A stretch of 64,000 nt of DNA, taken from a virus. The notes under the pieces are model-generated. The model was given only the letters and a program-made list of their open reading frames with translations. It was not told the DNA's origin and did no database searches. Each line of letters starts with the position of its first letter. The first letter of the stretch is position 1. Shown piece after piece: positions 1 to 64,000 of this stretch. The position numbers were made by a program, and so were the translations under genes. The DNA lies in the IMG/VR virus record IMGVR_UViG_3300037041_001083, positions 15,996 through 79,995 of that record; one strand, 5' to 3'.

Positions 1-1
1 A

Positions 2-139
2 AAACGGAATATAGAGCGTGATGATACCAATTTTTGCTGGAAGTGTAAGAACTGCGATTCGACATTTGTGAAGCTTACGGATCGCTGTAAGGAGTGTCAT
101 TCGAGTAATTTTGTAAGAGTTTATATTGGCGACGAGTAA
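2..139 (+). CDS. 3' end of a zinc-ribbon protein (partial)
   Basis: Frame 2 is open from the window edge (KRNIERDDTNFCWKCKNCDS...RCKECHSS...DE*) and has two CxxC pairs. Not in the ORF track. Confidence 0.6.
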   Translation, partial: KRNIERDDTNFCWKCKNCDSTFVKLTDRCKECHSSNFVRVYIGDE

Positions 140-164
140 TTTTTTTTTTTTTTGAAAGGAGAAC

Positions 165-977
165 GTGAGTATGAATGAAGTTGTTGAATCCCCAGAGGCG
201 CAGGAATCACCGGAAGTTTTGACTGGTAGTGAAGTTGCAATACCAGCAGAGCAATTAGACGAGCATAAGGTAAACGAAATTTTGTTTGCTATGCCATTGC
301 ATGAGCTGGCGAAAAACCGAGCTACGATTGCAGAGTATGCACAAACCAATGAACTGACTTACGAGCAGAAGGAAATACTCGAAGCTTTTGATGCTGCTTT
401 AGCTGGCAGAGCCGATTTCCTCATCAGGAAAAAAATTGGCATGGAAGCCCAGCTTGCCGCAATGGTTGCATCCTGCGAGCTGGTAGAAGCTGCGATTGAA
501 AAGTTCGGCGAGTATTTAGAGTTCGCTACCGTGAACGCTGGCGGTTTAATCAAGGGTGACTTTTTCACCGCAGAAATGAAAAAACCCGGTGGTGCTGATC
601 CGCTAGAAGTCACGGACATATCGCTTGTTCCTGAATTTTACAAAAAACATTCCATCACTGTCAGGGAAACAATATCAGCAGACGACAAGGCTGGCTTGCG
701 TTACTGGCAAACGATTGTGTTAGGCCACGAGCCACCAGAGGATGAAAAACTGATGTCCAGTGCTGAAATAGCCAAGCTGGATAGTGCAATCAAAACGGAG
801 GTGATGAAAGACCCAATCAAGCAGATATTAAAGGCTGGCGGCACTGTAAAAGGTGTTGCGATAGTCGAACGTCCCAAAAAGTTAGTCATCAAAGAGATGA
901 AAAAAATTGAGAAAAAAGTGCGAGCAAAAAAAGCAACTGAAGCAATTACACAATCAACCGAACAAGAAGGGGAATAA
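165..977 (+). CDS. Siphovirus Gp157-like protein
   Basis: SD GAAAGGAG before a GTG start. Coiled-coil N-half, then LEVTDISLVPEFYKK and K..IK..LKAG..VKGV motifs typical of Gp157. Directly upstream of a recombinase. Confidence 0.6.
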   Translation: MSMNEVVESPEAQESPEVLTGSEVAIPAEQLDEHKVNEILFAMPLHELAKNRATIAEYAQTNELTYEQKEILEAFDAALAGRADFLIRKKIGMEAQLAAMVASCELVEAAIEKFGEYLEFATVNAGGLIKGDFFTAEMKKPGGADPLEVTDISLVPEFYKKHSITVRETISADDKAGLRYWQTIVLGHEPPEDEKLMSSAEIAKLDSAIKTEVMKDPIKQILKAGGTVKGVAIVERPKKLVIKEMKKIEKKVRAKKATEAITQSTEQEGE

Positions 978-979
978 TT

Positions 980-2161
980 ATGACAACCGCAATTACAACT
1001 TTACCAGCATTGGCAAGTCAATTAACCAACGATCACTTGCAATCATTGGTGATAGAAAACTCAAAACTCGCAATGGACATGAATTTTTTAGCCCTCCTGA
1101 GAGCAAGGAATCCTGAAGTACCAGCAGCTCAATTTGCCGACTTTGTTTACAAGGCGCAGTTGTTCGGAGCTGATCCAAGACGACAACAAATTTACTTGGT
1201 GAGTTACAAGTCAAAGCAGCGAAAAATGGTCAATGGCAGTTGGCAGGATAGCTGGGAGACACAAGCAAATGCCGTGTTCGCCTACCAGTTTTTTATTCAA
1301 GTTGCCTCGCAAACTGGCGAGCTTGAAGGCCACACCGTTGAAACCGTGAAAGGCAAGTATTTCAACCCATTCACCAGCGAAGAATTTGATGATTTGGTTT
1401 GCGTCGCTACTGTGTTCCGCAAAGGTCGTCGGGAAATTTCCTACACAGCCAGAATGAAGGAATTTGTTTCAATGCGCCCTGATAAGGCTGGCAATATAGT
1501 TCCAGTTGGTCAGTGGGCAACAAAACCGTATTTGATGCTGGAGAAGTGCGCCATTGCCAGTGCTTATCGGCTTGCATTTCCTGAATGGATGACAGGCATG
1601 TACATCAATGAGGAAATGTCAGGAGAGGATAGCCCTGTCGTTATTGATGTCGAAAGCACCATTGAACAAGCCAAACCACAGCCTCGCAAGCGTATAGCGA
1701 AGGAAGAAACCACAGCTTTGCCTCCTGTCGAAGTGCAACCCGAACCGCAACCAGCCCAACCTGAACCGAGCACAAGAGAGGTATTATCCGAAATTTTGTA
1801 TCCACCAGCCCAGCCAGCAACCCACTTGTCCGTAGTACCACCGGAACCAAGAGGCGTGGCGCAAACCGTAATCGCCCAGCCCGAACCCAAGCGAGCACCG
1901 CTACCACCTAAGCGCAATGTTGACCAGACACCAGTTTCCCAAGCATCGAAAAGCGCAATGTGGAAATTAGTCATGGTTGAAGTGAACGCAAAACGAATAA
2001 ACCCAGACGTAGCGATTGCCAAATTGACAGGCATACAAGGAGGCTTGAGCGAAGGTTTTTGTTTGGAGCTTACCAAAGCTGCAATGAACGGAGACTTCGG
2101 TTTTTTCATTGAAAAACCAGTGGAACCAGCAGCGGAAATAGATGATTTACCGCCATTTTGA
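980..2161 (+). CDS. bet: Bet/RecT-family single-strand annealing protein
   Basis: GADPRRQQIYLV, QWATKPYLMLEKCAIASAYRLAFP..GMYINEEM motifs, a Pro-rich linker and an SSB-like acidic tail (DDLPPF). Confidence 0.85.
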   Translation: MTTAITTLPALASQLTNDHLQSLVIENSKLAMDMNFLALLRARNPEVPAAQFADFVYKAQLFGADPRRQQIYLVSYKSKQRKMVNGSWQDSWETQANAVFAYQFFIQVASQTGELEGHTVETVKGKYFNPFTSEEFDDLVCVATVFRKGRREISYTARMKEFVSMRPDKAGNIVPVGQWATKPYLMLEKCAIASAYRLAFPEWMTGMYINEEMSGEDSPVVIDVESTIEQAKPQPRKRIAKEETTALPPVEVQPEPQPAQPEPSTREVLSEILYPPAQPATHLSVVPPEPRGVAQTVIAQPEPKRAPLPPKRNVDQTPVSQASKSAMWKLVMVEVNAKRINPDVAIAKLTGIQGGLSEGFCLELTKAAMNGDFGFFIEKPVEPAAEIDDLPPF

Positions 2162-2480
2162 GGTGTGCGTGAAGACTGTCGATGAACTCACGAAGGACGG
2201 GCTTGCTGAAATAGGCAAGCTTTCCTTGGATACCATGATGGATAATTTCAAGAAAGCTTTAATCGAACAGGCTTACCACGATGCCAAATTGAACGTGACT
2301 ATGGCTGCAAGGATTCTGGAAATAAAACGCACTACGCTCCTCGCAATGCTGTATCGCTACGGGCTTTATGTTGAGGAGGAAAAAACTAAAAATGTGTTTT
2401 GTCCTAAGTGTGGCCAGTGGTTTGTTACTGGTAGAAAGGCAACTACTATTCCTGCTCATAACTGTGTGAGGTTCAAATGA
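2142..2480 (+). CDS. Fis-type HTH protein with C-terminal Cys/His zinc ribbon
   Basis: LIEQAY...NVTMAARILEIKRTTL is a Fis/HTH_8 pattern, followed by CPKC...HNC. The true start may be slightly downstream. Confidence 0.7.
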   Translation: MIYRHFEVCVKTVDELTKDGLAEIGKLSLDTMMDNFKKALIEQAYHDAKLNVTMAARILEIKRTTLLAMLYRYGLYVEEEKTKNVFCPKCGQWFVTGRKATTIPAHNCVRFK

Positions 2481-2584
2481 AATGTGAGGAATGCGGAGGA
2501 TCGCTTGATTTAGAATCAGACGACCCTTGTATATGCGAATCAAGTAAGGAATTAATGAAACAACTAGGCTGGGATGAGGATTAA
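2477..2584 (+). CDS. Small Cys-rich protein (35 aa)
   Basis: ATGA overlap with the upstream stop; MKCEECGGSLDLESDDPCICESSKELMKQLGWDED*. Its stop overlaps the convergent stop at 2581-2583. Confidence 0.55.
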   Translation: MKCEECGGSLDLESDDPCICESSKELMKQLGWDED

Positions 2585-3096
2585 ACAGCTGCTACTGGTA
2601 CTTTTTTTGCTAAGACCTTGCTTATAACCATCATTACGAATGGCAACACGGTCAATAACATAGCAACACCTTCCTCGATTGTTTTTTCAACAGAGTCAGC
2701 CTTGATGTCAAATTTTTCCTCAAACAATTTCGCAACTCTTTCCTGCTCAACAGTATCCATATTGTCAATTTCAGGCTTGATTTGGTCAAACTTGCAATCC
2801 TTGACTTTGAACAAGTCGATTGCCGCAGTTTGAACGGCTGGAATATCATCAACTCCGGGGCCATTGTCGATCAGAGCTGCAACAGCGGTAGTCAATGAAG
2901 CTACGCCGCAAATCATTATTTCAATGTTCTCTATTCCGATATTTTCCATAACTAATCCCCTTTTTGCTGGTATGAATTTCAGGCAACTTCGCACTATGCG
3001 AAAGATGCCAAATAAAACGACCAATCTTCGTTTCCACAGTACAATGAAAACCAGTAGCGAGCCAAGCAATGCATCAAACCAGTTTTCTTGTGCCAT
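2581..3096 (-). CDS. Membrane protein downstream of endolysin (holin candidate)
   Basis: TAATG coupling to the endolysin stop. Hydrophobic N- and C-terminal segments. A second in-frame ATG at 2949 has an SD (AAGGGG). Confidence 0.45.
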   Translation of the reverse strand: MAQENWFDALLGSLLVFIVLWKRRLVVLFGIFRIVRSCLKFIPAKRGLVMENIGIENIEIMICGVASLTTAVAALIDNGPGVDDIPAVQTAAIDLFKVKDCKFDQIKPEIDNMDTVEQERVAKLFEEKFDIKADSVEKTIEEGVAMLLTVLPFVMMVISKVLAKKVPVAAV

Positions 3097-4433
3097 TAAA
3101 ACACCTTCAAAAATCCGACAATTTTCATGTCGCCATCAGCGTCAATACTTCGTGTCCTTGCAAACACTCCGTTACCCTCACGATTAACTCCAGTATCATT
3201 GTCCGTGTTGCCTTCGATGGTAAGCATTTTCCCCAGAACATTGATACTCGTTACAAATCCAGTATGCCCATTTTCACTCGTTCCATGCTGCCAAATTACA
3301 ATACATCCCGGAACTGGCCCTATGAGCCTCATTGAAGCTGGAGAGTTTCGCCAAGTTGTTAAGCAATGCTCGGAATGGAAAATATTTGATTTGATGTCCA
3401 AAGTTTTTTCAACTTGCATCACGCAGAACTGAACAAATGCCATGCACCAAGGCTCACCGCCTGCTACGCCATCAACAGCCTTTTGAAACATCTCAACTTC
3501 TTTGCCGTGATTATTCCCTCCTGCCTCGTGAACTCCAATCCACTTGGTCGCTTCCTCCACGAGTTTTAAGTTAGGGTTTTTCAACTCTGGCTTAGGAGTT
3601 GGCTTAGGAGCAGCAGGATAAATAGGAGGTCGCTTGTCCATTGATTTGCCAATGAGTTTAGCTCTGCTACAACCATTCCTTAACGCTCGTGTAAACAAGT
3701 CATCAAGGTTCAAATCCCTGTCAAACCAAAAAACAACCTTGCCAGCGGCATTGAGCGCACGGCAATCTCCAAGCTCATTTGAATTAACCGCAATGTTTAC
3801 CACCGTGAGGTCTGTTGGAATATCAGGATTGGCAGGCGGCAGGCTATTGTCAGGCTTTACAGTATCGTCAATTATTTCTCCCATTTCAATAAGTGTTTTC
3901 AGCATGGCAACACAACCACATCGTTTGCTTATTGCGTCAGGGTCGAAAACCCCGTCACTTACATATTTTCCTTTTGTTTGGACAGTAGTAGAAGCCCATA
4001 CATAAGGTGAATTTAAACCTTTGCGGTCATAGCCCATGCCATTGTATTTAGTCCATAAATACAAAATACGGAGAATGCTCCAATCGGTATTCTCTGATAA
4101 TTTGTCATACGATAAAGCATCAATAGCCGACTCTTCCCAAGTAAAAGGAGGCTCGCCTGTTTTGGGTCTTCCTGCTGGTACTTGGATTGTTCTGGCGGAA
4201 AGTGAATCACCATTATGAAGGTGCGTTTTCCAATTACAGTCTGATTCCATTTGATGTATTATTGATATAACAAACCAAGGAACCCCTGTTGCCTTTGATA
4301 CTGATTCATATTTAGATTTATTAGCTAACTGTGCTTTTACTAGCTTTAAAGCAGATTCTTTTTTTTCTGGGACTATTTCAGCTTTGTTCCATAAACCCAA
4401 TAGTTTCATTTTCATTTCTTCAAAGTTGTACAT
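3096..4433 (-). CDS. Endolysin: lysozyme-family N-domain plus C-terminal CHAP domain
   Basis: N-domain: IHQMES...HLHNGD...VPAGRP...TWEESAIDAL...YNGMGY...SPYVW...GKYVSDG. C-domain: PWCMAFV...GHTGFV...TIEGNT (CHAP Cys/His). Confidence 0.85.
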   Translation of the reverse strand: MYNFEEMKMKLLGLWNKAEIVPEKKESALKLVKAQLANKSKYESVSKATGVPWFVISIIHQMESDCNWKTHLHNGDSLSARTIQVPAGRPKTGEPPFTWEESAIDALSYDKLSENTDWSILRILYLWTKYNGMGYDRKGLNSPYVWASTTVQTKGKYVSDGVFDPDAISKRCGCVAMLKTLIEMGEIIDDTVKPDNSLPPANPDIPTDLTVVNIAVNSNELGDCRALNAAGKVVFWFDRDLNLDDLFTRALRNGCSRAKLIGKSMDKRPPIYPAAPKPTPKPELKNPNLKLVEEATKWIGVHEAGGNNHGKEVEMFQKAVDGVAGGEPWCMAFVQFCVMQVEKTLDIKSNIFHSEHCLTTWRNSPASMRLIGPVPGCIVIWQHGTSENGHTGFVTSINVLGKMLTIEGNTDNDTGVNREGNGVFARTRSIDADGDMKIVGFLKVF

Positions 4434-4644
4434 TATTATTTTCTCCTAATTTATAAGTTACCACATTAATCTTTTTAAGATTAATAAGATGCCACAAGCT
4501 CATATATGTTATACCTAATTCCCTTGCTAATTCGGAAATAGTAAATGTCTTGCTTTTGTAAATTACCCGTACACAAGGTTTTCTATTATTCTGCTGCTCT
4601 TTGCTTGTTTGTCGCCTTAAACCACTTTTCGACAAGTATTTCAT
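4420..4644 (-). CDS. Small HTH DNA-binding protein
   Basis: TFTISELARELGITYMSLWHLI helix-turn-helix; SD AGGAG upstream. Confidence 0.55.
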   Translation of the reverse strand: MKYLSKSGLRRQTSKEQQNNRKPCVRVIYKSKTFTISELARELGITYMSLWHLINLKKINVVTYKLGENNNVQL

Positions 4645-4663
4645 TCATAAGAACTCCTGCTGG

Positions 4664-5221
4664 TTATAAATCAATGACGGTAATTCCTCTTGGTATGTTT
4701 ACCAGTACCTTATCCTTGACCTTTTTCATCAATACTTTTGTAGTATGGCTGTGTCCATACACAATGATTTTTTTACCCCATCTGTTAAGTAGAGCAGTTC
4801 CTTGTTCTACTTCAACTTTATTTATTCTCTGTTTCCACAAGTGCCTAGCCCAGTTAATCATGCTTTTAAAACAGCCGTAGCCTTGGAATTTTTGCATGTT
4901 CCTAAATGCCATAGCCTTTTCTTCAGTCCAGCAAACAATGTCGCCATGAGTTAAAATGATATATCCCTCAAGTTCAATAAAAGGCTCAACTGGCTCTCCA
5001 TCGTGATTGCCTTTTATGTAACGCCTACCGTATGCCTTGCATAGCGCATTGTAATAATTTAAACATCTTTCTTTGTCCCTTTGGTCGCAGCCTTTCAAGT
5101 CAACGATGTCACCCAATAACCAAATGTTTTCCCGTTCAATTACTGCTGGGTCGAGAGGAATATCAATATCCAATGCATGAGGAGCGAACTTGTGAGTATC
5201 AGCAATCAGTGTGAATATCAT
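4664..5221 (-). CDS. Calcineurin-like metallophosphoesterase (LpxH-like)
   Basis: All five metallophos motifs are present: DTH, GDIVD, GNHD, HGD, GHSH. Confidence 0.8.
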   Translation of the reverse strand: MIFTLIADTHKFAPHALDIDIPLDPAVIERENIWLLGDIVDLKGCDQRDKERCLNYYNALCKAYGRRYIKGNHDGEPVEPFIELEGYIILTHGDIVCWTEEKAMAFRNMQKFQGYGCFKSMINWARHLWKQRINKVEVEQGTALLNRWGKKIIVYGHSHTTKVLMKKVKDKVLVNIPRGITVIDL

Positions 5222-5442
5222 TTTGTTTTATCCTTTTTCATTGCGTCAAATTCGGCATCGAGCTTTGCTTTTGCGTCCATGCAACGCTCACCCCATGTAG
5301 TTGCAGATAAAATCAAACCAGCTAATGAGCTTACATTTGCTGACAACTCAGCCCTTTGTTTTGCTAATTCTGCCTTGTCCTTTATTTTGGAGCCAAGCCA
5401 CAAATCCAATATTTTTGCAAAAATAGTTAATAATATTGACAT
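5218..5442 (-). CDS. Small membrane-anchored coiled-coil protein (spanin-like candidate)
   Basis: Likely start is the ATG at 5442 (GGGAGG SD, TGATG coupling). Hydrophobic N-terminus followed by a helical coil. Confidence 0.45.
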   Translation of the reverse strand: MSILLTIFAKILDLWLGSKIKDKAELAKQRAELSANVSSLAGLILSATTWGERCMDAKAKLDAEFDAMKKDKTK

Positions 5443-5543
5443 CACGGCCTCCCTATTTGGGTGAGTATTATGTAACCAAATGCAGCACAAAGAAGAATAA
5501 AAACTACCACTCCCAAAAATTCTAAAATGCTTTTCCAAATCAT
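5442..5543 (-). CDS. 33-aa single-TM peptide
   Basis: SD AAGGGAG then ATG; MIWKSILEFLGVVVFILLCAAFGYIILTQIGRP*; TGA overlaps the next ATG. Not in the ORF track. Confidence 0.6.
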   Translation of the reverse strand: MIWKSILEFLGVVVFILLCAAFGYIILTQIGRP

Positions 5544-5554
5544 ACTTAACTCCC

Positions 5555-5737
5555 TTAGCGTTTGAAACTATCAAAATAGTTATAAATATCTACAATAATG
5601 TACGGAAACCACAGAAATATAGTCTTTAATACTGCATACGGACTATAATTGGTGTCCAGTCCTGTCTTTTGTCTTGTATAAACGCTTAGTCCAAATAACA
5701 ATCCAATAACTAAATAGATTACTATGCCGATAATCAT
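5555..5737 (-). CDS. Small membrane protein
   Basis: 60 aa with two hydrophobic segments; ATGA coupled. Confidence 0.6.
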   Translation of the reverse strand: MIIGIVIYLVIGLLFGLSVYTRQKTGLDTNYSPYAVLKTIFLWFPYIIVDIYNYFDSFKR

Positions 5738-5937
5738 TCTTTCTCCTCAATTCCATCAGTAATCTTTTCTTTTATTTGACTATATGCAACATACGGCCAT
5801 ACCAAACTTCCGATTGTAGCAAGAGCAATGCATTCTCCTCGTGTCATTACTTTGCTGGTGTACGAGTAGCACTGATAAATGCCAGTAGACTCATAGCCAG
5901 CAAGGCCTGCTAAATATAGATACAAAATTGCAATCAT
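5734..5937 (-). CDS. Small membrane protein
   Basis: 67 aa with hydrophobic segments; its LVWPY motif resembles FLWFPY in the neighbour. Confidence 0.55.
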   Translation of the reverse strand: MIAILYLYLAGLAGYESTGIYQCYSYTSKVMTRGECIALATIGSLVWPYVAYSQIKEKITDGIEEKE

Positions 5938-5999
5938 TTACTTCTTCTCCAATGGCTTTAAAGGTTAATGTAGGTCAAAATACGTTATCGCTTTATAGT

Positions 6000-6665
6000 T
6001 CACTTTTCGATGGGCCGCAAACCCCTACAATAATGGCGATGATACTTGCCTGACTTCAAACCACGAAATATGTAGCCACACTCATTCTTAGTCATATTAT
6101 ATGTGCAAATGGCATCCTTGCACTCGATTTTATTGCACCCGTCAAAATCTTTACCCAGCACTGGCTCATCAAATACCATGCGTGTGATGTCGTTCGTAGC
6201 TACCTGACACATGCTTGCTCCACCTGTGCGTAATGACGTTCTGTTGCAAGTTACCCATGCTGGTAATATCACCTCCTCACCGTAAAAGTCGATTATGCCA
6301 AGCTGTAAAGGCACTCCCAATGCTGCTACGCCAATGGTAACAAGACAGGGTTTTTCCGTGTCCTCGATGAAGTGAATAGGCTCATAAACATAGGTAATTG
6401 TACCAGTGGGATTCTCGAACGTGGGATGGCCCGCACATGTCGAAATCACGGCATATTCAGTATTTTTCGGCACATCAAATTTTATCGTGTGCGCTTTCTT
6501 GCGTGGTATTGCCGCAACTCCCTTGAAGTTAAGGCCATCGACATTGAATTTCAGCGTTGCCTCGTTTGAAAACAACTTGTCTGAGGTTGTTGGTGGTAGG
6601 AGCGGTGTCGTAGCACAACCTGTAAAAAATACTAAAAAAACAAAAATTAGTATAAGTGACTTCAT
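6000..6665 (-). CDS. Cys-rich lipoprotein
   Basis: MKSLILIFVFLVFFTG-C lipobox-like signal, many cysteines, SD GAGG. Confidence 0.7.
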   Translation of the reverse strand: MKSLILIFVFLVFFTGCATTPLLPPTTSDKLFSNEATLKFNVDGLNFKGVAAIPRKKAHTIKFDVPKNTEYAVISTCAGHPTFENPTGTITYVYEPIHFIEDTEKPCLVTIGVAALGVPLQLGIIDFYGEEVILPAWVTCNRTSLRTGGASMCQVATNDITRMVFDEPVLGKDFDGCNKIECKDAICTYNMTKNECGYIFRGLKSGKYHRHYCRGLRPIEK

Positions 6666-6674
6666 AACTACCTC

Positions 6675-7496
6675 TTATTTTTTATCAGCCTTGGTAACAA
6701 CGTGAAAGCCACAAAAAAACTTGTTGCAGTATGAGGGTACAGGGAGGTAAACCCAGCCTTTATCCCCATAGTCACTACCCCATGAGTTTTTGATGATAAG
6801 ATAGCGTCCTTTGCTGGTATCGAAGTAGCCTGATACTTTTATCGCATGTCCACCCTGCGCCCTGCCTATGGTGCTTAAAATACCGTTCTGTGGATTGCTC
6901 CAACTGGTATTCGTGGTCGCTGATAGGACGACAGCATTTTTTGCCCTCAATGCAGCATAAACTTCTTCGAGCGTAGTCACTTCAACATAGCTGGTTATTT
7001 TACCCAATGGTTTTATCGTGGAAACGGATTTTGCTTTGGCATACGGCCATATTGTCTCTGAGGTAATCCAGTATTTTTGTGCAGCACTCAATGCTTTAGT
7101 CGTGTAGTATTGTTTGTAATTACTCCACAAGTGCCGTTCGCTCAGGTCGTAAACTGTGCCAGCCTGTTTAATCAAAAACTCCACAGAGGCAACAGTCGCA
7201 AATGCGGTACATAGCCCTTCACTCCCTTGGTCTTTTACTGGAGTATCAGAACTTCTCAGGTCAACAGTTTCAGGTGCTACGCCCTGCATTTTTCCTGCAT
7301 CCTTAACCCTTTTCATGCCAGTGAACAATATCTTTGTGTCCTTTGTGCTTAGGACTGGACGAGGTTTGTAAGTGAGATTTTTTTGTTTGCCTGTTTCAAT
7401 CTCCGCAACAATTTGCGACAGTGGAAGCGCAAACGCCCAACCTCCACATGCACAAAACATAAACAATGCACACAACAGTACCAAAAACTTTTTCAT
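6675..7496 (-). CDS. Exported papain-family (C1A) cysteine protease
   Basis: Signal peptide; VDLR...VKDQGSEGLCTAFA (Q, catalytic C), GGHAI (H), IKNSWG (N). Confidence 0.9.
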   Translation of the reverse strand: MKKFLVLLCALFMFCACGGWAFALPLSQIVAEIETGKQKNLTYKPRPVLSTKDTKILFTGMKRVKDAGKMQGVAPETVDLRSSDTPVKDQGSEGLCTAFATVASVEFLIKQAGTVYDLSERHLWSNYKQYYTTKALSAAQKYWITSETIWPYAKAKSVSTIKPLGKITSYVEVTTLEEVYAALRAKNAVVLSATTNTSWSNPQNGILSTIGRAQGGHAIKVSGYFDTSKGRYLIIKNSWGSDYGDKGWVYLPVPSYCNKFFCGFHVVTKADKK

Positions 7497-7505
7497 AAAA
7501 TCCCC

Positions 7506-7688
7506 CTAGCTTAAAAGTTGTTCCTTAGTTTCTTCTTTATTCTTTCGCCGTTGCCGTTTTTTATTAATGTTCCAAAAATCAGGAGAAAAGCACCTATCCA
7601 TTCTACAAATCCAGCCCTTACCTCCTCGCTGCCCATATGGACGTAATTTCCTTTTTCTCCTTTTATTGCAATTATCGCATTGACTCAT
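7506..7688 (-). CDS. Small basic Cys-containing protein
   Basis: 60 aa, CxxC...CxxxxC, K/R-rich, GGAGG upstream. Confidence 0.5.
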   Translation of the reverse strand: MSQCDNCNKRRKRKLRPYGQRGGKGWICRMDRCFSPDFWNINKKRQRRKNKEETKEQLLS

Positions 7689-7705
7689 TGCATAAAATCC
7701 TCCAT

Positions 7706-7736
7706 AAAAAAAAGGCCCATCGCATAGCGGTGAGCA
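7706..7736 (-). terminator. Probable intrinsic terminator
   Basis: GCTCACCGC-TAT-GCGATGGGC imperfect stem followed by T8 on the minus strand. Confidence 0.55.
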
Positions 7737-7782
7737 GATTTCCTTCTACCGCAAGGTAGATGAACAAATATCGCAACAGGAA

Positions 7783-8187
7783 TCAAATACTGTCCAGCGT
7801 CGCTTCGCTAACATCTCCGTCAACCAACTCATTAAAGGCCACCATCACGAGTAAATGTAATTTACACTGAATCATGCGTTCACGAAGGAATGTAATCGTC
7901 TCAGGCTTGAAATTAACCTTTTTGGTTTCCTTGGCCTTGTCAAGCTTGGTAAATATCACATGCAACTTTTTGTTGAAATCCAATGTCTTGGGGTCAGCCT
8001 CAAGCTGGTTCATTACTGCAAACCGGACAAAGTGAAACAGTGGCAATGGTTTGGTTTGAGGTAGTCCATTTTCTAGGATTATTTCCCCGTCCTTACCTTT
8101 TAGATAAATAGGATTGCCATACTGGTCTCTCTCGATAATAGGATTACCATTCTCGTCATTCACAGGATTGGATAAATTTAGCTCCAT
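7783..8187 (-). CDS. Hypothetical tail-fibre-associated protein
   Basis: Lies after the fibre genes; SD GAGGAG. Confidence 0.5.
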   Translation of the reverse strand: MELNLSNPVNDENGNPIIERDQYGNPIYLKGKDGEIILENGLPQTKPLPLFHFVRFAVMNQLEADPKTLDFNKKLHVIFTKLDKAKETKKVNFKPETITFLRERMIQCKLHLLVMVAFNELVDGDVSEATLDSI

Positions 8188-8247
8188 GTCTTACTCCTCT
8201 TACGAACTAACATTGTTAAACAAGCCCAAATCATATTTGATGTTTTC

Positions 8248-8538
8248 CTATGCGTCAATCGCATCAACAAATTCTGGCATAGTTTTTACTTTTCCATAAG
8301 CAACAGCTACAGGATTTAATATGATGTTAGCTAACTCGTCAAACGGGCTATCGCCGCCACACCAAGAAAAGGATATACTTTTGACAGAAGTTTTACCAGC
8401 AATTCGAGAAGCTTGGTCTTTATAGACAGAAATAGTACACGAACAAGTATTACATAATACATCTACACTAACCGATTCTATTCTCCAGTATTCTACCGTT
8501 AAGCCGCTCGGTAATTCTATTGCTTTTAATAGTGCCAT
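8248..8538 (-). CDS. Small tail-fibre-associated protein
   Basis: MALLKAIELPSG...YWRI...AYGKVKTMPEFVDAIDA resembles small proteins that follow S74-type fibres; SD AGGAG. Confidence 0.55.
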   Translation of the reverse strand: MALLKAIELPSGLTVEYWRIESVSVDVLCNTCSCTISVYKDQASRIAGKTSVKSISFSWCGGDSPFDELANIILNPVAVAYGKVKTMPEFVDAIDA

Positions 8539-8548
8539 TTCAATTCTC

Positions 8549-11500
8549 CTATGCTGATTTTAAAAGTTCAATACTCTCTTTTAACTTTTCAATTATTACT
8601 TGCTGTTCCTGAATAGCTTTTACCAAATATGGAAACAAATCTTGGTCAATTCCTTTAATTTTTTCCCCTTCCAATTCAGGCTTAATAGATGAAATATATT
8701 TTGGACACATAGTTTCGTTTACATGTCCGGGAAATATCTTTTCAAATTCCTGAGCTATAAAACCTGTCTTAGTTTTGCCTATTTTATCTATGTATTCAAA
8801 ATGAACAGGTCTCAAATTACATATTTTGGATAAAGAATCATTCATCTCTTTGATATTTTGTTTGATTCTAATATCAGAAGACGACAACCATGATGGCGAG
8901 TCATTATATTGATGCCATATACCTACGCTCGAACAATTTCCACCAAGTCGTGATCCTAAAGCATCAGATGGATAGACATAAAACTGAAGTCCCATTGCTG
9001 CTACTGCATCTGTTGAATCCCCATAAATACCAGCATTTCTATCAGAACTGGTGCCAGCTCCTCCCCATCCAAATTTAATACCACAAGATTTTGCTCTTAC
9101 ACTTGTACCTATATACCACAAATCCAAAACAGGAGGAGTTGCATTCCCTTTTATCGCTATTCCAGAGGCATTAAATCTATGTAATGGTTCTGATGCATTG
9201 ACTCCAATGGTAAGTGCTCCTGCTGACGTTAAAAATCCTGCCAATGTATTATGGGTATAAAATGCTATTCCATCATATCCATAAAGTGCAGCGCAATCAT
9301 TGTTTCCCAAGCCACCTATTAATGAAGGTAGAATACTTCCTAATCCCGAACCACCAGCAACAGCAAGAGCATATCCTTCTCTTAATGAATAATAATTTGC
9401 TGTCGGAGTAGCAAATGCATTAACAGATACTGCCCCTTTTATTATATTGGCAACATTTCCAGCAGTCGGGCCTATTATACATGTGCCTGTCTGGTCACAA
9501 GAGAAGGCATTTATCCAAGTAATCGGCCCTGTCCCATTTGCTGCTACAGCTATTGTTACTCCTGCTGCTGCTGTTCCATCGAATAGTTGGATTCTTGCCG
9601 CCCCTTTTGCATCATTTATTCTGTTACCTGATGGCTTTACTACGTTTGCATCCCAATAATGAATGTTGGCATCTTTCCAAAATATTGATTGCCCTAATGT
9701 TAATGCCGTAATTGTATCCGCAGCAGTAAGATTCAATAAGGATAACGAAATGCTACTTGTCCATACTGGAGTCGCAGTACCTCCAGAAGTTAGAACTTGC
9801 CCTGCTACACCAGCAGCTAGTGCCATAGGAGTTGCTTTGCCGCCTACTACTGTACCTCCATAAATCATTTGTCCAAGAGCAGTCATAGGATTGGTAAGGA
9901 TACTCGAAATAGCTACACCGCTGTCTTTAGGTATTGTTCCGTTCGTAGTGCTCCATGTCATAATATTATCTGCAACACTTGATGCTATTGCGGTTACTTG
10001 TTTGTTATTTGTTACATTACTTAATCCTGCCTGAGTAGGAGTAATTGAAATTCCCACCGTTGCTGCTGCGGTCAATCGCCCCTGCTGGTCAACTGTGAAA
10101 GTCGCTACCGATGATGCAGAACCATACGGATTCGGAGTTACCGCAGTATTCGCAAGAGAGAGTGTTCTTGTTGAAGTTAAATCACCACCACCCGATAACC
10201 CTGTGCTTGTAGAAATAGACACTGTTGAATGGTCAATATGCCTATTTGTAACATTATGCGCTGATACTGCTGCTGCCGCTGTTCCTGCTGCATCTGCGCC
10301 GACTTGACTATATGTTGTGCCATGAGGATTTGATGTACTGGCAATGTGTCCTGATACGCTGGTAGCCAAAATTCCGCTGTCTGCTGGTAAATCTCCTGAT
10401 ATAGCTCCCCATGTCATTATGTTGCCGATAACGGCAGAGGCTATTTTCTTAACCTGAGCATTATCAGTCACGTTGCCTAAACCTACATGCGTCTTTGTAG
10501 TCCCATGTGGGTTATTCGCAATATATCCAATATGAGTTTGAATATTAGCATTAGCTGGCTCTGCTCCTGCTTGCGCTGGAGATATTGAAATTGCTACTGT
10601 CGCCGCTGCTGTTAATCGACCTTGTGCATCCACCGTAAAAGTTGCAACAGATGCCGCTCCTCCGTATGGATTTGCCGTTACTGTCGTGTTATTTAATGTG
10701 GCTTTTATTCCATTTGCGTCTGGTATGGCTAAATTTATTGTAGTGCTGTTTTGTACTACCGCATTGGCCTTAATTCCATTTGCGTCAGGAACAGACATGG
10801 TTACTGAATTGCTATTTTGTACAACAATACCATGCCTATGGTCACTTCTGGACAAGGTTGTTGATGTCCCTATTTGTCCTGTTGACAAAGTTGTTGATAA
10901 CGGAGTTGTATCGCTATAGGCATATGAAGTGATAGGAATAACCTGCATTGTATCTGCATCTCTCGCATATCCTACCGACACTTGATAGTTAGGCGCTGCT
11001 GGTTTTACTTCGGTTATTTTTCCAGCCGTTGTTGCACTTAGGAACTGCTCTGCACCTGCTGTCCTTGTGTATCCTGCTGCAACAAATCCCTTCAAACGTC
11101 CATACTCTTGAATATTGATTGGCGACCCTGCCACAACTGCTTTAGGAGCAAATCCTACAAACCTTCGTGAACGAACTTCATTCGTTGCGTCGGTCTTGTA
11201 AACACGACCTGCGGTACGGCCTCCATCAGTAGCTCCGGGTGAAATGTAAACTGAGTCAAGGTCATCGAGATTTTCACCTGCAACAAATTCTGTGTAAAGG
11301 GTTTCCTGTGCGCCCAGCATACCAACTTGGCCGGGAACAAGTTTTAGGTTGTCATTACCAACCAGCAAATTGTTTCCAGAACGACGGGCAACAATGTAAG
11401 TAGTGTCGTCGGTAGGTACTGTTTCTGGAGTGGCAGTATTTAGCGTTAAATTGGCTGCTGCTGTGCCTGTTCGGTTCACGGTAACATAAACTACATGAGT

Positions 11501-13984
11501 TGCTGGTATAGCCTTGGTTTGGGCTAAAATCGTGTTTCTGATATTGAATAGTCCACCAATTTGCACATAAGCATTCAGTGAGCAAATCAAGCTGGAGCCA
11601 TTCCAGTACCAATCACCACCTTCAATGAGTTTCATCGTCTTATCTTGACGGCAAATCAATGCTTGTAACTTGGCTCGATTACCAAGGGTAACAAATGCTT
11701 TTTGAGCATCATCCTGTGTAGCGGTAAGTATCTCTCCATCGAATTGAGGAGTATCAGTTGTGATTGCGTCGGAAGGATGAGCAGCAGTGTCCGAGCGTCC
11801 CAACAATGAATTATGAGTTGTTGCAGAAGCAGTATTGGTGGAAGTAAGCGACCTTGAATTTCGCAAGTCAAGTGGTTCAGCTACCAGTTTACAATTTGTT
11901 GTTCCACCCGAACCTAAGACATATTGGAAAGTCATTCGATATAACGGCTTAAATTCCTGACTTGGCAAGGTTGATAACGAAGGAAATTGTTCTTCTGCCG
12001 CAGCATTGTAATTTGGATATTCAACCTGTTGTTGAACTAAAATCACTACACCACTATGAAAATTGGACGCAAATGCAAACACATTGAAAAAGTATGTGTC
12101 TGTTACTGGAGTTTGAACGCCAGTGCTTGGATTGTTTAACTGAGGAACACCAGCTAAATGTTTGATTGGTAATCCAGTCGTGTTCGTATCCCATGTCCAC
12201 GCCATAGTGGTAGGCCGCATGTACAGAATATCGTATTTGGCATTGGATAAGTCTTGGTCAAATTTTTGCGTTGGAGTTACAGTATCGTTTGCTGTTATTT
12301 CAATATCCTCATCCGCAATCGTGCCACCACCAATTATGACTTTAATTGCAGCATCGGATGCCACGTTTAATGTATAACCAGATTTTGCAAATCCAGAACT
12401 ATATTGAGTGCCAATATATTTATGTTTCCAAGTGTGCTCGTAAGCGGTTAATTTAATGGAATGCCTTTCTTCCATTAATTTACCTTTGATACCAACACTA
12501 TCCCATAAAACCGCTGCGACAGGTATGTTTAAATTTCGTGTCCAAACGTATTGTTGTGTAGTTAATATGCCTAGTTCACTTAACCAGAAAAAGTGAATAC
12601 CATCGACATCAGGGTGAGGTAATACTGACGGAGTTGTTTTAGTCTGTAGTTTACCTCCCGATAAATAAACCTCGTAATTTGCAGCAACAGGAGCGATTGT
12701 CACTTCTCTGTTTGTTTGATTATAAGTTAGATTTGATTGTGCCGCATTAACATGTCCAACAGGATCAAAAGTCTTACCATGAACCTGACTTAGTTTACTA
12801 AGTGCAACAGCGTAACTATCAGCAGTATCAAATACTGAGGTATCAGTATATTCTACATAAGAATTTTCACTTACAATAGCCAAACGGTTACGGATTTTTT
12901 GCGGTAAATCCATACCAATATTTGCTACTTCTCCTGAATCTAATTCAGGAATGTCCATCATTCCATAAACTGTTCCACCACGTCGGAAAAACAACACAAT
13001 AATTCTTGGTGAATGTCCGGTTGCGAGTGGGCTAACTGGCACATCGGGCAAATACTCGGTGACGACTGCAAGATTTCCGACAGGTGCTCCATCGGGAACT
13101 TCAACATACAAACATTGCCCATCGAGGATAGGGTACGATCCAGATGCCACGGTATAAGCCGCTGGCCTCCCAGCAATTTCAAGTTTGATACTAGCTGACC
13201 ACCCAAGGGTATTGTCTCCTGCAAGGGCTTGCTCGAATCCGACATCGCCACCTCCAGTTACAAAAAAGTTTTGAAATTCACGGATGCGCTTAATTGTGCT
13301 CCAAGGAACCGCCTCTTGTTCATTTCCCTTCAACTCGGCAATCAATGCCAAAAGGGTATCGAGGTATTCGCGCAAGGTCGTAATGCTGTCGTATTGATCG
13401 CCTCTGTCAGCCGTAGGAAGCAAGGCTGCTGGAGTTGGTCGCCACAAGTGATCCTGAGTCCGAGTAGCTGAAACAACATCGGTAGTATCGGTTACAACAG
13501 TCCACAGAGGTAAATAATCCGATGACAATGGCGAAGTGCTGGAAATAAATTCTTCTTCAATGAACACCTTAATGTTCATGTCGTCGAAAAACTCCTCGCC
13601 TGTCGTTCCAAGGTCAGTGTTCCAAAATGGACGAGTTTGCAAGTCTCCCTTGGTATATTTAACCCTCACACCAACATAGTTAGTGCTACTTGGAGCCAGT
13701 GTTACATCGAAATATGGATAACCAGATGTAGTGGCATTCATGAAAATAAAATCAAAAAGGCTATCGACAAATTTGCGCTCAATATCCCTTCTGACTTTGA
13801 AAGTCAATCCGCTATGAGTGCCTTCCTCATATAATTTCACCAGCTTTTTACCAGTGGCATCAAGGAACACTTGAGTATAAAACTTAAAATCAGCTACAGC
13901 CCTATCCTTGAGAGTAATAAAATCAGGTAAGTTTACTCGTTCATTACCCTCAAAATTTGCGTGGTATCTATCTAATAAGCCCAT
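8549..13984 (-). CDS. Tail fibre / receptor-binding protein with C-terminal intramolecular chaperone (peptidase S74)
   Basis: 1811 aa; Gly/Thr/Ala-rich fibre repeats (NPHGTT..VG, TFTVD.QGRLTAA). C-terminal SSDIRIKQNI...LRPVHF...GFIAQE...YLVKAIQEQQ coiled coil. Confidence 0.9.
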   Translation of the reverse strand: MGLLDRYHANFEGNERVNLPDFITLKDRAVADFKFYTQVFLDATGKKLVKLYEEGTHSGLTFKVRRDIERKFVDSLFDFIFMNATTSGYPYFDVTLAPSSTNYVGVRVKYTKGDLQTRPFWNTDLGTTGEEFFDDMNIKVFIEEEFISSTSPLSSDYLPLWTVVTDTTDVVSATRTQDHLWRPTPAALLPTADRGDQYDSITTLREYLDTLLALIAELKGNEQEAVPWSTIKRIREFQNFFVTGGGDVGFEQALAGDNTLGWSASIKLEIAGRPAAYTVASGSYPILDGQCLYVEVPDGAPVGNLAVVTEYLPDVPVSPLATGHSPRIIVLFFRRGGTVYGMMDIPELDSGEVANIGMDLPQKIRNRLAIVSENSYVEYTDTSVFDTADSYAVALSKLSQVHGKTFDPVGHVNAAQSNLTYNQTNREVTIAPVAANYEVYLSGGKLQTKTTPSVLPHPDVDGIHFFWLSELGILTTQQYVWTRNLNIPVAAVLWDSVGIKGKLMEERHSIKLTAYEHTWKHKYIGTQYSSGFAKSGYTLNVASDAAIKVIIGGGTIADEDIEITANDTVTPTQKFDQDLSNAKYDILYMRPTTMAWTWDTNTTGLPIKHLAGVPQLNNPSTGVQTPVTDTYFFNVFAFASNFHSGVVILVQQQVEYPNYNAAAEEQFPSLSTLPSQEFKPLYRMTFQYVLGSGGTTNCKLVAEPLDLRNSRSLTSTNTASATTHNSLLGRSDTAAHPSDAITTDTPQFDGEILTATQDDAQKAFVTLGNRAKLQALICRQDKTMKLIEGGDWYWNGSSLICSLNAYVQIGGLFNIRNTILAQTKAIPATHVVYVTVNRTGTAAANLTLNTATPETVPTDDTTYIVARRSGNNLLVGNDNLKLVPGQVGMLGAQETLYTEFVAGENLDDLDSVYISPGATDGGRTAGRVYKTDATNEVRSRRFVGFAPKAVVAGSPINIQEYGRLKGFVAAGYTRTAGAEQFLSATTAGKITEVKPAAPNYQVSVGYARDADTMQVIPITSYAYSDTTPLSTTLSTGQIGTSTTLSRSDHRHGIVVQNSNSVTMSVPDANGIKANAVVQNSTTINLAIPDANGIKATLNNTTVTANPYGGAASVATFTVDAQGRLTAAATVAISISPAQAGAEPANANIQTHIGYIANNPHGTTKTHVGLGNVTDNAQVKKIASAVIGNIMTWGAISGDLPADSGILATSVSGHIASTSNPHGTTYSQVGADAAGTAAAAVSAHNVTNRHIDHSTVSISTSTGLSGGGDLTSTRTLSLANTAVTPNPYGSASSVATFTVDQQGRLTAAATVGISITPTQAGLSNVTNNKQVTAIASSVADNIMTWSTTNGTIPKDSGVAISSILTNPMTALGQMIYGGTVVGGKATPMALAAGVAGQVLTSGGTATPVWTSSISLSLLNLTAADTITALTLGQSIFWKDANIHYWDANVVKPSGNRINDAKGAARIQLFDGTAAAGVTIAVAANGTGPITWINAFSCDQTGTCIIGPTAGNVANIIKGAVSVNAFATPTANYYSLREGYALAVAGGSGLGSILPSLIGGLGNNDCAALYGYDGIAFYTHNTLAGFLTSAGALTIGVNASEPLHRFNASGIAIKGNATPPVLDLWYIGTSVRAKSCGIKFGWGGAGTSSDRNAGIYGDSTDAVAAMGLQFYVYPSDALGSRLGGNCSSVGIWHQYNDSPSWLSSSDIRIKQNIKEMNDSLSKICNLRPVHFEYIDKIGKTKTGFIAQEFEKIFPGHVNETMCPKYISSIKPELEGEKIKGIDQDLFPYLVKAIQEQQVIIEKLKESIELLKSA

Positions 13985-13993
13985 ACGTTGCTC

Positions 13994-15370
13994 CTACACA
14001 AAGTCAATTTTAAGTTTGAAACCAGTAACCTTAACTCGCTTTAATACACTCAAAAACTGATCTCTTAAAGAATCCGAATCCACCAAGTAAAAAGGCCAAT
14101 CTTCCCCTGTTTTTGTCACCGTAGGCTTCATCGACATCAGGTTGACAGGCTCATCAATCGCATGATCGAACTTAAACACATAGTCAGGATCAATCATCAG
14201 GATAGAGTTGTTTCCCAGTGCTCGCCCACGACAAGGTATCATTTCTTCGTTGTCACGACTAAAATTCAGTTTAACAACACAATTCACCGGATCAAAGTCA
14301 GCTCCATTGAAAACATCAATCGAGGCTGCGGAACTGCCAGCAGAAATTGTAGCATCAAGCTTTGTTTTAATATTACGATGAATGATAGGCACAAAAACAG
14401 GCTCACCTGAACTATGTGCATATTGGGTTACTCCAGCTAAGAGCATAATATTTCCTGATAATGTATATGCCTTAACATCATATTCTGTCGTTAAAGTATC
14501 GCCAATTACCACGATTCCGGTAGTTGGAAAAAACTCGCTAAGGTAACTGAGTTCAATCGAAGTTACTCCTGCCGAATAGGAGCCTAATACAGTGCTATCT
14601 TTCCTTACATCATAAAGGTATCCACTTGGGTAATCATCGCATTTGAGTGGCCCTGTAAGTGGTTTGCCAGCATTGAAAGCATAGAAGGTCGGGCTTTGAA
14701 AAGTTACCAAATTTCCAACTCTGGTAAATCCTTTTATTTCATATTCGGTATCCGAAGGATCGCCAACTTCCATAATTCCACTGTCAGGACATCCAACTGG
14801 TACGGACGACATCAATAAAGTGGAACTCTCACGAGGAACATAATTTAAAATAGTTCCTTCCCACGGAGTCCATTTCTGACCTGTATATGGAACATCCACT
14901 GTGCGATGAATATAACTCGAACCATAAAGGTCACGACTGGAGGCAATAATCATTGCTGTTTTTGAGATTCTTACAACAACTTCATGCGGCCTATACATGT
15001 AAACATCAGCATATCCACGCTCAAAAACTCGATCACCAAAAAATATTTTAAGCAAACGCTCAAAACAATATTCAATATTTTTTTTGCCATTTGCTACAGT
15101 CTTTATCAATTTCCTGTAAATAGGATCAGTCATTTTGGAACCACGAGGCTTAAACACATCGAGGTTAGCTCCCCACACTTCCAAGTGAACTCGCACCGCA
15201 GAGGAAAGCTGGAATTGAAGCTTTGCGTTTTGTATATCCTCGGCTGATATGTTTAATTGGTCGCCAAATATGTCAAGGATAAGACCAAGATTAGTTCCAT
15301 CCTGAGTATTAAAAGCTGGCGCAGGAAAATATCGTTTCAACTCCGTTTTTACATCCGAAAAGTCAGACAT
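13994..15370 (-). CDS. Baseplate wedge subunit (P2 gpI-like position)
   Basis: Sits between baseplate J and the fibre; HLEVWG...MTDPIYR motif. Confidence 0.6.
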   Translation of the reverse strand: MSDFSDVKTELKRYFPAPAFNTQDGTNLGLILDIFGDQLNISAEDIQNAKLQFQLSSAVRVHLEVWGANLDVFKPRGSKMTDPIYRKLIKTVANGKKNIEYCFERLLKIFFGDRVFERGYADVYMYRPHEVVVRISKTAMIIASSRDLYGSSYIHRTVDVPYTGQKWTPWEGTILNYVPRESSTLLMSSVPVGCPDSGIMEVGDPSDTEYEIKGFTRVGNLVTFQSPTFYAFNAGKPLTGPLKCDDYPSGYLYDVRKDSTVLGSYSAGVTSIELSYLSEFFPTTGIVVIGDTLTTEYDVKAYTLSGNIMLLAGVTQYAHSSGEPVFVPIIHRNIKTKLDATISAGSSAASIDVFNGADFDPVNCVVKLNFSRDNEEMIPCRGRALGNNSILMIDPDYVFKFDHAIDEPVNLMSMKPTVTKTGEDWPFYLVDSDSLRDQFLSVLKRVKVTGFKLKIDFV

Positions 15371-15379
15371 ATAATCCCC

Positions 15380-17014
15380 TTACGTTATATTGATATTTCC
15401 TGAGTTAATACGAGCTAAATAACCGTCAGCTATTATCACATTGTCTGATGGTGTTGATATTGTTACTTCACGCACACCACGCACAAAACAAAGTGATAAT
15501 ATTTTGTGTTGAACAACACTATTTCCAATACCAAGACCGTTTATATAACTGAGGATGCTTTGCGTAATTTCAGTGACTACTTCTTCCTGTGGACGCAAGC
15601 CATCCAGCGTAATATTTCCAACAACATTGATATAATTTACCAATGGATTGCGAACCTGCACCCAACCGCCCAAACCTACAGCACCCGGCCAAGCATCTCT
15701 ATTGTCACGGTCGCCATATATCGCCTTATTAACTCCAGCAATTAATCCTGTGTAATACCTGATTGCGGTTATCTCTAGGTGATCGTTAGGCTCCAATGGT
15801 GAGTTTAAGCGGATGCATCCATAGTCAGGTGCAACCTGATATTCTTCTGCTGCTGTTCCTTGCACCATCGGAACACTATTTTTTTCAATAGTGATATTTG
15901 AAAACACATATGCAGCATTTTCCACCGGAGTACACACGATTGGTGTTTTGGCTCTTGGTACAAAAAAGTGATCCTCACCACCAATAGCTGAATCAATCAA
16001 TAATATAGGTGATGCTAAATCCTCTTGCGTTGGAGTAAATGCAGCCCCGTCATCAATATAAAGCATCGACGGTAAAGTAGGCGAAGGGTCTTCAACAACT
16101 TGTGCGAATACTGCCTTTTGTCCTTCATTGTTTACAATGTAAGTTTGCTCATAAATAGCATCCACTGTTGCTGTACTTAATGACTGTCTGTGCCGCCTTA
16201 TCCTTGCTCGAACCTCAACATCGCTTTCAACTGAACGAGCATTAGATAGTGCTGAATCATTGTAAGTTTTTGATGTCGTAAAAGGTGCTGTACCAATGAA
16301 ATCAAGGATTGTCTGGCTTGGAGTATTACCGGATGGGCCACCTACTTGTGCCGTAATATCCATTGTTCCAAGCTTCTCTCCATCATAAATAACCAATGGA
16401 GTAACTGAGGTGTACAATTTTTTTGCACTACTACTGGAGGCTCTTGTTGCTACTGTAAACGGCCCCGGATAAGTCCTATCACCAACCGTAACCAACACAA
16501 TCGTTTCACTCGCTGCATGGTCATATTGCAGCGCAGAGGTAGGATTGAATTGAATTGAAGTTTTACTGGTGTAAGTAACGTATTCAAAATTTATTGAGCC
16601 ACGAGTTCCGATTATCAAAGTTCCAGAAGCAGGAAAACCCGCTGTGCTTGAAGCATTTATAAATTGTTGTCCAGTTATCGCACCACCAGCCGAAATAACC
16701 GTGGACACCTTTGTAAGTGCCGTATCCTCGACTGTCTGCGCTCCTGTTGCATATGTTGCTTGGAACCTTGGGAGCATATCAGGATATTCGCTTATGGCTT
16801 TATCAAGCTGACTTCCACTCATTGTTTCCAAGTTTAATAATGAAAGAGCATTAATAGCTTCCTGATATAAAACGTACATTTGATCCGCTATCGCTACTGC
16901 CATGTTATCCAGCACTGTACCTAACTCCGAACTCGTGAGAGTAGACATTGCTTTCATGGTTGTTGTTATATCTAAATACATTTCCGACCGAGTTCTTGGT
17001 ATAAATGCTGGCAT
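15380..17014 (-). CDS. Baseplate J/gp47-like wedge protein
   Basis: SGSQLD...R..AT.A.G, GGPSGN, ESDVEVRARI, YINGLGIGNSV motifs. Confidence 0.85.
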   Translation of the reverse strand: MPAFIPRTRSEMYLDITTTMKAMSTLTSSELGTVLDNMAVAIADQMYVLYQEAINALSLLNLETMSGSQLDKAISEYPDMLPRFQATYATGAQTVEDTALTKVSTVISAGGAITGQQFINASSTAGFPASGTLIIGTRGSINFEYVTYTSKTSIQFNPTSALQYDHAASETIVLVTVGDRTYPGPFTVATRASSSSAKKLYTSVTPLVIYDGEKLGTMDITAQVGGPSGNTPSQTILDFIGTAPFTTSKTYNDSALSNARSVESDVEVRARIRRHRQSLSTATVDAIYEQTYIVNNEGQKAVFAQVVEDPSPTLPSMLYIDDGAAFTPTQEDLASPILLIDSAIGGEDHFFVPRAKTPIVCTPVENAAYVFSNITIEKNSVPMVQGTAAEEYQVAPDYGCIRLNSPLEPNDHLEITAIRYYTGLIAGVNKAIYGDRDNRDAWPGAVGLGGWVQVRNPLVNYINVVGNITLDGLRPQEEVVTEITQSILSYINGLGIGNSVVQHKILSLCFVRGVREVTISTPSDNVIIADGYLARINSGNINIT

Positions 17015-17015
17015 A

Positions 17016-19262
17016 TCACACCCTGCTGGTTATGACGATAGGATCGTCGTAGTTACGAACAAATACTGCAATTTTTATAAGCAAGTCTTGAGCTATTTTT
17101 TGAACACTTAATGTTTGCACACTTCGTATCCTAACGTCATCCGAAAATAAATCACTAATTTCAGCTTGCAATATCGGCAAAACAATATCTCTGCTTATTC
17201 CATTGTATTCACTTATTCCCTTGCTGATAGCTCGTCGCCAGTGACCACGTTTCATGCTGATTAATGTTTGTAAAAACTGAGACATGTTATCCTTGCCGTA
17301 AGCAAGTGATACATCATTAGCTCCAAATACAATGTCTCTACTAACAGGGTCTAGCAAAATATCGTTACCTAATGCACGTTCCTGTGGAGTAAGTATTACT
17401 GAAACATCATTTTCATTTCGCCATTTTATAACTGATACTGGCTTAGAAGATTGCTTAGGTGTTGGAAATAAAATCGAATCACCAAATGCTATTACATTTT
17501 TCAATCCATTTGCAGCAATATATTCCTTGGTAGCAAGGTATGGATACTCAAGATTGTTAAGTAAAATCAAATCAACAAATCGAGCAGGATCACCAAGCAG
17601 TTTTTTCGCAACAGTTTGAATACTATCACCAGCAGCAACCGTTGCTACACGGTAATCAGCATTGGCAGAATCAATATTTTTTAACGATGCTTTAAAATCA
17701 TCCTTCCATAGTGCCGCTGAGATCGTAGACTGAGTGCTCGGTGGAAGTAACGATGAACCTGCAAAATCCTGCCCGGGAGTATTGGAAGAACTAAAGTTTG
17801 CCACTTTCCCAAGCGCACTATTTCCGGGCGTAACCGATGTTTTTGAATTGTCGATTGCTTGCAATACTGACCTACTGATTGAACCCTCAAGCGCAGAGAT
17901 TCGTGATTCAAGTCCAGCAAATTTTTTACTTGTCAAACCGTCAATTTCGTCCTTGGCTTTTTGAGCTGCTACCGTAGTCGCATCAACACCTGTTTGCGAA
18001 CTTCCAGAGCCTACCAGCGTTGATCCCGTACCGGATGCTGGCAAGGTCGCATTCTTCATTCCATCACGATTGGAACCAAGCATTTTTTCAATCGCTGGTG
18101 GTTTGGATGCTGCACCCTTTTTGATTCCTTCAATCCAGCTAACAGCCGTACCTTGTGGATCAGAAAATATAGCCATTGCATCACTAGCTGCTTTTTCAAT
18201 CATAAGTGCTTTATTGTTTGGCTTAGGCTCAAAAAACTTATCAATAAGCAACACTCGTTCCACAGCCTTTTCAGCGAGAAATACTGCAAAAACTACACCA
18301 TTAGGAGCACCCAGTCTCTCAAGTGTAAATGCAGTTGCTCGCAAATTATTTACCAGTGATTTGACGACATCTCGTGTAAAATGCTGCAAACTTGTACCAA
18401 ATATTTGACCTGTTTTTATATCAGCCAAAATATTTCCAAGCTGCAATAATGGACGAAATACTGTGTCGAGAAAGTCAGCATACAATGCAGTTATTTGTCC
18501 AATGAGCGAGTTTATCCTGTCGATTGTTTCAGCTACCATTTGGACAATATCAAGAACAGAACGAAGTCCGGGAACCGAGTCAATTAAAGCCTCAAGTAAA
18601 CCCTTTGCATCCTTACCATCATAAGGGTACAGAGCTTCCAATGTTATGTTGTAGGTAAAATTAAATCTATGCTCAATCGCATCCTCTGACCAGAATTGTT
18701 TTGGTTCAACAACCCAAGCCTCCTGACGCTTAACTGAAACATAAATCAAGGATAAATCCTGTTTGTAATTTCCAAACCTTTTTAAATAAGCATATCGCCT
18801 AAATACATTTTGAAGAAACTTAAATCCCTCAAGTCCTGAGCCAACACCGCTGGAAGGTAATTTTGCCCCTTCTTGATTAGGATATAAGCCACATGTTCCT
18901 TGTATTTGAATTTCCTTGCTGGGTGATCCTTCACTCTGAATTAACTTTCCACCACCTTGAGTTGGTGTAATAGTCATTGCATGAGGTTCAATTACCACTT
19001 CCCTTTGTGGAGCAATTAAAAAAGGAATTTTGTAAGACAGTCCACCACTTTTAAGGATGAACGCATAGTCCTCTGAACGTGATTTTATTCCATGCCACTT
19101 CGACCTATCAACTTTGTTTTCCGAAAATTGCTTTATATCCGATTCCTGCTCGTATAATTTTGACCATTTATCCACTAATAAATCAGTCAATAGCGTTTGG
19201 ACAAGTGCTAGAGATGACTCATTCACCGCATCATCAACACCTGTTTCAAAACTTAAAGCCAT
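17016..19262 (-). CDS. Baseplate protein: tube-initiator-like N-domain, LysM and gp25/W-like C-domain
   Basis: LysM-like VAAGDSIQTVAKKLLGD...LNNL. The C-terminal LGNDILLD...G.DNMSQ...DVRIRSV resembles a sheath initiator. Confidence 0.6.
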   Translation of the reverse strand: MALSFETGVDDAVNESSLALVQTLLTDLLVDKWSKLYEQESDIKQFSENKVDRSKWHGIKSRSEDYAFILKSGGLSYKIPFLIAPQREVVIEPHAMTITPTQGGGKLIQSEGSPSKEIQIQGTCGLYPNQEGAKLPSSGVGSGLEGFKFLQNVFRRYAYLKRFGNYKQDLSLIYVSVKRQEAWVVEPKQFWSEDAIEHRFNFTYNITLEALYPYDGKDAKGLLEALIDSVPGLRSVLDIVQMVAETIDRINSLIGQITALYADFLDTVFRPLLQLGNILADIKTGQIFGTSLQHFTRDVVKSLVNNLRATAFTLERLGAPNGVVFAVFLAEKAVERVLLIDKFFEPKPNNKALMIEKAASDAMAIFSDPQGTAVSWIEGIKKGAASKPPAIEKMLGSNRDGMKNATLPASGTGSTLVGSGSSQTGVDATTVAAQKAKDEIDGLTSKKFAGLESRISALEGSISRSVLQAIDNSKTSVTPGNSALGKVANFSSSNTPGQDFAGSSLLPPSTQSTISAALWKDDFKASLKNIDSANADYRVATVAAGDSIQTVAKKLLGDPARFVDLILLNNLEYPYLATKEYIAANGLKNVIAFGDSILFPTPKQSSKPVSVIKWRNENDVSVILTPQERALGNDILLDPVSRDIVFGANDVSLAYGKDNMSQFLQTLISMKRGHWRRAISKGISEYNGISRDIVLPILQAEISDLFSDDVRIRSVQTLSVQKIAQDLLIKIAVFVRNYDDPIVITSRV

Positions 19263-19280
19263 GAGTAACCTCCGCTATTT

Positions 19281-20084
19281 TCAAATTAAAGCCCCAGTAC
19301 CAGTACCAGTTATTATAGGAGAAGCAGATGTTGTAACGCCATCTCCACCGGGATATGGAGGTGCTGGAGGAGTAATTGTTGCCAATCCACCCCCAGCAGT
19401 ACCCATGTCTGTAGTAGTAATTGCCGCTGTTTTAGCAAACGCAATTACCGCATCCGCTATTTTCCCAGCAGCAACATCCGCTGTATTTCCTGATGATAAG
19501 TCACTAAATATAGCCTCGATAGCCGAAGACAAATCACCTTCCACCAATCCGCTACCTGAATCACTTTCAATGCTACCAGTACCAGTACCCGACCACGAAC
19601 CAGTGCCTACCGTTCCTGTTACTGGAGGAACAAGAGGTGCAACTGGAGCACCCGGCAAAAACACACCCGTTACCTGCGTCATTACTTTGGCCTCACTGTA
19701 AAGAGTAACCAAATAATCAGCCCAGTCACCAGCCGCTATGTCGAATGAGTCAGCATAATTTTTAAATAAAGCCTTCATATCATCAACAAATGCACTTCGA
19801 GAAGAATCTAATCCTGCGCCCGAACTTGACTTGTCTAGGCCACCTGTTCCCGTTCCTGATATGGTTCCGGGAGTTGTAGTTAAAAAAACCGCAACTGTTT
19901 GTCCTGCCGCTGCTTCTCCTGTGTCCATTGTTTGAGGAACACCAGCTATGAGCAAGGTGTGAATTGCTGCTGCAACTTGTTGCGCTTTATCCGCTGCTGT
20001 TGGGTAAGGTTCTCCTGTTCCCAAATCACTAAATATTGAGTTTAATGTTGCTTTAAATGATATTTTTGCAACCGCTAATGGCAT
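19281..20084 (-). CDS. Baseplate/spike-associated protein with internal repeats
   Basis: Follows the spike gene; three helical segments each followed by GTGTG motifs. Confidence 0.5.
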   Translation of the reverse strand: MPLAVAKISFKATLNSIFSDLGTGEPYPTAADKAQQVAAAIHTLLIAGVPQTMDTGEAAAGQTVAVFLTTTPGTISGTGTGGLDKSSSGAGLDSSRSAFVDDMKALFKNYADSFDIAAGDWADYLVTLYSEAKVMTQVTGVFLPGAPVAPLVPPVTGTVGTGSWSGTGTGSIESDSGSGLVEGDLSSAIEAIFSDLSSGNTADVAAGKIADAVIAFAKTAAITTTDMGTAGGGLATITPPAPPYPGGDGVTTSASPIITGTGTGALI

Positions 20085-20087
20085 TTT

Positions 20088-21230
20088 TTATCCTGTCGTA
20101 ACTATTGTTGACAAATGAGTTCCGGGCGCAGCATCCATTGGCACAATCGGAGGGCCAGATGGCCCGACACCTGTGGGGTGCGTATGAGCATCGTAGAGAC
20201 TTTTAAACGCTGTTCCCTTTATCACGGCTTCTGTAGCTCCTTCGCTTAATTCAATCGCTGGTGCGTCGATAACCGCCTTTGTGTTTGCCTTCACTGTAGC
20301 ATTTTCACTCTCCACTTTAACATCACCAGTAACCGTGATGGTTGCATCCTTGGTTACATTGATGATTGCATTTTCAGTAACCGTGATAGTGAAGTCCTTT
20401 ATGGTGCTAATAGTTATTCCTGTTGGAGATAACTCGATAATATTTTCACCATCAGGATTTTGACTCGTTATTTTTGTTGAATGAGCTGTACCGTCAATTT
20501 CAACCATTTGCTTTTTCTGGTCGCTGGTATTGTCCGTTACTGTTGCAGTTATTTTTGGAGCATCCTTCGTGTTATCAATCACCAACTCAACACTTTGTTT
20601 TTGATCTTCTGATACGTCAAAGTCGTCCTTTTCAGCAAACAACTTGACTGTTATTTTTTTGTTGGCTTCGGTTTTTTCATAAGTCTTGGTGCTTTTAAAT
20701 TCTAAATTACCATCCTTATCAATGTACATTTCCATGCCATTCATGCGGATACGGTAGTGATCGCCTTTTTCCTCTCCATAGCGAGGATATGGAGCAATAT
20801 CACCATCAGCACGAGTATGATAACTAGGCAATGTCTTTATTATCATTGGAAATTGAACGTTGGCATTTATGAATACAATCAAAACTGCATCGCCATCATC
20901 CTTAGTAGTATCCAATATCAAATCATTTGCGGCTTCTGGCTCCTCACCCTTTTTATGTACTCGCTGTTTAAGCCCCTTTGGTCGATAATCAATAAAATTA
21001 TCAACACTAGATTTCTCTTGTGCAAAAGGAACTTGAAATAAATCAATTCCAAATGCAGGAATATTAACATCACAAAATACGGATATACCTGTACTATCTT
21101 TAGAATCTAAATGATAAACTTTCCTTATTATTCCTACTACTGGATAAGGTATGTAATGAGGATCAAAGCCTCTCTGCTTAAATTTAAGCCCACCTTGAAC
21201 AACAGTTCCATCACTTAATGTTTTACTCAT
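20088..21230 (-). CDS. Central baseplate spike (gpV/gp5-like)
   Basis: OB-fold-like N-terminus (DGDAVLIVFINAN..FPMII), beta-helix repeats (TITVT..A.I.V) and an HTH metal-binding apex (AHTHPTGVGPSGPP). Confidence 0.8.
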   Translation of the reverse strand: MSKTLSDGTVVQGGLKFKQRGFDPHYIPYPVVGIIRKVYHLDSKDSTGISVFCDVNIPAFGIDLFQVPFAQEKSSVDNFIDYRPKGLKQRVHKKGEEPEAANDLILDTTKDDGDAVLIVFINANVQFPMIIKTLPSYHTRADGDIAPYPRYGEEKGDHYRIRMNGMEMYIDKDGNLEFKSTKTYEKTEANKKITVKLFAEKDDFDVSEDQKQSVELVIDNTKDAPKITATVTDNTSDQKKQMVEIDGTAHSTKITSQNPDGENIIELSPTGITISTIKDFTITVTENAIINVTKDATITVTGDVKVESENATVKANTKAVIDAPAIELSEGATEAVIKGTAFKSLYDAHTHPTGVGPSGPPIVPMDAAPGTHLSTIVTTG

Positions 21231-23146
21231 GCGTTCATAATCCCATTATTATTGTTTGAAGAACCAAGATCACTTGTTTCAAATTCATTTTGTGTTTCAA
21301 GGTTATATCTAATGCCTCTTATCACAGTTAATGTAGTAGTTATTTGTGCTCCATAGGTATATTCATCAACAAGGGCTTGTACATAAAACAATTCAATCTT
21401 GGGATACCTATTTACGTCGTCAATACGAGTTTTAATATATCGACATGGTACGCCAATACGGGCTTCTGGTAAGAATCTACATGTTATTGATCCATTGAGG
21501 AAATAAGGATTTAAGTAATACCAATTTGCTATTGTTTTACTAAATGAAGCCAATAAACTTTGAAAAGTAGATTCTTCTTCATCTGATTTTTGTCCTGATT
21601 GAACATAAAACGATTGTAGTTCCATCATCCTAAAACCATATTTTTTAATACTTACTGGATCTATTATTATGCCTCCAGCATCAGCACTTAATATCCTTAC
21701 AGTCATTTGTGATATTTGTTCCGATTGCATTGGCAATACGCAAAATCCATTATGTCTATCATGTCCTGACCTACCTACGCTATAGTTTAATACTGTAGGA
21801 GTATATGAAGTAGCTTTCCCAATTATTTGTTCCAATTTGTCATTTAATATTGCTGGTGAATTAACCCTATCGGTAGCTCCCATGATAGTGAATGCAGAAG
21901 GCATTAATTCCAATAAACTTAATGAAACTCCAGTTTGTTCCTCTTTAAACGAATCATTTAATGTTTCAGTAGGTGATATTAAATAATCAGCTACATTTTG
22001 TGTCATTCCTTTTGCTATATTGTACGGTCTTTGCCTAAATACTACTGTAGGTATATTCCTTGCTATTTCACTACGACCATTTGTATAAGAAAGAGCTTCA
22101 TCATTAGCCACACCATTTGGACACATATCAAACCAAAATTCATTCATAAACTCATTGGTTAATCCTTTGAGTAATTCAAAGAATCCTGTTGTTGATGATT
22201 GAGCTGTCATAAATGAACGATTAAAGTTTTTTCCTGCTGTTGGCTTAATGCTTTTCAGACTTAAATAAGCAAAAATAGATTTAGAACCAGAATTTTTTGC
22301 ACTTTTAAGCAATGTTTTTATATTGTCCATAAAATTGGTATTTTGTTTTCGTGTAGATTCAGGAGCTTCTTCTATTCTTTTTAAAAACGCATCTATAGTT
22401 TTTTCAGCTATTTCCAAATTTTCCTTAACAACTTCATTATCTAAATCTCTTGCTAATGATGTTGGTATTTGCCATTGAGGAAAGGGAACGGCGGTAAGGA
22501 TTGTTGTTAATAGTTCTCTTATTATTTCATCAGGTGATGCTATATAAGGAATGGTAGTACCATAAAACACATTTACAGCATTCAATCCTGCGATGTTTTC
22601 ATTATAGTAAAGTGTTATGTCTTGAATAATAGAACCAAACGAACGACCTGATACTTGGAACATCACTCGCGGCCCTGATTCTGTTTGATGTTCAACCCGT
22701 TCAACCCGATCAATTTTACCGAAAAACCTTTCGTACATTAACAAAAACGAAGCCTTTTTAATCCTTTTTTGTGTGCCATTTCCATAAACTGGTATAGGCA
22801 ATACTGAACTATCACCAAGATATGCAAAATTACTATTTATATCAATCCCAATAAATCCCGATGCAATATTGAAATGTGAATCATTTATATCATGGCTGCT
22901 AATCTTGTCTCCCATGAATATTCTTATAAAACTATCAGGATTAATTAATTCATCCCAAGGGCGTGTTGGCAATAAAGTCATACTGAACGATCCATTGATG
23001 TCTTCAACACTTCGCTCACACCTACAAGCCTGTATTTCGTGATACAGGAGGTAATCACCACCAGCTTCATCATCTGCTTTATATATTTTCGCTGCACAAC
23101 CTGAGTTTTGGTCATAAGCATATGCATCACGCTTTACATCACTCAT
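21227..23146 (-). CDS. Baseplate hub protein
   Basis: Lies between tape measure and spike; GSFSMTL, VSGRSFG, SIKKYGFR, PEARIG, FYVQAL...TTLTVIRG motifs. Likely ATG at 23146. Confidence 0.7.
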   Translation of the reverse strand: MSDVKRDAYAYDQNSGCAAKIYKADDEAGGDYLLYHEIQACRCERSVEDINGSFSMTLLPTRPWDELINPDSFIRIFMGDKISSHDINDSHFNIASGFIGIDINSNFAYLGDSSVLPIPVYGNGTQKRIKKASFLLMYERFFGKIDRVERVEHQTESGPRVMFQVSGRSFGSIIQDITLYYNENIAGLNAVNVFYGTTIPYIASPDEIIRELLTTILTAVPFPQWQIPTSLARDLDNEVVKENLEIAEKTIDAFLKRIEEAPESTRKQNTNFMDNIKTLLKSAKNSGSKSIFAYLSLKSIKPTAGKNFNRSFMTAQSSTTGFFELLKGLTNEFMNEFWFDMCPNGVANDEALSYTNGRSEIARNIPTVVFRQRPYNIAKGMTQNVADYLISPTETLNDSFKEEQTGVSLSLLELMPSAFTIMGATDRVNSPAILNDKLEQIIGKATSYTPTVLNYSVGRSGHDRHNGFCVLPMQSEQISQMTVRILSADAGGIIIDPVSIKKYGFRMMELQSFYVQSGQKSDEEESTFQSLLASFSKTIANWYYLNPYFLNGSITCRFLPEARIGVPCRYIKTRIDDVNRYPKIELFYVQALVDEYTYGAQITTTLTVIRGIRYNLETQNEFETSDLGSSNNNNGIMNA

Positions 23147-23150
23147 TATC

Positions 23151-26100
23151 TTATGCTCCCATTCTACCGTTAGGCTGTGTAATCCTGTTCCTAAGCACAC
23201 TCGTTAATTGTTCAAGTGCTGCTGTGTTTTTCTTCGATAAAGTTGCGTGTTCCTGTGAACCACTATCCTGTGTTTTTTGCACTTGCGGTTTCGCTGCTTC
23301 TGGTGCAGGTGCAGCCGTTGTAACTGGTGCTGGCATAGGCGTTGCTGGAGTTAAATCAAACTTGTTCATTGGAGGCTGTACAAGCGACTGCATAGATTTG
23401 GTTTTTGGAACAAGAGGATTCGACATATCAAATTTTTTATTTAATATTTTTGCTGCTGGCTTAGGAGGAGTAATTGCTGCCTCAGATGCCGCTTTAATTG
23501 GTGCTGGTGCTGGAGTTGTTACCTTCTTAGTTGTTGATTTTGGTGCTGGCATAGGTTGAACTAAAGGAATATTGCCCCTTGTTACGCCCGCTACTTGTTC
23601 TTCGGTTATTGGCTTGCCACCTACCATCGGAGTAGTGGTTTCCATTTTATCCTTAAAATACCCAACTACTTCGTTTTCTAGTGCAGCAATCGAATCAATA
23701 GGTGACATCAATCCTTCGCCTATTTGTCCAAGTAATCCTTTTTCCTGTAGTCCTTTAACTTTGTTTTTTAAATATTTTTCCTGTGCTTCTGGAGTCATTT
23801 TAGCAAGCATGACTATATCAACACCAGCCATCATCGCATCAATAGGTGCAAAATATTTCCCTGCCGCTTTACTAAATCCTTTTGCTGCTGGCAATACTTT
23901 ACCAAGTGCAGAACCTGTTTTTGCAAGCCAAGTTCCAAATTTTGATGCTCCCTCTACTGTTTTTGTCGCTGCTGTTACGACCTTCAATGCTTTAGGTGCA
24001 GTTTTCGCAGTTACGTTAGCAATCTCTGCTGCTTTACCTGTTGCTGACACTACTTTTGATGTTGCTTCGCTACCTTTTGCTACCGCTGTAATTCCTGCTT
24101 TAGCCACACCCGTAACCCCAAGAGCAACCGCAATAGGTTTTAAAGCATCGACTACATCTTTAAATCCTCCTTGGTTATTTGTGTCGCTTAATCCCACAGC
24201 ACCAGCGAGCGTTACAAGTCCATCAACCGCTTTTTGTGTAATCTCATTCTGTAATTTCTGGATACCCATTATTGCTGGTAAGGTTTCATCAACTCCCTTA
24301 GTTAATATTCGTTGTTCTTCCTTAGATATATCCAGCATTTGTAGCATTGGATCTTTTGTCGTTTCTTCCAATGCTTTCAAATCTTTTTCAGCAGCAGGAG
24401 TCATGCCTTCCTTGTCGATTTTTGCAACCAATGCTTGTGTTTGTTTTATTTGCTCTTGAGTAAGTCCTGTTAAATCACCTAATGCCAACTCAGCACTCGC
24501 ACCCTTACCGAACTCCTTACCAGCTTGATCGAATATTGATTTTAAGTTTTCAACAGTATCTTTGGAACTTCCTCCGAATATTCCCTTTTCCATTCGCATA
24601 CGGGTTTTTTGATATTCTTCAGCCAAACCACCTTCACGGCCACCTTGCTTTTGCGAACCAAATCCCATTGCTCGCATCATAAAGCCAGTGCCAATTCCAC
24701 CAGTTCCTTTAGCAGAACCTTTTACAAATTGGTCAATTCCTCGAAGGCCAGCCATAATCGGCCCAGCCATAAAGGACTCTTTAGTTCCACCAGTTTTTGA
24801 TATGAACGCACCTAATGATTTGGCAATTTCACCTGCGTTATTTGAACCCGTAAGCTTGTTATTCTCAGCTTGAAGTCCTATTACTTCCTGCGTAAACTCG
24901 GTTATTTTTGCCTTGTCGATACCAGCCTTGATCCCCTCAGCCATGATTTTCTTGAGCTGGCTTATTGATTCCGTTCCTACCGCACCACCAGCTCGCCCAA
25001 GCTGACCTGCTTGCTGGAATAATTCGCCACGTTCCATGCCTGTCGATCTAGCCACTCTTGATATTTGCGTGAGTCCACTGACCGCTGCTTTACCCCCGAT
25101 TGCCCTTGCACCAGCCTGAACGTCAGCGAGGTTTTCTTGAGGAGCATAACCTAATCCGGGAGCACCATATTGCGCCTGTTTTGCCTGTGCTGTGCCGCCA
25201 AGGATCGCACTTGCCCTCACTCGTTGCTCTGCTATTGCTGGAGCCATTTGCTTCATGCGGTAGCCTTGCAATGCGGTGTAACCAGCAGCAGCAATACCAC
25301 CACCAATCAAACCACCCTTAACCATCCCAAGACCTTTTGTTGCCAGTCCTGCAATGCCACTTAAACCTGACTCCTCAGCACCTTCTCTAGCAGCTTCATA
25401 GCCACGGGAACTATATTTTGCAATGGTTGCAGCGGTGGATACTCCGGGCAAATTCATATCAGAGGCGGCTTCTAATAATGCATATCTACCTTTACTAAAT
25501 GCTCGACGACCACCACGACTACTGCGACCACCACGACTACTGCGACCACTACCACCTTGTTCCTCTTCATGGTCTATGAATCTGGCACGACCTTTTTTGA
25601 TAAGTTTTTCGGATTCCTGTACTAATTTTTCCTGATTTACTACAGATGTCTCTGTGAGTTTTTTTTCCTCATGCAAACTTTTTAAATATACACGTTCGTT
25701 TTTTTCCAAGTCCTGATGTTGTTTTATTTTTAATTTTCCATACCGTATATCTTGGTCAAATGTTTGTGAATATGCCTTGTGAAATTCTAATTCTTTTTTT
25801 TGTAATTCATGTTTTTGCTTAAATACCTTGTACTCTTTTTCAGCTCGTTCAAGCCCTGTTTGTTTTTCCTGCAATGTTTGAAATGCTGGAGCAACCTTGG
25901 CCTCTTGTGTTTGATATGCGGCTTCCACTGTTGGCATTGCTTCCTTGCCAACCTTGCGGAGCTTGGTAATATTCTTTTCATCTGTGCCTGTTATTTCACG
26001 AATAGTAGCAGCTTTTTCCTTAGTTATTTTTCCCGTAGTTGCTGCTTTTAAGTCAATAGCTTTGCCCTGCGCCTTGTTTGCTTCCTCTTGTGCTTGTAGT

Positions 26101-26621
26101 GCTTGTTTTAATGCTTGCTGCTCCTCCTGACGAGCAACATTGTATTGCTTACCAGCACCAACTCGCATTTCCTGTGATTGCTTTGCTTCTGCTTCTGGTT
26201 TTTCGAGATATGCTTTTTTTTGTTGTTCAAAATGAGTAATTTTTCCTAAAGTTTTCGTTATTTCCTCACCATAATTTTTCATCTCACCTTTAGAATCTTT
26301 TATCATTCTATCCAATGCGCCTACATGCTCTTTAGCACCCTTTAGCATATCCTCTAATGCGGTAGTAACCACCGATAAGCTGCTGGATTGAGGATTAAAA
26401 CGACCCTGAAATAACTTTTGGTACTCTCCTGCTGCTTTTTCAGTTTTATCCTTAAACTTATCCATTTCCATCACTTCATCGACAGTCAAATCTCTACTCT
26501 TGGAAATGAGTTCATTTATTTTGTCAAACTCGGAAGTGACAGCTTTAAGCTCCTCAGCCATGCGATTTATTTGGACTGTCTGCTGCGTCATTTGTAATTG
26601 ATTTTCAAGTAAGTCAGCCAT
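23151..26621 (-). CDS. Tape measure protein
   Basis: 1156 aa, helical and A/G/K-rich, downstream of the tube and chaperones. Confidence 0.8.
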   Translation of the reverse strand: MADLLENQLQMTQQTVQINRMAEELKAVTSEFDKINELISKSRDLTVDEVMEMDKFKDKTEKAAGEYQKLFQGRFNPQSSSLSVVTTALEDMLKGAKEHVGALDRMIKDSKGEMKNYGEEITKTLGKITHFEQQKKAYLEKPEAEAKQSQEMRVGAGKQYNVARQEEQQALKQALQAQEEANKAQGKAIDLKAATTGKITKEKAATIREITGTDEKNITKLRKVGKEAMPTVEAAYQTQEAKVAPAFQTLQEKQTGLERAEKEYKVFKQKHELQKKELEFHKAYSQTFDQDIRYGKLKIKQHQDLEKNERVYLKSLHEEKKLTETSVVNQEKLVQESEKLIKKGRARFIDHEEEQGGSGRSSRGGRSSRGGRRAFSKGRYALLEAASDMNLPGVSTAATIAKYSSRGYEAAREGAEESGLSGIAGLATKGLGMVKGGLIGGGIAAAGYTALQGYRMKQMAPAIAEQRVRASAILGGTAQAKQAQYGAPGLGYAPQENLADVQAGARAIGGKAAVSGLTQISRVARSTGMERGELFQQAGQLGRAGGAVGTESISQLKKIMAEGIKAGIDKAKITEFTQEVIGLQAENNKLTGSNNAGEIAKSLGAFISKTGGTKESFMAGPIMAGLRGIDQFVKGSAKGTGGIGTGFMMRAMGFGSQKQGGREGGLAEEYQKTRMRMEKGIFGGSSKDTVENLKSIFDQAGKEFGKGASAELALGDLTGLTQEQIKQTQALVAKIDKEGMTPAAEKDLKALEETTKDPMLQMLDISKEEQRILTKGVDETLPAIMGIQKLQNEITQKAVDGLVTLAGAVGLSDTNNQGGFKDVVDALKPIAVALGVTGVAKAGITAVAKGSEATSKVVSATGKAAEIANVTAKTAPKALKVVTAATKTVEGASKFGTWLAKTGSALGKVLPAAKGFSKAAGKYFAPIDAMMAGVDIVMLAKMTPEAQEKYLKNKVKGLQEKGLLGQIGEGLMSPIDSIAALENEVVGYFKDKMETTTPMVGGKPITEEQVAGVTRGNIPLVQPMPAPKSTTKKVTTPAPAPIKAASEAAITPPKPAAKILNKKFDMSNPLVPKTKSMQSLVQPPMNKFDLTPATPMPAPVTTAAPAPEAAKPQVQKTQDSGSQEHATLSKKNTAALEQLTSVLRNRITQPNGRMGA
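25504..25545. repeat. 18-bp tandem repeat inside the tape measure gene
   Basis: CGACCACCACGACTACTG x2 plus a partial copy; encodes GRSSRGGRSSRGGRR. Confidence 0.8.
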
Positions 26622-27240
26622 TTGCTACTCCCAGTTTTTTCGCAAGCCCTTTGAGGATAGGATCGTCTTCCAATCCCTGTTTAAGCCAATCGTCGGAACT
26701 AAAATCAGCTATTTCAACCTTGTTCCCTGCTTCACTCATTTTCTCGCCCTTGTCGCTCCAAGTCACTACCTTTGGCGCAGTCATATCAGGAATCACTACA
26801 CCGCCGTTAGGATCGCTCCACAAGTCTGATCTGAATATGCTTACACCCTCGCCTATGTGTGCAAAGGCCGCATTCAAATCAGGGTCTTCTCCTCGTGCAA
26901 ACGCTTCCTCCAGCTTATCAATAATTTCATCACCTGTTTTATAATACTTGTATCCGGTAACATTATTAACGCACTTATTAATGCCTCTTGATTCCATACT
27001 ATCGGGATTTTCAAATAAATGCTGCTCCCATGTTTCAAGCAACATCTCCTCTGGGGTGTAATCCTTCCAGCTTTCATATGCTGGTTTATTGAAACGATTT
27101 TGCCACGATATACGCAACCGTTCCCAGTTGTTTTCAAGGTTTTCTCGTGCTTTTTGTTTAATGGAATTAGCCCAGTAATCGGGGTTGGTGATTACTGGTT
27201 CATCATCTTTTTTTTTGATGTCGAAACAGGAATTACCCTG
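26614..27240 (-). CDS. Second tail assembly chaperone (lambda gpT position); start unresolved
   Basis: The frame is open from 27240 but has no ATG/GTG/TTG until 27117; see the frameshift finding. Confidence 0.6.
   Translation of the reverse strand, partial: QGNSCFDIKKKDDEPVITNPDYWANSIKQKARENLENNWERLRISWQNRFNKPAYESWKDYTPEEMLLETWEQHLFENPDSMESRGINKCVNNVTGYKYYKTGDEIIDKLEEAFARGEDPDLNAAFAHIGEGVSIFRSDLWSDPNGGVVIPDMTAPKVVTWSDKGEKMSEAGNKVEIADFSSDDWLKQGLEDDPILKGLAKKLGVANG
27172..27216 (-). promoter_or_regulatory. Candidate -1 programmed frameshift signal
   Basis: A AAA AAG (27213-27207), an 8-nt spacer, then a perfect 9-bp stem CCAGTAATC/GATTACTGG (27198-27172). Confidence 0.6.
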
Positions 27241-27627
27241 TTATTCTGCTTGACTGGTAGTTTCATCGCTTACGTCCTCGACATAAAAGCTGTTGTTATA
27301 TCCAACAATTTTGTCATACAAGGCACGAAGCATGGTTACGTCATTAAGAAACTCATTGTCGAGCCAATTATCATCCTTCACTTCCTGCTTTGACCATATA
27401 GGCTCACAAAGGACGCTGATATAAGCAACCATCTCTAAGTGAAAAGCATCAGTGTTTTTCACAGGAATTTCACCGCCCATTAAGCTGGATTTTACCCTGC
27501 TTATCTCGGTTTGAAGTCCCGGTGTAACACGATGGATTTTAAACACTCGGCGATAATTGCCTATGTCACGAATTTTTGATTTGAACTCAAAAGGAATTTC
27601 TTTAAATCGTTCTATTACTACTGGCAT
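27241..27627 (-). CDS. Tail assembly chaperone (gpG position)
   Basis: 128 aa between tube and tape measure; SD GGAG. Confidence 0.7.
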   Translation of the reverse strand: MPVVIERFKEIPFEFKSKIRDIGNYRRVFKIHRVTPGLQTEISRVKSSLMGGEIPVKNTDAFHLEMVAYISVLCEPIWSKQEVKDDNWLDNEFLNDVTMLRALYDKIVGYNNSFYVEDVSDETTSQAE

Positions 27628-27658
27628 GTTTTACTCTCCAACTAACAATTAATTAATA

Positions 27659-28201
27659 CTACGCCAATTCACTATTGGTTGAGTATATTTCGCTGGTGTT
27701 TTCACCTTGGTCAATCATCAAACGAGCAACAAAGTTGCAGTTCTCAGCTACGGGAGCACGACCGGAAATATCCCACGATTTGGTAGTACATTTTACGCCC
27801 TTAACCGTGTACACATTTGCTGCTGTAACTTGGTCATAGATGTAAGCAGTCATACCACCGCTTTTCAAAATTCCCATTCCATCAGTACCAAACGCTGGCA
27901 TGATTTGTGGAGAAGTAGCGGTAACAGATCCAGCTTCACCACCTGCATCGGGCAATGGCATTGCTGTCTGAGAAGCCATTCTCGTGAACGCAGCCAGCCG
28001 TGACAACTGTGCGGTCATTTCCACAGTGTAACCAATGGGAACATGCTCAAGCACCGCTAAACTACCGCATCCTTCTATTGGAGCGTAGTTAATGGCTGTG
28101 CTACCAGTTACGGCGAGCATATAGCCAACGGTTTGTGCGCCTATTTTTAATACGGCTCTTGCGCCTGAAAAAACTTTACTTGCATTTGCGGATTCAGCCA
28201 T
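27659..28201 (-). CDS. Tail tube protein
   Basis: VFSGARAVLKIG..VG...EHVPIGY...ENCNFVA; directly after the sheath gene. Confidence 0.8.
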   Translation of the reverse strand: MAESANASKVFSGARAVLKIGAQTVGYMLAVTGSTAINYAPIEGCGSLAVLEHVPIGYTVEMTAQLSRLAAFTRMASQTAMPLPDAGGEAGSVTATSPQIMPAFGTDGMGILKSGGMTAYIYDQVTAANVYTVKGVKCTTKSWDISGRAPVAENCNFVARLMIDQGENTSEIYSTNSELA

Positions 28202-28236
28202 GATTCACCTCCTAGTGAATTAAAATCAAGTTACTC

Positions 28237-30360
28237 TTATGCTTCCCGTATTGCTATTATTGTTGGCAATATAAAGCGGATGCCCTCCCAAGGCTCGACA
28301 GCTAATTCATAACGTAGTTTCCCTGCGGATGCTTCGATAAGATTAGTGAGCTTGGAATCATAGCTTTTAATACTACCGCCACTTCTTTCAGAAGTTTCTG
28401 ATTGTTCAATCGCATTAAGCACATCTTGACGACTAAACTTGGATACGCCTTGGAATACTGCTTTCATGTATCGACGATGATTAAATGCGAATATATCAAG
28501 TGACTCTACAGTTTCAATGAATATATTTGCGTTGTTTTCATCGGTTTTCCAACACTCGTATCCACCGACAATTCTGTTGATATTGGATTCATCAGGAGCA
28601 GCAAATAAGCAGCCACCCTTGACCATTTCGGAACCATTGCGAATTGAATCCCACGATGCATCTTGGGTCAAACCGCTTACTGGTAACACACGATTTTCAA
28701 GTGGTGTTCCTACTGGGCTACCAGATTGAATTTGAGCGCATACCACTGGGAACGCATATTCTGGATAAGTAACAATGTTGCCATCAATATCGAGGTCATC
28801 AACTATTTGGCTGGTTACTGCAACTCGACGGCTGTTCAACCGAGTACATTCATCGAGGAACGCTTGCTTGTTGCCGCTGATGGAAACGTAGCCTTGGCAC
28901 TCAGAACGTCCAAGGATGCTGGAGCGGTTTTCAACATGATCTTTAAGGATTGAGTTGACAGACTCGATAACGACGCTGCTACCATCCTGATCGTCTGAGG
29001 AAAACAATGGGATTGCAATGTTGGTACGAAAGGATAACAGCGCATTAAACGCATCCTGTACTGAACTATTTGAGGTGCTACCATCAGAGCCACCCTGAAA
29101 CTGCGTGGATGCCAAAGTTGTAGGCAATTTGTCGCCTTCATTTTCAGCACTACGAATAACATCAACCAATGTGCTTGTTTTGTAAGACCAGTCAACAAGT
29201 TCCCAAATACCAGCCTTGAAAGTTGTTGCAGTAGTTTTAATGCTTACTGGAGTAACAATTAAATCAAGATCAGATACCTTGAAATTGTCCTTGCTGTTCA
29301 ATATGGCTGCTGTGTAACCAATCTTTGCATTGATAATTTGTGCAAGCTGTTTAAGTGTGCGACCAGTACAGTCAACACTAAATGCTGCTGATCCATCACT
29401 AGCTCCAGTAACAGTAGTCACAAGAGTCAACACATTTCCAACATAACTTAATGCTGCGGTTGCTGCGGAACCATTGCCTGTGTATACAAGACTGAAATAA
29501 GTTGCCAAGCCACATGCAGGACTTGATTCAGGTACACTAAGCTCATCTCTTATAGTTAATGATGTGCCACCACCAACAGTTGCGATTGCAGCAGTATACA
29601 ATGCAGTAAATGCACCATATTGTTTCGTCTTAATCGTTATTTGTGGAACAGTGTCAGCAGTAACACCACCAGTTTGAGTAACAGTAAATCCTGATGTACC
29701 TGCACTTTGACCAGTTCTTAATCCAGTTGCAATATCCGTTGCAATAACTGATGGATTAGTACCAGCAGCAGTCCATGCACCGTCACCACTGATTGCACTT
29801 CTTACAGCGATAGCAACATTATTAGCGGAATCACCACTGGCTACAGTAGTAATTTTTACTGATCTATCTGCTCCGTGTACTGGTTCAATGGTTGTGCCTG
29901 TTTCATCAATCCAAAATGCAACTGTTCCATCAGCATCAGGAATAACAAAATATTTACCATCAAGAGAGCCAAGTGTGTCAGCAACGCAACCAATAGTAAT
30001 TACGTTTGCTACGCCCGTAACAAGCCCACCTACCTCAATTTGAGACTGTGTAGAATTGTTGGTTTTGAAAAACAAAACTGTCGAAGCTCCACCGGGAACT
30101 AATGGGTCAGAAGCAGTTGCTCGTAGTGCCAAACGCACCATGTTAGCACCCGGCCCACTTTTCAGTTCGTCTTTAACAATTTTTGGCGATGAGCCTCCGG
30201 GAAACAAATGCATACCCGGTTTGCCGCCAACTGACTCTCCTACAAGCGCAACGATTCCAATTCCACCAGCCGATGGCTGTAGCAATCTGGAAACATCTGT
30301 GTAGGAATACACGCCGGGAATCGAAAGTTCCTGACCCATGAAAACAACAGTCCTGCCCAT
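28237..30360 (-). CDS. Tail sheath protein
   Basis: IPGVYS, ALVGES.GG.PG, F.GGSDG, C-terminal V.P...I.FI motifs; 707 aa. Confidence 0.9.
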   Translation of the reverse strand: MGRTVVFMGQELSIPGVYSYTDVSRLLQPSAGGIGIVALVGESVGGKPGMHLFPGGSSPKIVKDELKSGPGANMVRLALRATASDPLVPGGASTVLFFKTNNSTQSQIEVGGLVTGVANVITIGCVADTLGSLDGKYFVIPDADGTVAFWIDETGTTIEPVHGADRSVKITTVASGDSANNVAIAVRSAISGDGAWTAAGTNPSVIATDIATGLRTGQSAGTSGFTVTQTGGVTADTVPQITIKTKQYGAFTALYTAAIATVGGGTSLTIRDELSVPESSPACGLATYFSLVYTGNGSAATAALSYVGNVLTLVTTVTGASDGSAAFSVDCTGRTLKQLAQIINAKIGYTAAILNSKDNFKVSDLDLIVTPVSIKTTATTFKAGIWELVDWSYKTSTLVDVIRSAENEGDKLPTTLASTQFQGGSDGSTSNSSVQDAFNALLSFRTNIAIPLFSSDDQDGSSVVIESVNSILKDHVENRSSILGRSECQGYVSISGNKQAFLDECTRLNSRRVAVTSQIVDDLDIDGNIVTYPEYAFPVVCAQIQSGSPVGTPLENRVLPVSGLTQDASWDSIRNGSEMVKGGCLFAAPDESNINRIVGGYECWKTDENNANIFIETVESLDIFAFNHRRYMKAVFQGVSKFSRQDVLNAIEQSETSERSGGSIKSYDSKLTNLIEASAGKLRYELAVEPWEGIRFILPTIIAIREA

Positions 30361-30378
30361 AAATACCCCCTCAATAAA

Positions 30379-30612
30379 TCAATAATTCAGGAAGAGTGTC
30401 ACGAACTCTTGTTCGGTAGCGAACTCTTTACCTTTACGAATTGCGAAAGCCCTCTTGCCTCCACGTTCCCATAACGGTATTCCCTTTATCCTCAAATATA
30501 CGTCAACATGAACCTTGGCTCCAACAGGTGGCAAAAAAGCCGTTTCTGGCTCCTTCAGCTCACTTTTGTCAAACTGCACATATTCACCACTACTTTTGTA
30601 TTCCCTTTTCAT
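30379..30612 (-). CDS. Small protein upstream of sheath
   Basis: Likely start MKREYK after GGGGG; typical position. Confidence 0.5.
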   Translation of the reverse strand: MKREYKSSGEYVQFDKSELKEPETAFLPPVGAKVHVDVYLRIKGIPLWERGGKRAFAIRKGKEFATEQEFVTLFLNY

Positions 30613-31000
30613 TCTGACCCCCTGACATCTTGAAAGCACCCGTTAGGGTTTTGATTGCTTGAAAAATTAACTCCGATGCTAACGTCGTGAACATCGGTGG
30701 CTTTGACTTAATTCTAACGAAAGGCATGTTGTTATGGAAGATGCTAATTAATTGTTTGCCAACGGGATCGTAAGTTATCATGTTAGGCTTCAATATGTGA
30801 TATTTCTCACAGAGCTTTACCATGTACTCATTCCTCGACTGAACAATCTGATCCTTAAACAAACTCAGGTTATGCCCAAGTTCATTATGCACCGTTTCCA
30901 TCGCTCTTATATGCTCGAACATAGCTATTTCACTATCAGCTATTTTTATCGTTAATTGACTGTTGGCTTTTTGCCATTCTAACACTGACTCTTCTAACAC
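30590..31000 (-). CDS. Hypothetical protein
   Basis: GGAGG plus GTG start, 136 aa. Confidence 0.55.
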   Translation of the reverse strand: MLEESVLEWQKANSQLTIKIADSEIAMFEHIRAMETVHNELGHNLSLFKDQIVQSRNEYMVKLCEKYHILKPNMITYDPVGKQLISIFHNNMPFVRIKSKPPMFTTLASELIFQAIKTLTGAFKMSGGQNEKGIQK

Positions 31001-31009
31001 TTTAGCCTC

Positions 31010-31759
31010 CTATATCGGCACTTGTTCGCCACCACCTATGTCAATCGCTCCACCTTCAACTTCGGTGTATCCATTTTGAGGAATCCAAAACCCTTCGGTC
31101 TTACTACAGTTTACAGCACAATCACGCTGGTAAACAAAGTTACCAGCTTCAATGTATTCTGACCTTGGCTCAACGTCACCCCATGCTTGGGTAAAGTTTT
31201 TTAACCCGTATGCCTCCAGCTCCAAACGATACCGCATGAACGCATATTTTATAATGGTATACAAAATTGTTGTGTGACTCTCTGAATTAGTTGCCAAGGT
31301 TACAGTGTTGGTACAATCAAATTCGGTAACATATTGCTTAATCCGCTGACCTACATATTCACCTTCTCCAGCAGTACCACCTACATAATCATCGGCTGAA
31401 TCGTTGTCCATCCTGATTGAAATGCAAGGGAAATCAGCCATAGTCATCGGAAAACCGTGGATGATTTTTATGTTTGCTTCGGCAAGATATTGCCGTATTT
31501 CAGTAACAGTCGGGAAACTATTTCTCCATATTGATAGCATCCCAGTTTCAGCCTGACGACGAGGTATTTCAGCGAGGCGTTGCTGGAAATAATCCATTGG
31601 CAATTTATCTCTGTGTCCATCATCACCCATTACTGCACCCTCATTGGTGCAATCGCTGGTAATAAATAACTGTTCAAGCAATCCCGGAGTATTCACTACA
31701 TCGTCAAACCCTATGCGAATTGCAAACTCAAGAAGTATGCCAGTGTTGATAAAAGCCAT
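31010..31759 (-). CDS. Tail terminator/neck protein
   Basis: FP....P.ISI motif; lies before the sheath gene. Confidence 0.55.
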   Translation of the reverse strand: MAFINTGILLEFAIRIGFDDVVNTPGLLEQLFITSDCTNEGAVMGDDGHRDKLPMDYFQQRLAEIPRRQAETGMLSIWRNSFPTVTEIRQYLAEANIKIIHGFPMTMADFPCISIRMDNDSADDYVGGTAGEGEYVGQRIKQYVTEFDCTNTVTLATNSESHTTILYTIIKYAFMRYRLELEAYGLKNFTQAWGDVEPRSEYIEAGNFVYQRDCAVNCSKTEGFWIPQNGYTEVEGGAIDIGGGEQVPI

Positions 31760-31766
31760 TTTGTAC

Positions 31767-32492
31767 TCACTTTTTCTTTGTCATTGATGGCTTAAACCAC
31801 TTAGGGTTTTTACCAGTCGTTTGCTTTTGACGCTCTTTTTCACCAAGTATTGCTTGCCGTATCATGTTCATTACCAAAGGCTCAGTTTCACGCTGCACCT
31901 TCTCTGAAAGCTTTTTCCCCTCAACAGCAGGTGACAGCCACTTAGTTGGATCTTGCCGTATTGCCTTCTCAGATATTGTAACAATGTTTCCATCAGTGCT
32001 TGTGGCCTTCAATGGCTTTTTAAGCAACTTTCTCTGCTCGTATTTACCGATACCACCATACGTTTTTATGATTGGTATTTTACCCTTGGGAACCGTCCTT
32101 TTAAAGTCGTCCTTAACCTTCTTTTGAGTCGAGGTAGCACGAAATTTTGTTTTACCTCGATTTGGTATGCGGATAGGCAAATAGCGGTATCCATCCTTGC
32201 TTACTCTGGTCTTTTTTGAGCTGGATAATATTGCCAGTCCTATATTAAAAGCCTTGTGGCCTACCTCATACCAGTTTGCATGTTTTGCGAGGTTCTGGAT
32301 AACGATTTCCCCCGGACGTACGATAATTGATTTGTCCTGTAATAAGCCACTTGCGTACTCTCCTGACTGGTGAGGCGATAATGAAAGCCAGTAGTCACGA
32401 ACAAATTTTGCTGAGTTGTCCAATGCCCTTCTCATGGTGATATTGGCAAAAAACTCAACTGGCATTTTCATCACAATTTTTACTGCCATCAA
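31767..32492 (-). CDS. Neck/tail-completion protein (HK97 gp10-like)
   Basis: SPHQSGEY...HANWYEVG...F...SKDGYRY..I motifs; basic protein. Confidence 0.55.
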   Translation of the reverse strand: MMAVKIVMKMPVEFFANITMRRALDNSAKFVRDYWLSLSPHQSGEYASGLLQDKSIIVRPGEIVIQNLAKHANWYEVGHKAFNIGLAILSSSKKTRVSKDGYRYLPIRIPNRGKTKFRATSTQKKVKDDFKRTVPKGKIPIIKTYGGIGKYEQRKLLKKPLKATSTDGNIVTISEKAIRQDPTKWLSPAVEGKKLSEKVQRETEPLVMNMIRQAILGEKERQKQTTGKNPKWFKPSMTKKK

Positions 32493-32731
32493 ATCCTCTG
32501 GTTTGAAACCGCTGTTGGATGCGTCATTGCATGAAATTTTTCCATCGTGGTAACGAGGACTTTAACACCATCCTTGTATAGTTTCTGCAACATTTTAGCA
32601 TGGTGTTTGGCTTCGGATATGTCGTCATAAGCGTGATGATAAGCGACCTTTTGAAAATCTTTTCCGTACATGGAGCAAACTACGAATTGCTCTTTTTTAC
32701 TTTTTTTTTTCCTGTTGTTGACTGCGACCAA
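32489..32731 (-). CDS. Hypothetical protein (possibly a frameshift extension of the upstream gene)
   Basis: TTG start without a clear SD; overlaps the upstream ORF in the -1 frame across an A10 run. Confidence 0.45.
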   Translation of the reverse strand: MVAVNNRKKKSKKEQFVVCSMYGKDFQKVAYHHAYDDISEAKHHAKMLQKLYKDGVKVLVTTMEKFHAMTHPTAVSNQRI

Positions 32732-33768
32732 TCAACCATCGCTTTAACGAGGTCAGCTCGTGATTTTTTAACTGTTTTTTTCTTTAATAATTCATCACCA
32801 TAGTGAGTAACAAAATGGCCATTTCCACTCATCATTCCGTCTGATGGAATATGTGGCAAATGTTTTCCTGTCAAATCCTTATACGCCTGCTTATGCTTGT
32901 TAGCCATAATAAAATGTTTCATATACAGTTTTTCATGTACAGCTTCACCGTATTTCGGATCACCTGATTCAAGAGATTCGTTATGTTCATTGGATCGTGT
33001 CATATGAAATGCATATGCTTTTGCGTGTTTCTGTTCTGTAGATAATGGGGCAGGTTTTGAGGTTTGCTGATTTTGTCCTTGGTTCCTATTTGGAGGAGGT
33101 GGCTGTCGTCCTGCTCCTGCTGCTGGCTTTCTGTTGTACCTTGCCATTGCTGCTGGTGAGTATTGAGTAGCCTTATTGATAGCATCACTCAACATGTCTC
33201 GGGATTTTTTTACCGTATTTCCCATCCTTCTTTTGTTTGTAGTAACCATTTTATCCAAAAGCTCCTTTTTTTGTTCAGGAGTATTAAGCCCCATTTTACG
33301 ACTAATACCAGCTAAATGTTCTTTAGCGTGAGCTGTTGGGTCATTGTGATATTGATGCAATTCATTTCCAATTGGTTTTTGATGCTTTTCAAAATGATGT
33401 TGCATAAGTGCTGGAGGAAAAGATAAATCTTTAGATATGTTGTGAGCATGGTCTAAATATTTATTCATGTGAAACTTTGCCGCTTCTGCCAAATCTTTTT
33501 TATCATTATTGCTGTAACTTCCGAATTTAGGGTCATGTTTAGGCGATGAAGTAACGAAATGAAATTGCCTAAAATGTTCTACAGCATCATGATATTCTGG
33601 ATGTTGCGATATTTGATGGTTGTATGTTCCTTCCTTGAATTGCCCTTTTAGTGCCTTATTGATAGCATCACTCAACATGTCTCGGGATGAATTAATTAAA
33701 TCATTTTTTTTATTATACATTGAAGTCAATCCTCTTACTTTAGGTATTTTTGTTACGAGGCCATTCAA
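32680..33768 (-). CDS. His/Lys-rich modular protein with repeated K-S/K-A motifs (putative internal head protein)
   Basis: SRDMLSDAINKA occurs twice and VKKS three times, separating His-rich modules. Confidence 0.55.
   Translation of the reverse strand: MNGLVTKIPKVRGLTSMYNKKNDLINSSRDMLSDAINKALKGQFKEGTYNHQISQHPEYHDAVEHFRQFHFVTSSPKHDPKFGSYSNNDKKDLAEAAKFHMNKYLDHAHNISKDLSFPPALMQHHFEKHQKPIGNELHQYHNDPTAHAKEHLAGISRKMGLNTPEQKKELLDKMVTTNKRRMGNTVKKSRDMLSDAINKATQYSPAAMARYNRKPAAGAGRQPPPPNRNQGQNQQTSKPAPLSTEQKHAKAYAFHMTRSNEHNESLESGDPKYGEAVHEKLYMKHFIMANKHKQAYKDLTGKHLPHIPSDGMMSGNGHFVTHYGDELLKKKTVKKSRADLVKAMVDWSQSTTGKKKVKKSNS
33171..33204. repeat. ~34-bp direct repeat (second copy at about 33653-33687)
   Basis: GCCTTATTGATAGCATCACTCAACATGTCTCGGGA is present twice within the same gene. 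Confidence 0.85.
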
Positions 33769-34033
33769 CTTTTTTCAAGCGTAGTAATTCATTACCACCA
33801 GTAGTCGTTTCGGTAACAGTGGACTTCACGCCATAAATGCCAGACTCAAGCTCCGCTCCTGCTGGAACATGAACGTAGCCTTTGTGCATACCTAATTCTT
33901 GTGGGTCTTCATAACCAACCTTCAAAAAGGATTCGCCATTAATTAACTCTTTAATGGTTGCACCTTGTTTAATAAATATGGTTTTGATTCCAACTGGATT
34001 GTTTGGAAATGGGCTAATTATTCTCATAATCAA
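33740..34033 (-). CDS. Hypothetical protein
   Basis: 97-aa ORF coupled to its neighbours. Confidence 0.5.
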   Translation of the reverse strand: MIMRIISPFPNNPVGIKTIFIKQGATIKELINGESFLKVGYEDPQELGMHKGYVHVPAGAELESGIYGVKSTVTETTTGGNELLRLKKVEWPRNKNT

Positions 34034-34425
34034 TCTCCTGCTAAGTAATAAATTCCCTTAGCAACATCCGTTGTTGAAGGGTTGGTTAATGAAATTGCTG
34101 TGAACTCCATATGAAGAACACTTGTTTTTCCGCCTAAAAACTTGAGTAGCTGCGTCTGGCCTAAACTATTCGTTAGTTTAACCTGAATGTCAGCATAGGG
34201 TTTTAATACCAGCACTTTTGCAAGCGCAACAGTACCCATACCTAAATCGAGGTTTCCGCCAGATATAGCCATAGTGTATCGACCATGACTTGATTCGCTG
34301 TAATCCGAAAAGCTAAGTTGTTCAGCTACTAACTGAAATTCTTTCTCGGTAAGTGCAGCTCCAGCTTGCGAAGGATTCCTTGCAGCTTGAAATGACAATG
34401 TTTGCGTGATTAAAATGTCGCCCAT
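34030..34425 (-). CDS. Hypothetical virion protein
   Basis: 131 aa, beta-rich; SD GGGGG. Confidence 0.55.
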   Translation of the reverse strand: MGDILITQTLSFQAARNPSQAGAALTEKEFQLVAEQLSFSDYSESSHGRYTMAISGGNLDLGMGTVALAKVLVLKPYADIQVKLTNSLGQTQLLKFLGGKTSVLHMEFTAISLTNPSTTDVAKGIYYLAGD

Positions 34426-34440
34426 CTTATCCCCCGTTTG

Positions 34441-35274
34441 CTAAACAAATGGCCCTCGACCTTTAGGTGAATTGTAAGTCGAAGGAACCGCTAAGTCGAT
34501 TGCTCCACGCTCTCGTGATGACAACGCCCTATCCAGCCTCACCGCCTGACAATTAAAAGGATACACCACATCGGTCGTCAATATCTTGGGTTCAACAATC
34601 GTATCATCATGCGATACTCGCAACATTGGCTTAACTGTTTCCTCCATCACCATGTACTCAGGACGAGCTTTATATCGCAAGCTGTACTTTGTACCTACTG
34701 GTAAAGGTCGCAAGAAAATAATCCTACGTTGTGTTGCGTCGAACTGCCAATCGGTTTTTGCAAGCATTTCAGCTTGAACCCTGCCTGAAGAATAAACAGC
34801 AACATCCTCAACGCAAATCACATCACGAAACCGCAATGCTTCTGCTGTAGAACCGTCAGTTAATGTTGATCCCAAAACGTGGTTTTCGTCGTTGATAACT
34901 TCGATGTCAGCGCATACCTGAATGATGTCGCCATCACCCGGAATAACACCCGGCAAGAACGTAATTGAAACGCTCCCTGCGTAGTATTTCCCACCCACAC
35001 CGTCTTTCTTTGTCGTTGACCTTGAATGTACCTGCGCCCTACGAAAAATCGGCTCCTGCTGCCATGCTTGATGAAACCAGCCTAACCCTCTGCATGAATG
35101 ACATGCTGGATTAGGTTGACCAGTTTCAGGCATGGTGCATGGACAACGCATCGCTCTCCAGTACCGTATTGATACTGAATGTTGCTCGATAAAATCCTTA
35201 ATTATGCCAGCATCCAGTTGTGGATACCGAACATAACCAGCGGTTTTATTTGCGCCCGGACGAATAGAGAACAT
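34441..35274 (-). CDS. Head closure/neck protein (SPO1-like)
   Basis: WRAMRCPC...P.CHSCRGLGW motif, as in neck proteins of SPO1-like myoviruses. Confidence 0.7.
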   Translation of the reverse strand: MFSIRPGANKTAGYVRYPQLDAGIIKDFIEQHSVSIRYWRAMRCPCTMPETGQPNPACHSCRGLGWFHQAWQQEPIFRRAQVHSRSTTKKDGVGGKYYAGSVSITFLPGVIPGDGDIIQVCADIEVINDENHVLGSTLTDGSTAEALRFRDVICVEDVAVYSSGRVQAEMLAKTDWQFDATQRRIIFLRPLPVGTKYSLRYKARPEYMVMEETVKPMLRVSHDDTIVEPKILTTDVVYPFNCQAVRLDRALSSRERGAIDLAVPSTYNSPKGRGPFV

Positions 35275-35277
35275 TTA

Positions 35278-35853
35278 TTAGGCTTTCAACACTGTGACGA
35301 CAATTACGGAACCAGCACCCGGAGCAGCACTCCAAACACCAGTAAGAGCGTCAACAGCCTGAGTATTGTAACCCAACAATGGAAGGCTATTTGCACCGGG
35401 AACGCTTTGAACTACCGATAAGATAGTGTCAGCAACAGCAAGGCCAGTTACAGTCATTGCTTCGGTTGCGCCAGCTCCAACACCAGCAGCAGAGGTATAA
35501 ACAACAACTTTGGATGCAGTCAATTTTGCTGCAACATTGCCGTCAAGCTTATTGATTGCTTGCAAAATGGTGTCGCCAACTGCAAGTGCGCCAGCTCCAG
35601 AAACAAACCCTGCTATCAACTTCGATGTAACTGCGGCATCTGTGAAAGCTGCGGTTGCCATTTTTGCGCTAAGGTCACTTACCAAGCTCGCAATTTTAGT
35701 CTGAGGAATGTTGCTGGGTAATTCACCGACGATAATGCTCAAGGCATTGTCAATCAGCTTAGGCAACATGTCAGGGTCTTGGATATTTGGAGCAGCCCTG
35801 CGTAAACTATTAACCTGTGCATCCGTTAAGTAAACGTAACCTAAAGCAGCCAT
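35278..35853 (-). CDS. Virion structural protein (head fibre/decoration-like)
   Basis: Ala/Gly/Val-rich, GDTILQAINKLDGN fibre-type motif, strong SD AAAGGAG. Confidence 0.5.
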   Translation of the reverse strand: MAALGYVYLTDAQVNSLRRAAPNIQDPDMLPKLIDNALSIIVGELPSNIPQTKIASLVSDLSAKMATAAFTDAAVTSKLIAGFVSGAGALAVGDTILQAINKLDGNVAAKLTASKVVVYTSAAGVGAGATEAMTVTGLAVADTILSVVQSVPGANSLPLLGYNTQAVDALTGVWSAAPGAGSVIVVTVLKA

Positions 35854-35957
35854 GATTATCTCCTTTCGTGAGGTAATGTGTTCTAAACCAAGGTTAAACT
35901 TAAACTTCTCTCAAAACAATCACTTTGCTACCGAAACCAATTTTCGGCTACAAATCC

Positions 35958-36296
35958 TTATGGCCTGAAATAACTCATAATCTGTGCTATATTTGCCGTT
36001 ATCGCTATTGCACCAACAATAACTACTCCGAAAATAACACTGATTATTTTAAAAGCAAAAAATATATCATCTAGGGTTTTTTGTGTAGCTTCTGCAAGTA
36101 TTTGTACTGTTTCAATATGTGCATTACAGGATGATCGACAAGTTACTTGAATATCCTCTAAATTATCACTTCTTTTCTTGTGTTCCTCAACCGTGGCCGT
36201 CAAACGAATTAATGTTTTACCTTGCTCGATTTGCTCATTCAACATGCGTTCATTTTGAACAATCATCATGTCGATTAATGGCTTTAATTCATTCAC
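35958..36296 (-). CDS. Coiled-coil protein with C-terminal TM helix
   Basis: Heptad region followed by FFAFKIISVIFGVVIVGAIAI. Confidence 0.55.
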   Translation of the reverse strand: MNELKPLIDMMIVQNERMLNEQIEQGKTLIRLTATVEEHKKRSDNLEDIQVTCRSSCNAHIETVQILAEATQKTLDDIFFAFKIISVIFGVVIVGAIAITANIAQIMSYFRP

Positions 36297-36311
36297 AATA
36301 TGCGCTCCAAA

Positions 36312-37457
36312 TCAGAAGAAAGCTACCATTATTCCCTTATAAGTGCGCCTCATGTCAAGTAATCTTTCTTCGGTCAAGTCCTGCTCATATCGTACAGCCA
36401 ATGCGCCAAACATCGAACGCTCATTGCTCGCCAATAAATTAACGCTTGAACTCAACCCATCCACGCTGGCAGAACGATTCGCAATGCCTCGACTGATTTC
36501 CATGCCTATCTGGTCAAGGATATGGCAAGCCGCCCTTTTCATAATCGTATCACAAATATCCCTTGGGATTTGGTCGTTCGCTGATCCGTAGGTATAGTCA
36601 ACACACCAAAATCCGGGAACCGTATTTGAACCGTTTACTTCGAGCAACATCCATTCCAAGAACTGACCATTTTCATCAATTATGTAGGAGTTTGCACCAG
36701 CCTGTGTTGGTCTGATACGGAAAAATCCTGATTTGAACTCGTTACCGTCAATCCATTCATTCGGAACATGATAAACAATTCGCTTGTTATAAACACCAGC
36801 TACACGGTTTATTCTGATGATATTGGAATGAGGTAGTCGAACAGTTGCCCACCTGCCTGACGCATTGGAGTATTGAAGTAAGCTACCCTCTTCGTCATAG
36901 TCAACATTTAACTGAGGATTACCTGATGCAAATGGTCGTGTCAAAACTCTCATTTGTTTTAAAGGTATGCCAAGCTTTTGTTGCATGAACGATATTGAGT
37001 TATCAATAAAATGCTGCAACAAGTTATCTGGTAGGAAATAGTTTTGAATAGCACTACGCACAGGCCATAGGTAAAACCGTTTTAATGCACATGCTGTTAA
37101 GTCTGCCAATGTGCAATTAAGTAGCAAGTTGAAGTTAGGAGTACCTGTTGATAACTGTGTCGTTACTAAAACATCGTAACGTAACACTCTCTTTCCTGAA
37201 CTTGTAAATGGCTCATATTCCCATACATCATGATATGTACCAGTGTGATTCATTATCCCTGCTGGAATGGTTGCTTGGTACGATCCAAGACCAACATGGA
37301 ATATATCGTTTGGATGTATGAAGTGAATAGGCGCATAATTTTCATCTAATATTCTTACTCCAAACATTTGATGAACGTCGGATATTTGACCACCAAACAT
37401 GTGACGAAAGCCTAATAAGCACTCCTCGCCTACTAAAGTCTCAAATCTTGTTCCCAT
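36312..37457 (-). CDS. Head-tail adaptor/neck protein
   Basis: C-terminal VDYTYG...IP.DI...I...A...GIA..S.SVDGLSSS motif of SPO1-like adaptors. Confidence 0.65.
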   Translation of the reverse strand: MGTRFETLVGEECLLGFRHMFGGQISDVHQMFGVRILDENYAPIHFIHPNDIFHVGLGSYQATIPAGIMNHTGTYHDVWEYEPFTSSGKRVLRYDVLVTTQLSTGTPNFNLLLNCTLADLTACALKRFYLWPVRSAIQNYFLPDNLLQHFIDNSISFMQQKLGIPLKQMRVLTRPFASGNPQLNVDYDEEGSLLQYSNASGRWATVRLPHSNIIRINRVAGVYNKRIVYHVPNEWIDGNEFKSGFFRIRPTQAGANSYIIDENGQFLEWMLLEVNGSNTVPGFWCVDYTYGSANDQIPRDICDTIMKRAACHILDQIGMEISRGIANRSASVDGLSSSVNLLASNERSMFGALAVRYEQDLTEERLLDMRRTYKGIMVAFF

Positions 37458-40444
37458 TATACACCTGCGCCATTCGATAATAATGTTGTAACATCAGTGA
37501 TAATTATTGCACGTTCAGCCTTCGCTACATCGTTAATATGGCGTAAATCATCTACTTCTGGAACAAATCCGCTACCTTTTATATCGTTAATAGCGTTCAT
37601 AATAGTGATTGTATCCACTTCAACAGGAATGGCGTTCTTGATCTGCTCCAAGCTATCAGTGTTGGTATCAAATCCAGTACCAGCCATTGATTGCACAAAT
37701 GCTGCTGTTGCTCTGCTGGAAATTGTAGCATCAAGGTTATCAAGCCTTGGATCGCTATTTGATACTGTGTCCATTGGTATTGATAACACAGCACTTGCAA
37801 CACCATTTACGCTTGTTTGAGTTGCCCTCGTGTTCACCAGAGCAAGTATTGCGTCCTGCTTTGTTTGAGTTGCATCACCAAAATCAAGTGCATCCACGCT
37901 CTCCTGAATTTGAGTCAACTGAACTGGGGTTGATGCAAAATCAGCCGTTGAAAGCCTTGAACCCACAGCCACATCAAGCCTGTCAATTCGAGAGTCATTC
38001 GTAAGCAATGGATTGGTTGGTATCAATGCGAGGTCAACAGCGATTGCGTCCACGCTGCTCTGTGATGCTTTGCTTGCTGCTTCGGCCTGTGCGGATGCTG
38101 CATTGGCTGCTGCATTGTCTGCTGACAACTTAGCATCGGTTGCCTTGCTGGTTATTTGAACCAAGCTATGCTGTGCCGAGTTAAATCCTGCGCCCTTCAC
38201 TTGCAACAAATCTGCCAGAATCGGTGCAGTATCCAATCCTACCGCTACCGCATCACTGATTTTTTCCAAGGTATCTGTGGTTGGATTAAAGCCAGCTCCC
38301 TTGATGCTATTCACATTGCTTTCGGTTGCCCTTGTGCTAATTGCTGCGTCAAGGTTTGCTAGTCTCAAATCGGTAGTTAGTGCTGGATTAGTTGGAATAA
38401 GCCCGACTGCGCTCTGTACTGCGTTGACGCTACCTTGCGATGCTTTACCTGCTAAGGATGCCAAAATAGCAACCTGATTGCTTGCACTTGCATCACCTGC
38501 GAAGGCTGGCAATGAATCTACTTTGGTTCTGACTGCTTTGAGGGAGTCAGTTGCCGTATTAAATCCTGCACCTTTTGTTTCGTCCAGTGACGCTTGGGAG
38601 GCTCTACTACTAACAGCCGCATCAAGTCGTACTCCATACGTTCCTGCACCGACATGTCCTGCGGAGCTTTCATCCCATACTCCACTCGCAATAGCGGATA
38701 CAGACGGGGCATTGATAAGGTCGTTGAGTTTTCTTCCGGTTGTTCCTGCGATTCCATGAGCTGCTATCCCTTCATCCCAAACAGCGTCAGCAATATCAGC
38801 CGCCGTTGGTGCAGTAATAGGTGTTGCCCTCGAAGAAACCGATGCGTCGAGGTTATCAAGGTTTGCTGCCCTTGGTGCCGTAATTCTAAGTTCAAGAGCA
38901 TTGGAGTCAGCAAGGATATCGTCAGCCGTGGTTTGTTGCGCTCTTGTTGAAACAACAACATCCAATCGTGCAAGGTTATCAAGCAATGCTGCTCGTCCTG
39001 CGGTAACAGCTCCTTGGTTCGCACTACCGAAAGAACCACCTGCAACGTGCGATGCTCGTGCAGCATCCCAAACTGAATTTTCAATGGCTGGTGCATTAGT
39101 CTGGTTGATTACTTGATCGACTTTAAGCTCAATATTGCCAAGGTCGATAACAATCCCAGCAAGGTCAGCCTGTGTTGCTCTCGAAGTAATTTTGTCGTCC
39201 AGTACCTCACCAAAGGAGCCAACTGCAACGTGGCTTAAACGGGTTTCATCCCATACCGCAGCAGCTACCACCGCTGGGCTTGCACCAGCAGCAGAATCAC
39301 TTAAACTTTTACCTACGCTACCAACAGCAACGTGGTCGATTTGTGCTTCATCCCAAACCTTATTTACAATAGAGTCCTCGGATGCAGTTGAAACCCCAAA
39401 CCCCGTTTTGTCTGAAACCACTTGCGAGTTGGCATTTACATTTCCTGCCGTAAAACTCAACAAATCGGTTTGTGCTTTTACTGCATTAACTTTTGTTTCA
39501 ATAGTGTCAGTCTTAGCTTTTACCTCAGCTATATCCAACACTACGGATGCCGTAAATGGCACTCCAAGTTTGGTGTTTACATTACTGATGGCTGAAAGTG
39601 CAGAATTGGATCGAGCATTGGCATTTGCCTCGGTTTCTACTGCCGATACCTTCCCGTCCAAATACTCGCCAAATGTTCCTGCCGATGTGTGCATCGACTT
39701 CGCCTCATCCCAGACTGCCGCTGCATTTTGAGTTGCTGAAGGTACTGAGCTGAGTTGTGCTGCACTTGCTCTTGTCGAGATTGGAACGTCAACACGTTGC
39801 CCAAATGAACCGCTCGCACTATGGCCAAGCACAGGCGCATCCCAAACAGCCGAAGCAATATCCACAGTAACAGCACGACTAGAGATTGGAGCATCAAGGT
39901 AATCCAATTTTGCTGCTCGTGCTGGTGTAAGTCGGGCGTTAAGTGCCTGTGTATCATTGCTGATTGCAGGTAAGAGGTTTGTGTCGCCAGCGATGTGCAA
40001 AATAGCATTACCGAGGGCAGCATTTCGATTTCCTGCTGCGACATCTGATTCCCTTGAACTGATTGCTGCATCGAAGAACTCCCCAAAACTTCCTACTGGT
40101 TGATTGCCAGCTCTTGCCAGCTTCCATACCGCTGTAGCGATTGCGGCTACATCAACAATATCATTAACGTCAAACGTATCACTTGAACGGCCATATCTTG
40201 ATGGAATTGTGTGTGCAGGATCATCATAAACAACCATCACTACAACATATCGACCATCAGGAACATTGACACCTAAATTGGAATAAAGACCTTGCCCAAC
40301 ATAGGTAAGTTGTGCAGGACTACCAACTATTTCAGTCATAAAGCTATTATAAATGTATGCCAATGGATATTTGCTCGCATTACCATCGGTAAGTAATACA
40401 TTTAAGACTAAGTTTGAACCGCTAGGAATACGGAAATAGGACAT
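37457..40444 (-). CDS. Repeat-rich virion protein (AVWD-H-GxFG / LDxxISSRA repeats)
   Basis: 995 aa with many degenerate repeats. Confidence 0.6.
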   Translation of the reverse strand: MSYFRIPSGSNLVLNVLLTDGNASKYPLAYIYNSFMTEIVGSPAQLTYVGQGLYSNLGVNVPDGRYVVVMVVYDDPAHTIPSRYGRSSDTFDVNDIVDVAAIATAVWKLARAGNQPVGSFGEFFDAAISSRESDVAAGNRNAALGNAILHIAGDTNLLPAISNDTQALNARLTPARAAKLDYLDAPISSRAVTVDIASAVWDAPVLGHSASGSFGQRVDVPISTRASAAQLSSVPSATQNAAAVWDEAKSMHTSAGTFGEYLDGKVSAVETEANANARSNSALSAISNVNTKLGVPFTASVVLDIAEVKAKTDTIETKVNAVKAQTDLLSFTAGNVNANSQVVSDKTGFGVSTASEDSIVNKVWDEAQIDHVAVGSVGKSLSDSAAGASPAVVAAAVWDETRLSHVAVGSFGEVLDDKITSRATQADLAGIVIDLGNIELKVDQVINQTNAPAIENSVWDAARASHVAGGSFGSANQGAVTAGRAALLDNLARLDVVVSTRAQQTTADDILADSNALELRITAPRAANLDNLDASVSSRATPITAPTAADIADAVWDEGIAAHGIAGTTGRKLNDLINAPSVSAIASGVWDESSAGHVGAGTYGVRLDAAVSSRASQASLDETKGAGFNTATDSLKAVRTKVDSLPAFAGDASASNQVAILASLAGKASQGSVNAVQSAVGLIPTNPALTTDLRLANLDAAISTRATESNVNSIKGAGFNPTTDTLEKISDAVAVGLDTAPILADLLQVKGAGFNSAQHSLVQITSKATDAKLSADNAAANAASAQAEAASKASQSSVDAIAVDLALIPTNPLLTNDSRIDRLDVAVGSRLSTADFASTPVQLTQIQESVDALDFGDATQTKQDAILALVNTRATQTSVNGVASAVLSIPMDTVSNSDPRLDNLDATISSRATAAFVQSMAGTGFDTNTDSLEQIKNAIPVEVDTITIMNAINDIKGSGFVPEVDDLRHINDVAKAERAIIITDVTTLLSNGAGV

Positions 40445-40453
40445 ACATTCACC

Positions 40454-41044
40454 TCATTTGGCATTTGTGCTTAGATAGACAACCTTGAATCTTTTACAGT
40501 ATCGCCCATCATCAGGAAACATTGTATCGACTCCCCAGACTTTCCTACAAGGTATTGGATTGAAACCAAATGCCTTTTTGTAAGCCAATCCCAAAAGCTC
40601 TATGCAGTAAACTTTTTTATTCGTAAGCCATAGCTGGTAGTCATAACCCCAATGCAAAAATTTTGATGCTGCTGTAGTTAGTCGCCATGTTTCCTCTGGC
40701 ATCAAATTTTCATCACGCATAAGCGCAACGTAACAGTGATGTTCCAAAAACGTCCTCAATGGGGTTTCTGTGCATACCGGATCAACAGCTTCATACACAC
40801 CTCCACATGAACTAATCATTGCAGCATGTTTGTACCAGCCGGGAATAAATAAGTTTGTGAGAGTCAAATGATTGCGACTATAAATCGTGTCACCGGGTTT
40901 TACTAACCGAATAATGTTTTCAATATCTTCTTTTGTTATTTCGTGTTTTTCACACTTAATATGCACTTTGCCGATTACACGAGTTAAAGGTTCAAATGCA
41001 AACAATAAGTGATAACGAAAAGATGCTAAGAAATTCATAACCAC
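40454..41044 (-). CDS. Permuted papain-like NlpC/P60 (YiiX/YaeF, C92) enzyme
   Basis: KPGD...PGWYKHAAM (His precedes Cys)...YEAV...GYDY...VYCIEL. Confidence 0.8.
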   Translation of the reverse strand: MVMNFLASFRYHLLFAFEPLTRVIGKVHIKCEKHEITKEDIENIIRLVKPGDTIYSRNHLTLTNLFIPGWYKHAAMISSCGGVYEAVDPVCTETPLRTFLEHHCYVALMRDENLMPEETWRLTTAASKFLHWGYDYQLWLTNKKVYCIELLGLAYKKAFGFNPIPCRKVWGVDTMFPDDGRYCKRFKVVYLSTNAK

Positions 41045-41045
41045 C

Positions 41046-41555
41046 TCATAATGTTTCAGATAAAGGCCGTCCTAAATACAACTCTATCTTATTAACTATG
41101 TACAAAAGTCTTGCATCAGTTATGTAAACTCCATCTTTATTTTCTTCTGGTGTTGCTTTTAATACCGTAATAGCATCGTATAGGGAGCCTGTGAATAAAC
41201 ACTCCGTTGCATCCCTAAGTACATTTCTTACAAACGTAGTCATGCCAGCTTGAGTAATTCCTAGTGTGATATTTTCAGTAATAACTTGATTGATTATATC
41301 TTGTCCAAAATTCCTAGCTGGTATTAGGACGTGTTGTAAAATATATTCTTCTTGCGATGGAGCTGCTGAATGGTTTGTCACTATATTAGTAAGTATTGTT
41401 ATTTCGTTCTCGGATAATTCCTCTGTGAAATAGATTTTCAACTCACTCCCATAAACACTTGTTCGGTCAAATTTAATACCTATTGAATTATTTTTTATTT
41501 CTGAATCAAACTTATCTACATTTATTGCTGCTTTTGTATAAGGATAAAAAATCAT
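41046..41555 (-). CDS. Hypothetical virion-associated protein
   Basis: 169-aa ORF, ATGA coupled. Confidence 0.55.
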   Translation of the reverse strand: MIFYPYTKAAINVDKFDSEIKNNSIGIKFDRTSVYGSELKIYFTEELSENEITILTNIVTNHSAAPSQEEYILQHVLIPARNFGQDIINQVITENITLGITQAGMTTFVRNVLRDATECLFTGSLYDAITVLKATPEENKDGVYITDARLLYIVNKIELYLGRPLSETL

Positions 41556-42340
41556 ACTGGTGCTCCTAGTCGTATCATAATTAATGTTCTCGAATTTACA
41601 GTTAGCGACCCAGTATTAGCACAAGAAACCCTTATGTCAAGCGTATCCGTGCCGTTAAACGACAAAATATCCATCATCGAATCTATCATTGTTTGATTTG
41701 AATGTGCCGTGTCTTGGAAACGCTCAGAGCCAGATTCTATGACTGCATTTTTAAAAAACGCCCACCAATGTGATTTTGGTGTAGTTGTATAGTATACAGA
41801 TGCGTTATACCACAGTGCATATTGACCTGCCTGTGGGGTTACGGTAAACCCTGTAATCAGTTCGTAGGTTGGATATCTTGCACTAGAAACAAACGGAGTT
41901 GCTGAATCTATGTTGTAATTGATAACTCCTGATGCTATTGACGATAATAATATTTGCCAATACGTCCATGTTCCAGCGGCATTGGGATTTAATCGCAGAG
42001 TTGTTTGTGCATTTGATAGTCTATCCAAAATAAATAACAAATTACCAGCGCCATCTTTAACGGACACTGTTTGGTTTGTTGTATTTATTATTTCGTGTTT
42101 CCAGGTCAGTTGTACTTCATTAGCAGGTTGAAGCTGGATAGAAAACCCCGTTGCCGTTCCTGTTAAGAACTGAACTCTAGGAGAGGTTGCAGTTAATACC
42201 TTGGTTCCATTTAAAGTTGTCGCTGTGGTTTCACTTAGATTGCGATGTGACAGTTCCTCAAATGCAGACTGAGCATCCTTAGCAATAAATCCATTTGCGG
42301 CATTATCAAACTCTATTCGTAATGCGTCTTCTGCACTCAT
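41552..42340 (-). CDS. Fibre-like virion protein
   Basis: Likely start MSAEDA after GAGG; A..I.FDN..NGF.A...Q.A.EE fibre motif; beta-sandwich C-terminus. Confidence 0.55.
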   Translation of the reverse strand: MSAEDALRIEFDNAANGFIAKDAQSAFEELSHRNLSETTATTLNGTKVLTATSPRVQFLTGTATGFSIQLQPANEVQLTWKHEIINTTNQTVSVKDGAGNLLFILDRLSNAQTTLRLNPNAAGTWTYWQILLSSIASGVINYNIDSATPFVSSARYPTYELITGFTVTPQAGQYALWYNASVYYTTTPKSHWWAFFKNAVIESGSERFQDTAHSNQTMIDSMMDILSFNGTDTLDIRVSCANTGSLTVNSRTLIMIRLGAPV

Positions 42341-42351
42341 GGGAACCTCAT

Positions 42352-42393
42352 AAAAAAAACCCCACAAGAGGCAATTAAGCTGGTCTGTGGGGT
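42352..42393 (-). terminator. Intrinsic terminator
   Basis: ACCCCACAGA...TCTTGTGGGGT stem followed by a T run. Confidence 0.7.
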
Positions 42394-42413
42394 AACTATC
42401 AGCCAGTCAAATG

Positions 42414-43691
42414 TTACTTGTTAAACTGTAACATTCTGTAGTCTACAAACATAGACTCGGAGCTGCGAGGAGGAGTGTTCAAGCGGTTGCTGTCGCCCGG
42501 TATGATTCGAAGCGCAATGAACTTGAATCCGGTTGCAGAAAATGCATTCTCAAACACTTGCTCGATTTCTGCATAGTCATAAGTTCCATTATCCAAACCA
42601 CCAGCCATTGCGGTTGCAGATAGAGCCGCAGGAAAGCCAGTTCCGTCGTCACCCCAGATTGCCTGCATTACGAATTTTGCAGTCGCACTAGCATTGATAG
42701 CCTCTGCGATTAATTGTGCGCTAGAAGCTCCACCATCGTTATTTACCGTGACAGTAAATCCAGAGGCGTAGTTTCCGGTTACAACAGGAACAGGAGCACC
42801 GGCAGCAGTTGTGATTGCCAACTTGCAGGCATTGCCTTTAAGTCCGAGAACCATACTGTGTACGGTTATTGCAGCATCGGTTGCACCGTGAGTATAGGAT
42901 GCCCTCGTTCCGGCAGTACCAAGTGCCTTCCTATTTCCGTCCATATAAAACTTGGAAGAGCCTTGTTTGAACAGATTTGCAAACATAAATACAGTTTGTT
43001 TTCCATCGCCTAATCCAAGTCCTTCGTTCTCGATTGGTTTGTCAATATTATCGACATAACCCATGACTCGCATAGCTGCTTCGTTGACAGATACACCAGT
43101 CAACACAACTGTTGGATTGGTAATGCCGGCAATCGAAGGATTGGTTGTCAGCATTATGTATGCTTTATTGGCGGTATCATCGGCCTGTGTAGAAACAGAA
43201 TCAATGGTTACTCCGATAACAGGCACGCCAACAGTACCAACAACATCAACAGTATCTCCAGCTTTGTAGTAGGAAATATCGGCAACAAACATTTTAAGTT
43301 TTGTTCCACCAACAACTACGCTGCTTAAAACTGGTTCTATTCTCTCAAAATTCATTGCACTAGCGGTAGTGGCACGATGATAAAGTCTGTCGATTGCTTC
43401 TTGTCCGTCATCTATTGGAACGCACACAACTTTTTGTGCAACTCCAACACCGCCTGTGGTGTCTATTGCTGCTGTAAATACAAGTGACACGTTAGCAACA
43501 ATAGCTGCAATCGTTGCGCCAGTTACCAATGTCGATAAAATGTTATCTTCTGCATCTACGTCAACAACATTGACGACATCGCCAGCCTTGTAGTATCCGG
43601 TAAATGCCATTGGCTGTACTGCACTATTTACAGGTACAGTAATCGTTTCCCATGCCTTAAACTCTGTCCTGACTAAATCTAGTTGTCCCAT
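42414..43691 (-). CDS. Virion structural protein
   Basis: 425 aa; GDGKQTVF and a sheath-like segment (A..IA.AINA...MAGGLD). Confidence 0.55.
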   Translation of the reverse strand: MGQLDLVRTEFKAWETITVPVNSAVQPMAFTGYYKAGDVVNVVDVDAEDNILSTLVTGATIAAIVANVSLVFTAAIDTTGGVGVAQKVVCVPIDDGQEAIDRLYHRATTASAMNFERIEPVLSSVVVGGTKLKMFVADISYYKAGDTVDVVGTVGVPVIGVTIDSVSTQADDTANKAYIMLTTNPSIAGITNPTVVLTGVSVNEAAMRVMGYVDNIDKPIENEGLGLGDGKQTVFMFANLFKQGSSKFYMDGNRKALGTAGTRASYTHGATDAAITVHSMVLGLKGNACKLAITTAAGAPVPVVTGNYASGFTVTVNNDGGASSAQLIAEAINASATAKFVMQAIWGDDGTGFPAALSATAMAGGLDNGTYDYAEIEQVFENAFSATGFKFIALRIIPGDSNRLNTPPRSSESMFVDYRMLQFNK

Positions 43692-43693
43692 AA

Positions 43694-44161
43694 TTAGTTA
43701 CCCCCTTTGGTATTGAACGTAATCCGTTTCCTATAGTTCACTGTAAGAGATTCCCGTTGCTTAGGAGGTTTATTCAACCTATGCGATAGCATCGGCTCTA
43801 CCCTTATTGTAAACCCTTTGTTATCCAAATGAACATCAAAATCACGATTTGGGTCAGTTGGCTTACCTATCAATGACATACCTGACAGGAAAACTTCGAG
43901 AGTTCCTGCCACAAATTCAAATTCAGTTGCGAATGTCAAATTTATGCTATTTTTAAGCCCTATGGGATACTCTCTGATTACAGGTATCCCATGTATCGAA
44001 AAATACTCTTCGAGCACCTGCTGAACGTTTCTCTTGTCAATATCAGTGATTGTAGCTGGGATGGTTCCATTCAAATACGCCAAGGCAAATTGGATTTCTG
44101 CCGCTGAATGAATCAGTGCTGCGTGGCAACTAAAAATTTCCTCATCGCAACATCCACTCAT
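43694..44161 (-). CDS. Virion structural protein
   Basis: E.P.G..N..N.TF...GTLEVFLSG; its C-terminus RLNKPP..ESL.V.YR resembles the C-terminus of 42414..43691. Confidence 0.55.
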   Translation of the reverse strand: MSGCCDEEIFSCHAALIHSAAEIQFALAYLNGTIPATITDIDKRNVQQVLEEYFSIHGIPVIREYPIGLKNSINLTFATEFEFVAGTLEVFLSGMSLIGKPTDPNRDFDVHLDNKGFTIRVEPMLSHRLNKPPKQRESLTVNYRKRITFNTKGGN

Positions 44162-44448
44162 TATGCCACCTGCAAGGAATCGTTAATTTCGACTAAATCA
44201 AAAGGATCAACTGTCTGATACACAAAATCTCTCACTACTTTTACATCGACTGGCAATGTAGCTGAAGTTTGAACTGAGTGCCATTCCTCTTTGACAATTC
44301 GCCTTACGCCGTTAATTTCATCCCAAGTCAAATCTCTTTTTACGTCCTCCGCTGACATTATTTTGCATTTAGTACCTTCCACCGTAACAACAGATGTTGC
44401 TTCTGTTTCATTACTAATTGTTGAACCGAACATCCTGCCGCCACTCAT
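44161..44448 (-). CDS. Hypothetical protein
   Basis: 95 aa, SD GAGG. Confidence 0.55.
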   Translation of the reverse strand: MSGGRMFGSTISNETEATSVVTVEGTKCKIMSAEDVKRDLTWDEINGVRRIVKEEWHSVQTSATLPVDVKVVRDFVYQTVDPFDLVEINDSLQVA

Positions 44449-44456
44449 GGTTTACC

Positions 44457-44936
44457 TCATGCAAGTTGTTGGCCTATAGTAACAAGATACTTGGCTGGTG
44501 ACTGTTTTACACAGTGAAAATAAATATAATTCACTGTAGTTGTTTTGTACTTTCCTGAAATAACAATACATTCTGCTGGAAGGTTAAGCACAAATCCAGC
44601 AGGTGTTAATTCCAACACGACGACTTTACCTTGCACTGGATTAGTAATCACCAATGTTTTATTACTAATCAATGTTTTAGTAAGTAATTCAGATTCAGAA
44701 TAGTCAAGCGTATCGCCAATTAGTACAGCACTATCCGATTCAACTGTTTCAAATGTTCCAGTTCTGTTAGGCAATTTTAAGGATATATCATCAGTATGTT
44801 GTGATGTTATCGTTACCTTTTTACCTGCTGTCGCACCAGTCAAATCAAATTTTAATTCTGTCGTTTCATCAGTGCCGTGGAACACCGAAAAAGTGTTATC
44901 CGGTACTTTAATTAAAATTAATTCTGCCTCACTCAT
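44457..44936 (-). CDS. Hypothetical virion protein
   Basis: D.T...KFDL...T......LP...GT fibre-type motif. Confidence 0.5.
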   Translation of the reverse strand: MSEAELILIKVPDNTFSVFHGTDETTELKFDLTGATAGKKVTITSQHTDDISLKLPNRTGTFETVESDSAVLIGDTLDYSESELLTKTLISNKTLVITNPVQGKVVVLELTPAGFVLNLPAECIVISGKYKTTTVNYIYFHCVKQSPAKYLVTIGQQLA

Positions 44937-44952
44937 AACTGCTCCCTACTAC

Positions 44953-44980
44953 AAAAAAAGCCTCACACTTGGCGAGGCTT
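44953..44980 (-). terminator. Intrinsic terminator
   Basis: AGCCTCGC-CAA-GTGTGAGGCT stem followed by a T run. Confidence 0.7.
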
Positions 44981-45004
44981 CATTTGCTCTTGCTTGAAAG
45001 CTAA

Positions 45005-45367
45005 TCAACCCTGCTTTTGTAGGATAGCCTTAATCAGCTCATCTTTCGAGCTGCGTGATAGCTTCGATATGCCAAGTTGGGCTGCAACAGCTTTGACCTG
45101 CTCTATACCCATTGAGTTAAGCACCCCTGCGCTCATTGCTGGTGTACTAAATTCAACTCGGTCATCAACATTTTTTTCCTCTGCCCTTAAAAATTCCTGT
45201 TGTGGCTTATGCACAGGAGGAACAAATTCTTCTTCCTGTTGTTGATTTGCAAAACGCCATTTTGAACTCATTCCAAATCCAGCATCGGATAAATCCTTGC
45301 CAAAGTTATCAGAAGAAAGACCTAATTCTTTTACGTTCCATTTACCCACGTCAGTTCTCCTTATCAT
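45005..45367 (-). CDS. Rho-N/HeH-domain protein
   Basis: C-terminal LNSMGIEQVKAVAAQLGI...S.SSKDELIKAIL. Confidence 0.7.
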   Translation of the reverse strand: MIRRTDVGKWNVKELGLSSDNFGKDLSDAGFGMSSKWRFANQQQEEEFVPPVHKPQQEFLRAEEKNVDDRVEFSTPAMSAGVLNSMGIEQVKAVAAQLGISKLSRSSKDELIKAILQKQG

Positions 45368-45373
45368 TTAAAC

Positions 45374-45410
45374 AAAAAAAAGGAAGGCTTGCGTTTCGCC
45401 CTCCTTTTTT
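45374..45410 (-). terminator. Intrinsic (potentially bidirectional) terminator after the major capsid gene
   Basis: A6-GGAGGGC...GCCTTCC-T8. Confidence 0.75.
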
Positions 45411-45424
45411 ACAGCATTTAATGC

Positions 45425-46996
45425 TTAGTATACTCGGTCAATAAGGGATTTTTTCTGCTCGTTCCCTCCAACGTTTATCCACACGACGTTTGCGAATGGT
45501 TTTGGTACTTGCGGCGCAAGCACATTTGCAAACAATTTATTGGAGAACAGCCAGCCAAGTTTAGCAAGGTCAAACTCGAATAGGCCAGTCAACTGAGCAA
45601 TAGCAGCAGCAGATCGTCCTTCCTCATATTCATTGCGTGAGTCAGCAGGAGGTTGGCCAAGGTCAAGAGCTTCAGCATTAGGCGACCATACATCACCGCC
45701 CCAGCACCAAGTAGTTCCGGGAATCATTTGGTCGTCATCAACGAAGGTGATTGGAGTTGTATTACCTAGAGAAGCACCGTTTGGAATTTCAAATATGAAC
45801 ATTGGCTCTCTACTTTTTGGTTCCATAAACGAACCAACTTGGCCGAGGTCAAGGTTATATCCACGATAAACTCTGAATGAGGTTTCATCACCACGAGGAG
45901 TGATAGTCAACTCAATAGTTTTACCAACAGTTGCATTTACTGGAGCCGAAGTGTTGGAGTATAGAGACTCACCAACATCATTTACTGCTGTGACAATGTA
46001 TGTCATGCCAGTAAGACGTTCGCCAGTTGTAGCAAATTTTCCTACGCCAGCGATATTGACTGCTGGTTGGGTAATGGAGCCTGCGCCCATGCCGCCAAAC
46101 ACAAGAGCCATTGGTGCGCCTTCGATCAATGCGCCGTTTGCAGTACCAGTTTTAACCAACGTAGAAAGAGCATTTTCACGGCGGAAATACACGATTTCGC
46201 CCTGTACTCTCATTCCGTCAATACTGTTACCAACAATCATTCCTTGAGTCGAAGCTTGAGGAGCGATCATAAAGCGAGCGGCTGGATCGAGGTTGTTCTC
46301 GATAGTTTCCAATACTTCAGGAGCCATATAAATACGGCGAAGTATGGAGTTGCGCTTGCTTAGGCCAACTGCCTGAGAACGAATTTGCTGTGGCAACAAT
46401 GGCTGTCCACGCATATCAATAAAGATGTCGCTGTTGCTGAAAAACGTGGTTGCAGAAGGAGATTTTGTCAACTCGTCGATGAGTTGGAAAAACCCTTTAA
46501 ATTGGTTGTTGTCAAGCGTACAGCGAGTATCACTTGCGTACATATCGGTATTGAGCATGTACATTAACAAGCGACGAACAGCCATATCGTTTGCAGAAGC
46601 AATGGTTGGTTGCCCCATAGCACGAATGGTATTCTGGAGTACAGTTAAGCCCTGTACGGATGAAGTTTTACCATAAAGCTTCAGATTTACTACTTTCTTA
46701 GTACCGCCAATGTTTGCACTGGTAGGTAAACTGTTAGCAGCAAATGATGCCTTAGCCTTGTGGTTTCCGTAGGTGTCTACGATGGTAAATTCATGTGCAA
46801 CCTGTCCAGCTTGAACACGAGGCAAATCCTTTAACAACGACATCTGCGCTTTATCACGTTCGGAATACAGTTGAACGTAGGCTTCGTCTTCCAACGATTC
46901 CTTCATAAATGGAGCGATGGATGCTCCAGTAGCACTGTCAACGGACAGGGCTTTTCTAACCAAGTCCATTATTTGGGACTCTGAAAAATTGCTCAT
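45425..46996 (-). CDS. Major capsid protein (SPO1/Herelleviridae-like)
   Basis: N-terminal VRKA|L...ESLE, FKG...LI, IDMRGQPL and an inserted FN3-like TYIVTAVNDVGES domain; follows protease and scaffold. Confidence 0.85.
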   Translation of the reverse strand: MSNFSESQIMDLVRKALSVDSATGASIAPFMKESLEDEAYVQLYSERDKAQMSLLKDLPRVQAGQVAHEFTIVDTYGNHKAKASFAANSLPTSANIGGTKKVVNLKLYGKTSSVQGLTVLQNTIRAMGQPTIASANDMAVRRLLMYMLNTDMYASDTRCTLDNNQFKGFFQLIDELTKSPSATTFFSNSDIFIDMRGQPLLPQQIRSQAVGLSKRNSILRRIYMAPEVLETIENNLDPAARFMIAPQASTQGMIVGNSIDGMRVQGEIVYFRRENALSTLVKTGTANGALIEGAPMALVFGGMGAGSITQPAVNIAGVGKFATTGERLTGMTYIVTAVNDVGESLYSNTSAPVNATVGKTIELTITPRGDETSFRVYRGYNLDLGQVGSFMEPKSREPMFIFEIPNGASLGNTTPITFVDDDQMIPGTTWCWGGDVWSPNAEALDLGQPPADSRNEYEEGRSAAAIAQLTGLFEFDLAKLGWLFSNKLFANVLAPQVPKPFANVVWINVGGNEQKKSLIDRVY

Positions 46997-47039
46997 GTGT
47001 GACTCCTTATTAAGTCCTAAGTAATTACTTCCCTGTCAA

Positions 47040-47840
47040 TTATTTCTTAACGCCAGTTACACAGCTTAGGTCGCCAGTATGACGAGCTTGCAGCCATTGC
47101 GCCTTAGTAATTTCACCCTTTAGTACAGCTTTTTGCAATAGGTCAGCATCAGCCTTGGTCAGAGTAGATTCACTTTTAGCAACAGTGTCACCGCTGTTTG
47201 GATTAATCATGCCAGCCATGAATGGAACTCCGGGCATTTTTTGCACAGACTTCATCAAGTCGCAGCTAACTACCATTGATTTTTTTATTTCCTTGTTTTC
47301 GTTCACGAGGAACATCAAGGCTTTTGCCATAGTCTCTTGAAGCTTATCCTTGCGAGGATCAGCTAGGTCAGCAACAATGTTTCCAAATATTGCTTGGCCT
47401 TTCATAAGCATATTCATGGATTTTGCGATTCTCTCCATGCGTCCACCGAGGAAATCAACAGCTTCGCCGAGGTTTTTCATAAACTCAGTTGCGTCAACTT
47501 CTTCGTCAACCAACATAGCCTTTTTAACATTTTTTTTGCCGAAAAATGCTGGCTTGTCATCTTCGTCTTCGTCATCATCGGAATCATTGTCATCATCACA
47601 ATTCGATGCTTTTTTGACGTATTTCTTGGTGTCAGGATAGTTGCCGCCTGACTTAACAGGATTTTCAGCAGGATCGTCCTCTTCATCCAATAAATCCTCG
47701 TCACCCTTCACTTGGTCAGCAGTCAAATCGGACTGATTACGTCCTTTTTTCTTGCCACCCTTTGCTACGCTGTCGGAACCTTCCGACACTGGAGCAATGG
47801 AATTTTCCAATTCCTGTGATAACTCTTCAAATATATCCAT
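47040..47840 (-). CDS. Scaffold/assembly protein
   Basis: Acidic N-half with about a dozen [VILM]xK[SA/G] motifs; between protease and capsid. Confidence 0.7.
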   Translation of the reverse strand: MDIFEELSQELENSIAPVSEGSDSVAKGGKKKGRNQSDLTADQVKGDEDLLDEEDDPAENPVKSGGNYPDTKKYVKKASNCDDDNDSDDDEDEDDKPAFFGKKNVKKAMLVDEEVDATEFMKNLGEAVDFLGGRMERIAKSMNMLMKGQAIFGNIVADLADPRKDKLQETMAKALMFLVNENKEIKKSMVVSCDLMKSVQKMPGVPFMAGMINPNSGDTVAKSESTLTKADADLLQKAVLKGEITKAQWLQARHTGDLSCVTGVKK

Positions 47841-47848
47841 AATTCCTC

Positions 47849-48649
47849 CTACTTACGCCCGTATTTATTACGGAGAAAGTTCCAAACAAATGACTCAGCC
47901 TCAAAACGATCAAAGCCTTTTTTAAGCATTAATCTGTCTCTCAACTTCCTCGCTAAAACGCTTACATCATCATGTGAGCCTTCCAAATCTTCTTTCATTA
48001 CTGGTTGTGCATTGGTAACGCTTAACGATTTTTCAACGCTATCGTACCAGCGATCCGCAGTAAGTATTTCAGATTTTCCAGCTAAACTCTTTGCTAACAT
48101 ATCCACATTAGTTCCACCGTTTATAGGCTGGAAAGTTAATGCGATATTATAAATTGTAGCCTTCTTAACATAGTGGCCGCATGGACTACGTTCAACAACT
48201 TTACCTTCAACTGACTGGCAAAGTCCTTTATTCATCCCTGCTTTTTTCAATGCGTTGTGTTGCTCTACAATTTGATCGGTCGTATAAGTCATGCCGTTGT
48301 GAGTCATGGCAGTCAAACCGCCCAGTATTTCGCCTTGGCTCTTCCAAACTTTATCGTCGAACCAAGCCTTTTTTCCTACTGGTACGCCAACCATTGCAAA
48401 AGGAATGTGATTCCAGTTGAACTCTCCCATATCCATGAAAGGTGCGAAATCCAGTCCTTTTTGGATCAGGGTTTCGCCTTCAATATCCCTGTCCTCAGTG
48501 GAACAGACACCTTGAAATGGATAAACAACAGCACCATTTTTGTTTTGAGCTTTGAGTAAGTTCATTTCGATACCGCCGAACAACGCCCGAAAGCTGCCGT
48601 CAGAACGTACCATGAAGCTATTTTCGTTATGCTCGATGCTAATGCTCAT
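47849..48649 (-). CDS. Prohead protease
   Basis: GVCSTEDRD.EGE...KGLDF...FNWNH...SVEG...ALT..P.N motifs; likely ATG at 48649 after GAGGGGG. Confidence 0.85.
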   Translation of the reverse strand: MSISIEHNENSFMVRSDGSFRALFGGIEMNLLKAQNKNGAVVYPFQGVCSTEDRDIEGETLIQKGLDFAPFMDMGEFNWNHIPFAMVGVPVGKKAWFDDKVWKSQGEILGGLTAMTHNGMTYTTDQIVEQHNALKKAGMNKGLCQSVEGKVVERSPCGHYVKKATIYNIALTFQPINGGTNVDMLAKSLAGKSEILTADRWYDSVEKSLSVTNAQPVMKEDLEGSHDDVSVLARKLRDRLMLKKGFDRFEAESFVWNFLRNKYGRK

Positions 48650-48788
48650 GCTTGATCCCCCTCTTCTATCCATTTTGACTAATGTAGTAGGATAAAAACA
48701 AGGTAGTGAACGAAAAACATTGTAAGTGGTGCTAGTGATTAGAATGGAGGCAACGCTTGTTTCCTATTTCCATTCATATCTTAGCTCC

Positions 48789-49976
48789 TTAACATGGCCC
48801 TTCAAGCGTACCTTTTGAGCCTAGTGGTGGTTTCCAATCGTCCAATATAACAGGTTCATCCCAGTTCTCATTGTTGGCTTCCGCTACCCAATCAGGGTTA
48901 TTCGTGCCTTCAAATGGAGTTCCTTTATCAGCCCGTTCGTGAACATTAAGCTTCTCAGCTGATATTGTATGGTTAAATTCATTTTCATGCTTTGCTATTT
49001 CATTTACTTGGTCTGGATTGACCTTGCGTAGCGAACACCAGTGATTAGGGCCACTAAACACGCAGCCAGCGCATGAACATCTGCCCCAACCTAATTTGTA
49101 ACATGGATGAGGATTTATTTTGTGTTCAGCTATTTTTGCCCAAACTTCTTGAGTAGTCCACTTGTGTACTGGGCGATAATGGTCAATATGCCTTTGCAGC
49201 TTACCTTCTCGTGCATCATTGTCGTGACGTTCAAGCTCCTCGTATTCACCTCGCCCTTGGCTTTCCTGCCATCGTTCGCCAGTGATATACAAGGTCTTCT
49301 TGTTTTCAAATCGTGGCTGGTTATTGATTGCGAGCCTTGCCACATCAATTTTCAATGAGCCAGTACACCAGCGACCCTTACGCATATCTGCCACAGCCGC
49401 AGGGAATTTCCTTCGAGTTTGGACTTTTGATTTTACGCCACCACGGATAATTGCTTGTGTCTTGCCGTTTTCATCCTCTATTTCAATGATACAAGGATTA
49501 CTTTGTTTATTTTCCTTCAACAACTCAGCCTTAAATCCACCAATACGTCTTGATGCAAAATATTTAATACCCAGTGCTTTTGCTACAGCCTTGCAATAGC
49601 TGGGTGTGCATTTCCAATCCATGAAGGTGTGATTTGGTTCGTCTATTTCGTGATGCCACAGCTCGATTTTTTCCCTTGGACATCCGGTATCTATCAAGTG
49701 AAGTAATGCAGCCAAGCTATCCTTGCCACCACTAAACATCACAAGTATATGGTCATATTTCGAGTAGTCTAGCGTCGGTACTTGAGTTGGTGGAGGCTGG
49801 CATTGTGAGCGAGGCTTGCCTTTTATTTTGAATGTTTTTGCCGTAACTACCACTTTATTAGGTTCTGCAACTGCCTCCCAATCCTTATCACCAACCTTTT
49901 GAAACTCACCCTGCTTACGATGAGTAATGGTTCCTATTGGTCTACCAACTCGTGATTTGAACAGGAATCTAAACAT
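48789..49976 (-). CDS. PAPS-reductase-family (PP-loop, Fe-S) enzyme with N-terminal leader
   Basis: SGGKDS, RWCT..LK, GER..ES..R, HPCY.LG..R.SC..C motifs. Confidence 0.85.
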   Translation of the reverse strand: MFRFLFKSRVGRPIGTITHRKQGEFQKVGDKDWEAVAEPNKVVVTAKTFKIKGKPRSQCQPPPTQVPTLDYSKYDHILVMFSGGKDSLAALLHLIDTGCPREKIELWHHEIDEPNHTFMDWKCTPSYCKAVAKALGIKYFASRRIGGFKAELLKENKQSNPCIIEIEDENGKTQAIIRGGVKSKVQTRRKFPAAVADMRKGRWCTGSLKIDVARLAINNQPRFENKKTLYITGERWQESQGRGEYEELERHDNDAREGKLQRHIDHYRPVHKWTTQEVWAKIAEHKINPHPCYKLGWGRCSCAGCVFSGPNHWCSLRKVNPDQVNEIAKHENEFNHTISAEKLNVHERADKGTPFEGTNNPDWVAEANNENWDEPVILDDWKPPLGSKGTLEGPC

Positions 49977-49979
49977 AAT

Positions 49980-50708
49980 TTAATCCTTGTCAGGCATGTG
50001 AGGTAGTCCACGGACTTTCTTAGGCTTCAAAATATGGTGGATTACGAACTTCATTTTTTTAACAAATGTTGGACGCTGAAAAGCCTTAGCAATCCCTCTG
50101 CCTGTGCGCTTTTGCAACAACTGGTGCATTTTTTTACAGCACTCACAGTTTTCCTCTGTGCAGTTTTTCAAGTGTTCATGGGCTGATAATAATATCGCTT
50201 TATGATTTGCAGCTTCGTGTGGATTCTGAGGCAAATGCATCATTCCTTCATGGAACATTGCTGCTCCATTACTTCGGTGATATTCGTCACATTCAGCCTT
50301 TTTCACCATGCCAATCATGCGCCACTCTGAACATTTGCAGTTGGTATGGACTGCGCCTTTAAGGTGGTCAGGAACCATACCAGCAGCCCACACACGAGGA
50401 CTCTTAGGCGATCCAAAGGCATGTAGGCAAGCTTCGCAAGCATCACCAGTTATCCGAACCACCTGCGCCCGTCTGCCATATTTTTCGATAATGGCATCAA
50501 ACGATTGGGTAGCATTGGCATCAGTCAGCTCAGTACGAGCTACTGACTTCCAATTTCGGGTGTCTCGCTTCGTAGGAGTGTTTGCGAGTCGCTTGAGTTG
50601 GCCTGATAGGTACTCCATAGTCCAGTGCTTATCTCGTGCTTGTTGCACAAGGTCAGCAACCTTTTCCTTGCGATGCTCGCCCATATGCGTGATTTTCTCT
50701 ATCGGCAT
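49980..50708 (-). CDS. MuF/SPP1 gp7-like minor head protein
   Basis: W..VARTE...ACEAC...HTNCKC. Confidence 0.7.
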   Translation of the reverse strand: MPIEKITHMGEHRKEKVADLVQQARDKHWTMEYLSGQLKRLANTPTKRDTRNWKSVARTELTDANATQSFDAIIEKYGRRAQVVRITGDACEACLHAFGSPKSPRVWAAGMVPDHLKGAVHTNCKCSEWRMIGMVKKAECDEYHRSNGAAMFHEGMMHLPQNPHEAANHKAILLSAHEHLKNCTEENCECCKKMHQLLQKRTGRGIAKAFQRPTFVKKMKFVIHHILKPKKVRGLPHMPDKD

Positions 50709-53422
50709 CCAAACCTCCTCATCAACATTTTGGACTGCAACTTGAACGCAACAACATTATTTCCCGAAGCTTTATCCATGATTGATTTTCTTATTGCGCC
50801 CTTGCTTTGCATTGGTACTTCGATAAAGGATAACTTTTTCTTGGGTCGAGTGTATGCCACATACTCAACATTTCGTTCCTGCTGGACTTGATCGGGAGTT
50901 TTCGCACGACCTCGTGCTTTATCAAACAAGTCTCTATTCAAAATATAAACATTATCAGCCTCAAGCCCTTTGCACTTGTGGACACTGGATAAACGAACAA
51001 TTCCCTTGGTGTTTTCTTCGGCAAACATAGTTTCAATTTCCGCAACAATACCTTCAGGTGTTCCAGCTTTTGTATTGTCGATAAAAGTCATCACTGACTC
51101 ATATCTGTCATCAATATGGTCAACGGATGCATCCTCATGTTTACGTTTAATTTTCGCCTTTTCATGGTCAGCCCATGTATCAAGCTTGTTTACTAATTCA
51201 GGTATTGTTCTGGCTTTTAATTTCCTAATTAGTGATGCAATTCCTTTACCAATATCCCTACCTAACATTTTGCAAGGTATTCTGTCTTTCAATAACGAAT
51301 AGGTTAGCTTGACTAATGGAGCATTGTTACGACAAATAATCATATCATTTGGTAAAAAATCACCATTTTTAAAACCAACACCTTTTTCTTCGGTAACACC
51401 TTCAATGGCCCACGGCGCAACTTCAATGTGTCGTACCAATGGTTTCGCATATTCATTAATTACGCTCTTAGGACAGCGATAACATATGGACAGCGGTATT
51501 TCAGTTGCATTAAATGTTTTTACAGCCCTACTAATTCCTTTTGTATCAGCACCACTAAATCCATAAATACTCTGATAAGGATCGCCTACTCCAATAAACC
51601 TACCATTAGGAGCAAGCATTTTTGTTAATAACTTATGTTGTAATGAATTTAGGTCTTGGCAATTATGTACCAATATTCCATTAGCGTAAAAGTTATGATT
51701 ATCTTCTATGGTTAAGTCGTAAACATAATAATCTTTTAATGTATATGGTTCAACTGATTCAACAATACCTTCAGTCGGACAATCATCACCATCTATGCAC
51801 ATATTCATTTCTTGTGCAATTTTTTCAGCATTACTAAAAGCAAAACTATTACTGTACCGATATACTTTCCATCCTATTGATTGAAGGAACTCTTCTTTCT
51901 TTTTATCCTGTTCCTTACGCATGTTGTGTCTTCCACCATCAACTTCAATAGCAATCATTCTATCTGGATTAGCTATGTCAACTTTATATGCTGTTGGATA
52001 GCCGAGTCCTTTTTTAACCTTTGTAGGAATAGCATATTCAGCAATCCATCCTTCTCCTAATTCATCAAGTAGTACTTGCTGAGGAATGGTCAGTCCTGTT
52101 CCATTTCCACCTCTAATATTTTCAGTAATTGTACCTCTCCAATTACTCCTTTCCTGAAATTCAGGAGTTTCATTTTTACTACTCATTATTTCAGATAGCT
52201 TTTTCTTTCCTTCAGCACCAATTTTAAATGCTTGAGTTGTAGCAGCCAATGATTCAACTTGCATTTTCATTCCCGGATTTACTAATCCAGCTTCAATCCA
52301 TTCTTCATTAGCCCAAACTTTATGGTCAGTAGTGCAAACAAGTATATTGGTTTTGTTGTTATGCCCAATACGTTCACGACCATTTTCTATCCATTTATAC
52401 TCTTTTCTCCATTTTACCCTAATCCTAACCAATGGTTTCCTATTTAATGTTTTACTCCACTTGGTTATTTTTTTAGTTTCTTGTTCTCCAGTTTCAGTAT
52501 TATATGTAATCACTTTACCAGTAATATGCTCATCAACAATTTGTCCTATCGGCAAACTACTTCCATCTGCCATTAAAATTGGAGTTTGATAAGGCAAACA
52601 TTCATCACAAAACAAAAATTTGTATTGTGGCATTTTAATGTTATTTATCAATGGTAAATAAATCATATCGGCAAAATCCACGACATCGTGATGTTTGTTA
52701 CTTTCTGTTAATATTGCTCGTGCATTTTCAATGATCGTATCGTCATCAAAATCTTCGGAAAAATCAATGTTGAAATTTTGCATTAAATGTATCCAATTTT
52801 CCGGTGTATCTTCCATAATTCCATTTTTGTTTCCCGGAACCAATCCATGTATTTTTGCCTTTTGAACCAAATCGCTTAGTGCAAATTTCATTGACATGTC
52901 TTTAGGACTTAATCTTTCACTTATCAGGTTCAATACCTTGTAATTATCAACTTGAACTTTACCAGCAAATGAACGCCATGCTGCAAATCCCTCAGCGTGC
53001 ATTGTCTTGGCTGGCAATCCTCGTGAACTTAATTCAGTTTCAATATGTTTGTTAAATGCTAAAAATCTTGTGTTCATTTTGTCTTCTGGACTTAACAAAT
53101 CAAATGCCATTTCAATGGTACTGGATTTACCGCTTCCCGAAACAGCATCTACTAAGCAATTTCCCTTGCCATATTTAATGAATTTGAACACGGCCATCTG
53201 GTACTTGCTAGGAGTCCTGCCATCGAGCTTTGGTATTAGTTTAAGGTCAACGTCAGGCAATGCTTCTACCTCGGCTGGGATTGGCGTTTTCGAGGTATTT
53301 TCAGTGGTAATTGCCTGTGCGATGGTCTTGGGTTGCATTTCCTTTGCGGTAGGCTCAGGGTCGGCAACAACCTCGTTTGCAGTTGCGGCACTCTCATCTA
53401 ACTTCGCTATCGTAGTATTCAC
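50699..53422 (-). CDS. UvrD/Rep SF1 helicase containing an intein
   Basis: AVSGSGKS, DE|CQD, VGDPYQSIYGF, YRCP, SSVHKCKGLE, YVAYTR. Confidence 0.9.
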   Translation of the reverse strand: MNTTIAKLDESAATANEVVADPEPTAKEMQPKTIAQAITTENTSKTPIPAEVEALPDVDLKLIPKLDGRTPSKYQMAVFKFIKYGKGNCLVDAVSGSGKSSTIEMAFDLLSPEDKMNTRFLAFNKHIETELSSRGLPAKTMHAEGFAAWRSFAGKVQVDNYKVLNLISERLSPKDMSMKFALSDLVQKAKIHGLVPGNKNGIMEDTPENWIHLMQNFNIDFSEDFDDDTIIENARAILTESNKHHDVVDFADMIYLPLINNIKMPQYKFLFCDECLPYQTPILMADGSSLPIGQIVDEHITGKVITYNTETGEQETKKITKWSKTLNRKPLVRIRVKWRKEYKWIENGRERIGHNNKTNILVCTTDHKVWANEEWIEAGLVNPGMKMQVESLAATTQAFKIGAEGKKKLSEIMSSKNETPEFQERSNWRGTITENIRGGNGTGLTIPQQVLLDELGEGWIAEYAIPTKVKKGLGYPTAYKVDIANPDRMIAIEVDGGRHNMRKEQDKKKEEFLQSIGWKVYRYSNSFAFSNAEKIAQEMNMCIDGDDCPTEGIVESVEPYTLKDYYVYDLTIEDNHNFYANGILVHNCQDLNSLQHKLLTKMLAPNGRFIGVGDPYQSIYGFSGADTKGISRAVKTFNATEIPLSICYRCPKSVINEYAKPLVRHIEVAPWAIEGVTEEKGVGFKNGDFLPNDMIICRNNAPLVKLTYSLLKDRIPCKMLGRDIGKGIASLIRKLKARTIPELVNKLDTWADHEKAKIKRKHEDASVDHIDDRYESVMTFIDNTKAGTPEGIVAEIETMFAEENTKGIVRLSSVHKCKGLEADNVYILNRDLFDKARGRAKTPDQVQQERNVEYVAYTRPKKKLSFIEVPMQSKGAIRKSIMDKASGNNVVAFKLQSKMLMRRFGCR
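51662..52600 (-). mobile_element. Intein (313 aa) with in-frame Vsr/DUF559-type endonuclease
   Basis: Starts CLPYQTPILMADG, has block B CTTDHK, ends YVYDLTIEDNHNFYANGILVHN|C. Internal KVDIA...IEVDGGRH...D..KEEFL...GWKVYR. Confidence 0.92.
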
Positions 53423-54393
53423 TTGTCGTTCCCCTTCGTGCGTTCCATGAACATCGCAATGACTTTCTTTCGTTCCACCGGATGTACTGGATACTTGCTA
53501 AAAATATCGTCAAACTTCGCATCCAATGCGTGTTTGTTTTCTGGTTGCAAATAAACGTCAAGGTATTTGTTCCGCAGGAGTTCGTCAACTATTTTGTTCA
53601 AATAGTTTTCATTGTGGATTGGCACTAATTCCCATTTCTTCACTTCCTCGTCGGTTAGCTCGTGGTCGTACTCCACTACACCGTGACGAATCATTGCGTC
53701 CTTGTCTTCCATTTTTTCATCAGGATTGTAGCTGATATATCCGGGCTTAACTGCACCTACTCCAGCAGGTCGTAATCGCATACCGTATTTAAAAGTTTTC
53801 TGTGTAGGTATTACCGATGTTTCAGGCAAGCCTCGCACTGGTTTGGGAGCTGGAGGTTCAGCGATGCCTCTGGTTGCAATCGGCGTAGGTTCGGATGGTG
53901 GAGGAGCAAATGGTTTGTGCGCTGCGGTGATGCCTCTGGATACTGGTTTGGGTTCAGCACTTAAACTGGGTTTAACTTCCACAGGCACATGCTTGGCCTC
54001 AGCTCTCATCTTGGCAACCACAGCCTCAACCATAGCCACATGGTCAGCATCAGGAGCTTCACCGTAGGTTTTTTTCCACTCTCGCCAATACTTTTTATTG
54101 TCACCATGATGAAACAACGCATGAATATCCTCAAGCGTTTCATCCTTAACCTGATTCTTGGTTTCCTCGTCAGCGTCAGCCCAGCCTTCGATGTTCAGCT
54201 TGTTCAGCTCGTGGTCAAGCTCTTTGGCAGGATCAACCTTCGTGGATGCGTGGGTGTAGTTCGGTAGGTGTTTCCACTCACCACCAATTTTTTGATACCA
54301 ACCATCGGCTCTGCGAACGATTGTACCTGCTGGGAGTTCCTTGGCCTTCATCACGATGCCACGATTTGCTGGTTTGCCAAAAGTAAATTTCAT
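53419..54393 (-). CDS. Modular protein with a DarA C-terminal-like domain
   Basis: YGMRLRPAGVGAVKPG...RHGVVEYDHELTDEEVKKWELVP resembles the DarA_C pattern. It also carries the shared leader and the W..W.K.YG.AP module. Confidence 0.6.
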   Translation of the reverse strand: MKFTFGKPANRGIVMKAKELPAGTIVRRADGWYQKIGGEWKHLPNYTHASTKVDPAKELDHELNKLNIEGWADADEETKNQVKDETLEDIHALFHHGDNKKYWREWKKTYGEAPDADHVAMVEAVVAKMRAEAKHVPVEVKPSLSAEPKPVSRGITAAHKPFAPPPSEPTPIATRGIAEPPAPKPVRGLPETSVIPTQKTFKYGMRLRPAGVGAVKPGYISYNPDEKMEDKDAMIRHGVVEYDHELTDEEVKKWELVPIHNENYLNKIVDELLRNKYLDVYLQPENKHALDAKFDDIFSKYPVHPVERKKVIAMFMERTKGNDK

Positions 54394-54451
54394 CGGTTGC
54401 TCCTGACGCTAACAAGGTTCCAGAAAAAAAACGGAAGGGCTGATATGGTTT

Positions 54452-56041
54452 TTATTTGCCTTGCATTTTTGACCTTACATTTGCCTGTGTATTTCCGGTT
54501 TCTTTACCTATTTTCCATTCTAATTCAAATATTGCCGTACCTTCACGATTGTATCGGTTCATATCGCTCATGGTGGAATTTGGCCTCATAACTGTTCTAT
54601 CTTCGTACATATCCTTTAGTTTTTGATATTCAGGATGCTTGGTAATATCACCTGTTTTTGAAGTTTTAACTTCCTCTTGCACAGGTTTTTTCACTACATA
54701 CTTGGCATTTGATACTGGTTTTTGTGAATTTCTGCTCTCAACTTCGTTATCGTGCGATGTTGCTTTTGCTTTTGCCCCTTCACGAAAAGGAGTAAATTCT
54801 AATGGCTCTGAGTCATCCATTGAATCAGGAACATTTGTTACACTATCCCATGAATTATTGCCTACAAATTTTTTTGCACTTTTTATATCATTATCTGATA
54901 TATGCTTTTTAAGTTTTTGAGCCATATATTTATGTAAAGCTTCCATTGAATTTTGGTCGCCAGCTTCTCCACCATAATATCCTTGACCAAAATTGCCTGC
55001 TGCTTGATGTGCAAAATGATGATGTAAATAAGCATCCTCTGGATTTTCATGTGACTCATCATCCGCTAATCGTGCAACATGTTCAGGTAATATATTGTAC
55101 TTACTAATATAATGACGAAGTAATGGGTTTATTTTTTCTCCGGCTGCAAATTTATGTGTTTTAGCATATTCAGTTGCATTTTTTACTTCTTCACGACTAT
55201 GCCCCTTAAATGGCAATATTTGTCGAGCATCATCAGGATTACGCATAAGTTGATCGTCACGATGGATTTTTACTTTCTCGTATCGTTCCATACCACGTTT
55301 GGTAGGTTTTGCGCCTTCCTTTACCATTTGCTTTAATTCATCCAAATGCCTGTCTAGGTGCTTACAAGTGCCACCGTGATACTTACAAGCAGGACACTCG
55401 CAAGTCCATTTACCACTGGCTTTATGCTGGCCTATCACATAGTCTTTGCCGCTATCACCTTCAACAACAAATCTATTGGTGTGATTTTTGCCTTCTCCAA
55501 TCGGATCAATCATTTTGCCATGCGGTTTTATTTTCGGTGAAACCTTGAAGGTTTTTCGAGGTGCAGCTACTTCCTTGACTGGCTCTTGCTTTTCCTTTTC
55601 CTTTGGCTTGACGACAAACTTAGGAGCTGGTTCGCCAGCCTCCTCAGCCTTGTTTCTTTGTTTGGTACGTTGTGCTGGATTAGGAACGCCATGCGCCTGA
55701 ATGATCCTCTCATGTGCTGAATGGACGACTGACTTATGTGCGCTTGCCGGAGCACCACCGTATTTTTTCGCCCAGTCTCCCCAAAACTCAGCTTTACTTT
55801 GTCCACCCAAATGTACTTTTTTATGAAATGCTTCAATATCCTCGTGGGTTTCATTCATTGTTTCTTTACTAATATCCTTGGGGTCAAGGTTATGTTGTGC
55901 CAGCGCAGCATTGAGGTGTTTCTGGGCTTCAACACGAGTCCATTTGCCACCAGTTTGCTTTTCAAACATGCCTATTTTCCACTTGCGTTTCTCGCCAACC
56001 TGAGCTGCTTTAGCCTTAAACAAATTGAATAAAAATTTCAT
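54452..56041 (-). CDS. Modular SWIM zinc-finger protein
   Basis: VEGDSGKDYVI...WTCECPACKYHGGTCKH matches SWIM CxCx(n)CxH; shared leader and module are present. Confidence 0.7.
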   Translation of the reverse strand: MKFLFNLFKAKAAQVGEKRKWKIGMFEKQTGGKWTRVEAQKHLNAALAQHNLDPKDISKETMNETHEDIEAFHKKVHLGGQSKAEFWGDWAKKYGGAPASAHKSVVHSAHERIIQAHGVPNPAQRTKQRNKAEEAGEPAPKFVVKPKEKEKQEPVKEVAAPRKTFKVSPKIKPHGKMIDPIGEGKNHTNRFVVEGDSGKDYVIGQHKASGKWTCECPACKYHGGTCKHLDRHLDELKQMVKEGAKPTKRGMERYEKVKIHRDDQLMRNPDDARQILPFKGHSREEVKNATEYAKTHKFAAGEKINPLLRHYISKYNILPEHVARLADDESHENPEDAYLHHHFAHQAAGNFGQGYYGGEAGDQNSMEALHKYMAQKLKKHISDNDIKSAKKFVGNNSWDSVTNVPDSMDDSEPLEFTPFREGAKAKATSHDNEVESRNSQKPVSNAKYVVKKPVQEEVKTSKTGDITKHPEYQKLKDMYEDRTVMRPNSTMSDMNRYNREGTAIFELEWKIGKETGNTQANVRSKMQGK

Positions 56042-59000
56042 TTCTTCCCCCTACTATTTAAAACTTGAGCAGCCCGTTCAACCACAGCCTTGTGTTCGTC
56101 GTCTGGTGCGCCACCGTATTGTTTTGCCCACTTTTTCCAGTATGCTTGAGCGTTACCGCCCTTGTCAGTATGCGATACAAAAGCTTTCAAATCATCCTCA
56201 GTCTCTTTAATCACACTAGCGTCTAAATCCGCATATCCTGCTTCACTTAAAACTTTACTTAATGCGGTGGTTAAATCGGATGTTTTTTCAATAGCTGGTT
56301 TTTGAACTCCACGATTCTGAACTAATTTATCATGTATCGCATGGGTTTTTTCAGGCTTTTTTGCTGAGTCCAAATTTGGACTGTGTGACTTTTCCTCTTT
56401 AGGAGGCAACCTTTTATCGTGCTTGTGTTCAACGTACTGGTCAGGCAAATCAGGATGCTTTTTCTTCACTGATTTTGCATATGCTGCAAAGGCTTCCTCG
56501 TCCTTAGCTAAGTGAGTCAGGTGAGCATCCCTCTTACCTTTACCAGCAGCCTTCAAATGCCGCACAGCAGCGTTCCAATGCTTTTTTGCCAGCCCTTTAT
56601 TCTCGCTTGAGGCATGGTGCGCTGCGTGGCGCAAATGGTGTTCAGCGGCAGCATTATTCTCATCGGCAGTCAGCGGTTCCGTACTTGATGAACTAGGTGC
56701 TTGATCTCCATTCTCCGGAGTAATTTTGGTTTTAACTTCCGGTTTTTCCTCAGCTTTTTTTTCAGGAGCTTTACTTGATGGCTTCTTGATAGTTTCCGCT
56801 GTGTCGTCACGTTTGCTTACAACAGCATCAGCTTTGGGTTCCTCGCCCATTGTTGCATACATTTTACCGCTGGCTTTCTGGGAGCCGGGAAGTAAGCTAG
56901 GCGAATGTTTTTTGTAATTGCTATCACCATACATCGCATGTACTTTTTTGTTTTCTCGCTTTTGATAGTCAAGCACAGCCTTACCAACTTGCTCATATTC
57001 AGGCAACAAATCAGCACTTCGGTTATTTCTCATGTTATCAACGCTCATTTTGAACGCTGTAAATCCCGGCACTTCGTCATAGTCCGAGGTAACTTTCATG
57101 TTTGAATTATGTCGGCTTGCAAGTCTGGCATACTTAGTTACGTCCAGTGTACGGTCACTGATACCAACATGGATTTTGACAGGCTTATCCTGTCCAAAAC
57201 GCCATATTCTACCATACGATTGTTCGGTTTCACCCGGAGTCCAGCCAAGGTCATAGCGATACATGCCATTTGCCATCTGCATGTTCACGCCTTCCTTAAT
57301 TGACTCGTCACAGGCAACAATAATTTGTGGGCCATTTTTGTCCTTGGTATCTAGGAATGGTTCAAGCCCTTCCTTGTGACTTCCATCGTAATAAACGGCC
57401 ATTTTTTTAAGTTCAGGTGGCAAATTGTCAAATACATGTCTGGCACTGTTGATACGCTTGGTAAACACGATAAATTTACCATTTTTAGGATCAGCGAAAT
57501 GTTCCTTCATTTTTGCGTATGCGTCTTTGGCCTTCGCTGATACTTCACCGTCGAGGTTCAAAATGGCTTTTAAGGTTTGTGGTCGAAATTTTTGCAAAAA
57601 CTTCTGAGCCTGTTTTACTGGCTTGGCAAGCTCCGGCCCCTCCTCCTCGCCTTCTTCACCGTCATATCCTTTTTTCCAAGCATCAGGATTGTAGCTGTAG
57701 TCAACTCCAGCTTTATCGCAAACATCCTTGAAAGCTTTTACCTTCTTTGAATATTCATTTGGGTGGTCAACGATACCAGTCAGCGTGTTTATGGCATCAA
57801 TTACCTTGCCAGTGGGGTTTTCCTCATCCTCTTGCTCATCAGGATCACCTTGAAGCTTTCGCAACTCAGCAGCTACCTTGGGATCGGTGTCAGCGAGTTG
57901 TTGAATAGCATCCATAGCATCTGTGATGGCTGATTCATTCGCCAAGGCCTGTTTTGGCTCCATGTGAACCACGGAAGTTTTTTCATCACGCTCTGGTAAT
58001 AAGTGCATCCAATTTGTTCGGCGAATGGAAATGAAACCCTTGGCAAGCAAATCCTCTCGGAGCTGCTTTACGCCTTTGTCGCTCCATGTGTAGCCAGCCT
58101 TGGATTTTGTGAAACCGTATTGTTTGGCAAAATCATCGAGGTTCTGAGTACGTCCGGGATATAACCACGACATTTGCCCAACTACGTCAGCAGGGTCTTT
58201 GGATATAAATGTACCTGTTGCCAGCCTTTTGTAAGCTGCACCACTGAAATATTGCAATGCAATATGTCGGCCACTATCAGGGTTTTTTACCTTCTGGCAA
58301 TTATGTACTAGGACACCGTTGATACTGTAGGAAGGGTGACCTGCAACTCCAATATCGTAGTAACGACCCTCTGGGTTTCGTTCATCACTTCCTGATTCGT
58401 AAACCTCAACATTGTCCACCCTAAAGCACTCAATACTTCCTTTTTCTTTAAATCTTGCGCTTTCCTTGCGAGTAATTGGTGTGAGTAACCGTCGCACTCC
58501 ACGCACAGTTTCTTCACTGGAAATGCTAAGTCCGGCTTGTATGCCGCTGCTATCCCCGGCCTCCTCTTGCCAGTAGATATTGCTAAATTCCACACCCAAC
58601 CATTTCCCAATGCTTCCATTAACAATGCCTCTGGTTTCGTCATTCCCGTTCCATTGCCCATGCGAATTGGAGGTTTGTGACCTATTTTCTTCAATGTCCG
58701 AGTCATTTTCATCCGTGTTTTTAAATTGCTCATCGGATTTTTCTCGTTCATCCGTTTTGCAGCCCAAGGCTTTTCCATTCCTAAATGTGCTTCCGATATT
58801 TTCCTGCTTACTTCCTCGTTGTACATTTTCTCTCGTATTGATGGTTGAGTCATCCGCCATTTCGCTGAACAGGATGTGCCGCAAAAACGATTCTTGTTCG
58901 TTCCTTTCTGAAGATATTTTAGTTGAAATTCCTTCATGCACCATTCGCATCGCTTCACTTGTGTTGACAAGCCAATCTCCCTCAATAATATCCTTTGCCA

Positions 59001-60393
59001 TTACCCAACCACTCGGAGTAAGCCAAGGATGATTCAATGAACATTTTATTTCTTGCCCATTGAATCTTAATCTTATGTGCTTGTCGAGTTGCTTATTGCT
59101 AGTGCTTATTACTGGCATTTCTCCACTTGCACTTTTTACCATGTCACCAATTTTAATTTCAGCAATTCGCTTGGTAGTCCCATCAGCCATGTCAATCAAA
59201 GTATCTGGATGAAAACACTCATCCAAACTCACAAGGTCAAAATCCCCTCCCGCCAACGCTTGCGCTCGCAAATAATGCTTTGTGGGATCGGGTTCATTCT
59301 CAGCACCGTGATTGTGGGAAATAAAGTCATAGCTGGTGGTGAAAATGGTATTTGGTGGAGCATTTTTAATATCCTCAACCAATTTTTCCATGTCTCCCTT
59401 GTAATGGTTGTTTACTAAGTCACCATCAATGACAAATACGTTCATTTTGTTGTCGGTATATTCGAGTATTTTCTTAGCATTTTGATGCAGCGTCATGTTT
59501 GTAGCAACAATTAAAGGTCGTTTGACCTTACCTTGAGCCATTAAATTTATTGCATCAAATGGTAGAAGTAAACCTTTACCACCGCCCATATCAACGTCAA
59601 CAATAGCCTTGGTCATCTTGTTAAGTTTAGCAAGCACCTCAGCTTGATGCGGAAACAGCTCAATTTTACTGCTGGTTGAAGGAATATCAGGGCAATCTTG
59701 AGGTCGCAGGTGCATTGCTTGCAGGTTTATCATTTCCTGTTTTTCCCAATGCTCCTTAGCAGCCTCACCGTGTTCAGTCGCCATTCTTGCTTCGGCTTTT
59801 TCGTGGTAGTCAGCTTCGGGTGAGTTATAAATTGCCTTGTACAATTCAGCATGATCGGACTTGGTAGCAAACTCTGTTGCGCCCTTTTTTTTAAGTTTTT
59901 TGAGTTTGGGCTTTATTTCGTTTTCAGTAATCCAGTCTCGCATATCCTTCACTGTTTCAAGCGCAGGTTCCTCACCATTTGCTTTTGCATCTTCTTTGTG
60001 ATCGTGGAGGTATGATTGCAATACTTTGTTCACATCGTGGCTATCAACTGGATTTGTGCCTTCAAACTCATCACGAGTTTCTGGCCTATATTTCCAGTGT
60101 TTCCACATATGCGCTTCGTCGATAGGTGTGGTTTGTCCGAGGTAGTTGTAAATATCCTCGTTCTTCATTTCATCCTGTGGAGTGTGCTTATACGTTTTAA
60201 GCTGTCCATTATGAATAACGGACGTATGATGTTCATCAGCAGAAACAAACTTGTTTTTATATGCCGCAGGATTTTGTTCAGCATCTTTTCTGCTATCCCT
60301 ATATTCATCAATATGAATGATTTTACCATTGGGAAGCTTGCGATAGTGTGCGGTTACTTTGGCTTTTTTAATCCAATCAAACATTCTTACCAT
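56038..60393 (-). CDS. SNF2-family helicase containing an intein
   Basis: LFPHQ, DMGGGKG, DE|CQ, ATGT, KFIVFT, EGVNMQ, WTPG..EQSYGRIWRFGQ. Confidence 0.85.
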   Translation of the reverse strand: MVRMFDWIKKAKVTAHYRKLPNGKIIHIDEYRDSRKDAEQNPAAYKNKFVSADEHHTSVIHNGQLKTYKHTPQDEMKNEDIYNYLGQTTPIDEAHMWKHWKYRPETRDEFEGTNPVDSHDVNKVLQSYLHDHKEDAKANGEEPALETVKDMRDWITENEIKPKLKKLKKKGATEFATKSDHAELYKAIYNSPEADYHEKAEARMATEHGEAAKEHWEKQEMINLQAMHLRPQDCPDIPSTSSKIELFPHQAEVLAKLNKMTKAIVDVDMGGGKGLLLPFDAINLMAQGKVKRPLIVATNMTLHQNAKKILEYTDNKMNVFVIDGDLVNNHYKGDMEKLVEDIKNAPPNTIFTTSYDFISHNHGAENEPDPTKHYLRAQALAGGDFDLVSLDECFHPDTLIDMADGTTKRIAEIKIGDMVKSASGEMPVISTSNKQLDKHIRLRFNGQEIKCSLNHPWLTPSGWVMAKDIIEGDWLVNTSEAMRMVHEGISTKISSERNEQESFLRHILFSEMADDSTINTRENVQRGSKQENIGSTFRNGKALGCKTDEREKSDEQFKNTDENDSDIEENRSQTSNSHGQWNGNDETRGIVNGSIGKWLGVEFSNIYWQEEAGDSSGIQAGLSISSEETVRGVRRLLTPITRKESARFKEKGSIECFRVDNVEVYESGSDERNPEGRYYDIGVAGHPSYSINGVLVHNCQKVKNPDSGRHIALQYFSGAAYKRLATGTFISKDPADVVGQMSWLYPGRTQNLDDFAKQYGFTKSKAGYTWSDKGVKQLREDLLAKGFISIRRTNWMHLLPERDEKTSVVHMEPKQALANESAITDAMDAIQQLADTDPKVAAELRKLQGDPDEQEDEENPTGKVIDAINTLTGIVDHPNEYSKKVKAFKDVCDKAGVDYSYNPDAWKKGYDGEEGEEEGPELAKPVKQAQKFLQKFRPQTLKAILNLDGEVSAKAKDAYAKMKEHFADPKNGKFIVFTKRINSARHVFDNLPPELKKMAVYYDGSHKEGLEPFLDTKDKNGPQIIVACDESIKEGVNMQMANGMYRYDLGWTPGETEQSYGRIWRFGQDKPVKIHVGISDRTLDVTKYARLASRHNSNMKVTSDYDEVPGFTAFKMSVDNMRNNRSADLLPEYEQVGKAVLDYQKRENKKVHAMYGDSNYKKHSPSLLPGSQKASGKMYATMGEEPKADAVVSKRDDTAETIKKPSSKAPEKKAEEKPEVKTKITPENGDQAPSSSSTEPLTADENNAAAEHHLRHAAHHASSENKGLAKKHWNAAVRHLKAAGKGKRDAHLTHLAKDEEAFAAYAKSVKKKHPDLPDQYVEHKHDKRLPPKEEKSHSPNLDSAKKPEKTHAIHDKLVQNRGVQKPAIEKTSDLTTALSKVLSEAGYADLDASVIKETEDDLKAFVSHTDKGGNAQAYWKKWAKQYGGAPDDEHKAVVERAAQVLNSRGKK
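58300..59217 (-). mobile_element. Intein (306 aa) in SNF2 Walker B
   Basis: Starts CFHPDTLIDMADG, has block B CSLNHPWLTPSGW, ends YYDIGVAGHPSYSINGVLVHN|C. Confidence 0.92.
58308..58985 (-). CDS. Overprinted Vsr/DUF559-type endonuclease in the +1 frame inside the intein
   Basis: CEWC...FCGTSC zinc finger, a NUMOD3-like RKISEAHLG and YKPDLAF...VECDGYSH...D..K..VL...GW..LRFTN. Candidate start is the TTG at 58970 after GAGGGAG. Confidence 0.8.
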   Translation of the reverse strand: MREIGLSTQVKRCEWCMKEFQLKYLQKGTNKNRFCGTSCSAKWRMTQPSIREKMYNEEVSRKISEAHLGMEKPWAAKRMNEKNPMSNLKTRMKMTRTLKKIGHKPPIRMGNGTGMTKPEALLMEALGNGWVWNLAISTGKRRPGIAAAYKPDLAFPVKKLCVECDGYSHQLLARKAQDLKKKEVLSALGWTMLRFTNQEVMNETQRVVTTILELQVTLPTVSTVS

Positions 60394-60592
60394 TGAAGTA
60401 GTCCTTATTCACCTGTAGTTCGCCTTCATTACCAAGCAAAAACATTCCGTTATCAATGCCCTCGTCAATAGCTTCTGAGGAATTAAGCGAAGGTTTGGCA
60501 GCTTTAATTTTGTCCAACAAGTAGTCAAAAGCCTCATGTTCCTCTTGACTCATTCCTCCCATGCCGATGCGTAGTCCGAGTGGTGAGGTCAT
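60377..60592 (-). CDS. Hypothetical protein
   Basis: Likely start MTSPLG via ATGA coupling. Confidence 0.5.
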   Translation of the reverse strand: MTSPLGLRIGMGGMSQEEHEAFDYLLDKIKAAKPSLNSSEAIDEGIDNGMFLLGNEGELQVNKDYFNGKNV

Positions 60593-60972
60593 GGAGTCAC
60601 CTCGATAGTGAAAAGCTCTCGCATGTAAGGCCAAATGAGTATTGCGCCAGTATCAGGGTCACTTACCTCAAAACTCATCATAAAGTAGCCAGCGTCTTGA
60701 GTATCAACTGGATGCCATTTATGCCGAATAAGCCCTTTGGTTGCGTCAATAACCTCAGTGATACCTTGCACCACATGTTCAGGCTGGTTACGCCCACAAC
60801 CGTACATCTTGGCTTTTACGGTCATGCCAGTTAGGTCGATTGGTTCCTCATTGGTTACTGGAGGGCAAGGGTAAAATGATTGTTCCCAAGGAATCGGTCT
60901 GCCTGATTTTGTAAGCACCAGCTCAAGCCAAGGTGCAGTAGCTACCCTTCGGATTTGGAACGCAGCAATCAT
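60589..60972 (-). CDS. BppU-like Ig-fold virion protein
   Basis: PIDLTGMTV...IDATKG.I...W...DT..AG...F.V pattern; ATGA coupled to the cold-shock gene. Confidence 0.6.
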   Translation of the reverse strand: MIAAFQIRRVATAPWLELVLTKSGRPIPWEQSFYPCPPVTNEEPIDLTGMTVKAKMYGCGRNQPEHVVQGITEVIDATKGLIRHKWHPVDTQDAGYFMMSFEVSDPDTGAILIWPYMRELFTIEVTP

Positions 60973-61241
60973 GGTGTAAACCTCTGAATTAGTTTTATAT
61001 CCACAGCACATATGCCGTTACGGTTAGTGCTAAATGCAAACTCAACGATGTCATTTATCTGTAATGTTTTAAAACCAGCTTGAACAATGCTGTGATAGTG
61101 GCAAAATATATCCTTGCCATTATTCAACTCAGTATCGTCAGCCTTGACGAAACCATATCCAAGATTGGCATTAAACCAAACAACTTTTCCACGATACCGT
61201 TTGTCACTCTCAGGTTCAGAACGGTGGTTTGCCAAATTCAT
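60969..61241 (-). CDS. Cold-shock domain protein
   Basis: GKVVWFN..LGYGFV (RNP1), DIFCHY (RNP2), GFKTL...VEF; ATG at 61241 after GGAGG. Confidence 0.9.
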   Translation of the reverse strand: MNLANHRSEPESDKRYRGKVVWFNANLGYGFVKADDTELNNGKDIFCHYHSIVQAGFKTLQINDIVEFAFSTNRNGICAVDIKLIQRFTP

Positions 61242-62886
61242 TTTCTTGTCCTCCTGCGCCAGCTTGACCGCCCTGTTGCTGCTGTTGTTGACCCTGCTGC
61301 TGCATTTGCTGTTGTTGCTGTTCTTGTAATTGTTTTTGCTGGTTTGCAGCCTGTATGAATGGATTTGCGATAATGTTACCGCCAGCTTCATCGTCAATTT
61401 CTTCCATGCCACACATTTTGCGCTGCTCATTTACAGTGATAAATGTTGCTTTTGATACAGCTAAATCAATAACTTCTTTCTCACTTTTTCCGTAATCCCA
61501 TTCCATTGTGAGGTCAGGATCAATACGACGTAAAATCGGATCAAAAATGTGAGTCTTGAAGTGATTGAGCGAGGTTTCAAGTCCTTGCTCCTGCGCCATG
61601 CTGATTTGAGTTTCTTGGTTTGCACCTTGAAGCGCACCCTTGTTATCGCCAGCCCTCGGAGCTTCGTTGATTTCTGATGGATGCATACTGAATACTGCAC
61701 AGGCTAAGTTAGTCAGCTTTTGAACATAAAAGTCGAATAACATATCCTTGTGATTTTGTCGTAATTGATGCACAGCTAAGTCTTGAGCATCAGGCAAAGC
61801 CAATAAAGGCACCTTGAACATACCGTCGATGCCGCTCATGTTTGCTTGCAGGATATTAGTTAGGTCTACAACGTGTTTATCGTCGTAACTACCCTTCATT
61901 GCCAACAATACTTCTGTCATGTTTCCGGTTTGGAAATACTTGAGGTTTGCGCTCATTGCCATAATTTCAGCAAGGATGCAAAAAATTGCTTTCTCAGTCA
62001 GTGATCGTGGGTATCCGGCGAACCGAACATCGGTGCTGGGTAAAAATGGAGCAACGATCAATCTGCCAGTTGGGAACGTGCGAACAGGTTTTCCACCCAT
62101 TAAGTAAATATACTCAGTCTCATCAGTAATATCTATTTGATAATGGTCACTAAGCTGTTGCATGATAGCCTTCATGCCAGTGTAATTTTCTTGCCAACTT
62201 GTGTCGGTTGATAAACGAGCTTTTGTGGTCAAATACTTGATTGCCGAAAAGGTTGGGATGACATTTGCACCATCAATAGCACCAAAGGCTCTTGGAGTGC
62301 CGTACATATCAAGGCCAAGCTCAATTACTGGCCTATTTATGACTAAATGATCCTCCATTATCTTAGCCATGAAGTCGTCCAAATTAGGCTCAATATCCTG
62401 AAAAACTACGCCTTCGTTCCAATACACGTTCCAAGGCGATAGCATCATTTCTTCGGCTTCCCTGCACAGGTTTTTGTAACCGTCAGGAACAGTGAACCCC
62501 TCCTCGCCGTGTCGTCTGTGCATCACTCGAAAGCCTACTTCGCCATGAGTTGACTTACGGGCAACCTTGGCAAAGCGTGTGCATTGAAATTGGCGTTTGG
62601 ACACAATAGCTGCCAGCAGACTCGAGCGTTCGGCAATTTGCCTCAGCAGCGTGAAGCTTACTGTACCTCTGGCACTGTTGGTTCCAGCGTAGCCCTTTTG
62701 GTAGCCACCATAGTAACTCGAACCGCCATAAGCTTGTTCGGGCAATCTGGGAGCCGATGGAGTCATACCAAGGGATAAGTATTTTAAAACGTCACCAAAG
62801 CCTAACCTTCCCTCGCTACCTTCTCTGGCTCGCTTATCGAGTTCGGCTGGTGTTGGAACTTTTCGATTAACTTCATTTTTAGCCAT
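61216..62886 (-). CDS. Portal protein
   Basis: Follows the terminase; AIDGANV, YFQ.G, DM.F......CAVF.MHPSEI, S.EQGL..L, TVNE.R motifs; Gln-rich tail. Confidence 0.85.
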   Translation of the reverse strand: MAKNEVNRKVPTPAELDKRAREGSEGRLGFGDVLKYLSLGMTPSAPRLPEQAYGGSSYYGGYQKGYAGTNSARGTVSFTLLRQIAERSSLLAAIVSKRQFQCTRFAKVARKSTHGEVGFRVMHRRHGEEGFTVPDGYKNLCREAEEMMLSPWNVYWNEGVVFQDIEPNLDDFMAKIMEDHLVINRPVIELGLDMYGTPRAFGAIDGANVIPTFSAIKYLTTKARLSTDTSWQENYTGMKAIMQQLSDHYQIDITDETEYIYLMGGKPVRTFPTGRLIVAPFLPSTDVRFAGYPRSLTEKAIFCILAEIMAMSANLKYFQTGNMTEVLLAMKGSYDDKHVVDLTNILQANMSGIDGMFKVPLLALPDAQDLAVHQLRQNHKDMLFDFYVQKLTNLACAVFSMHPSEINEAPRAGDNKGALQGANQETQISMAQEQGLETSLNHFKTHIFDPILRRIDPDLTMEWDYGKSEKEVIDLAVSKATFITVNEQRKMCGMEEIDDEAGGNIIANPFIQAANQQKQLQEQQQQQMQQQGQQQQQQGGQAGAGGQENEFGKPPF

Positions 62887-62933
62887 AGCATTTTCCTCTT
62901 CGTCTAACTTAATGATGCTTGTTCCATATTACG

Positions 62934-64000
62934 TTATTTTTTTTCCTTAGCCATCTGCTGAAACATTGCCTTGTAGTGGGCGATAATATTTGGAGGTGTT
63001 CCGGGAGGGAATAAGTTTTCAATCCCTTCATCTGTAATCTTTTCGTAAATAGGTTGATTGATGCTGAGTCCTGTAACCTTAAACTCGCCAGCACTTTTGA
63101 AGGCAGCATAGCAATAAACTTCTGCGTGGAAGTAGTGGTCAGGATCACTTACCCAAGTGAACGTATTTCGCGCCTCATCGAAAATTCGAGTAGGTATCTT
63201 GAGCAGGTTATAGTAGTCGCCACCGTCAAGGGTGTTCGCATTTGCTGGAAGTATTAAAGTTTGTTCCTGAAAAGCTTTATTTACTCTGTCCATTAGCATT
63301 GTACGATCAGCGGATACAATGCGCTTATTGTTATCGACAGCCAGTTCTGTCAAGCCAAATTGGTATCGACATATGTAACCTTTACCATTGAAACGAGCTA
63401 CTAAATCCTTTGCTTTTCGTGTTTCTGGCATTGCATCGACCACAAATGCTCGAACATTATATCGAGTTACCAGCTCATCTATATCTTCAAACTCAGGAAC
63501 AGTACCAGCCATAAGCAATTTTAAGGTTCCATCAGGCTGTGGTTCTCTTACGACGACATGTAGGCGTTTACCAACGTCAATACCCATAACACAGGCTGTA
63601 CCAGTCATGGACATTAAATATCGACGCTTGCATCTGTTCAGTATTTCATCGGTTAGTTTCGCTCCATTAGCAGCATATGTACAACCCAATATCGAGTTGT
63701 AAAATACTTGCATTGCAATATCGTCTTCAAGTCCTTTTAGGAACTTTGCCCACATTATTTTTACATTTACATAGGACGACATCATTTGATGGATGTGATA
63801 ACCGCTGTGTTCTTTGATATGCGGATACTTTGGAACCCACACTGAATAATTGGTGAAACGGTTAAGGTGCTTACTGCATTTTACGCATAAAACACCAATG
63901 TCTTGATCGCTACCAATATCCCATTCCTTGTCACGCAGGATGTATTTTTCATCATCAGTTTGAATAACGACGTTCTTAAACCAATCCATTGTTTGCCATT
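62934..64000 (-). CDS. Terminase large subunit, C-terminal nuclease part (GpA-like; partial)
   Basis: FYNSILG..Y, MGIDVG, VVDAMPE, DHYFHA motifs; the frame runs off the window edge. Confidence 0.85.
   Translation of the reverse strand, partial: WQTMDWFKNVVIQTDDEKYILRDKEWDIGSDQDIGVLCVKCSKHLNRFTNYSVWVPKYPHIKEHSGYHIHQMMSSYVNVKIMWAKFLKGLEDDIAMQVFYNSILGCTYAANGAKLTDEILNRCKRRYLMSMTGTACVMGIDVGKRLHVVVREPQPDGTLKLLMAGTVPEFEDIDELVTRYNVRAFVVDAMPETRKAKDLVARFNGKGYICRYQFGLTELAVDNNKRIVSADRTMLMDRVNKAFQEQTLILPANANTLDGGDYYNLLKIPTRIFDEARNTFTWVSDPDHYFHAEVYCYAAFKSAGEFKVTGLSINQPIYEKITDEGIENLFPPGTPPNIIAHYKAMFQQMAKEKK

What the first reader, a model, noticed from the sequence alone, without database searches (positions are those of the whole stretch)
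48789..60393. Putative capsid-packaged, co-injected enzyme toolkit between portal and prohead protease
Seen: six non-structural-looking genes (SNF2, SWIM, DarA_C-like, UvrD, MuF-like, PAPS-reductase family) are tightly packed, mostly with overlapping start/stop codons, inside the head-morphogenesis operon. They carry the K-[S/A] motif, preceded by a hydrophobic residue, that peppers the scaffold and precedes the capsid N-terminus (VRKA|L): IKKA (SNF2), LFKA (SWIM), VMKA (DarA-like), LFKS (PAPS), VKKA/IAKA (MuF) and IRKS (UvrD C-end). Established: phage P1 packages DarA/DarB (DarB has helicase motifs) for antirestriction, MuF proteins are minor head proteins, and these domain types occur in phage 'polyvalent' proteins. 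Inference: this is a dispersed polyvalent system loaded into the prohead, matured by the protease and ejected with the DNA to counter host defences.
Basis: partly seen in the sequence, partly recalled or inferred. Interest (0 to 1): 0.8.

Follow-up and report, generated by a model that had tools for sequence, protein, structure and literature searches.

The report
Leader-tagged enzyme cargo in phage head operon
An uncultured 80-kb phage keeps six or seven enzyme genes between its portal and head-protease genes, and most of them begin with a short leader ending in the same lysine site that riddles its scaffold, so they are probably loaded into the capsid, trimmed and injected with the DNA, which is a split-gene version of a known phage trick that has not been shown by experiment here.

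Summary
Six minus-strand genes at 48789-60393 sit between the portal and the prohead protease: an SNF2-like helicase, a SWIM protein, a DarA_C protein, a UvrD helicase, a MuF-like protein and a PAPS-reductase-like protein.

The motif [ILVMF]-x-K-[AS] occurs 8-11 times per scaffold and 5-6 times per protease in seven related phages, where about 1 is expected. It also marks the conserved capsid N-terminus. It matches the known HK97 maturation site, F-N-K103|S104.

The cargo proteins are not enriched in the motif overall. But four of the six carry it at residues 5-17, against 5 of 83 other proteins.

New here:
- In relatives the same units are fused, for example a 1751-aa leader-to-UvrD protein and SNF2 joined to SWIM.
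- In true polyvalent proteins (ART-PolyVal, RadC, TopoIB, SNF2) the same cassette lies between domains. The cassette is a hydrophobic stretch, K-[AS]-[KR], then a P-x-G-T...W...W hairpin.
- So the leaders are equivalent to inter-domain junctions.
- Both helicases carry inteins.

The "dispersed polyvalent system" reading is well supported. Packaging, cleavage, ejection and anti-defence function remain inferred. This scan has noted similar cut-site-plus-tag cassettes in more than 50 other phage genomes. Verdict: a new variant of a known kind.

The parts
60377..60634 (-). orf85, a small protein upstream of the helicase; probably a seventh member of the cargo block
   Evidence: Homologs sit at the same place in L006, L007 and L009. 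Two of them start with leader-like MKFPVGWFRKA and LKLNWFKKKKKAKS. In P0011 this protein is fused to the SNF2 helicase through an IRKA|R junction.
56038..60393 (-). SNF2-like helicase (1451 aa) with N-terminal leader MVRMFDWIKK|AK, a variant hairpin (residues 16-33), an intein, and the shared helical module at its C-end
   Evidence: The leader and the HYRKLPNG hairpin are conserved in the L006, L007 and L009 homologs.
58300..59217 (-). Intein in SNF2 motif II (residues C393-N698, DE|C...HN|CQKVKN)
   Evidence: Hint and Intein_splicing hits. Intein-less homologs read DESQKVKN (P0011, P0013). Coordinates.
56041..56310 (-). Shared helical module (W..W.K.YGGAP...H) at the C-end of the helicase
   Evidence: Alignment A3. 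Only 15 profile hits among 1.84 billion representative proteins.
54452..56041 (-). SWIM-finger protein (529 aa): leader MKFLFNLFK|A, hairpin 14-37, four-helix module 37-117, SWIM finger 212-229 (55355-55408)
   Evidence: AlphaFold2: leader disordered, module pLDDT about 90. Fused to SNF2 in P0011 with the leader kept inside the protein.
53419..54393 (-). DarA_C-domain protein (324 aa): leader MKFTFGKPANRGIVMK|A, hairpin 20-44, module 53-133, DarA_C domain 199-260
   Evidence: Pfam DarA_C 2.2e-10. NCBIfam DarA region 397-501, 5.7e-12. phrog_1926 and P1-like phage D6 'released from the phage upon host infection'.
50699..53422 (-). UvrD-type SF1 helicase (907 aa). It has no leader of its own. Its GTG start overlaps the stop of the DarA_C gene. 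A conserved h-x-K-S site (IRKS, residue 877) follows the helicase core.
   Evidence: In L003/L004 and P0014 the orthologous helicase is the C-terminal part of a leader-bearing 1751-aa or 1472-aa protein. The C-end site is conserved in 4 relatives.
51662..52600 (-). Intein with an in-frame DUF559 endonuclease in UvrD motif II (residues C275-N587)
   Evidence: Intein_splicing 42 bits and DUF559 1.7e-9. The intein-less allele reads FLFVDELQDL in L003. Coordinates.
49980..50708 (-). MuF-like minor head protein (242 aa) with candidate cleavage sites VKKA (135) and IAKA (206)
   Evidence: The core of about 135 aa is conserved in 5 phages with the GAVHPNCxC motif. Fold-search hits are MuF or minor-capsid proteins. 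Relatives insert hairpin-plus-ParB-like cargo between the two K-A sites.
48789..49976 (-). PAPS-reductase/DndC-superfamily protein (395 aa): leader MFRFLFK|S, hairpin 12-36
   Evidence: Pfam PAPS_reduct 3.9e-8. phrog_424 2.3e-31. NCBIfam DndC-like hits far below cut-off. Hairpin regex hit.
47849..48673 (-). Prohead protease, related to SPO1-type proteases, with invariant LLKA (39-42) and LAKS (193-196)
   Evidence: phrog_1028. 31-38% identity to annotated Herelleviridae prohead proteases. Invariant columns. 6 motifs against 0.84 expected.
47040..47840 (-). Putative scaffold (266 aa, acidic) with 10 h-x-K-[AS] sites
   Evidence: Position between the protease and capsid genes. 10 against 1.2 expected, with 8-11 in all 7 relatives at aligned positions.
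45425..46996 (-). Major capsid protein (523 aa) with a conserved N-terminal site LVRK|ALSVDSATG
   Evidence: phrog_752. The site is conserved in 6 relatives.
61216..62886 (-). Portal protein, the upstream border of the block
   Evidence: Portal PHROGs. 57-58% identical homologs in L006 and L009 at the same relative place.

Best explanation
The block is a set of capsid cargo genes, a polyvalent protein split into separate genes.

Proposed mechanism:
1. The genes are expressed late, together with the head genes.
2. Each cargo unit starts with a cassette: a short hydrophobic leader (M-basic-3 to 8 hydrophobic residues), a site h-x-K|[AS]-[KR], and a basic Trp-containing beta-hairpin (P-x-G-T-x-R-x-W...G-x-W). 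In three proteins a small four-helix module is also present.
3. The cassette brings the protein into the assembling prohead, as the T4 capsid-targeting sequence and the DarB N-terminus do.
4. The HK97/SPO1-type prohead protease cuts after the lysine, as it does in the scaffold, in itself and at the capsid N-terminus.
5. The trimmed enzymes stay in the head and enter the cell with the DNA. There they act before any phage gene is expressed. The enzymes are the SNF2 translocase with the SWIM partner, the UvrD helicase, the DarA_C protein, the DndC-like ATP-pyrophosphatase and the MuF-like protein. Their likely tasks are anti-restriction or other counter-defence and a head start for DNA transactions.

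Shown by sequence and comparison: gene order, domains, motif statistics, cassette conservation, and fused and split forms in relatives.

Inferred: targeting, cleavage, the exact scissile bond, ejection, and what the enzymes do.
For: - Conserved position between the portal and the protease in 5 related contigs.
- The motif is strongly enriched in the scaffolds and proteases of 7 relatives while control motifs are not, and it is conserved at the capsid N-terminus.
- The same tetrapeptide pattern holds the experimentally known HK97 site F-N-K103|S104.
- N-terminal placement: 4 of 6 cargo proteins against 5 of 83 others; 14 of 26 against 1 of 18 in relatives.
- Unrelated proteins share the leader and hairpin.
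- Fusions in relatives keep the cassette internally: L003/L004 1751 aa, P0011, P0014.
- In P0016 and P0018, which carry ART-PolyVal, RadC, TopoIB and a Sno-type helicase, 4 cassettes each lie between the Pfam domains.
- A DNA pattern fixing only KAKxxPxGTxRxW found 6 further distinct true cassettes in viral contigs. All had an unconstrained hydrophobic residue two places before the lysine. They sit in large proteins with TopoIB, SNF2 or NUDIX+LPD1, one of them next to a portal gene.
- The DarA_C domain matches the P1 antirestriction head protein.
- The MuF-like fold.
- Precedents: the N-terminal 30 residues of P1 DarB target a reporter to the capsid (PMC9024508); the DarA N-terminus is cut by Pro (PMC12810830); polyvalent proteins are predicted to be packaged (PMC5512222).
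Against: - There are no virion proteomics, and the phage is uncultured.
- Whole-protein motif counts in the cargo are at chance level.
- UvrD and the MuF-like protein lack an N-terminal leader in this genome.
- The MuF assignment rests on weak scores.
- The hairpin is modelled with low confidence, and the module has no fold match, so no binding partner can be named.
- The cassette occurs in phages whose proteases were not examined, so the lysine site might belong to the tag and not to a cut site.
- No promoter or terminator evidence for co-transcription rises above chance.
Confidence: 0.6

Rival explanations
1. These are late-expressed but non-packaged genes. The helicases, the DndC-like enzyme and the others act in the infected cell on replication, repair, DNA modification or defence against other phages, and merely sit in the head operon. 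The leader-hairpin cassette is a nucleic-acid-binding or protein-docking element unrelated to the capsid.
For: The domains are ordinary DNA-metabolism types. Inteins usually sit in enzymes needed for replication. Cargo proteins show no overall motif enrichment. UvrD has no leader.
Against: This does not explain several things:
- why unrelated proteins share a leader ending in the scaffold, capsid and HK97-type site at residues 5-17;
- why the block is fixed between the portal and the protease across relatives;
- why it includes MuF-like and DarA_C proteins;
- why the relatives are polyvalent proteins with ART-PolyVal and similar domains.
Confidence: 0.2
2. The proteins are packaged but mainly structural. 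Like P1 DarA and Hdf, they line the capsid interior or form an inner body. There they help head-size determination, DNA condensation or ejection. They do not act as enzymes in the host.
For: P1 DarA and Hdf bind the inner capsid surface and affect head morphogenesis (PMC12810830). The shared four-helix module could be a capsid- or scaffold-binding element. The MuF family binds the portal (PMC5512222).
Against: The catalytic motifs of both helicases are intact once the inteins are removed, and the inteins are maintained at motif II. The cargo sets vary strongly between close relatives. That fits an arms race better than a structural role.
Confidence: 0.12
3. The block is a mosaic of selfish insertions (intein- and endonuclease-bearing genes, morons) that landed in a permissive gap of the head operon, and the motif matches are chance.
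For: Two inteins and two DUF559 endonuclease reading frames lie in the block. The tetrapeptide has low information content, with about 0.4 matches per 100 residues genome-wide.
Against: The positional statistics in the window and, independently, in relatives. The fixed spacing between the lysine site and the hairpin in 16 of 18 cassettes. The conserved synteny.
Confidence: 0.05

Closest known systems
Phage-type polyvalent proteins (Iyer, Burroughs, Anand, de Souza, Aravind 2017, J Bacteriol, PMC5512222)
   Same: The same domain inventory: SWI2/SNF2 with SWIM association, UvrD, DarA, MuF, ParB, and ART-PolyVal, RadC and LPD1 in relatives. The same context next to portal and head genes. The same predicted delivery with the DNA.
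   Different: Here the units are separate genes, not one polypeptide. Processing is predicted at prohead-protease (HK97-type lysine) sites in a conserved junction cassette. The paper instead ascribes processing mainly to embedded zincin metallopeptidases. My term searches of the paper found no mention of a junction cassette.
Phage P1 Dar antirestriction system (DarA, Hdf, DdrA, DdrB, DarB, Ulx)
   Same: The DarA_C domain. A large SNF2-type helicase protein as head cargo (DarB). An N-terminal capsid-targeting signal (DarB residues 1-30). N-terminal trimming of DarA by the prohead protease (PMC9024508, PMC12810830).
   Different: No DarA-N/Hdf domain and no DarB-type methyltransferase were detected. 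The genes are clustered inside the head operon rather than scattered. UvrD, SWIM, DndC-like and MuF-like units are additional.
T4 capsid targeting sequence of internal proteins IPI-III and Alt, removed by gp21
   Same: A short N-terminal leader shared by unrelated packaged proteins, ending in the consensus site of the head protease, which also degrades the scaffold.
   Different: A different protease family and specificity (Lys|Ala/Ser instead of Glu). A conserved hairpin follows the site. The cassette also works as an internal junction in fused forms.
Ejection proteins of phiKZ-like jumbo phages such as SPN3US, with propeptides cut by the prohead protease (PMC10052503, PMC7411985)
   Same: Many head-internal proteins processed at one protease motif and ejected into the cell.
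   Different: Those are jumbo phages with T4-like proteases cutting after Glu. Here the genome is 80 kb, the protease is of SPO1/HK97 type, and the cargo consists of recognisable DNA enzymes.
HK97 capsid maturation (gp4 protease, gp5 delta domain)
   Same: The cleavage pattern: the known site F-N-K103|S104 fits [ILVMF]-x-K-[AS], and three more matches lie in the delta domain.
   Different: HK97 has no separate scaffold and no cargo genes between the portal and the protease.

Membership tests
Polyvalent proteins (Iyer et al. 2017) | Several unrelated effector-type domains in one polypeptide | tested here: not met
   In the window the units are separate ORFs. In relatives the feature is met: L003/L004 1751 aa, P0011, P0014, P0016, P0018.
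Polyvalent proteins (Iyer et al. 2017) | Domains drawn from the polyvalent inventory, and a location next to the portal/terminase head genes | tested here: met
   SNF2, UvrD, DarA_C and MuF-like in the window. ParB-like, ART-PolyVal, RadC, TopoIB and LPD1 in cassette-bearing relatives. The position is between the portal and the protease.
P1 Dar system | DarA C-terminal domain | tested here: met
   Pfam DarA_C at 41.3 bits against a cut-off of 27. NCBIfam anti_RE_DarA matches the region only, far below the equivalog cut-off.
P1 Dar system | DarA-N/Hdf capsid-binding domain and a DarB-type adenine methyltransferase fused to the helicase | tested here: not met
   No such Pfam, PHROG or NCBIfam hit in any of the six proteins.
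P1 Dar system and T4 CTS cargo | Physical presence in virions and ejection into the host | not testable with these tools
   The phage is uncultured and no proteome is available.
CTS-type capsid cargo (T4 IPs and Alt, P1 DarB) | A short N-terminal leader shared by unrelated proteins | tested here: met
   4 of 6 in the window, 14 of 26 in relatives, and homolog N-termini.
CTS-type capsid cargo (T4 IPs and Alt, P1 DarB) | The leader ends in the head protease's consensus site, which is also used in the scaffold and capsid protein | tested here: inconclusive
   The motif is identical and enriched in the scaffold and protease and equals the HK97 site. No cleavage was measured.
MuF / SPP1 gp7 head morphogenesis family (PF04233) | Match to the family profile | tested here: not met
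   No hit for the window protein. E=0.26 in 1 of 5 homologs. hhalign against Mu gp30 and SPP1 gp7 gave probability below 1%.
MuF / SPP1 gp7 head morphogenesis family (PF04233) | MuF-like fold and the HPNCxC motif, encoded near the portal, often fused to effectors | tested here: inconclusive
   The top Foldseek hits are MuF, minor-capsid or head-morphogenesis proteins with probability 0.9-1.0, but E>=4.5e-3 and model pLDDT is 66. The GAVHPNCxC motif is conserved, and relatives fuse ParB-like cargo.
SWI2/SNF2 ATPases | SNF2-type helicase core (motif II DExHxxKN, Helicase_C) | tested here: met
   The spliced motif reads DECQKVKN. Helicase_C passes. SNF2-rel_dom gives 16 bits in the window but 34.5 bits in the homolog P0011. 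The best PDB matches are SsoRad54 and RapA.
HK97/SPO1-type prohead serine protease | Homology to annotated prohead proteases, conserved His and Ser, gene upstream of the scaffold and capsid genes | tested here: met
   phrog_1028 7e-18. 31-38% identity to SPO1, CP-51 and other proteases. Invariant NWNH and SVEGK. The catalytic role of these residues is inferred.
Inteins | Hint splicing blocks, C...HN|C boundaries, and an intein-less allele in relatives | tested here: met
   UvrD: 42 bits against a cut-off of 35.8, and the intein-less L003 allele. SNF2: below the cut-off at 26.8 bits, but the boundaries are exact against P0011 and P0013.

The most novel reading that the evidence does not exclude
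The cassette (hydrophobic stretch, h-x-K|[AS]-[KR], then the P-x-G-T-x-R-x-W...W hairpin) is a portable, widely used address-and-cut signal. Many unrelated tailed phages use it to load interchangeable enzymes into the prohead and to separate them with the head protease. Under this reading, polyvalent proteins and clusters of leader-tagged genes are two forms of one plug-in delivery system. I found no description of this in the literature I could search.
Probability: 0.35. Interest if true: 0.75.

Novelty: new variant of a known kind. Interest (0 to 1): 0.55.

Why it matters
If the cassette really addresses proteins to the capsid and marks the protease cut, it gives a simple sequence rule for finding injected phage proteins in metagenomes. 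These proteins are a largely invisible class of early counter-defence factors.

It would also explain how polyvalent proteins are cut into working units: by the head protease, not only by embedded metallopeptidases.

It would also offer a short tag for loading foreign proteins into phage heads.

For this phage it predicts that two helicases, a DarA-like protein and a DndC-like enzyme are already present when the DNA enters the cell.

Tried and rejected
- Megablast of the block against cultured phages found no match.
- Related loci sought with the DarA_C protein: none.
- Whole-protein motif enrichment in the cargo was rejected; counts are at chance.
- Pfam at lax thresholds found nothing for the leaders, the module, the SWIM protein or the MuF-like protein.
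- hhalign of the MuF-like alignment against Mu gp30 and SPP1 gp7 was uninformative.
- Homolog search with the MuF-like protein gave only 2 relatives.
- Foldseek of the four-helix module against the PDB gave no significant match.
- Word-based search with one junction of P0016 found only P0016 itself.
- The promoter and terminator scan did not exceed chance.
- Literature searches for the cleavage specificity of SPO1-type proteases and for 'PptA' led nowhere.
- A secretion-signal or lipoprotein reading of the leaders was considered and rejected. The leaders are 5-16 residues long, have no lipobox, and recur inside fused proteins.

Full report
**What is there**

The window is the right-hand 64 kb of a single 79,995-bp contig. 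All structural genes run on the minus strand. In order they are:

- the nuclease half of the large terminase (62934-63989, open at the contig end);
- the portal (61216-62886);
- a cold-shock-domain protein;
- two small ORFs;
- the six genes of the finding (48789-60393);
- a prohead protease (47849-48673);
- an acidic putative scaffold (47040-47840);
- the major capsid protein (45425-46996).

The six genes are joined by overlaps of 4, 4 and 10 nt and gaps of 3 and 58 nt, and each has a plausible ribosome-binding site. A consensus scan found no promoter or terminator signal above chance. Co-transcription is therefore plausible but not shown.

**Domain identities**

- UvrD, DarA_C and PAPS_reduct pass the Pfam cut-offs.
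- The DarA_C region also matches NCBIfam 'antirestriction phage head protein DarA' (region only). It also matches the P1-like phage D6 gene annotated 'released from the phage upon host infection'.
- The 1451-aa protein is an SNF2-type ATPase. Helicase_C passes. The spliced motif II reads DECQKVKN. The best PDB matches are SsoRad54 and RapA. The intein-less homolog P0011 passes SNF2-rel_dom.
- The 529-aa protein has a CxCxnCxH finger. A homolog gives SWIM just below the cut-off.
- The 242-aa protein is MuF-like only by fold and motif. An AlphaFold2 model (pLDDT 66, core 80-90) retrieves almost only MuF, minor-capsid and head-morphogenesis proteins from BFVD, with probability 0.9-1.0 but E>=4.5e-3. 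Profile comparisons are negative or marginal.
- Both helicases are interrupted by inteins at the same place, after the DE of motif II. The boundaries are confirmed by intein-less alleles in relatives.

**The motif**

[ILVMF]-x-K-[AS] occurs 102 times in 25,873 residues genome-wide.

- The scaffold has 10 (1.2 expected) and the protease has 6 (0.84 expected). No shuffle reached either count.
- The enrichment is reproduced in seven scaffolds (8-11 each) and six proteases (5-6 each) of related phages, at aligned positions. Five control tetrapeptide patterns are not enriched.
- The capsid protein has one conserved site, LVRK-ALSVDSATG, at residues 13-16.
- The protease has invariant LLKA and LAKS.
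- The experimentally known HK97 maturation site, K103/S104 (PMC10275583), reads F-N-K|S. The HK97 delta domain holds three more matches.

The pattern is therefore that of an HK97-type head protease, and the cut is most likely between K and A/S.

The six cargo proteins are not richer in the motif than tail proteins. What is non-random is its position:

- Four of the six carry it within the first 17 residues, against 5 of 83 other proteins, one of which is the capsid protein (P about 2e-4 to 7e-4).
- In relatives, which played no part in defining the motif, 14 of 26 ORFs between the portal and the protease have such a leader. Only 1 of 18 downstream of the capsid gene does (P=8e-4).

**The cassette**

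Behind the site lies a basic hairpin with two aromatic positions (P-x-G-T-x-R-x-W-x-G-x-Y-x-K...G-x-W-x-x-V). It is clear in the DarA_C and PAPS-reductase-like proteins and divergent in the SWIM and SNF2 proteins.

Three proteins also share a module of about 80 residues (W..W.K.YGGAP...H). It sits at the C-end of SNF2 and behind the hairpin in the SWIM and DarA_C proteins. AlphaFold2 models a disordered leader, a weak hairpin and a confident four-helix bundle. The bundle has no PDB fold match and no Pfam match. A profile of leader, hairpin and module finds only 15 proteins among 1.84 billion representatives.

**Relatives decide the reading**

Five contigs with 66-88% identical capsid proteins keep the order portal, small ORFs, SNF2, MuF-like, variable cargo, protease, scaffold, capsid. 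The cargo differs between them, and units are fused or split:

- In L003/L004 a 1751-aa protein starts with the DarA_C protein's leader, hairpin and module and ends in the UvrD helicase.
- Its MuF-like protein carries a hairpin-led ParB-like insert between two K-A sites. In the window these two sites are adjacent.
- P0011 fuses orf85, SNF2 and the SWIM protein and keeps 'MKFKIIMKARK' inside the chain.
- P0014 has three cassettes in front of a zincin-like unit, a ParB-like unit and an intein-bearing UvrD.
- P0016 and P0018 are true polyvalent proteins (ART-PolyVal, RadC, Sno-type helicase, TopoIB), each with four cassettes lying between the Pfam domains.

In 16 of 18 hairpins found by a regex that ignored the upstream residues, h-x-K-[ASG]-[KR] precedes P-x-G-T at a fixed distance.

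A DNA pattern fixing only KAKxxPxGTxRxW found ten places in IMG/VR. Seven are true in-frame cassettes, six of them distinct. All have the unconstrained hydrophobic residue two places before the lysine and the second Trp. They sit in large proteins carrying TopoIB, SNF2 or NUDIX+LPD1, and one is next to a portal gene.

N-terminal leaders of split genes and internal junctions of polyvalent proteins are therefore the same element.

**Interpretation**

The most economical reading has three parts:

- The cassette addresses a unit to the prohead.
- It marks where the head protease cuts.
- The block encodes proteins that travel in the capsid and enter the cell with the DNA.

The precedents are direct:

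- the T4 capsid-targeting sequence;
- the N-terminal 30 residues of P1 DarB, which suffice to load a reporter (PMC9024508);
- DarA, trimmed by the P1 protease (PMC12810830);
- the polyvalent-protein hypothesis (PMC5512222).

That paper ascribes processing mainly to embedded metallopeptidases, and it notes assemblin-like peptidases at some C-termini. My term searches of it found no junction cassette.

None of targeting, cleavage, ejection or function is shown here. UvrD and the MuF-like protein have no leader of their own in this genome. UvrD may ride with a partner or may not be packaged. MuF-family proteins are thought to enter heads through the portal. I put 0.6 on the packaged-cargo reading, 0.2 on non-packaged late enzymes, 0.12 on a mainly structural role and 0.05 on chance.

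**Novelty**

The kind is known: packaged anti-defence cargo, polyvalent proteins, and leaders removed by the head protease. What is new is the split-gene form, the lysine-site-plus-hairpin cassette shared with polyvalent junctions, and the link to an HK97-type site.

This scan has already noted comparable cut-site-plus-tag cassettes in more than 50 other phage genomes. Those are unchecked AI notes and were not used as evidence.

**Limits**

Noticed in passing
window 58300-59217 and 51662-52600: Both helicases carry an intein at the same spot (after the DE of motif II). The UvrD intein has an in-frame DUF559 endonuclease. The SNF2 intein has none in frame, but the overlapping ORF 58308-58985 in another frame gives a DUF559 hit (E=2.9e-5).
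   Followed up: partly
window 60969-61430: A cold-shock-domain protein is encoded directly after the portal; its real start is probably near residue 64. A homolog sits at the same place in L006. It may be another nucleic-acid-binding head component.
   Followed up: no
window 32680-33768: A 362-aa protein among the neck and tail genes has 6 h-x-K-[AS] sites against 1.5 expected (p=0.002). It has no PHROG hit. It could be another protease substrate.
   Followed up: partly
window 62934-64000: Only the nuclease half of the large terminase is present, and its frame is open to the contig end. The other contig end starts with unrelated genes. The contig may therefore be incomplete, or the ATPase half may be encoded elsewhere.
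   Followed up: no
window 49980-50708 compared with L001:627-1991 and L004:7917-9641: The MuF-like protein looks like a deletion derivative of a MuF-hairpin-ParB fusion. The two K-A sites that flank the ParB-like cassette in relatives are adjacent here. A conserved tail, KAF..F..M[KR]FVI..LKPKK, remains.
   Followed up: partly
L018:5952-10331: In an unrelated 119-kb viral contig, a cassette-bearing 1173-aa protein (NUDIX + LPD1) is followed by a gene with an S-adenosylmethionine lyase domain, a known anti-restriction activity.
   Followed up: no
L022 (HK97 gp5, residues 1-104): The HK97 delta domain has four matches to [ILVMF]-x-K-[AS] (IQKA, LTKS, LIKS, FNKS). The last one is the known K103/S104 maturation site.
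   Followed up: yes

What the first reader, a model, noticed from the sequence alone, without database searches (positions are those of the whole stretch)
51662..59217. Sister inteins in two neighbouring helicases: same endonuclease family, one in frame and one out of frame
Seen: both inteins insert at the Walker B junction (UvrD FCDE|CQD, SNF2 SLDE|CQK), are similar in size (313 vs 306 aa) and share the 14-nt junction GTACATAATTGCCA. The in-frame UvrD nuclease (GGNGTGLTIPQQVLLDELGEGW...AYKVDIA...IEVDGGRH...QDKKKEEFLQSIGW) aligns by eye with the out-of-frame SNF2 one (MGNGTGMTKPEALLMEALGNGW...AYKPDLA...VECDGYSH...QDLKKKEVLSALGW). Inference: one genome holds both states of a transition between fused and overprinted nuclease, and the family may target DE-C-Q codons across helicase superfamilies.
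Basis: partly seen in the sequence, partly recalled or inferred. Interest (0 to 1): 0.72.

Follow-up and report, generated by a model that had tools for sequence, protein, structure and literature searches.

The report
Helicase inteins: fused versus overprinted nuclease
One uncultured phage has self-splicing inteins at the ATP-site motif of two helicase genes, with related homing nucleases: one is fused in frame (rare) and one is a separate gene one base out of step over the intein (the family's usual state); they are cousins, not sisters, and out-of-frame intein nucleases were described in 2025-2026.

Summary
A UvrD-like gene (50699-53422, -) has a 313-aa intein (51662-52600) with an in-frame DUF559/Vsr-like nuclease. 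An SNF2-like gene (56038-60393, -) has a 306-aa intein (58300-59217). Its middle is a stop-free, unstructured spacer in the helicase frame. The +1 frame of the same DNA (58970-58308) encodes an intact zinc-finger plus Vsr-like nuclease.

The two nucleases are 40% identical and belong to one homing-nuclease family, but each has closer relatives in other phages, so they are not sisters. The overprinted layout is not a transitional oddity. It is the normal state: 157 of 160 viral loci, 27 of 28 strong genome hits and 37 Vibrio phage records. Selection on both frames is measurable. The in-frame layout is the exception, one lineage found only in UvrD-like helicases. Which state came first could not be resolved. 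The shared 14-mer only encodes V-H-N|C-Q (P about 0.04).

Intein-free orthologues of both helicases exist, which fits homing. This scan has already noted the overprinted family on many other genomes, and the general design is published (Gosselin 2025; Phillips 2026). The new point here is that free-standing, overprinted and fused states all occur in one nuclease family.

The parts
50699..53422 (-). UvrD-like SF1 helicase gene (907 aa) that hosts the in-frame intein
   Evidence: ORF. Pfam UvrD-helicase, UvrD_C, AAA_19, Intein_splicing and DUF559.
51662..52600 (-). UvrD intein, 313 aa, class 1 (Cys1, TTDH block B, terminal His-Asn, +1 Cys), inserted after Walker B FCDE
   Evidence: Intein_splicing 42.2 bits against a 35.8 cut-off. 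hhalign to the family Hint profile gives 99.1% probability.
51800..52240 (-). In-frame NUMOD-like helix plus DUF559/Vsr-like nuclease domain of the UvrD intein. It has no zinc finger, and its two other frames hold 27 and 8 stops.
   Evidence: Orthologous in-frame copies are L086, P0152 and P0153.
56038..60393 (-). SNF2-like SF2 helicase gene, one uninterrupted 1451-aa ORF, that hosts the overprinted intein
   Evidence: Pfam Helicase_C and ResIII. Orthologue L006 carries SNF2-rel_dom.
58300..59217 (-). SNF2 intein, 306 aa in the helicase frame (Cys1, SLNH block B, terminal His-Asn, +1 Cys)
   Evidence: AlphaFold2 model. Foldseek hits to the gp41-1, RecA and DnaB intein splicing domains, E 1e-6 to 1e-4.
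58933..59217 (-). N-terminal Hint half (intein residues 1-95), coded in the helicase frame only over most of its length
   Evidence: pLDDT 96-98. In relatives, substitutions in this part fall on host codon position 3 (103 of 148).
58438..58932 (-). Helicase-frame spacer (intein residues about 96-260): stop-free, hydrophilic and predicted to be unstructured. It is the by-product reading of the nuclease gene.
   Evidence: pLDDT 40-58 from residue 130 to 260. 0 of 20,000 shuffles stay open. Host-frame identity to L238 is only 38%.
58300..58437 (-). C-terminal Hint half (intein residues 261-306, blocks F and G). It overlaps the tail of the nuclease ORF.
   Evidence: pLDDT 92-96. The nuclease stop lies 8 nt before the end of the intein.
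58308..58970 (-). +1-frame homing-nuclease gene: 220 codons from TTG at 58970, stop TAG at 58308-58310
   Evidence: DUF559 47.0 bits. AlphaFold2 mean pLDDT 92.1. All 13 invariant family residues are present.
58977..58983 (-). Shine-Dalgarno-like GAGGGAG, 6 nt upstream of the TTG start, lying inside the Hint codons for Glu-Gly-Asp
   Evidence: Across the family an SD plus start lies just before the first zinc-finger Cys in 41 of 88 loci, against 6-8 of 88 in control windows.
58869..58949 (-). FCS-type zinc finger of the nuclease (CxxC ... FCxxxC; nuclease residues 8-34)
   Evidence: C8 and C11 invariant, C30 and C34 nearly invariant. Profile match to FCS/MYM zinc fingers.
58371..58661 (-). Vsr-like (EDxHD-type) catalytic core of the +1 nuclease (GNG motif, D147, E158, D160, H164, D173)
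   Evidence: Profile match to 3hrl at E 9.4e-13. Foldseek hits 3hrl, 3r3p (I-Bth0305I) and 1vsr.
51657..51670 (-). 14-mer GTACATAATTGCCA at the C-terminal junction of the UvrD intein (codons V-H-N|C-Q)
   Evidence: P = 0.043 given the amino acids and this genome's codon usage.
58295..58308 (-). The same 14-mer at the C-terminal junction of the SNF2 intein

Best explanation
The phage carries two independently acquired members of one large family of mobile inteins. Members of this family insert at, or just after, the Walker B Asp-Glu of P-loop ATPases and travel with a Vsr-like (EDxHD/DUF559) homing nuclease.

The SNF2 copy has the family's usual layout. The helicase frame reads straight through a split-in-space Hint domain: about 95 N-terminal and about 45 C-terminal residues joined by an unstructured spacer of about 165 residues. 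The precursor can therefore splice and restore ...SLDE-CQKVKN... (inferred). The nuclease is a separate gene in the +1 frame. It is probably started at TTG 58970 behind GAGGGAG (inferred) and has a zinc finger, NUMOD-like helices and the Vsr-like core. It would cut intein-free helicase alleles in co-infecting phages, so that repair copies the intein together with its gene (inferred from family behaviour; intein-free orthologues are shown).

Selection on the helicase keeps the host frame free of stops, and selection for homing keeps the nuclease frame intact. The codon signature is T at third positions of 15% against 32% genome-wide.

The UvrD copy belongs to a rare lineage, found only in UvrD-like helicases, in which the nuclease core lies in frame between the Hint halves and the zinc finger is absent. 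It most likely arose by fusion of an overprinted or free-standing ancestor, but that direction is inferred, not shown.
For: - Anatomy and frames.
- Overprinting is conserved. The nuclease is +1 to a long host ORF in 80 of 80 loci in the first scan and 157 of 160 after the second. The same holds for 27 of 28 strong hits in bacterial and archaeal assemblies and for Vibrio phage helicase genes annotated without any nested gene.
- Selection. No synonymous shuffle in 20,000 keeps the host frame open. In close pairs, substitutions switch from host position 3 in the Hint half (103 of 148) to nuclease position 3 in the overlap (177 of 270). Window against L238: 56% identity in the nuclease frame against 38% in the host frame over the overlap. 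None of 63 risky codons follows a T.
- Folds. Nuclease pLDDT 92.1, with hits to 3hrl, I-Bth0305I and Vsr. The intein ends have pLDDT above 92, the middle 40-58, and the model hits intein splicing domains including gp41-1.
- Start signal.
- Not sisters: tree.
- In-frame lineage: L086, P0152 and P0153, all UvrD-like with DE|C...HN|CQD.
- Intein-free orthologues: L237 (LDE|SHNIKN) and L241 (VDE|LQDLN).
- Free-standing relatives: L090 lies beside a helicase gene, and L170 is a stand-alone ORF whose neighbours were not examined.
Against: - Nothing shows directly that either intein splices, that the +1 ORF is translated, or that either nuclease cuts.
- The TTG start is weak, and no promoter-like signal above chance lies upstream.
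- The window's own SNF2 element has no close relative (the best is 56% identical), so the codon-position test rests on other family members.
- Intein_splicing scores only 26.8 bits against a 35.8 cut-off for the SNF2 protein.
- The AU test does not reject a tree in which the in-frame clade is basal to all others (p 0.8). 'Fusion from an overprinted ancestor' therefore rests on counts and domain architecture only.
- The surveys used nuclease motifs and the best 80 hits per scan, so more distant in-frame forms could have been missed.
Confidence: 0.8

Rival explanations
1. The two inteins are true sisters. One arose from the other inside this genome, or in a recent ancestor, by jumping between the two helicase genes, and the frame state changed during or after the jump.
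For: Same nuclease family at 40% identity, the same insertion point after Asp-Glu with Cys-Gln following, similar sizes, and a shared 14-mer.
Against: Each nuclease has closer relatives elsewhere, with 98% support for the window SNF2 copy with L006/L007 and for the window UvrD copy with L086. L238 is 56% identical to the SNF2 nuclease. The Hint domains differ in sub-type, GHPSY...VHN against DNHNFY...VHN. The 14-mer has P about 0.04 given the encoded residues. The flanks share only 24 of 48 bases.
Confidence: 0.04
2. The in-frame layout is ancestral. A canonical bifunctional Vsr-type intein suffered compensating frameshifts, the nuclease acquired its own start and a zinc finger, and the overprinted and free-standing forms descend from it.
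For: With a generic DUF559 outgroup the position of the in-frame clade is unresolved. The constrained tree with it basal is not rejected and even scores higher than the quick free tree (p-AU 0.8).
Against: Overprinted and free-standing members share a complete independent-gene architecture (SD, start, FCS finger, NUMOD helices) that the in-frame form lacks. Starred branches force at least two changes between the free-standing and overprinted states. In-frame members were found in one host family only. Published models also favour invasion of mini-inteins by free-standing nuclease genes (PMC2677866; 10.1101/2025.01.02.630785).
Confidence: 0.15
3. The +1 nuclease gene of this particular SNF2 intein is a silent relic. 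The element persists as a mini-intein with a long spacer, and the ORF is open only because it has not yet decayed.
For: The start codon is TTG rather than ATG. There is no promoter signal above chance. No close relative allows a selection test on this copy itself.
Against: All 13 invariant and the nearly invariant family residues are intact. A good SD lies at correct spacing, 7 codons before the first Cys, the family median. The +1 frame is open for 220 codons while the third frame has 25 stops. The nuclease frame is better conserved than the host frame against L238.
Confidence: 0.08
4. The out-of-frame state is an assembly or sequencing frameshift artefact in a metagenomic contig.
For: The record is an uncultured IMG/VR contig.
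Against: The same +1 layout occurs in over 150 independent loci, including cultured and sequenced Vibrio phages. The nuclease tail and the C-terminal Hint blocks truly overlap in two frames. The codon bias is specific to the overlap.
Confidence: 0.01

Closest known systems
Non-canonical inteins whose homing endonuclease lies in another frame or strand. Sources: Gorbalenya 1998, as cited in 10.1101/2025.01.02.630785; Gosselin, Arsenault and Gogarten, bioRxiv 10.1101/2025.01.02.630785; Phillips, DeSimone and Gogarten, bioRxiv 10.64898/2026.09.14.751524.
   Same: A complete nuclease ORF lies inside the intein between the splicing blocks. The host-frame middle is stop-free but structureless. The nuclease frame is under purifying selection. 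Distribution is sporadic. The proposed origin is invasion of a mini-intein by a free-standing nuclease gene.
   Different: The published cases are antisense LAGLIDADG, antisense VSR-like, and frame-3 endonuclease VII-like genes in actinophage terminase, capsid, polymerase and thymidylate synthase genes, plus the cyanobacterial dnaX intein; they are called rare. Here the gene is a sense-strand, always +1, zinc-finger plus Vsr-like gene at Walker B of helicases (also a terminase), it occurs in more than 150 loci, and it has an in-frame relative. The dnaX paper reports that no in-frame endonuclease appears in any of its alignments.
Fractured genes: split inteins with an intervening free-standing Vsr-like or GIY-YIG endonuclease gene (Dassa et al. 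2009, PMC2677866). The nuclease family was later named EDxHD, with I-Bth0305I (PDB 3r3p) as its type (PMC3384342).
   Same: Vsr-like nuclease with an E/D/H/D active site. Phage DNA-metabolism genes are the hosts. The nuclease gene has its own start, and its 3' end overlaps the C-terminal intein part. The closest solved intein fold includes gp41-1, which comes from such a locus. The UvrD intein corresponds to that paper's predicted step IIIa, nuclease fused in frame.
   Different: Neither window gene is broken. The SNF2 frame runs uninterrupted through the nuclease gene, so there is no stop after the N-half and no separate start for the C-half. Sequence similarity to I-Bth0305I itself is weak (E 0.033). 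The best solved relative is the DUF559 protein 3hrl.
ShiLan-type hidden out-of-frame HNH endonuclease insertions in phage methylase genes (Arsenault et al. 2025, PMC11855218)
   Same: A nuclease gene is overprinted in another frame of an insertion that stays open in the host frame.
   Different: Those insertions have no splicing domain and carry an HNH nuclease. Here both elements have full Hint domains and a Vsr-like nuclease.

Membership tests
Class 1 intein (Hint / Intein_splicing PF14890) | Cys (or Ser) at intein position 1 and a block B (T/S)xxH | tested here: met
   UvrD intein: C1 and TTDH. SNF2 intein: C1 and SLNH. C1 and H63 are invariant in 57 family inteins.
Class 1 intein (Hint / Intein_splicing PF14890) | C-terminal His-Asn followed by Cys, Ser or Thr in the extein | tested here: met
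   LVHN|CQD and LVHN|CQK. N306 is invariant and H305 nearly invariant.
Class 1 intein (Hint / Intein_splicing PF14890) | Profile match above Pfam's gathering score | tested here: inconclusive
   UvrD protein 42.2 bits against a 35.8 cut-off, so met. SNF2 protein 26.8 bits, below the cut-off. The long spacer splits the match.
Class 1 intein (Hint / Intein_splicing PF14890) | Hint fold | tested here: met
   In the SNF2 intein model, residues 1-95 and 261-306 have pLDDT 92-98. Foldseek hits gp41-1, Mtu RecA and DnaB intein splicing domains at E 1e-6 to 1e-4, rmsd 1.4-3 A. The UvrD intein was not folded, but hhalign to the family profile gives 99.1%.
Class 1 intein (Hint / Intein_splicing PF14890) | Interrupts a conserved host motif, and intein-free alleles exist | tested here: met
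   Both inteins follow the Walker B Asp-Glu. Intein-free orthologues are L237 (SNF2, 55% identical N-extein) and L241 (UvrD-like, 59%).
Class 1 intein (Hint / Intein_splicing PF14890) | Protein splicing activity | not testable with these tools
   Needs expression of the precursor.
Vsr-like / EDxHD (DUF559, PF04480) homing endonuclease | DUF559 profile match above the cut-off | tested here: met
   47.0 bits for the +1 ORF and 38.0 bits for the UvrD protein, against a cut-off of 20.6.
Vsr-like / EDxHD (DUF559, PF04480) homing endonuclease | Conserved catalytic Glu, Asp, His and Asp | tested here: met
   E158, D160, H164 and D173 are invariant in 76 sequences, the window copy included. The same columns are conserved in the UvrD copy.
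Vsr-like / EDxHD (DUF559, PF04480) homing endonuclease | Fold like Vsr or I-Bth0305I | tested here: met
   Foldseek: 3hrl TM 0.69, 3r3p TM 0.59 and 1vsr TM 0.41 (normalised by target), E 6e-3 to 7e-2. Profile against 3hrl E 9.4e-13, but against 3r3p only 0.033.
Vsr-like / EDxHD (DUF559, PF04480) homing endonuclease | Site-specific cleavage of the intein-free allele | not testable with these tools
   Needs an in vitro cleavage assay.
[quoted passage not shown] | Complete nuclease ORF within the intein bounds in another frame, with the host frame uninterrupted | tested here: met
   SNF2 intein: the +1 ORF 58970-58308 lies inside 59217-58300. Not met for the UvrD intein, where the nuclease is in frame.
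[quoted passage not shown] | Host frame kept open by selection, and host-frame middle without structure | tested here: met
   0 of 20,000 shuffles stay open. pLDDT 40-58. T3 usage 15% against 32%, and 0 of 63 risky codons follow a T.
[quoted passage not shown] | Nuclease frame under purifying selection | tested here: met
   Relatives: 177 of 270 substitutions in the overlap fall on nuclease position 3. Window against L238: 56% against 38% identity.
Fractured gene / natural split intein with an intervening nuclease gene | Stop codon after the N-terminal intein half and a separate start for the C-terminal half | tested here: not met
   Both helicase genes are single ORFs of 907 and 1451 aa.

The most novel reading that the evidence does not exclude
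One homing-nuclease family preserves, as living lineages, every step by which a canonical bifunctional intein is built. The steps are a free-standing gene beside a helicase (L090), a gene overprinted in the +1 frame of a mini-intein (the majority, including the SNF2 copy here), an N-terminal fusion (P0056), and a full in-frame fusion that has lost its zinc finger (the UvrD lineage here). The UvrD intein would then be direct natural evidence for the 'shift into frame' step, which Dassa 2009 and Gosselin 2025 only hypothesised. This phage would offer both end states for side-by-side experiments.
Probability: 0.45. Interest if true: 0.75.

Novelty: new variant of a known kind. Interest (0 to 1): 0.58.

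Why it matters
How inteins acquired their homing nucleases is a long-standing question. The favoured model is that a free-standing nuclease gene invades a mini-intein and is later fused in frame, but natural intermediates are few.

This family supplies them in numbers. It includes a fully overlapping gene pair of about 200 codons that has stayed stable across deep divergence. It has also repeatedly switched host among P-loop ATPases through the shared Walker B site.

There is a practical consequence. The nested nuclease gene is absent from the three Vibrio phage GenBank annotations examined, which label the gene 'DNA helicase' or 'P-loop NTPase'. Such inteins can therefore be misread as decaying or mini-inteins.

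The phage studied here holds a fused and an overprinted copy at equivalent sites. That makes cross-cleavage and expression comparisons straightforward.

Tried and rejected
- DNA-level searches of both inteins against 50,697 phage records found nothing. Only protein-level searches worked.
- The 14-mer was rejected as a sign of shared descent. It encodes V-H-N|C-Q, and P is about 0.043 given those residues.
- Sequencing artefact was rejected because the layout is conserved.
- Rooting the nuclease tree with generic DUF559 proteins, and an AU test of 'in-frame clade basal', were inconclusive. I therefore make no firm claim about direction.
- The promoter scan inside the intein gave 3 sites against 2.3 expected, so no promoter is claimed.
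I could not check whether the roughly 1,096 protein clusters of 160-340 aa found at E below 1e-30 come from overprinted or free-standing loci.
- Programmed +1 frameshifting as the route to the nuclease was considered but not tested beyond the enrichment of SD plus start.
- Co-divergence of the Hint and nuclease parts is significant but weak (Mantel r 0.215, 0 of 999 permutations).
Full report
**What is there**

The window is the last 64 kb of a 79,995-bp IMG/VR virus record from an uncultured phage, estimated 87% complete. Two long minus-strand genes carry inteins.

- The UvrD-like gene (50699-53422, 907 aa) has a 313-aa intein at 51662-52600, with junctions FCDE|CLPYQ and LVHN|CQD.
- The SNF2-like gene (56038-60393, 1451 aa) has a 306-aa intein at 58300-59217, with junctions SLDE|CFHPD and LVHN|CQK.

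Pfam finds DUF559 in frame in the UvrD protein (38.0 bits). It finds none in the SNF2 frame. The ORF 58308-58985, offset +1 to SNF2, scores 47.0 bits. The two nucleases are 40% identical over 102 residues (E 5e-24). The Hint parts are barely alike. The 14-mer occurs at both C-terminal junctions.

**The overprinting is real and selected**

The +1 ORF stops 8 nt before the end of the intein, so its tail and the C-terminal splicing blocks are truly read in two frames. Four results point to selection.

- I shuffled synonymous codons within the nuclease ORF 20,000 times. The helicase frame never stayed open (mean 8.45 stops). The third frame carries 25 stops.
- Helicase-frame stops can arise only when a codon ending in T precedes one starting AA, AG or GA. 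None of the 63 such codons follows a T, and T at third positions is 15% against 32% genome-wide. In the in-frame UvrD nuclease, 27 of 55 such codons follow a T, and its other frames carry 27 and 8 stops.
- AlphaFold2 with family alignments folds the +1 protein confidently (mean pLDDT 92.1). Its core resembles the DUF559 protein 3hrl, the homing endonuclease I-Bth0305I and Vsr (profile against 3hrl E 9.4e-13). It also has an N-terminal FCS-type zinc finger.
- The helicase-frame intein folds only at its ends (residues 1-95 and 261-306, pLDDT 92-98), and these match intein splicing domains such as gp41-1 and RecA. Residues 130-260 score 40-58.

**It is the norm of a large family**

- A tblastn search found 34-35% identical homologues in 37 Vibrio phage records. 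In the three records I read (L001-L003), the match lies inside a helicase CDS at offset +1, and no nested gene is annotated.
- Two motif-based scans of IMG/VR returned 220-223 relatives each. Of the 160 loci fetched (overlapping contigs counted twice; 95 non-identical nuclease sequences, including the two window copies), 157 have the nuclease ORF (181-339 aa) inside a longer ORF (430-2105 aa) whose frame is the nuclease frame minus one.
- Junctions are nearly always xDE|CF... and ...(V/A)HN|C or S, and the nuclease stop lies 11-68 nt before the end of the intein.
- In the species-representative genomes, 27 of 28 strong hits, from MAGs of many phyla, look the same. The weak hits are ordinary stand-alone DUF559 genes.
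- Hosts include DEAH-type and SNF2-type helicases, an SNF2-methylase fusion and a large terminase. Some insertion points lie 2-3 residues further on (DEAH|C, DEATR|C).
- In four closely related pairs, substitutions fall on host codon position 3 in the Hint half (103 of 148). In the overlap they fall on host position 1, which is nuclease position 3 (177 of 270). The nuclease is therefore the selected reading there.
- An SD plus start codon lies within 25 codons upstream of the first zinc-finger Cys in 41 of 88 loci, against 6-8 of 88 control windows. In the window this is TTG 58970, 6 nt after GAGGGAG.

**The two window copies are cousins**

In a tree of 95 nucleases, the SNF2 copy joins L006 and L007, both in SNF2 genes (98%). 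The UvrD copy joins L086 (98%). Their Hint C-termini also belong to different sub-types, GHPSY..VHN and DNHNFY..VHN.

L238, an orthologous SNF2 gene (57% identical N-extein), carries the same intein. Its +1 nuclease is 56% identical to the window's, but its helicase-frame spacer is only 38% identical. L237 (SNF2, LDE|SHNIKN) and L241 (UvrD-like, VDE|LQDLN) are intein-free orthologues. This is the patchy pattern expected of homing elements.

The two reconstructed target sites in this genome share 24 of 48 bases, mostly GATGAR|TGCCAR. Given V-H-N-C-Q and local codon usage, the 14-mer has P about 0.043.

**The in-frame state is the exception**

- Only L086 among the 160 viral loci is in frame. 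It is an orthologous UvrD-like helicase with the same allele (LLADE|CLPYL...VHN|CQDIN).
- A search of longer proteins in the 5.8-billion-cluster library found just two more, P0152 and P0153. Both are UvrD-like with DE|CLP...VHN|CQDLN, at 47-50% identity. It also found P0154, a 301-aa intein-like ORF without Cys1 or the terminal His-Asn.
- The in-frame forms lack the zinc finger and begin at the NUMOD-like helix.
- Free-standing relatives exist. L090 is a 212-aa ORF overlapping the start of a helicase gene. L170 is a stand-alone ORF whose neighbours I did not examine.
- P0056 joins the helicase N-extein and N-Hint half in frame to the nuclease.

Against a generic DUF559 outgroup the whole homing family is one clade (99%). 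Whether the in-frame clade is nested or basal is unresolved (AU p 0.8). Fusion from an overprinted or free-standing ancestor is therefore the more economical reading, but it is not demonstrated.

**Comparison with what is known**

- Out-of-frame or antisense nuclease genes inside inteins have been described: antisense LAGLIDADG (Gorbalenya 1998, as cited), antisense VSR-like and frame-3 endonuclease VII-like in actinophages (10.1101/2025.01.02.630785), and the cyanobacterial dnaX intein (10.64898/2026.09.14.751524). Those papers call the design rare.
- The actinophage paper states that VSR-like nucleases were otherwise known only with split inteins. The dnaX paper reports no in-frame endonuclease in any of its alignments.
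- Dassa et al. (PMC2677866) described split inteins with free-standing Vsr-like genes and predicted in-frame fusion as a later step.
- I found no paper on a sense-strand +1 Vsr-like gene in Walker-B inteins, nor on a contiguous in-frame Vsr-type intein.
- This scan has already noted the overprinted family on many other genomes (131 notes), and those follow-ups reached the same view.

**Verdict**

The 'sister' and 'transition in one genome' reading is only partly right. The overprinted element is a typical member of a large, recently recognised kind. What this locus adds is the rare in-frame lineage of the same nuclease family, side by side with the usual state.

Noticed in passing
window 59203-59228 (-): An 11-pair hairpin (GGATGAG...TCATCC) spans the N-terminal insertion junction of the SNF2 intein, pairing the Walker B codons with the first intein codons. 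It may well be chance; the terminator-like scan found 1 site against 0.9 expected.
   Followed up: no
P0056 (protein library, 496 aa): A helicase N-extein and N-terminal Hint half (MLDE|CFPAGT...) run in frame into the zinc-finger/Vsr nuclease and end at its stop. This is either a half-fused, possibly split-intein variant, or a frameshifted record.
   Followed up: partly
L090:1513-2148 (+) and the helicase ORF L090:2126-3370: A free-standing 212-aa member of the same nuclease family overlaps the start of an intein-free helicase gene by about 22 nt. This is the classic layout of a free-standing homing gene beside its target.
   Followed up: partly
L017:1914-5807 and L008:614-4783: One helicase (L017) carries two inteins, one with the overprinted Vsr-like gene and one with an in-frame LAGLIDADG domain. 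L008 is an SNF2-methylase fusion with a second Hint match in its methylase part.
   Followed up: no
L012:2229-4535: The same overprinted intein type sits in a large terminase (Terminase_6N) at DEATR|CF, so the family has moved beyond helicases to another P-loop ATPase.
   Followed up: partly
L001, L002, L003 (Vibrio phages 1.088.O, K391, 159E43-1b): The GenBank records annotate the host gene as 'P-loop NTPase' or 'DNA helicase' and list no intein or nested nuclease gene, although a +1 ORF of 227-263 codons is present.
   Followed up: yes
P0154 (301 aa): An intein-sized ORF is closely related to the in-frame UvrD intein of P0153 but lacks Cys1 and the terminal His-Asn. It is possibly a decayed or excised copy.
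   Followed up: no
P0015, P0100, P0105: Some family nucleases carry two to four tandem FCS-type zinc fingers in front of the Vsr-like core.
   Followed up: no

Follow-up and report, generated by a model that had tools for sequence, protein, structure and literature searches.

The window, a 64,000-nt stretch of viral DNA, carries on its minus strand an open reading frame of 1451 amino acids (56038–60393) that encodes a SNF2-like SF2 helicase with Pfam matches to Helicase_C and ResIII. The phage is uncultured and is known from a sediment-metagenome contig. The helicase hosts an intein inserted at LDE|CQK, directly after the 'LDE' of its Walker-B/motif II; in an intein-free homologue (L093, matching SNF2-rel_dom with an E-value of 3.8e-16) the same site reads LDE|AHNIKN, the empty allele. 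A megablast search of the phage collection with the helicase gene returned no match. Compared with one related locus, L003, similarity is higher for the intein (65% and 60%) than for the exteins (46%).

Sequence ends, Pfam matches, alignment and an AF2 model together delimit a contiguous class-1 intein of 306 amino acids (59217–58300, minus strand), running from C393 to N698. Its splicing ends are normal, as had been proposed earlier: it begins with Cys1 in CFHPDT and ends in VLVHN|C699, which provides the terminal His-Asn and the Cys+1. Among 64 aligned family inteins C1, H63, H305 and N306 are invariant, H63 being the block B histidine in SLNHP, and block F/G, YDIGVAGHPSYSINGVLVHN, is conserved across loci once these are lined up by the end of the intein. 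The two ends of the intein match Pfam Intein_splicing, PT-HINT and Hint, all below cutoff. The Intein_splicing match covers both ends with a long insert between them, and because of this insert its score is lowered to 26.8–30.6 bits, against a gathering cutoff of 35.8.

The AF2 model assembles a beta-rich Hint fold from residues 1–125 and 260–306 around a disordered middle. Confidence is high for most of the N-terminal splicing part (residues 1–125, 58843–59217, minus strand, blocks A and B), with pLDDT of 96–98 over residues 1–90 and 59–91 over residues 91–130, and for the C-terminal splicing part (residues 260–306, 58300–58440, minus strand, blocks F and G, ...RYYDIGVAGHPSYSINGVLVHN), with pLDDT of 90–97. 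Between them, residues 126–258 (58444–58842, minus strand) form a host-frame spacer that is stop-free, hydrophilic and predicted to be disordered (pLDDT 43–55, no Pfam match). This spacer comprises about 133 residues, a correction to the earlier note, which had put the featureless middle of the intein at some 180.

Read in the +1 frame, the same strand holds a second gene, a nested homing-endonuclease ORF (58308–58970, minus strand) recognised by its open frame, its DUF559 match, its homologues and its AF2 model. The positions and frames that the earlier note gave for the intein and this ORF are correct, and the +1 frame that it described as stop-free for about 680 nt is open from stop to stop over 690 nt (59000–58311); elsewhere in the helicase gene, open +1 stretches reach 70 codons at most. 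The product has 220 amino acids if initiated at the TTG at 58970, or 225 from an alternative TTG at 58985, which lies only 5 codons downstream of a stop in the same frame. Translation would end at a TAG (58310–58308), placed, as noted before, 8 nt ahead of the last intein base, and at the other end the last ~40 codons of the N-terminal splicing part already overlap the nuclease start and its zinc finger.

A Shine-Dalgarno-like GAGGGAG (58977–58983, minus strand) is indeed found 6 nt upstream of the TTG at 58970, within the intein codons for E-G-D, and this start signal is conserved in the nearest relatives: L003, L004, L005, L017 and L039 have in common a GGAG, 6 nt and a TTG located 7 codons ahead of the CxxC motif. 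A recognisable SD is absent in many members of the nuclease family, and many loci have only 2–13 open codons upstream of CxxC, starting with ATG. A scan of 58200–59400 for promoters and terminators gave about as many matches as expected by chance (3 versus 2.3, and 1 versus 0.9), and the RNA fold around the SD and TTG is no different from that of shuffled sequences (z = -0.44).

Profile HMM searches separate the two frames, as the earlier note had predicted. In the host frame, the only Pfam matches to the intein region are those to the Hint/intein ends, whereas the +1 product (P0002) matches Pfam DUF559 (PF04480) with an E-value of 2.6e-12 and 47 bits against a cutoff of 20.6. Both the CxxC...CxxxC finger and the DUF559/EDxHD core claimed earlier are thus present. 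The former is a zinc-finger-like N-terminal module (58869–58949, minus strand; pLDDT 79–97) with cysteines at C8, C11, C30 and C34, counted from the TTG at 58970, which are invariant or almost so in the family alignments. The proposed 'NUMOD3-like helix' was not confirmed: no Pfam match is obtained at E ≤ 0.1, and the region contains predicted helices only. The catalytic domain (58347–58660, minus strand) is Vsr-like, with DUF559 matched over P0002 residues 143–213, and is corroborated by profile and Foldseek comparisons.

The profile matches include 3HRL (1.4e-14) and 3R3P, which is I-Bth0305I (2.6e-3). The AF2 model of the nuclease (pLDDT 91.9) finds 3HRL, 3R3P and Vsr (1VSR) as its best Foldseek matches, with probabilities of 0.87–1.00 and target TM-scores of 0.40–0.68, though with E-values of only 5e-3 to 0.1. 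Homologues of 230–280 amino acids share 38–55% identity with the nuclease. Their alignment has invariant columns at E163, D165, H169 and D178 (P0002 numbering), together with D152 and K181, and the same holds in a 61-sequence alignment; across the family alignments the catalytic-domain residues D, E, D, G, H, D and K are invariant or almost so, and every family-invariant residue is present here. Judged by its sequence, the nested ORF is a real nuclease gene of the EDxHD/Vsr-like family, and its product is predicted to cleave DNA.

Overlaying the two AF2 models delimits a zone near the 3' end, about 35 codons long (58335–58439, minus strand), that is predicted to be folded in both frames: nuclease residues 178–212 would form the last strand and C-terminal helices of the nuclease, while intein residues 260–295 would form the first C-terminal strands of the intein.

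The overprinted layout is not confined to this phage. Scanning viral contigs with P0002 as a single protein found no match, and an alignment query then found the relatives; loci in metagenome-assembled genomes (MAGs) were found by scanning genome contigs with alignment A1. A conserved +1 ORF in homologous inteins, which the earlier note had anticipated, is seen in 78 of 80 viral loci, in all 10 relatives of a second nuclease and in all 20 MAG loci, and the register is identical (+1) in every one of the viral, second-nuclease and MAG loci that have the layout. In the viral loci, the host frame encodes intein blocks F/G and the insertion follows hhhDE, the DE of Walker B. The nuclease family also has free-standing members (L037, L048 and P0004).

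Both frames are open in a manner that the nuclease sequence alone does not predict. When synonymous codons were resampled with the nuclease protein held fixed, 16.3 host-frame stops were expected and none is observed, and not one of 20,000 resamples reached zero (minimum 4); the reverse resampling test gave P = 1.5e-4. A host-frame stop requires a T at the third position of a nuclease codon, followed by AA, AG or GA, and in 73 distinct family ORFs T occupies the third position at 0 of 4,315 'dangerous' junctions as against 24.9% elsewhere. This frequency predicts 1,120 host-frame stops, none of which is seen. From these codon-level patterns we conclude that the host frame is kept open by selection.

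Amino-acid conservation follows the other frame. Across four moderately diverged pairs, the only ones from which these simple positional counts and identities were drawn, differences at nuclease codon positions 1, 2 and 3 number 183, 180 and 325, and the mean amino-acid identity in the middle is 0.40 in the nuclease frame but 0.22 in the host frame over the same bases. By such simple counts, purifying selection within the overlap acts on the nuclease frame, in line with the frame-specific selection envisaged in the earlier note, and the host-frame spacer is best described, at the level of sequence, as the passenger reading of the nuclease gene. Selection for a hydrophilic spacer was not found: its mean Kyte–Doolittle value of -1.10 compares with -1.28 predicted from the register (mean z = +1.2), so that its hydrophilicity, no greater than the register predicts, is a by-product of the register.

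The constancy of the register has a simple quantitative reason. In this register no dipeptide forces a host-frame stop; in the other sense register, 7 stops would be unavoidable with this nuclease. For every +1 host-frame stop there is a synonymous nuclease codon that abolishes it, and the host frame can therefore stay open at no expense to the nuclease protein.

The same phage contains a second intein, in a UvrD-like helicase in the region of 51662–52600, in which a related nuclease domain lies in the intein frame. No remnant of the zinc-finger half of the nuclease turned up for this UvrD-like intein when the whole window was searched with a profile in all six frames.

With considerable confidence, we take the SNF2-like locus to be a mobile intein with a distinct, overprinted gene for its homing endonuclease; from this arrangement we infer that the nuclease is translated independently and cleaves DNA, and that the intein splices and homes. 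The helicase would be translated straight through the intein, whose residues 1–125 and 260–306 would form the Hint splicing domain, with the ~133 residues between them as a disordered, stop-free loop. Splicing would join LDE to CQKVKN and thereby restore helicase motif II. The nuclease, comprising the zinc-finger module, a helical region and the EDxHD/Vsr-like domain in 220 amino acids, would be read one base later in the same DNA, from its own SD (GAGGGAG) and the TTG at 58970 inside the intein coding sequence. We envision that it cuts intein-free alleles at DE|(A/C/S)(H/Q)xxKN and so drives homing.

Alternatively, the nuclease could be made as a fusion, through programmed +1 ribosomal frameshifting from the helicase/intein frame, with the SD-like sequence acting as a frameshift stimulator and not as a ribosome-binding site. 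Internal SD sequences are known stimulators of this kind, as in prfB; here the two frames overlap on one strand, GAGGGAG lies just upstream of the nuclease, and in many family members no clear SD precedes the start codon. Against such a fusion, the +1 frame is closed by a stop just 5 codons upstream of the TTG at 58985, many loci offer just 2–13 open, ATG-initiated codons ahead of CxxC, the family includes the free-standing members named above, and a slippery site was not identified at the SNF2-like locus. We regard frameshifting as very unlikely. Somewhat less likely again is that the +1 ORF is a recently disabled, unexpressed relic, an in-frame nuclease domain displaced by two compensating indels that left a de facto mini-intein. 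The in-frame relative in the UvrD-like helicase intein lends this idea some appeal, but more than 100 loci, at 33–55% amino-acid identity, retain the nuclease out of frame with intact ORFs and invariant catalytic residues, and substitutions favour nuclease codon position 3. Moreover, the 3' end of the nuclease overlaps intein block F, so that an in-frame state could not be restored by simple indels.

Dassa et al. 2009 (PMC2677866) described fractured genes in which a free-standing Vsr-like endonuclease gene of the same family is found between the halves of split inteins. There its 3' end overlaps the C-intein by a comparable 6–69 bp, and the helicase could accordingly be thought to consist of two trans-splicing polypeptides, its open host frame being irrelevant. 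At our locus, however, the host frame does not terminate after the N-intein and has no stop across the nuclease gene, and the absence of the ~1,120 stops expected across the family implies that read-through matters; a split intein is thus very improbable, slightly more so than a relic. Least credible of all is that the second frame is an illusion produced by paired indel errors in sequencing or assembly. The record was assembled from a metagenome, and the one run found for it probably comes from the source sample itself, so the contig built independently from it (depth 27) is a separate assembly and not a separate sample; that contig is nevertheless identical over 58000–59500, with no indels, which speaks against the compensating indels raised as a concern in the earlier note, and more than 100 unrelated assemblies share the two-frame layout.

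Homing endonuclease genes that lie out of frame or antisense within inteins have already been published, and the general design of the overprinted nuclease gene is not new; the present finding therefore extends and generalises known work and does not open a new field. Gosselin, Arsenault & Gogarten (bioRxiv 10.1101/2025.01.02.630785) described 63 non-canonical inteins among 784 actinobacteriophage inteins, called the architecture rare and thought it to originate when a free-standing endonuclease gene invades an intein. As in their cases, which include VSR-like (EDxHD) nucleases, a complete endonuclease ORF here occupies another frame of a contiguous, apparently functional intein whose own frame is uninterrupted. 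Their VSR-like nucleases, however, are reported as antisense, and only an EndoVII-like one as sense ('frame 3'), whereas ours is VSR-like, sense and always +1; and an arrangement that is rare among their inteins is standard here in a family that comprises more than 100 loci, inserted at Walker-B DE| sites. We found no description in the literature of this sense-strand +1 Vsr/EDxHD form.

Another contiguous intein with an overlapping ORF is that of cyanobacterial dnaX, whose LAGLIDADG endonuclease is out of frame (Gorbalenya 1998, as cited; Phillips, DeSimone & Gogarten, bioRxiv 10.64898/2026.09.14.751524). In its overlap, the endonuclease frame is under purifying selection and the intein frame is relaxed; it differs in its nuclease family, its cellular host and its register. 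The fractured genes of Dassa et al. share with our locus the nuclease family, a location in phage DNA-metabolism genes, the strand and the overlap of the nuclease 3' end with the C-intein. In those genes, the host frame is terminated and a 27–51-nt non-coding gap precedes the nuclease gene between the parts of a split intein, whereas our intein is contiguous and its host frame stays open over the full length of the nuclease gene. The prototype EDxHD homing endonuclease, I-Bth0305I (Taylor et al. 2011, PMC3239194; PDB 3R3P), was shown experimentally to cleave DNA adjoining its insertion site. It resembles our nuclease by fold and profile match, with a Vsr-like catalytic domain carrying E, D, H and D and an N-terminal DNA-binding region, but at an identity of ~20%, and it resides in a group I intron and not in an intein, without overprinting.

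Taken together, these observations illustrate that an intein can conceal an entire gene. Standard gene callers pick up the long helicase ORF alone, so that the nuclease family has gone unannotated in more than 100 phage and MAG sequences. The family may serve as a source of compact EDxHD nucleases, presumably expressed separately, and of inteins that would splice despite a disordered insert of ~130 residues. The results also support the view that intein endonuclease domains arise from invading free-standing genes, and the nested and in-frame forms held by this one genome can be compared directly. We tentatively suggest, as a possibility that we would not yet favour, that sense-strand, +1-locked zinc-finger/EDxHD overprinting on contiguous inteins constitutes a large class of mobile elements, missed by gene callers and directed at the Walker-B 'DE' in helicases and ATPases of phages and prophages, of which this phage displays two evolutionary stages: the nested form in the SNF2-like helicase and a rare in-frame derivative, without the zinc finger, in the UvrD-like helicase. 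If true, the phage would provide a natural snapshot of the way in which invading free-standing genes give rise to the canonical, in-frame endonuclease domains of inteins.

The helicase gene of the window (56038..60393, minus strand, 1451 aa), whose product matches Pfam Helicase_C and ResIII, contains a 306-aa intein directly after LDE (59217..58300, minus). It has a CFHPDT start, an SLNHP block B and the end ...RYYDIGVAGHPSYSINGVLVHN, followed by CQKVKN. We assign the host to the SNF2-like SF2 helicases because an intein-free homologue on another viral contig, L093, matches SNF2-rel_dom (E 3.8e-16); at the corresponding site it reads ...FDYVALDE|AHNIKN.... In the helicase/intein reading frame (host frame), Pfam matches over the intein are to Hint/intein models alone, at its two ends, and AlphaFold models intein residues 1-125 and 260-306 with confidence and residues 126-258 as disordered (pLDDT 43-55).

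On the same strand, one base later than the host frame, the +1 frame is open from stop to stop over 690 nt (59000..58311, minus), with candidate TTG starts at 58985 and 58970 and a TAG stop (58310..58308) that ends 8 nt before the last intein base. Re-read from the sequence, all coordinates in the earlier note for the intein and this frame were correct. The +1 product matches Pfam DUF559 with 47 bits (E 2.6e-12; cutoff 20.6 bits), so that HMM searches divide the two frames between nuclease and intein as had been proposed, and the protein collection contains full-length homologues that are 230-280 aa long and 38-46% identical to it. The invariant family residues are all kept: the cysteines of CxxC and SCSxK, Y149, K150, D152, E163, D165, G166, H169, D178 and K181. 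An AlphaFold model built from a 61-sequence alignment reached a mean pLDDT of 91.9, its top structural matches being the DUF559 protein 3HRL, the catalytic domain of I-Bth0305I (3R3P) and E. coli Vsr; the nuclease family profile also matches 3HRL at 1.4e-14 and 3R3P at 2.6e-3. Among EDxHD homing endonucleases, I-Bth0305I is the prototype and has been characterised by experiment (PMC3239194). The suggested NUMOD3-like helix found no HMM support. As called by gene callers, several of the database homologues P0005-P0011 are much extended at the N-terminus and have tails such as ISxTLxxHGI; this tail matches the +1 read-out of intein block F, and the extensions, too, are probably passenger translation of intein sequence, not real nuclease.

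In the rest of the helicase gene the +1 frame is interrupted by 59 stops, and the longest run left open there is 70 codons. When the nuclease protein was held fixed and synonymous codons were redrawn 20,000 times from the phage's own usage, 16.3 host-frame stops were expected against 0 observed, and no redraw had fewer than 4; in the reciprocal test, P was 1.5e-4. Paired indel errors are countered by an independently assembled contig (depth ~27), from the probable source run of the record, which agrees with the window base for base over 58000..59500 and shows no indels.

When IMG/VR was searched by a pattern scan built on the family alignment, 232 relatives were recovered; 80 of them were retained. 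At 78 of these 80 viral loci, the nuclease occupies a short open frame (180-357 aa), and the frame two bases on, the register seen in the window, is stop-free within an ORF of 489-3396 aa that carries intein blocks F/G; the nuclease stop ends 8, 11, 20, 23, 44 or 50 nt upstream of the extein. Every aligned intein starts CF..(D/G)T and is immediately preceded by a Walker-B-like hhhDE. The two exceptions, L037 (4821-5660) and L048 (4956-5636), are free-standing genes with no intein blocks around them in any frame, and as an outgroup they may help to root the nested forms. The layout also recurs in 20/20 relatives from bacterial and archaeal MAG contigs, establishing the +1 ORF as a conserved feature of homologous inteins. 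Across 73 distinct nuclease ORFs, a host-frame stop could arise at 4,315 codon junctions; a third-position T occurs at none of these, compared with a T frequency of 24.9% elsewhere, and about 1,120 stops were predicted where 0 are seen. Together with the open frames, the DUF559 match and the resampling, these loci confirm the dual-coding intein with a complete +1-frame nuclease ORF.

When the nuclease lies in host +1, a stop arises in the host frame only if a nuclease codon has T at its third position and the next two bases are AA, AG or GA. No pair of amino acids makes this unavoidable, and therefore every stop is removable by synonymous change. Were the nuclease in the other sense register, each Met before I, K, M, N or T would necessarily create a TGA; the window nuclease would have 7 such stops, and the family mean is 2.4. 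We infer that synonymous removability of host stops explains the invariant register.

In the middle of the element, four locus pairs at 73-76% nucleotide identity differ at nuclease codon positions 1/2/3 by 183/180/325. Mean identity over the same bases is 0.40 in the nuclease frame and 0.22 in the host frame for all pairs; between the window and its relative L003 the two values are 0.56 and 0.38. The host-frame spacer is no more hydrophilic than the register itself yields; its sole detectable constraint is the absence of stops. At the 3' end the roles are reversed: blocks F/G are strongly conserved when anchored on the intein end, and the nuclease tail (ISxTL..HGI in relatives, ILELQVTLPTVSTVS in the window) is largely their +1 read-out. 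Between the two zones, ~35 codons (58335..58439) encode confidently folded elements in both frames of the AlphaFold models, namely the last strand and C-terminal helices of the nuclease and the first C-terminal strands of the intein.

A GAGGGAG motif (58983..58977, minus) precedes the TTG at 58970 by 6 nt, and the arrangement GGAG, 6 nt and TTG, seven codons before CxxC, is kept in the nearest relatives (L003, L004, L005, L017 and L039). A scan of the nuclease/intein region revealed no promoter, terminator or RNA structure signals above chance. The nuclease might alternatively be made as a frameshift fusion, which we consider less likely than independent initiation because the +1 frame is closed just upstream of the nuclease start. 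This closure, the family layout and the excess of differences at nuclease codon position 3 support the reading of an intein with a nested, separate nuclease gene.

The same phage carries a second intein (about 52600..51662, minus; above the Pfam Intein_splicing cutoff) at ...FCDE|C of a UvrD-like helicase (50699..53422, minus). Here a related DUF559/EDxHD domain lies in frame (E 1.7e-9) with intact catalytic residues, and the zinc-finger half of the nuclease is absent in all six frames. In all ten of its nearest relatives (L083-L092) the nuclease is overprinted in +1, and the N-Hint, nuclease and C-Hint of the second intein align by tblastn to frames 3, 1 and 3 of these loci. By parsimony, the in-frame state would thus be derived. 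Such a transition was only hypothesised by Dassa et al. (step IIIa; PMC2677866) and Gosselin et al. (bioRxiv 10.1101/2025.01.02.630785), and we found no mention of in-frame Vsr-like intein domains in the literature examined on intein endonucleases.

Three adjacent minus-strand proteins share a short motif, ED(I/L)xAF...(Y/F)WxxWxKxYGxAPxxxHxxxV: the SNF2-like helicase, at its C-terminus (56038..56200), a 529-aa ORF (54452..56041) and a 324-aa ORF (53419..54393). The motif has no Pfam or PHROG assignment in any of them and might represent a shared module for interaction or docking. Directly upstream of the helicase gene, on the minus strand, are a cold-shock-domain-like protein (60969..61430; phrog_729, 1.3e-11) and a portal protein (61216..62886; phrog_11117, 9.9e-12); as listed, these two ORFs overlap by ~215 nt.

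Homologues occur both with the intein (window, L003) and without it (L093). In a comparison of the window with L003, identity is 65% and 60% for the intein parts, 56% for the nuclease and 46% for the exteins, a pattern compatible with horizontal spread, not proof of it. L093 (2271-5582) shares its N-terminal architecture with the window helicase, is 41% identical to the C-extein and has LDEAHNIKN unbroken; judged by its sequence, it offers the element a natural 'empty site'.

That inteins can carry an endonuclease gene in another frame or antisense was proposed by Gorbalenya (1998, as cited in later papers), and such a gene was likewise described for the cyanobacterial dnaX intein (bioRxiv 10.64898/2026.09.14.751524). 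Actinobacteriophage inteins carry antisense LAGLIDADG, antisense VSR-like and frame-3 EndoVII-like genes (bioRxiv 10.1101/2025.01.02.630785), and Vsr-like nucleases are known between split-intein halves (PMC2677866). The Vsr-like gene of the window differs from the antisense ones in lying on the sense strand in +1, and from those of split inteins in that its intein is contiguous. Our full-text literature search turned up no report of a Vsr/EDxHD gene lying in the sense-strand +1 frame of a contiguous intein, and none of such a layout as the norm in a large family at Walker-B sites. For the window element, translation, splicing, cleavage and homing are predicted. The element is a variation on the known theme of out-of-frame intein endonucleases, not a new category; on the sequence evidence, it is a real, conserved, dual-coding and putatively mobile element.
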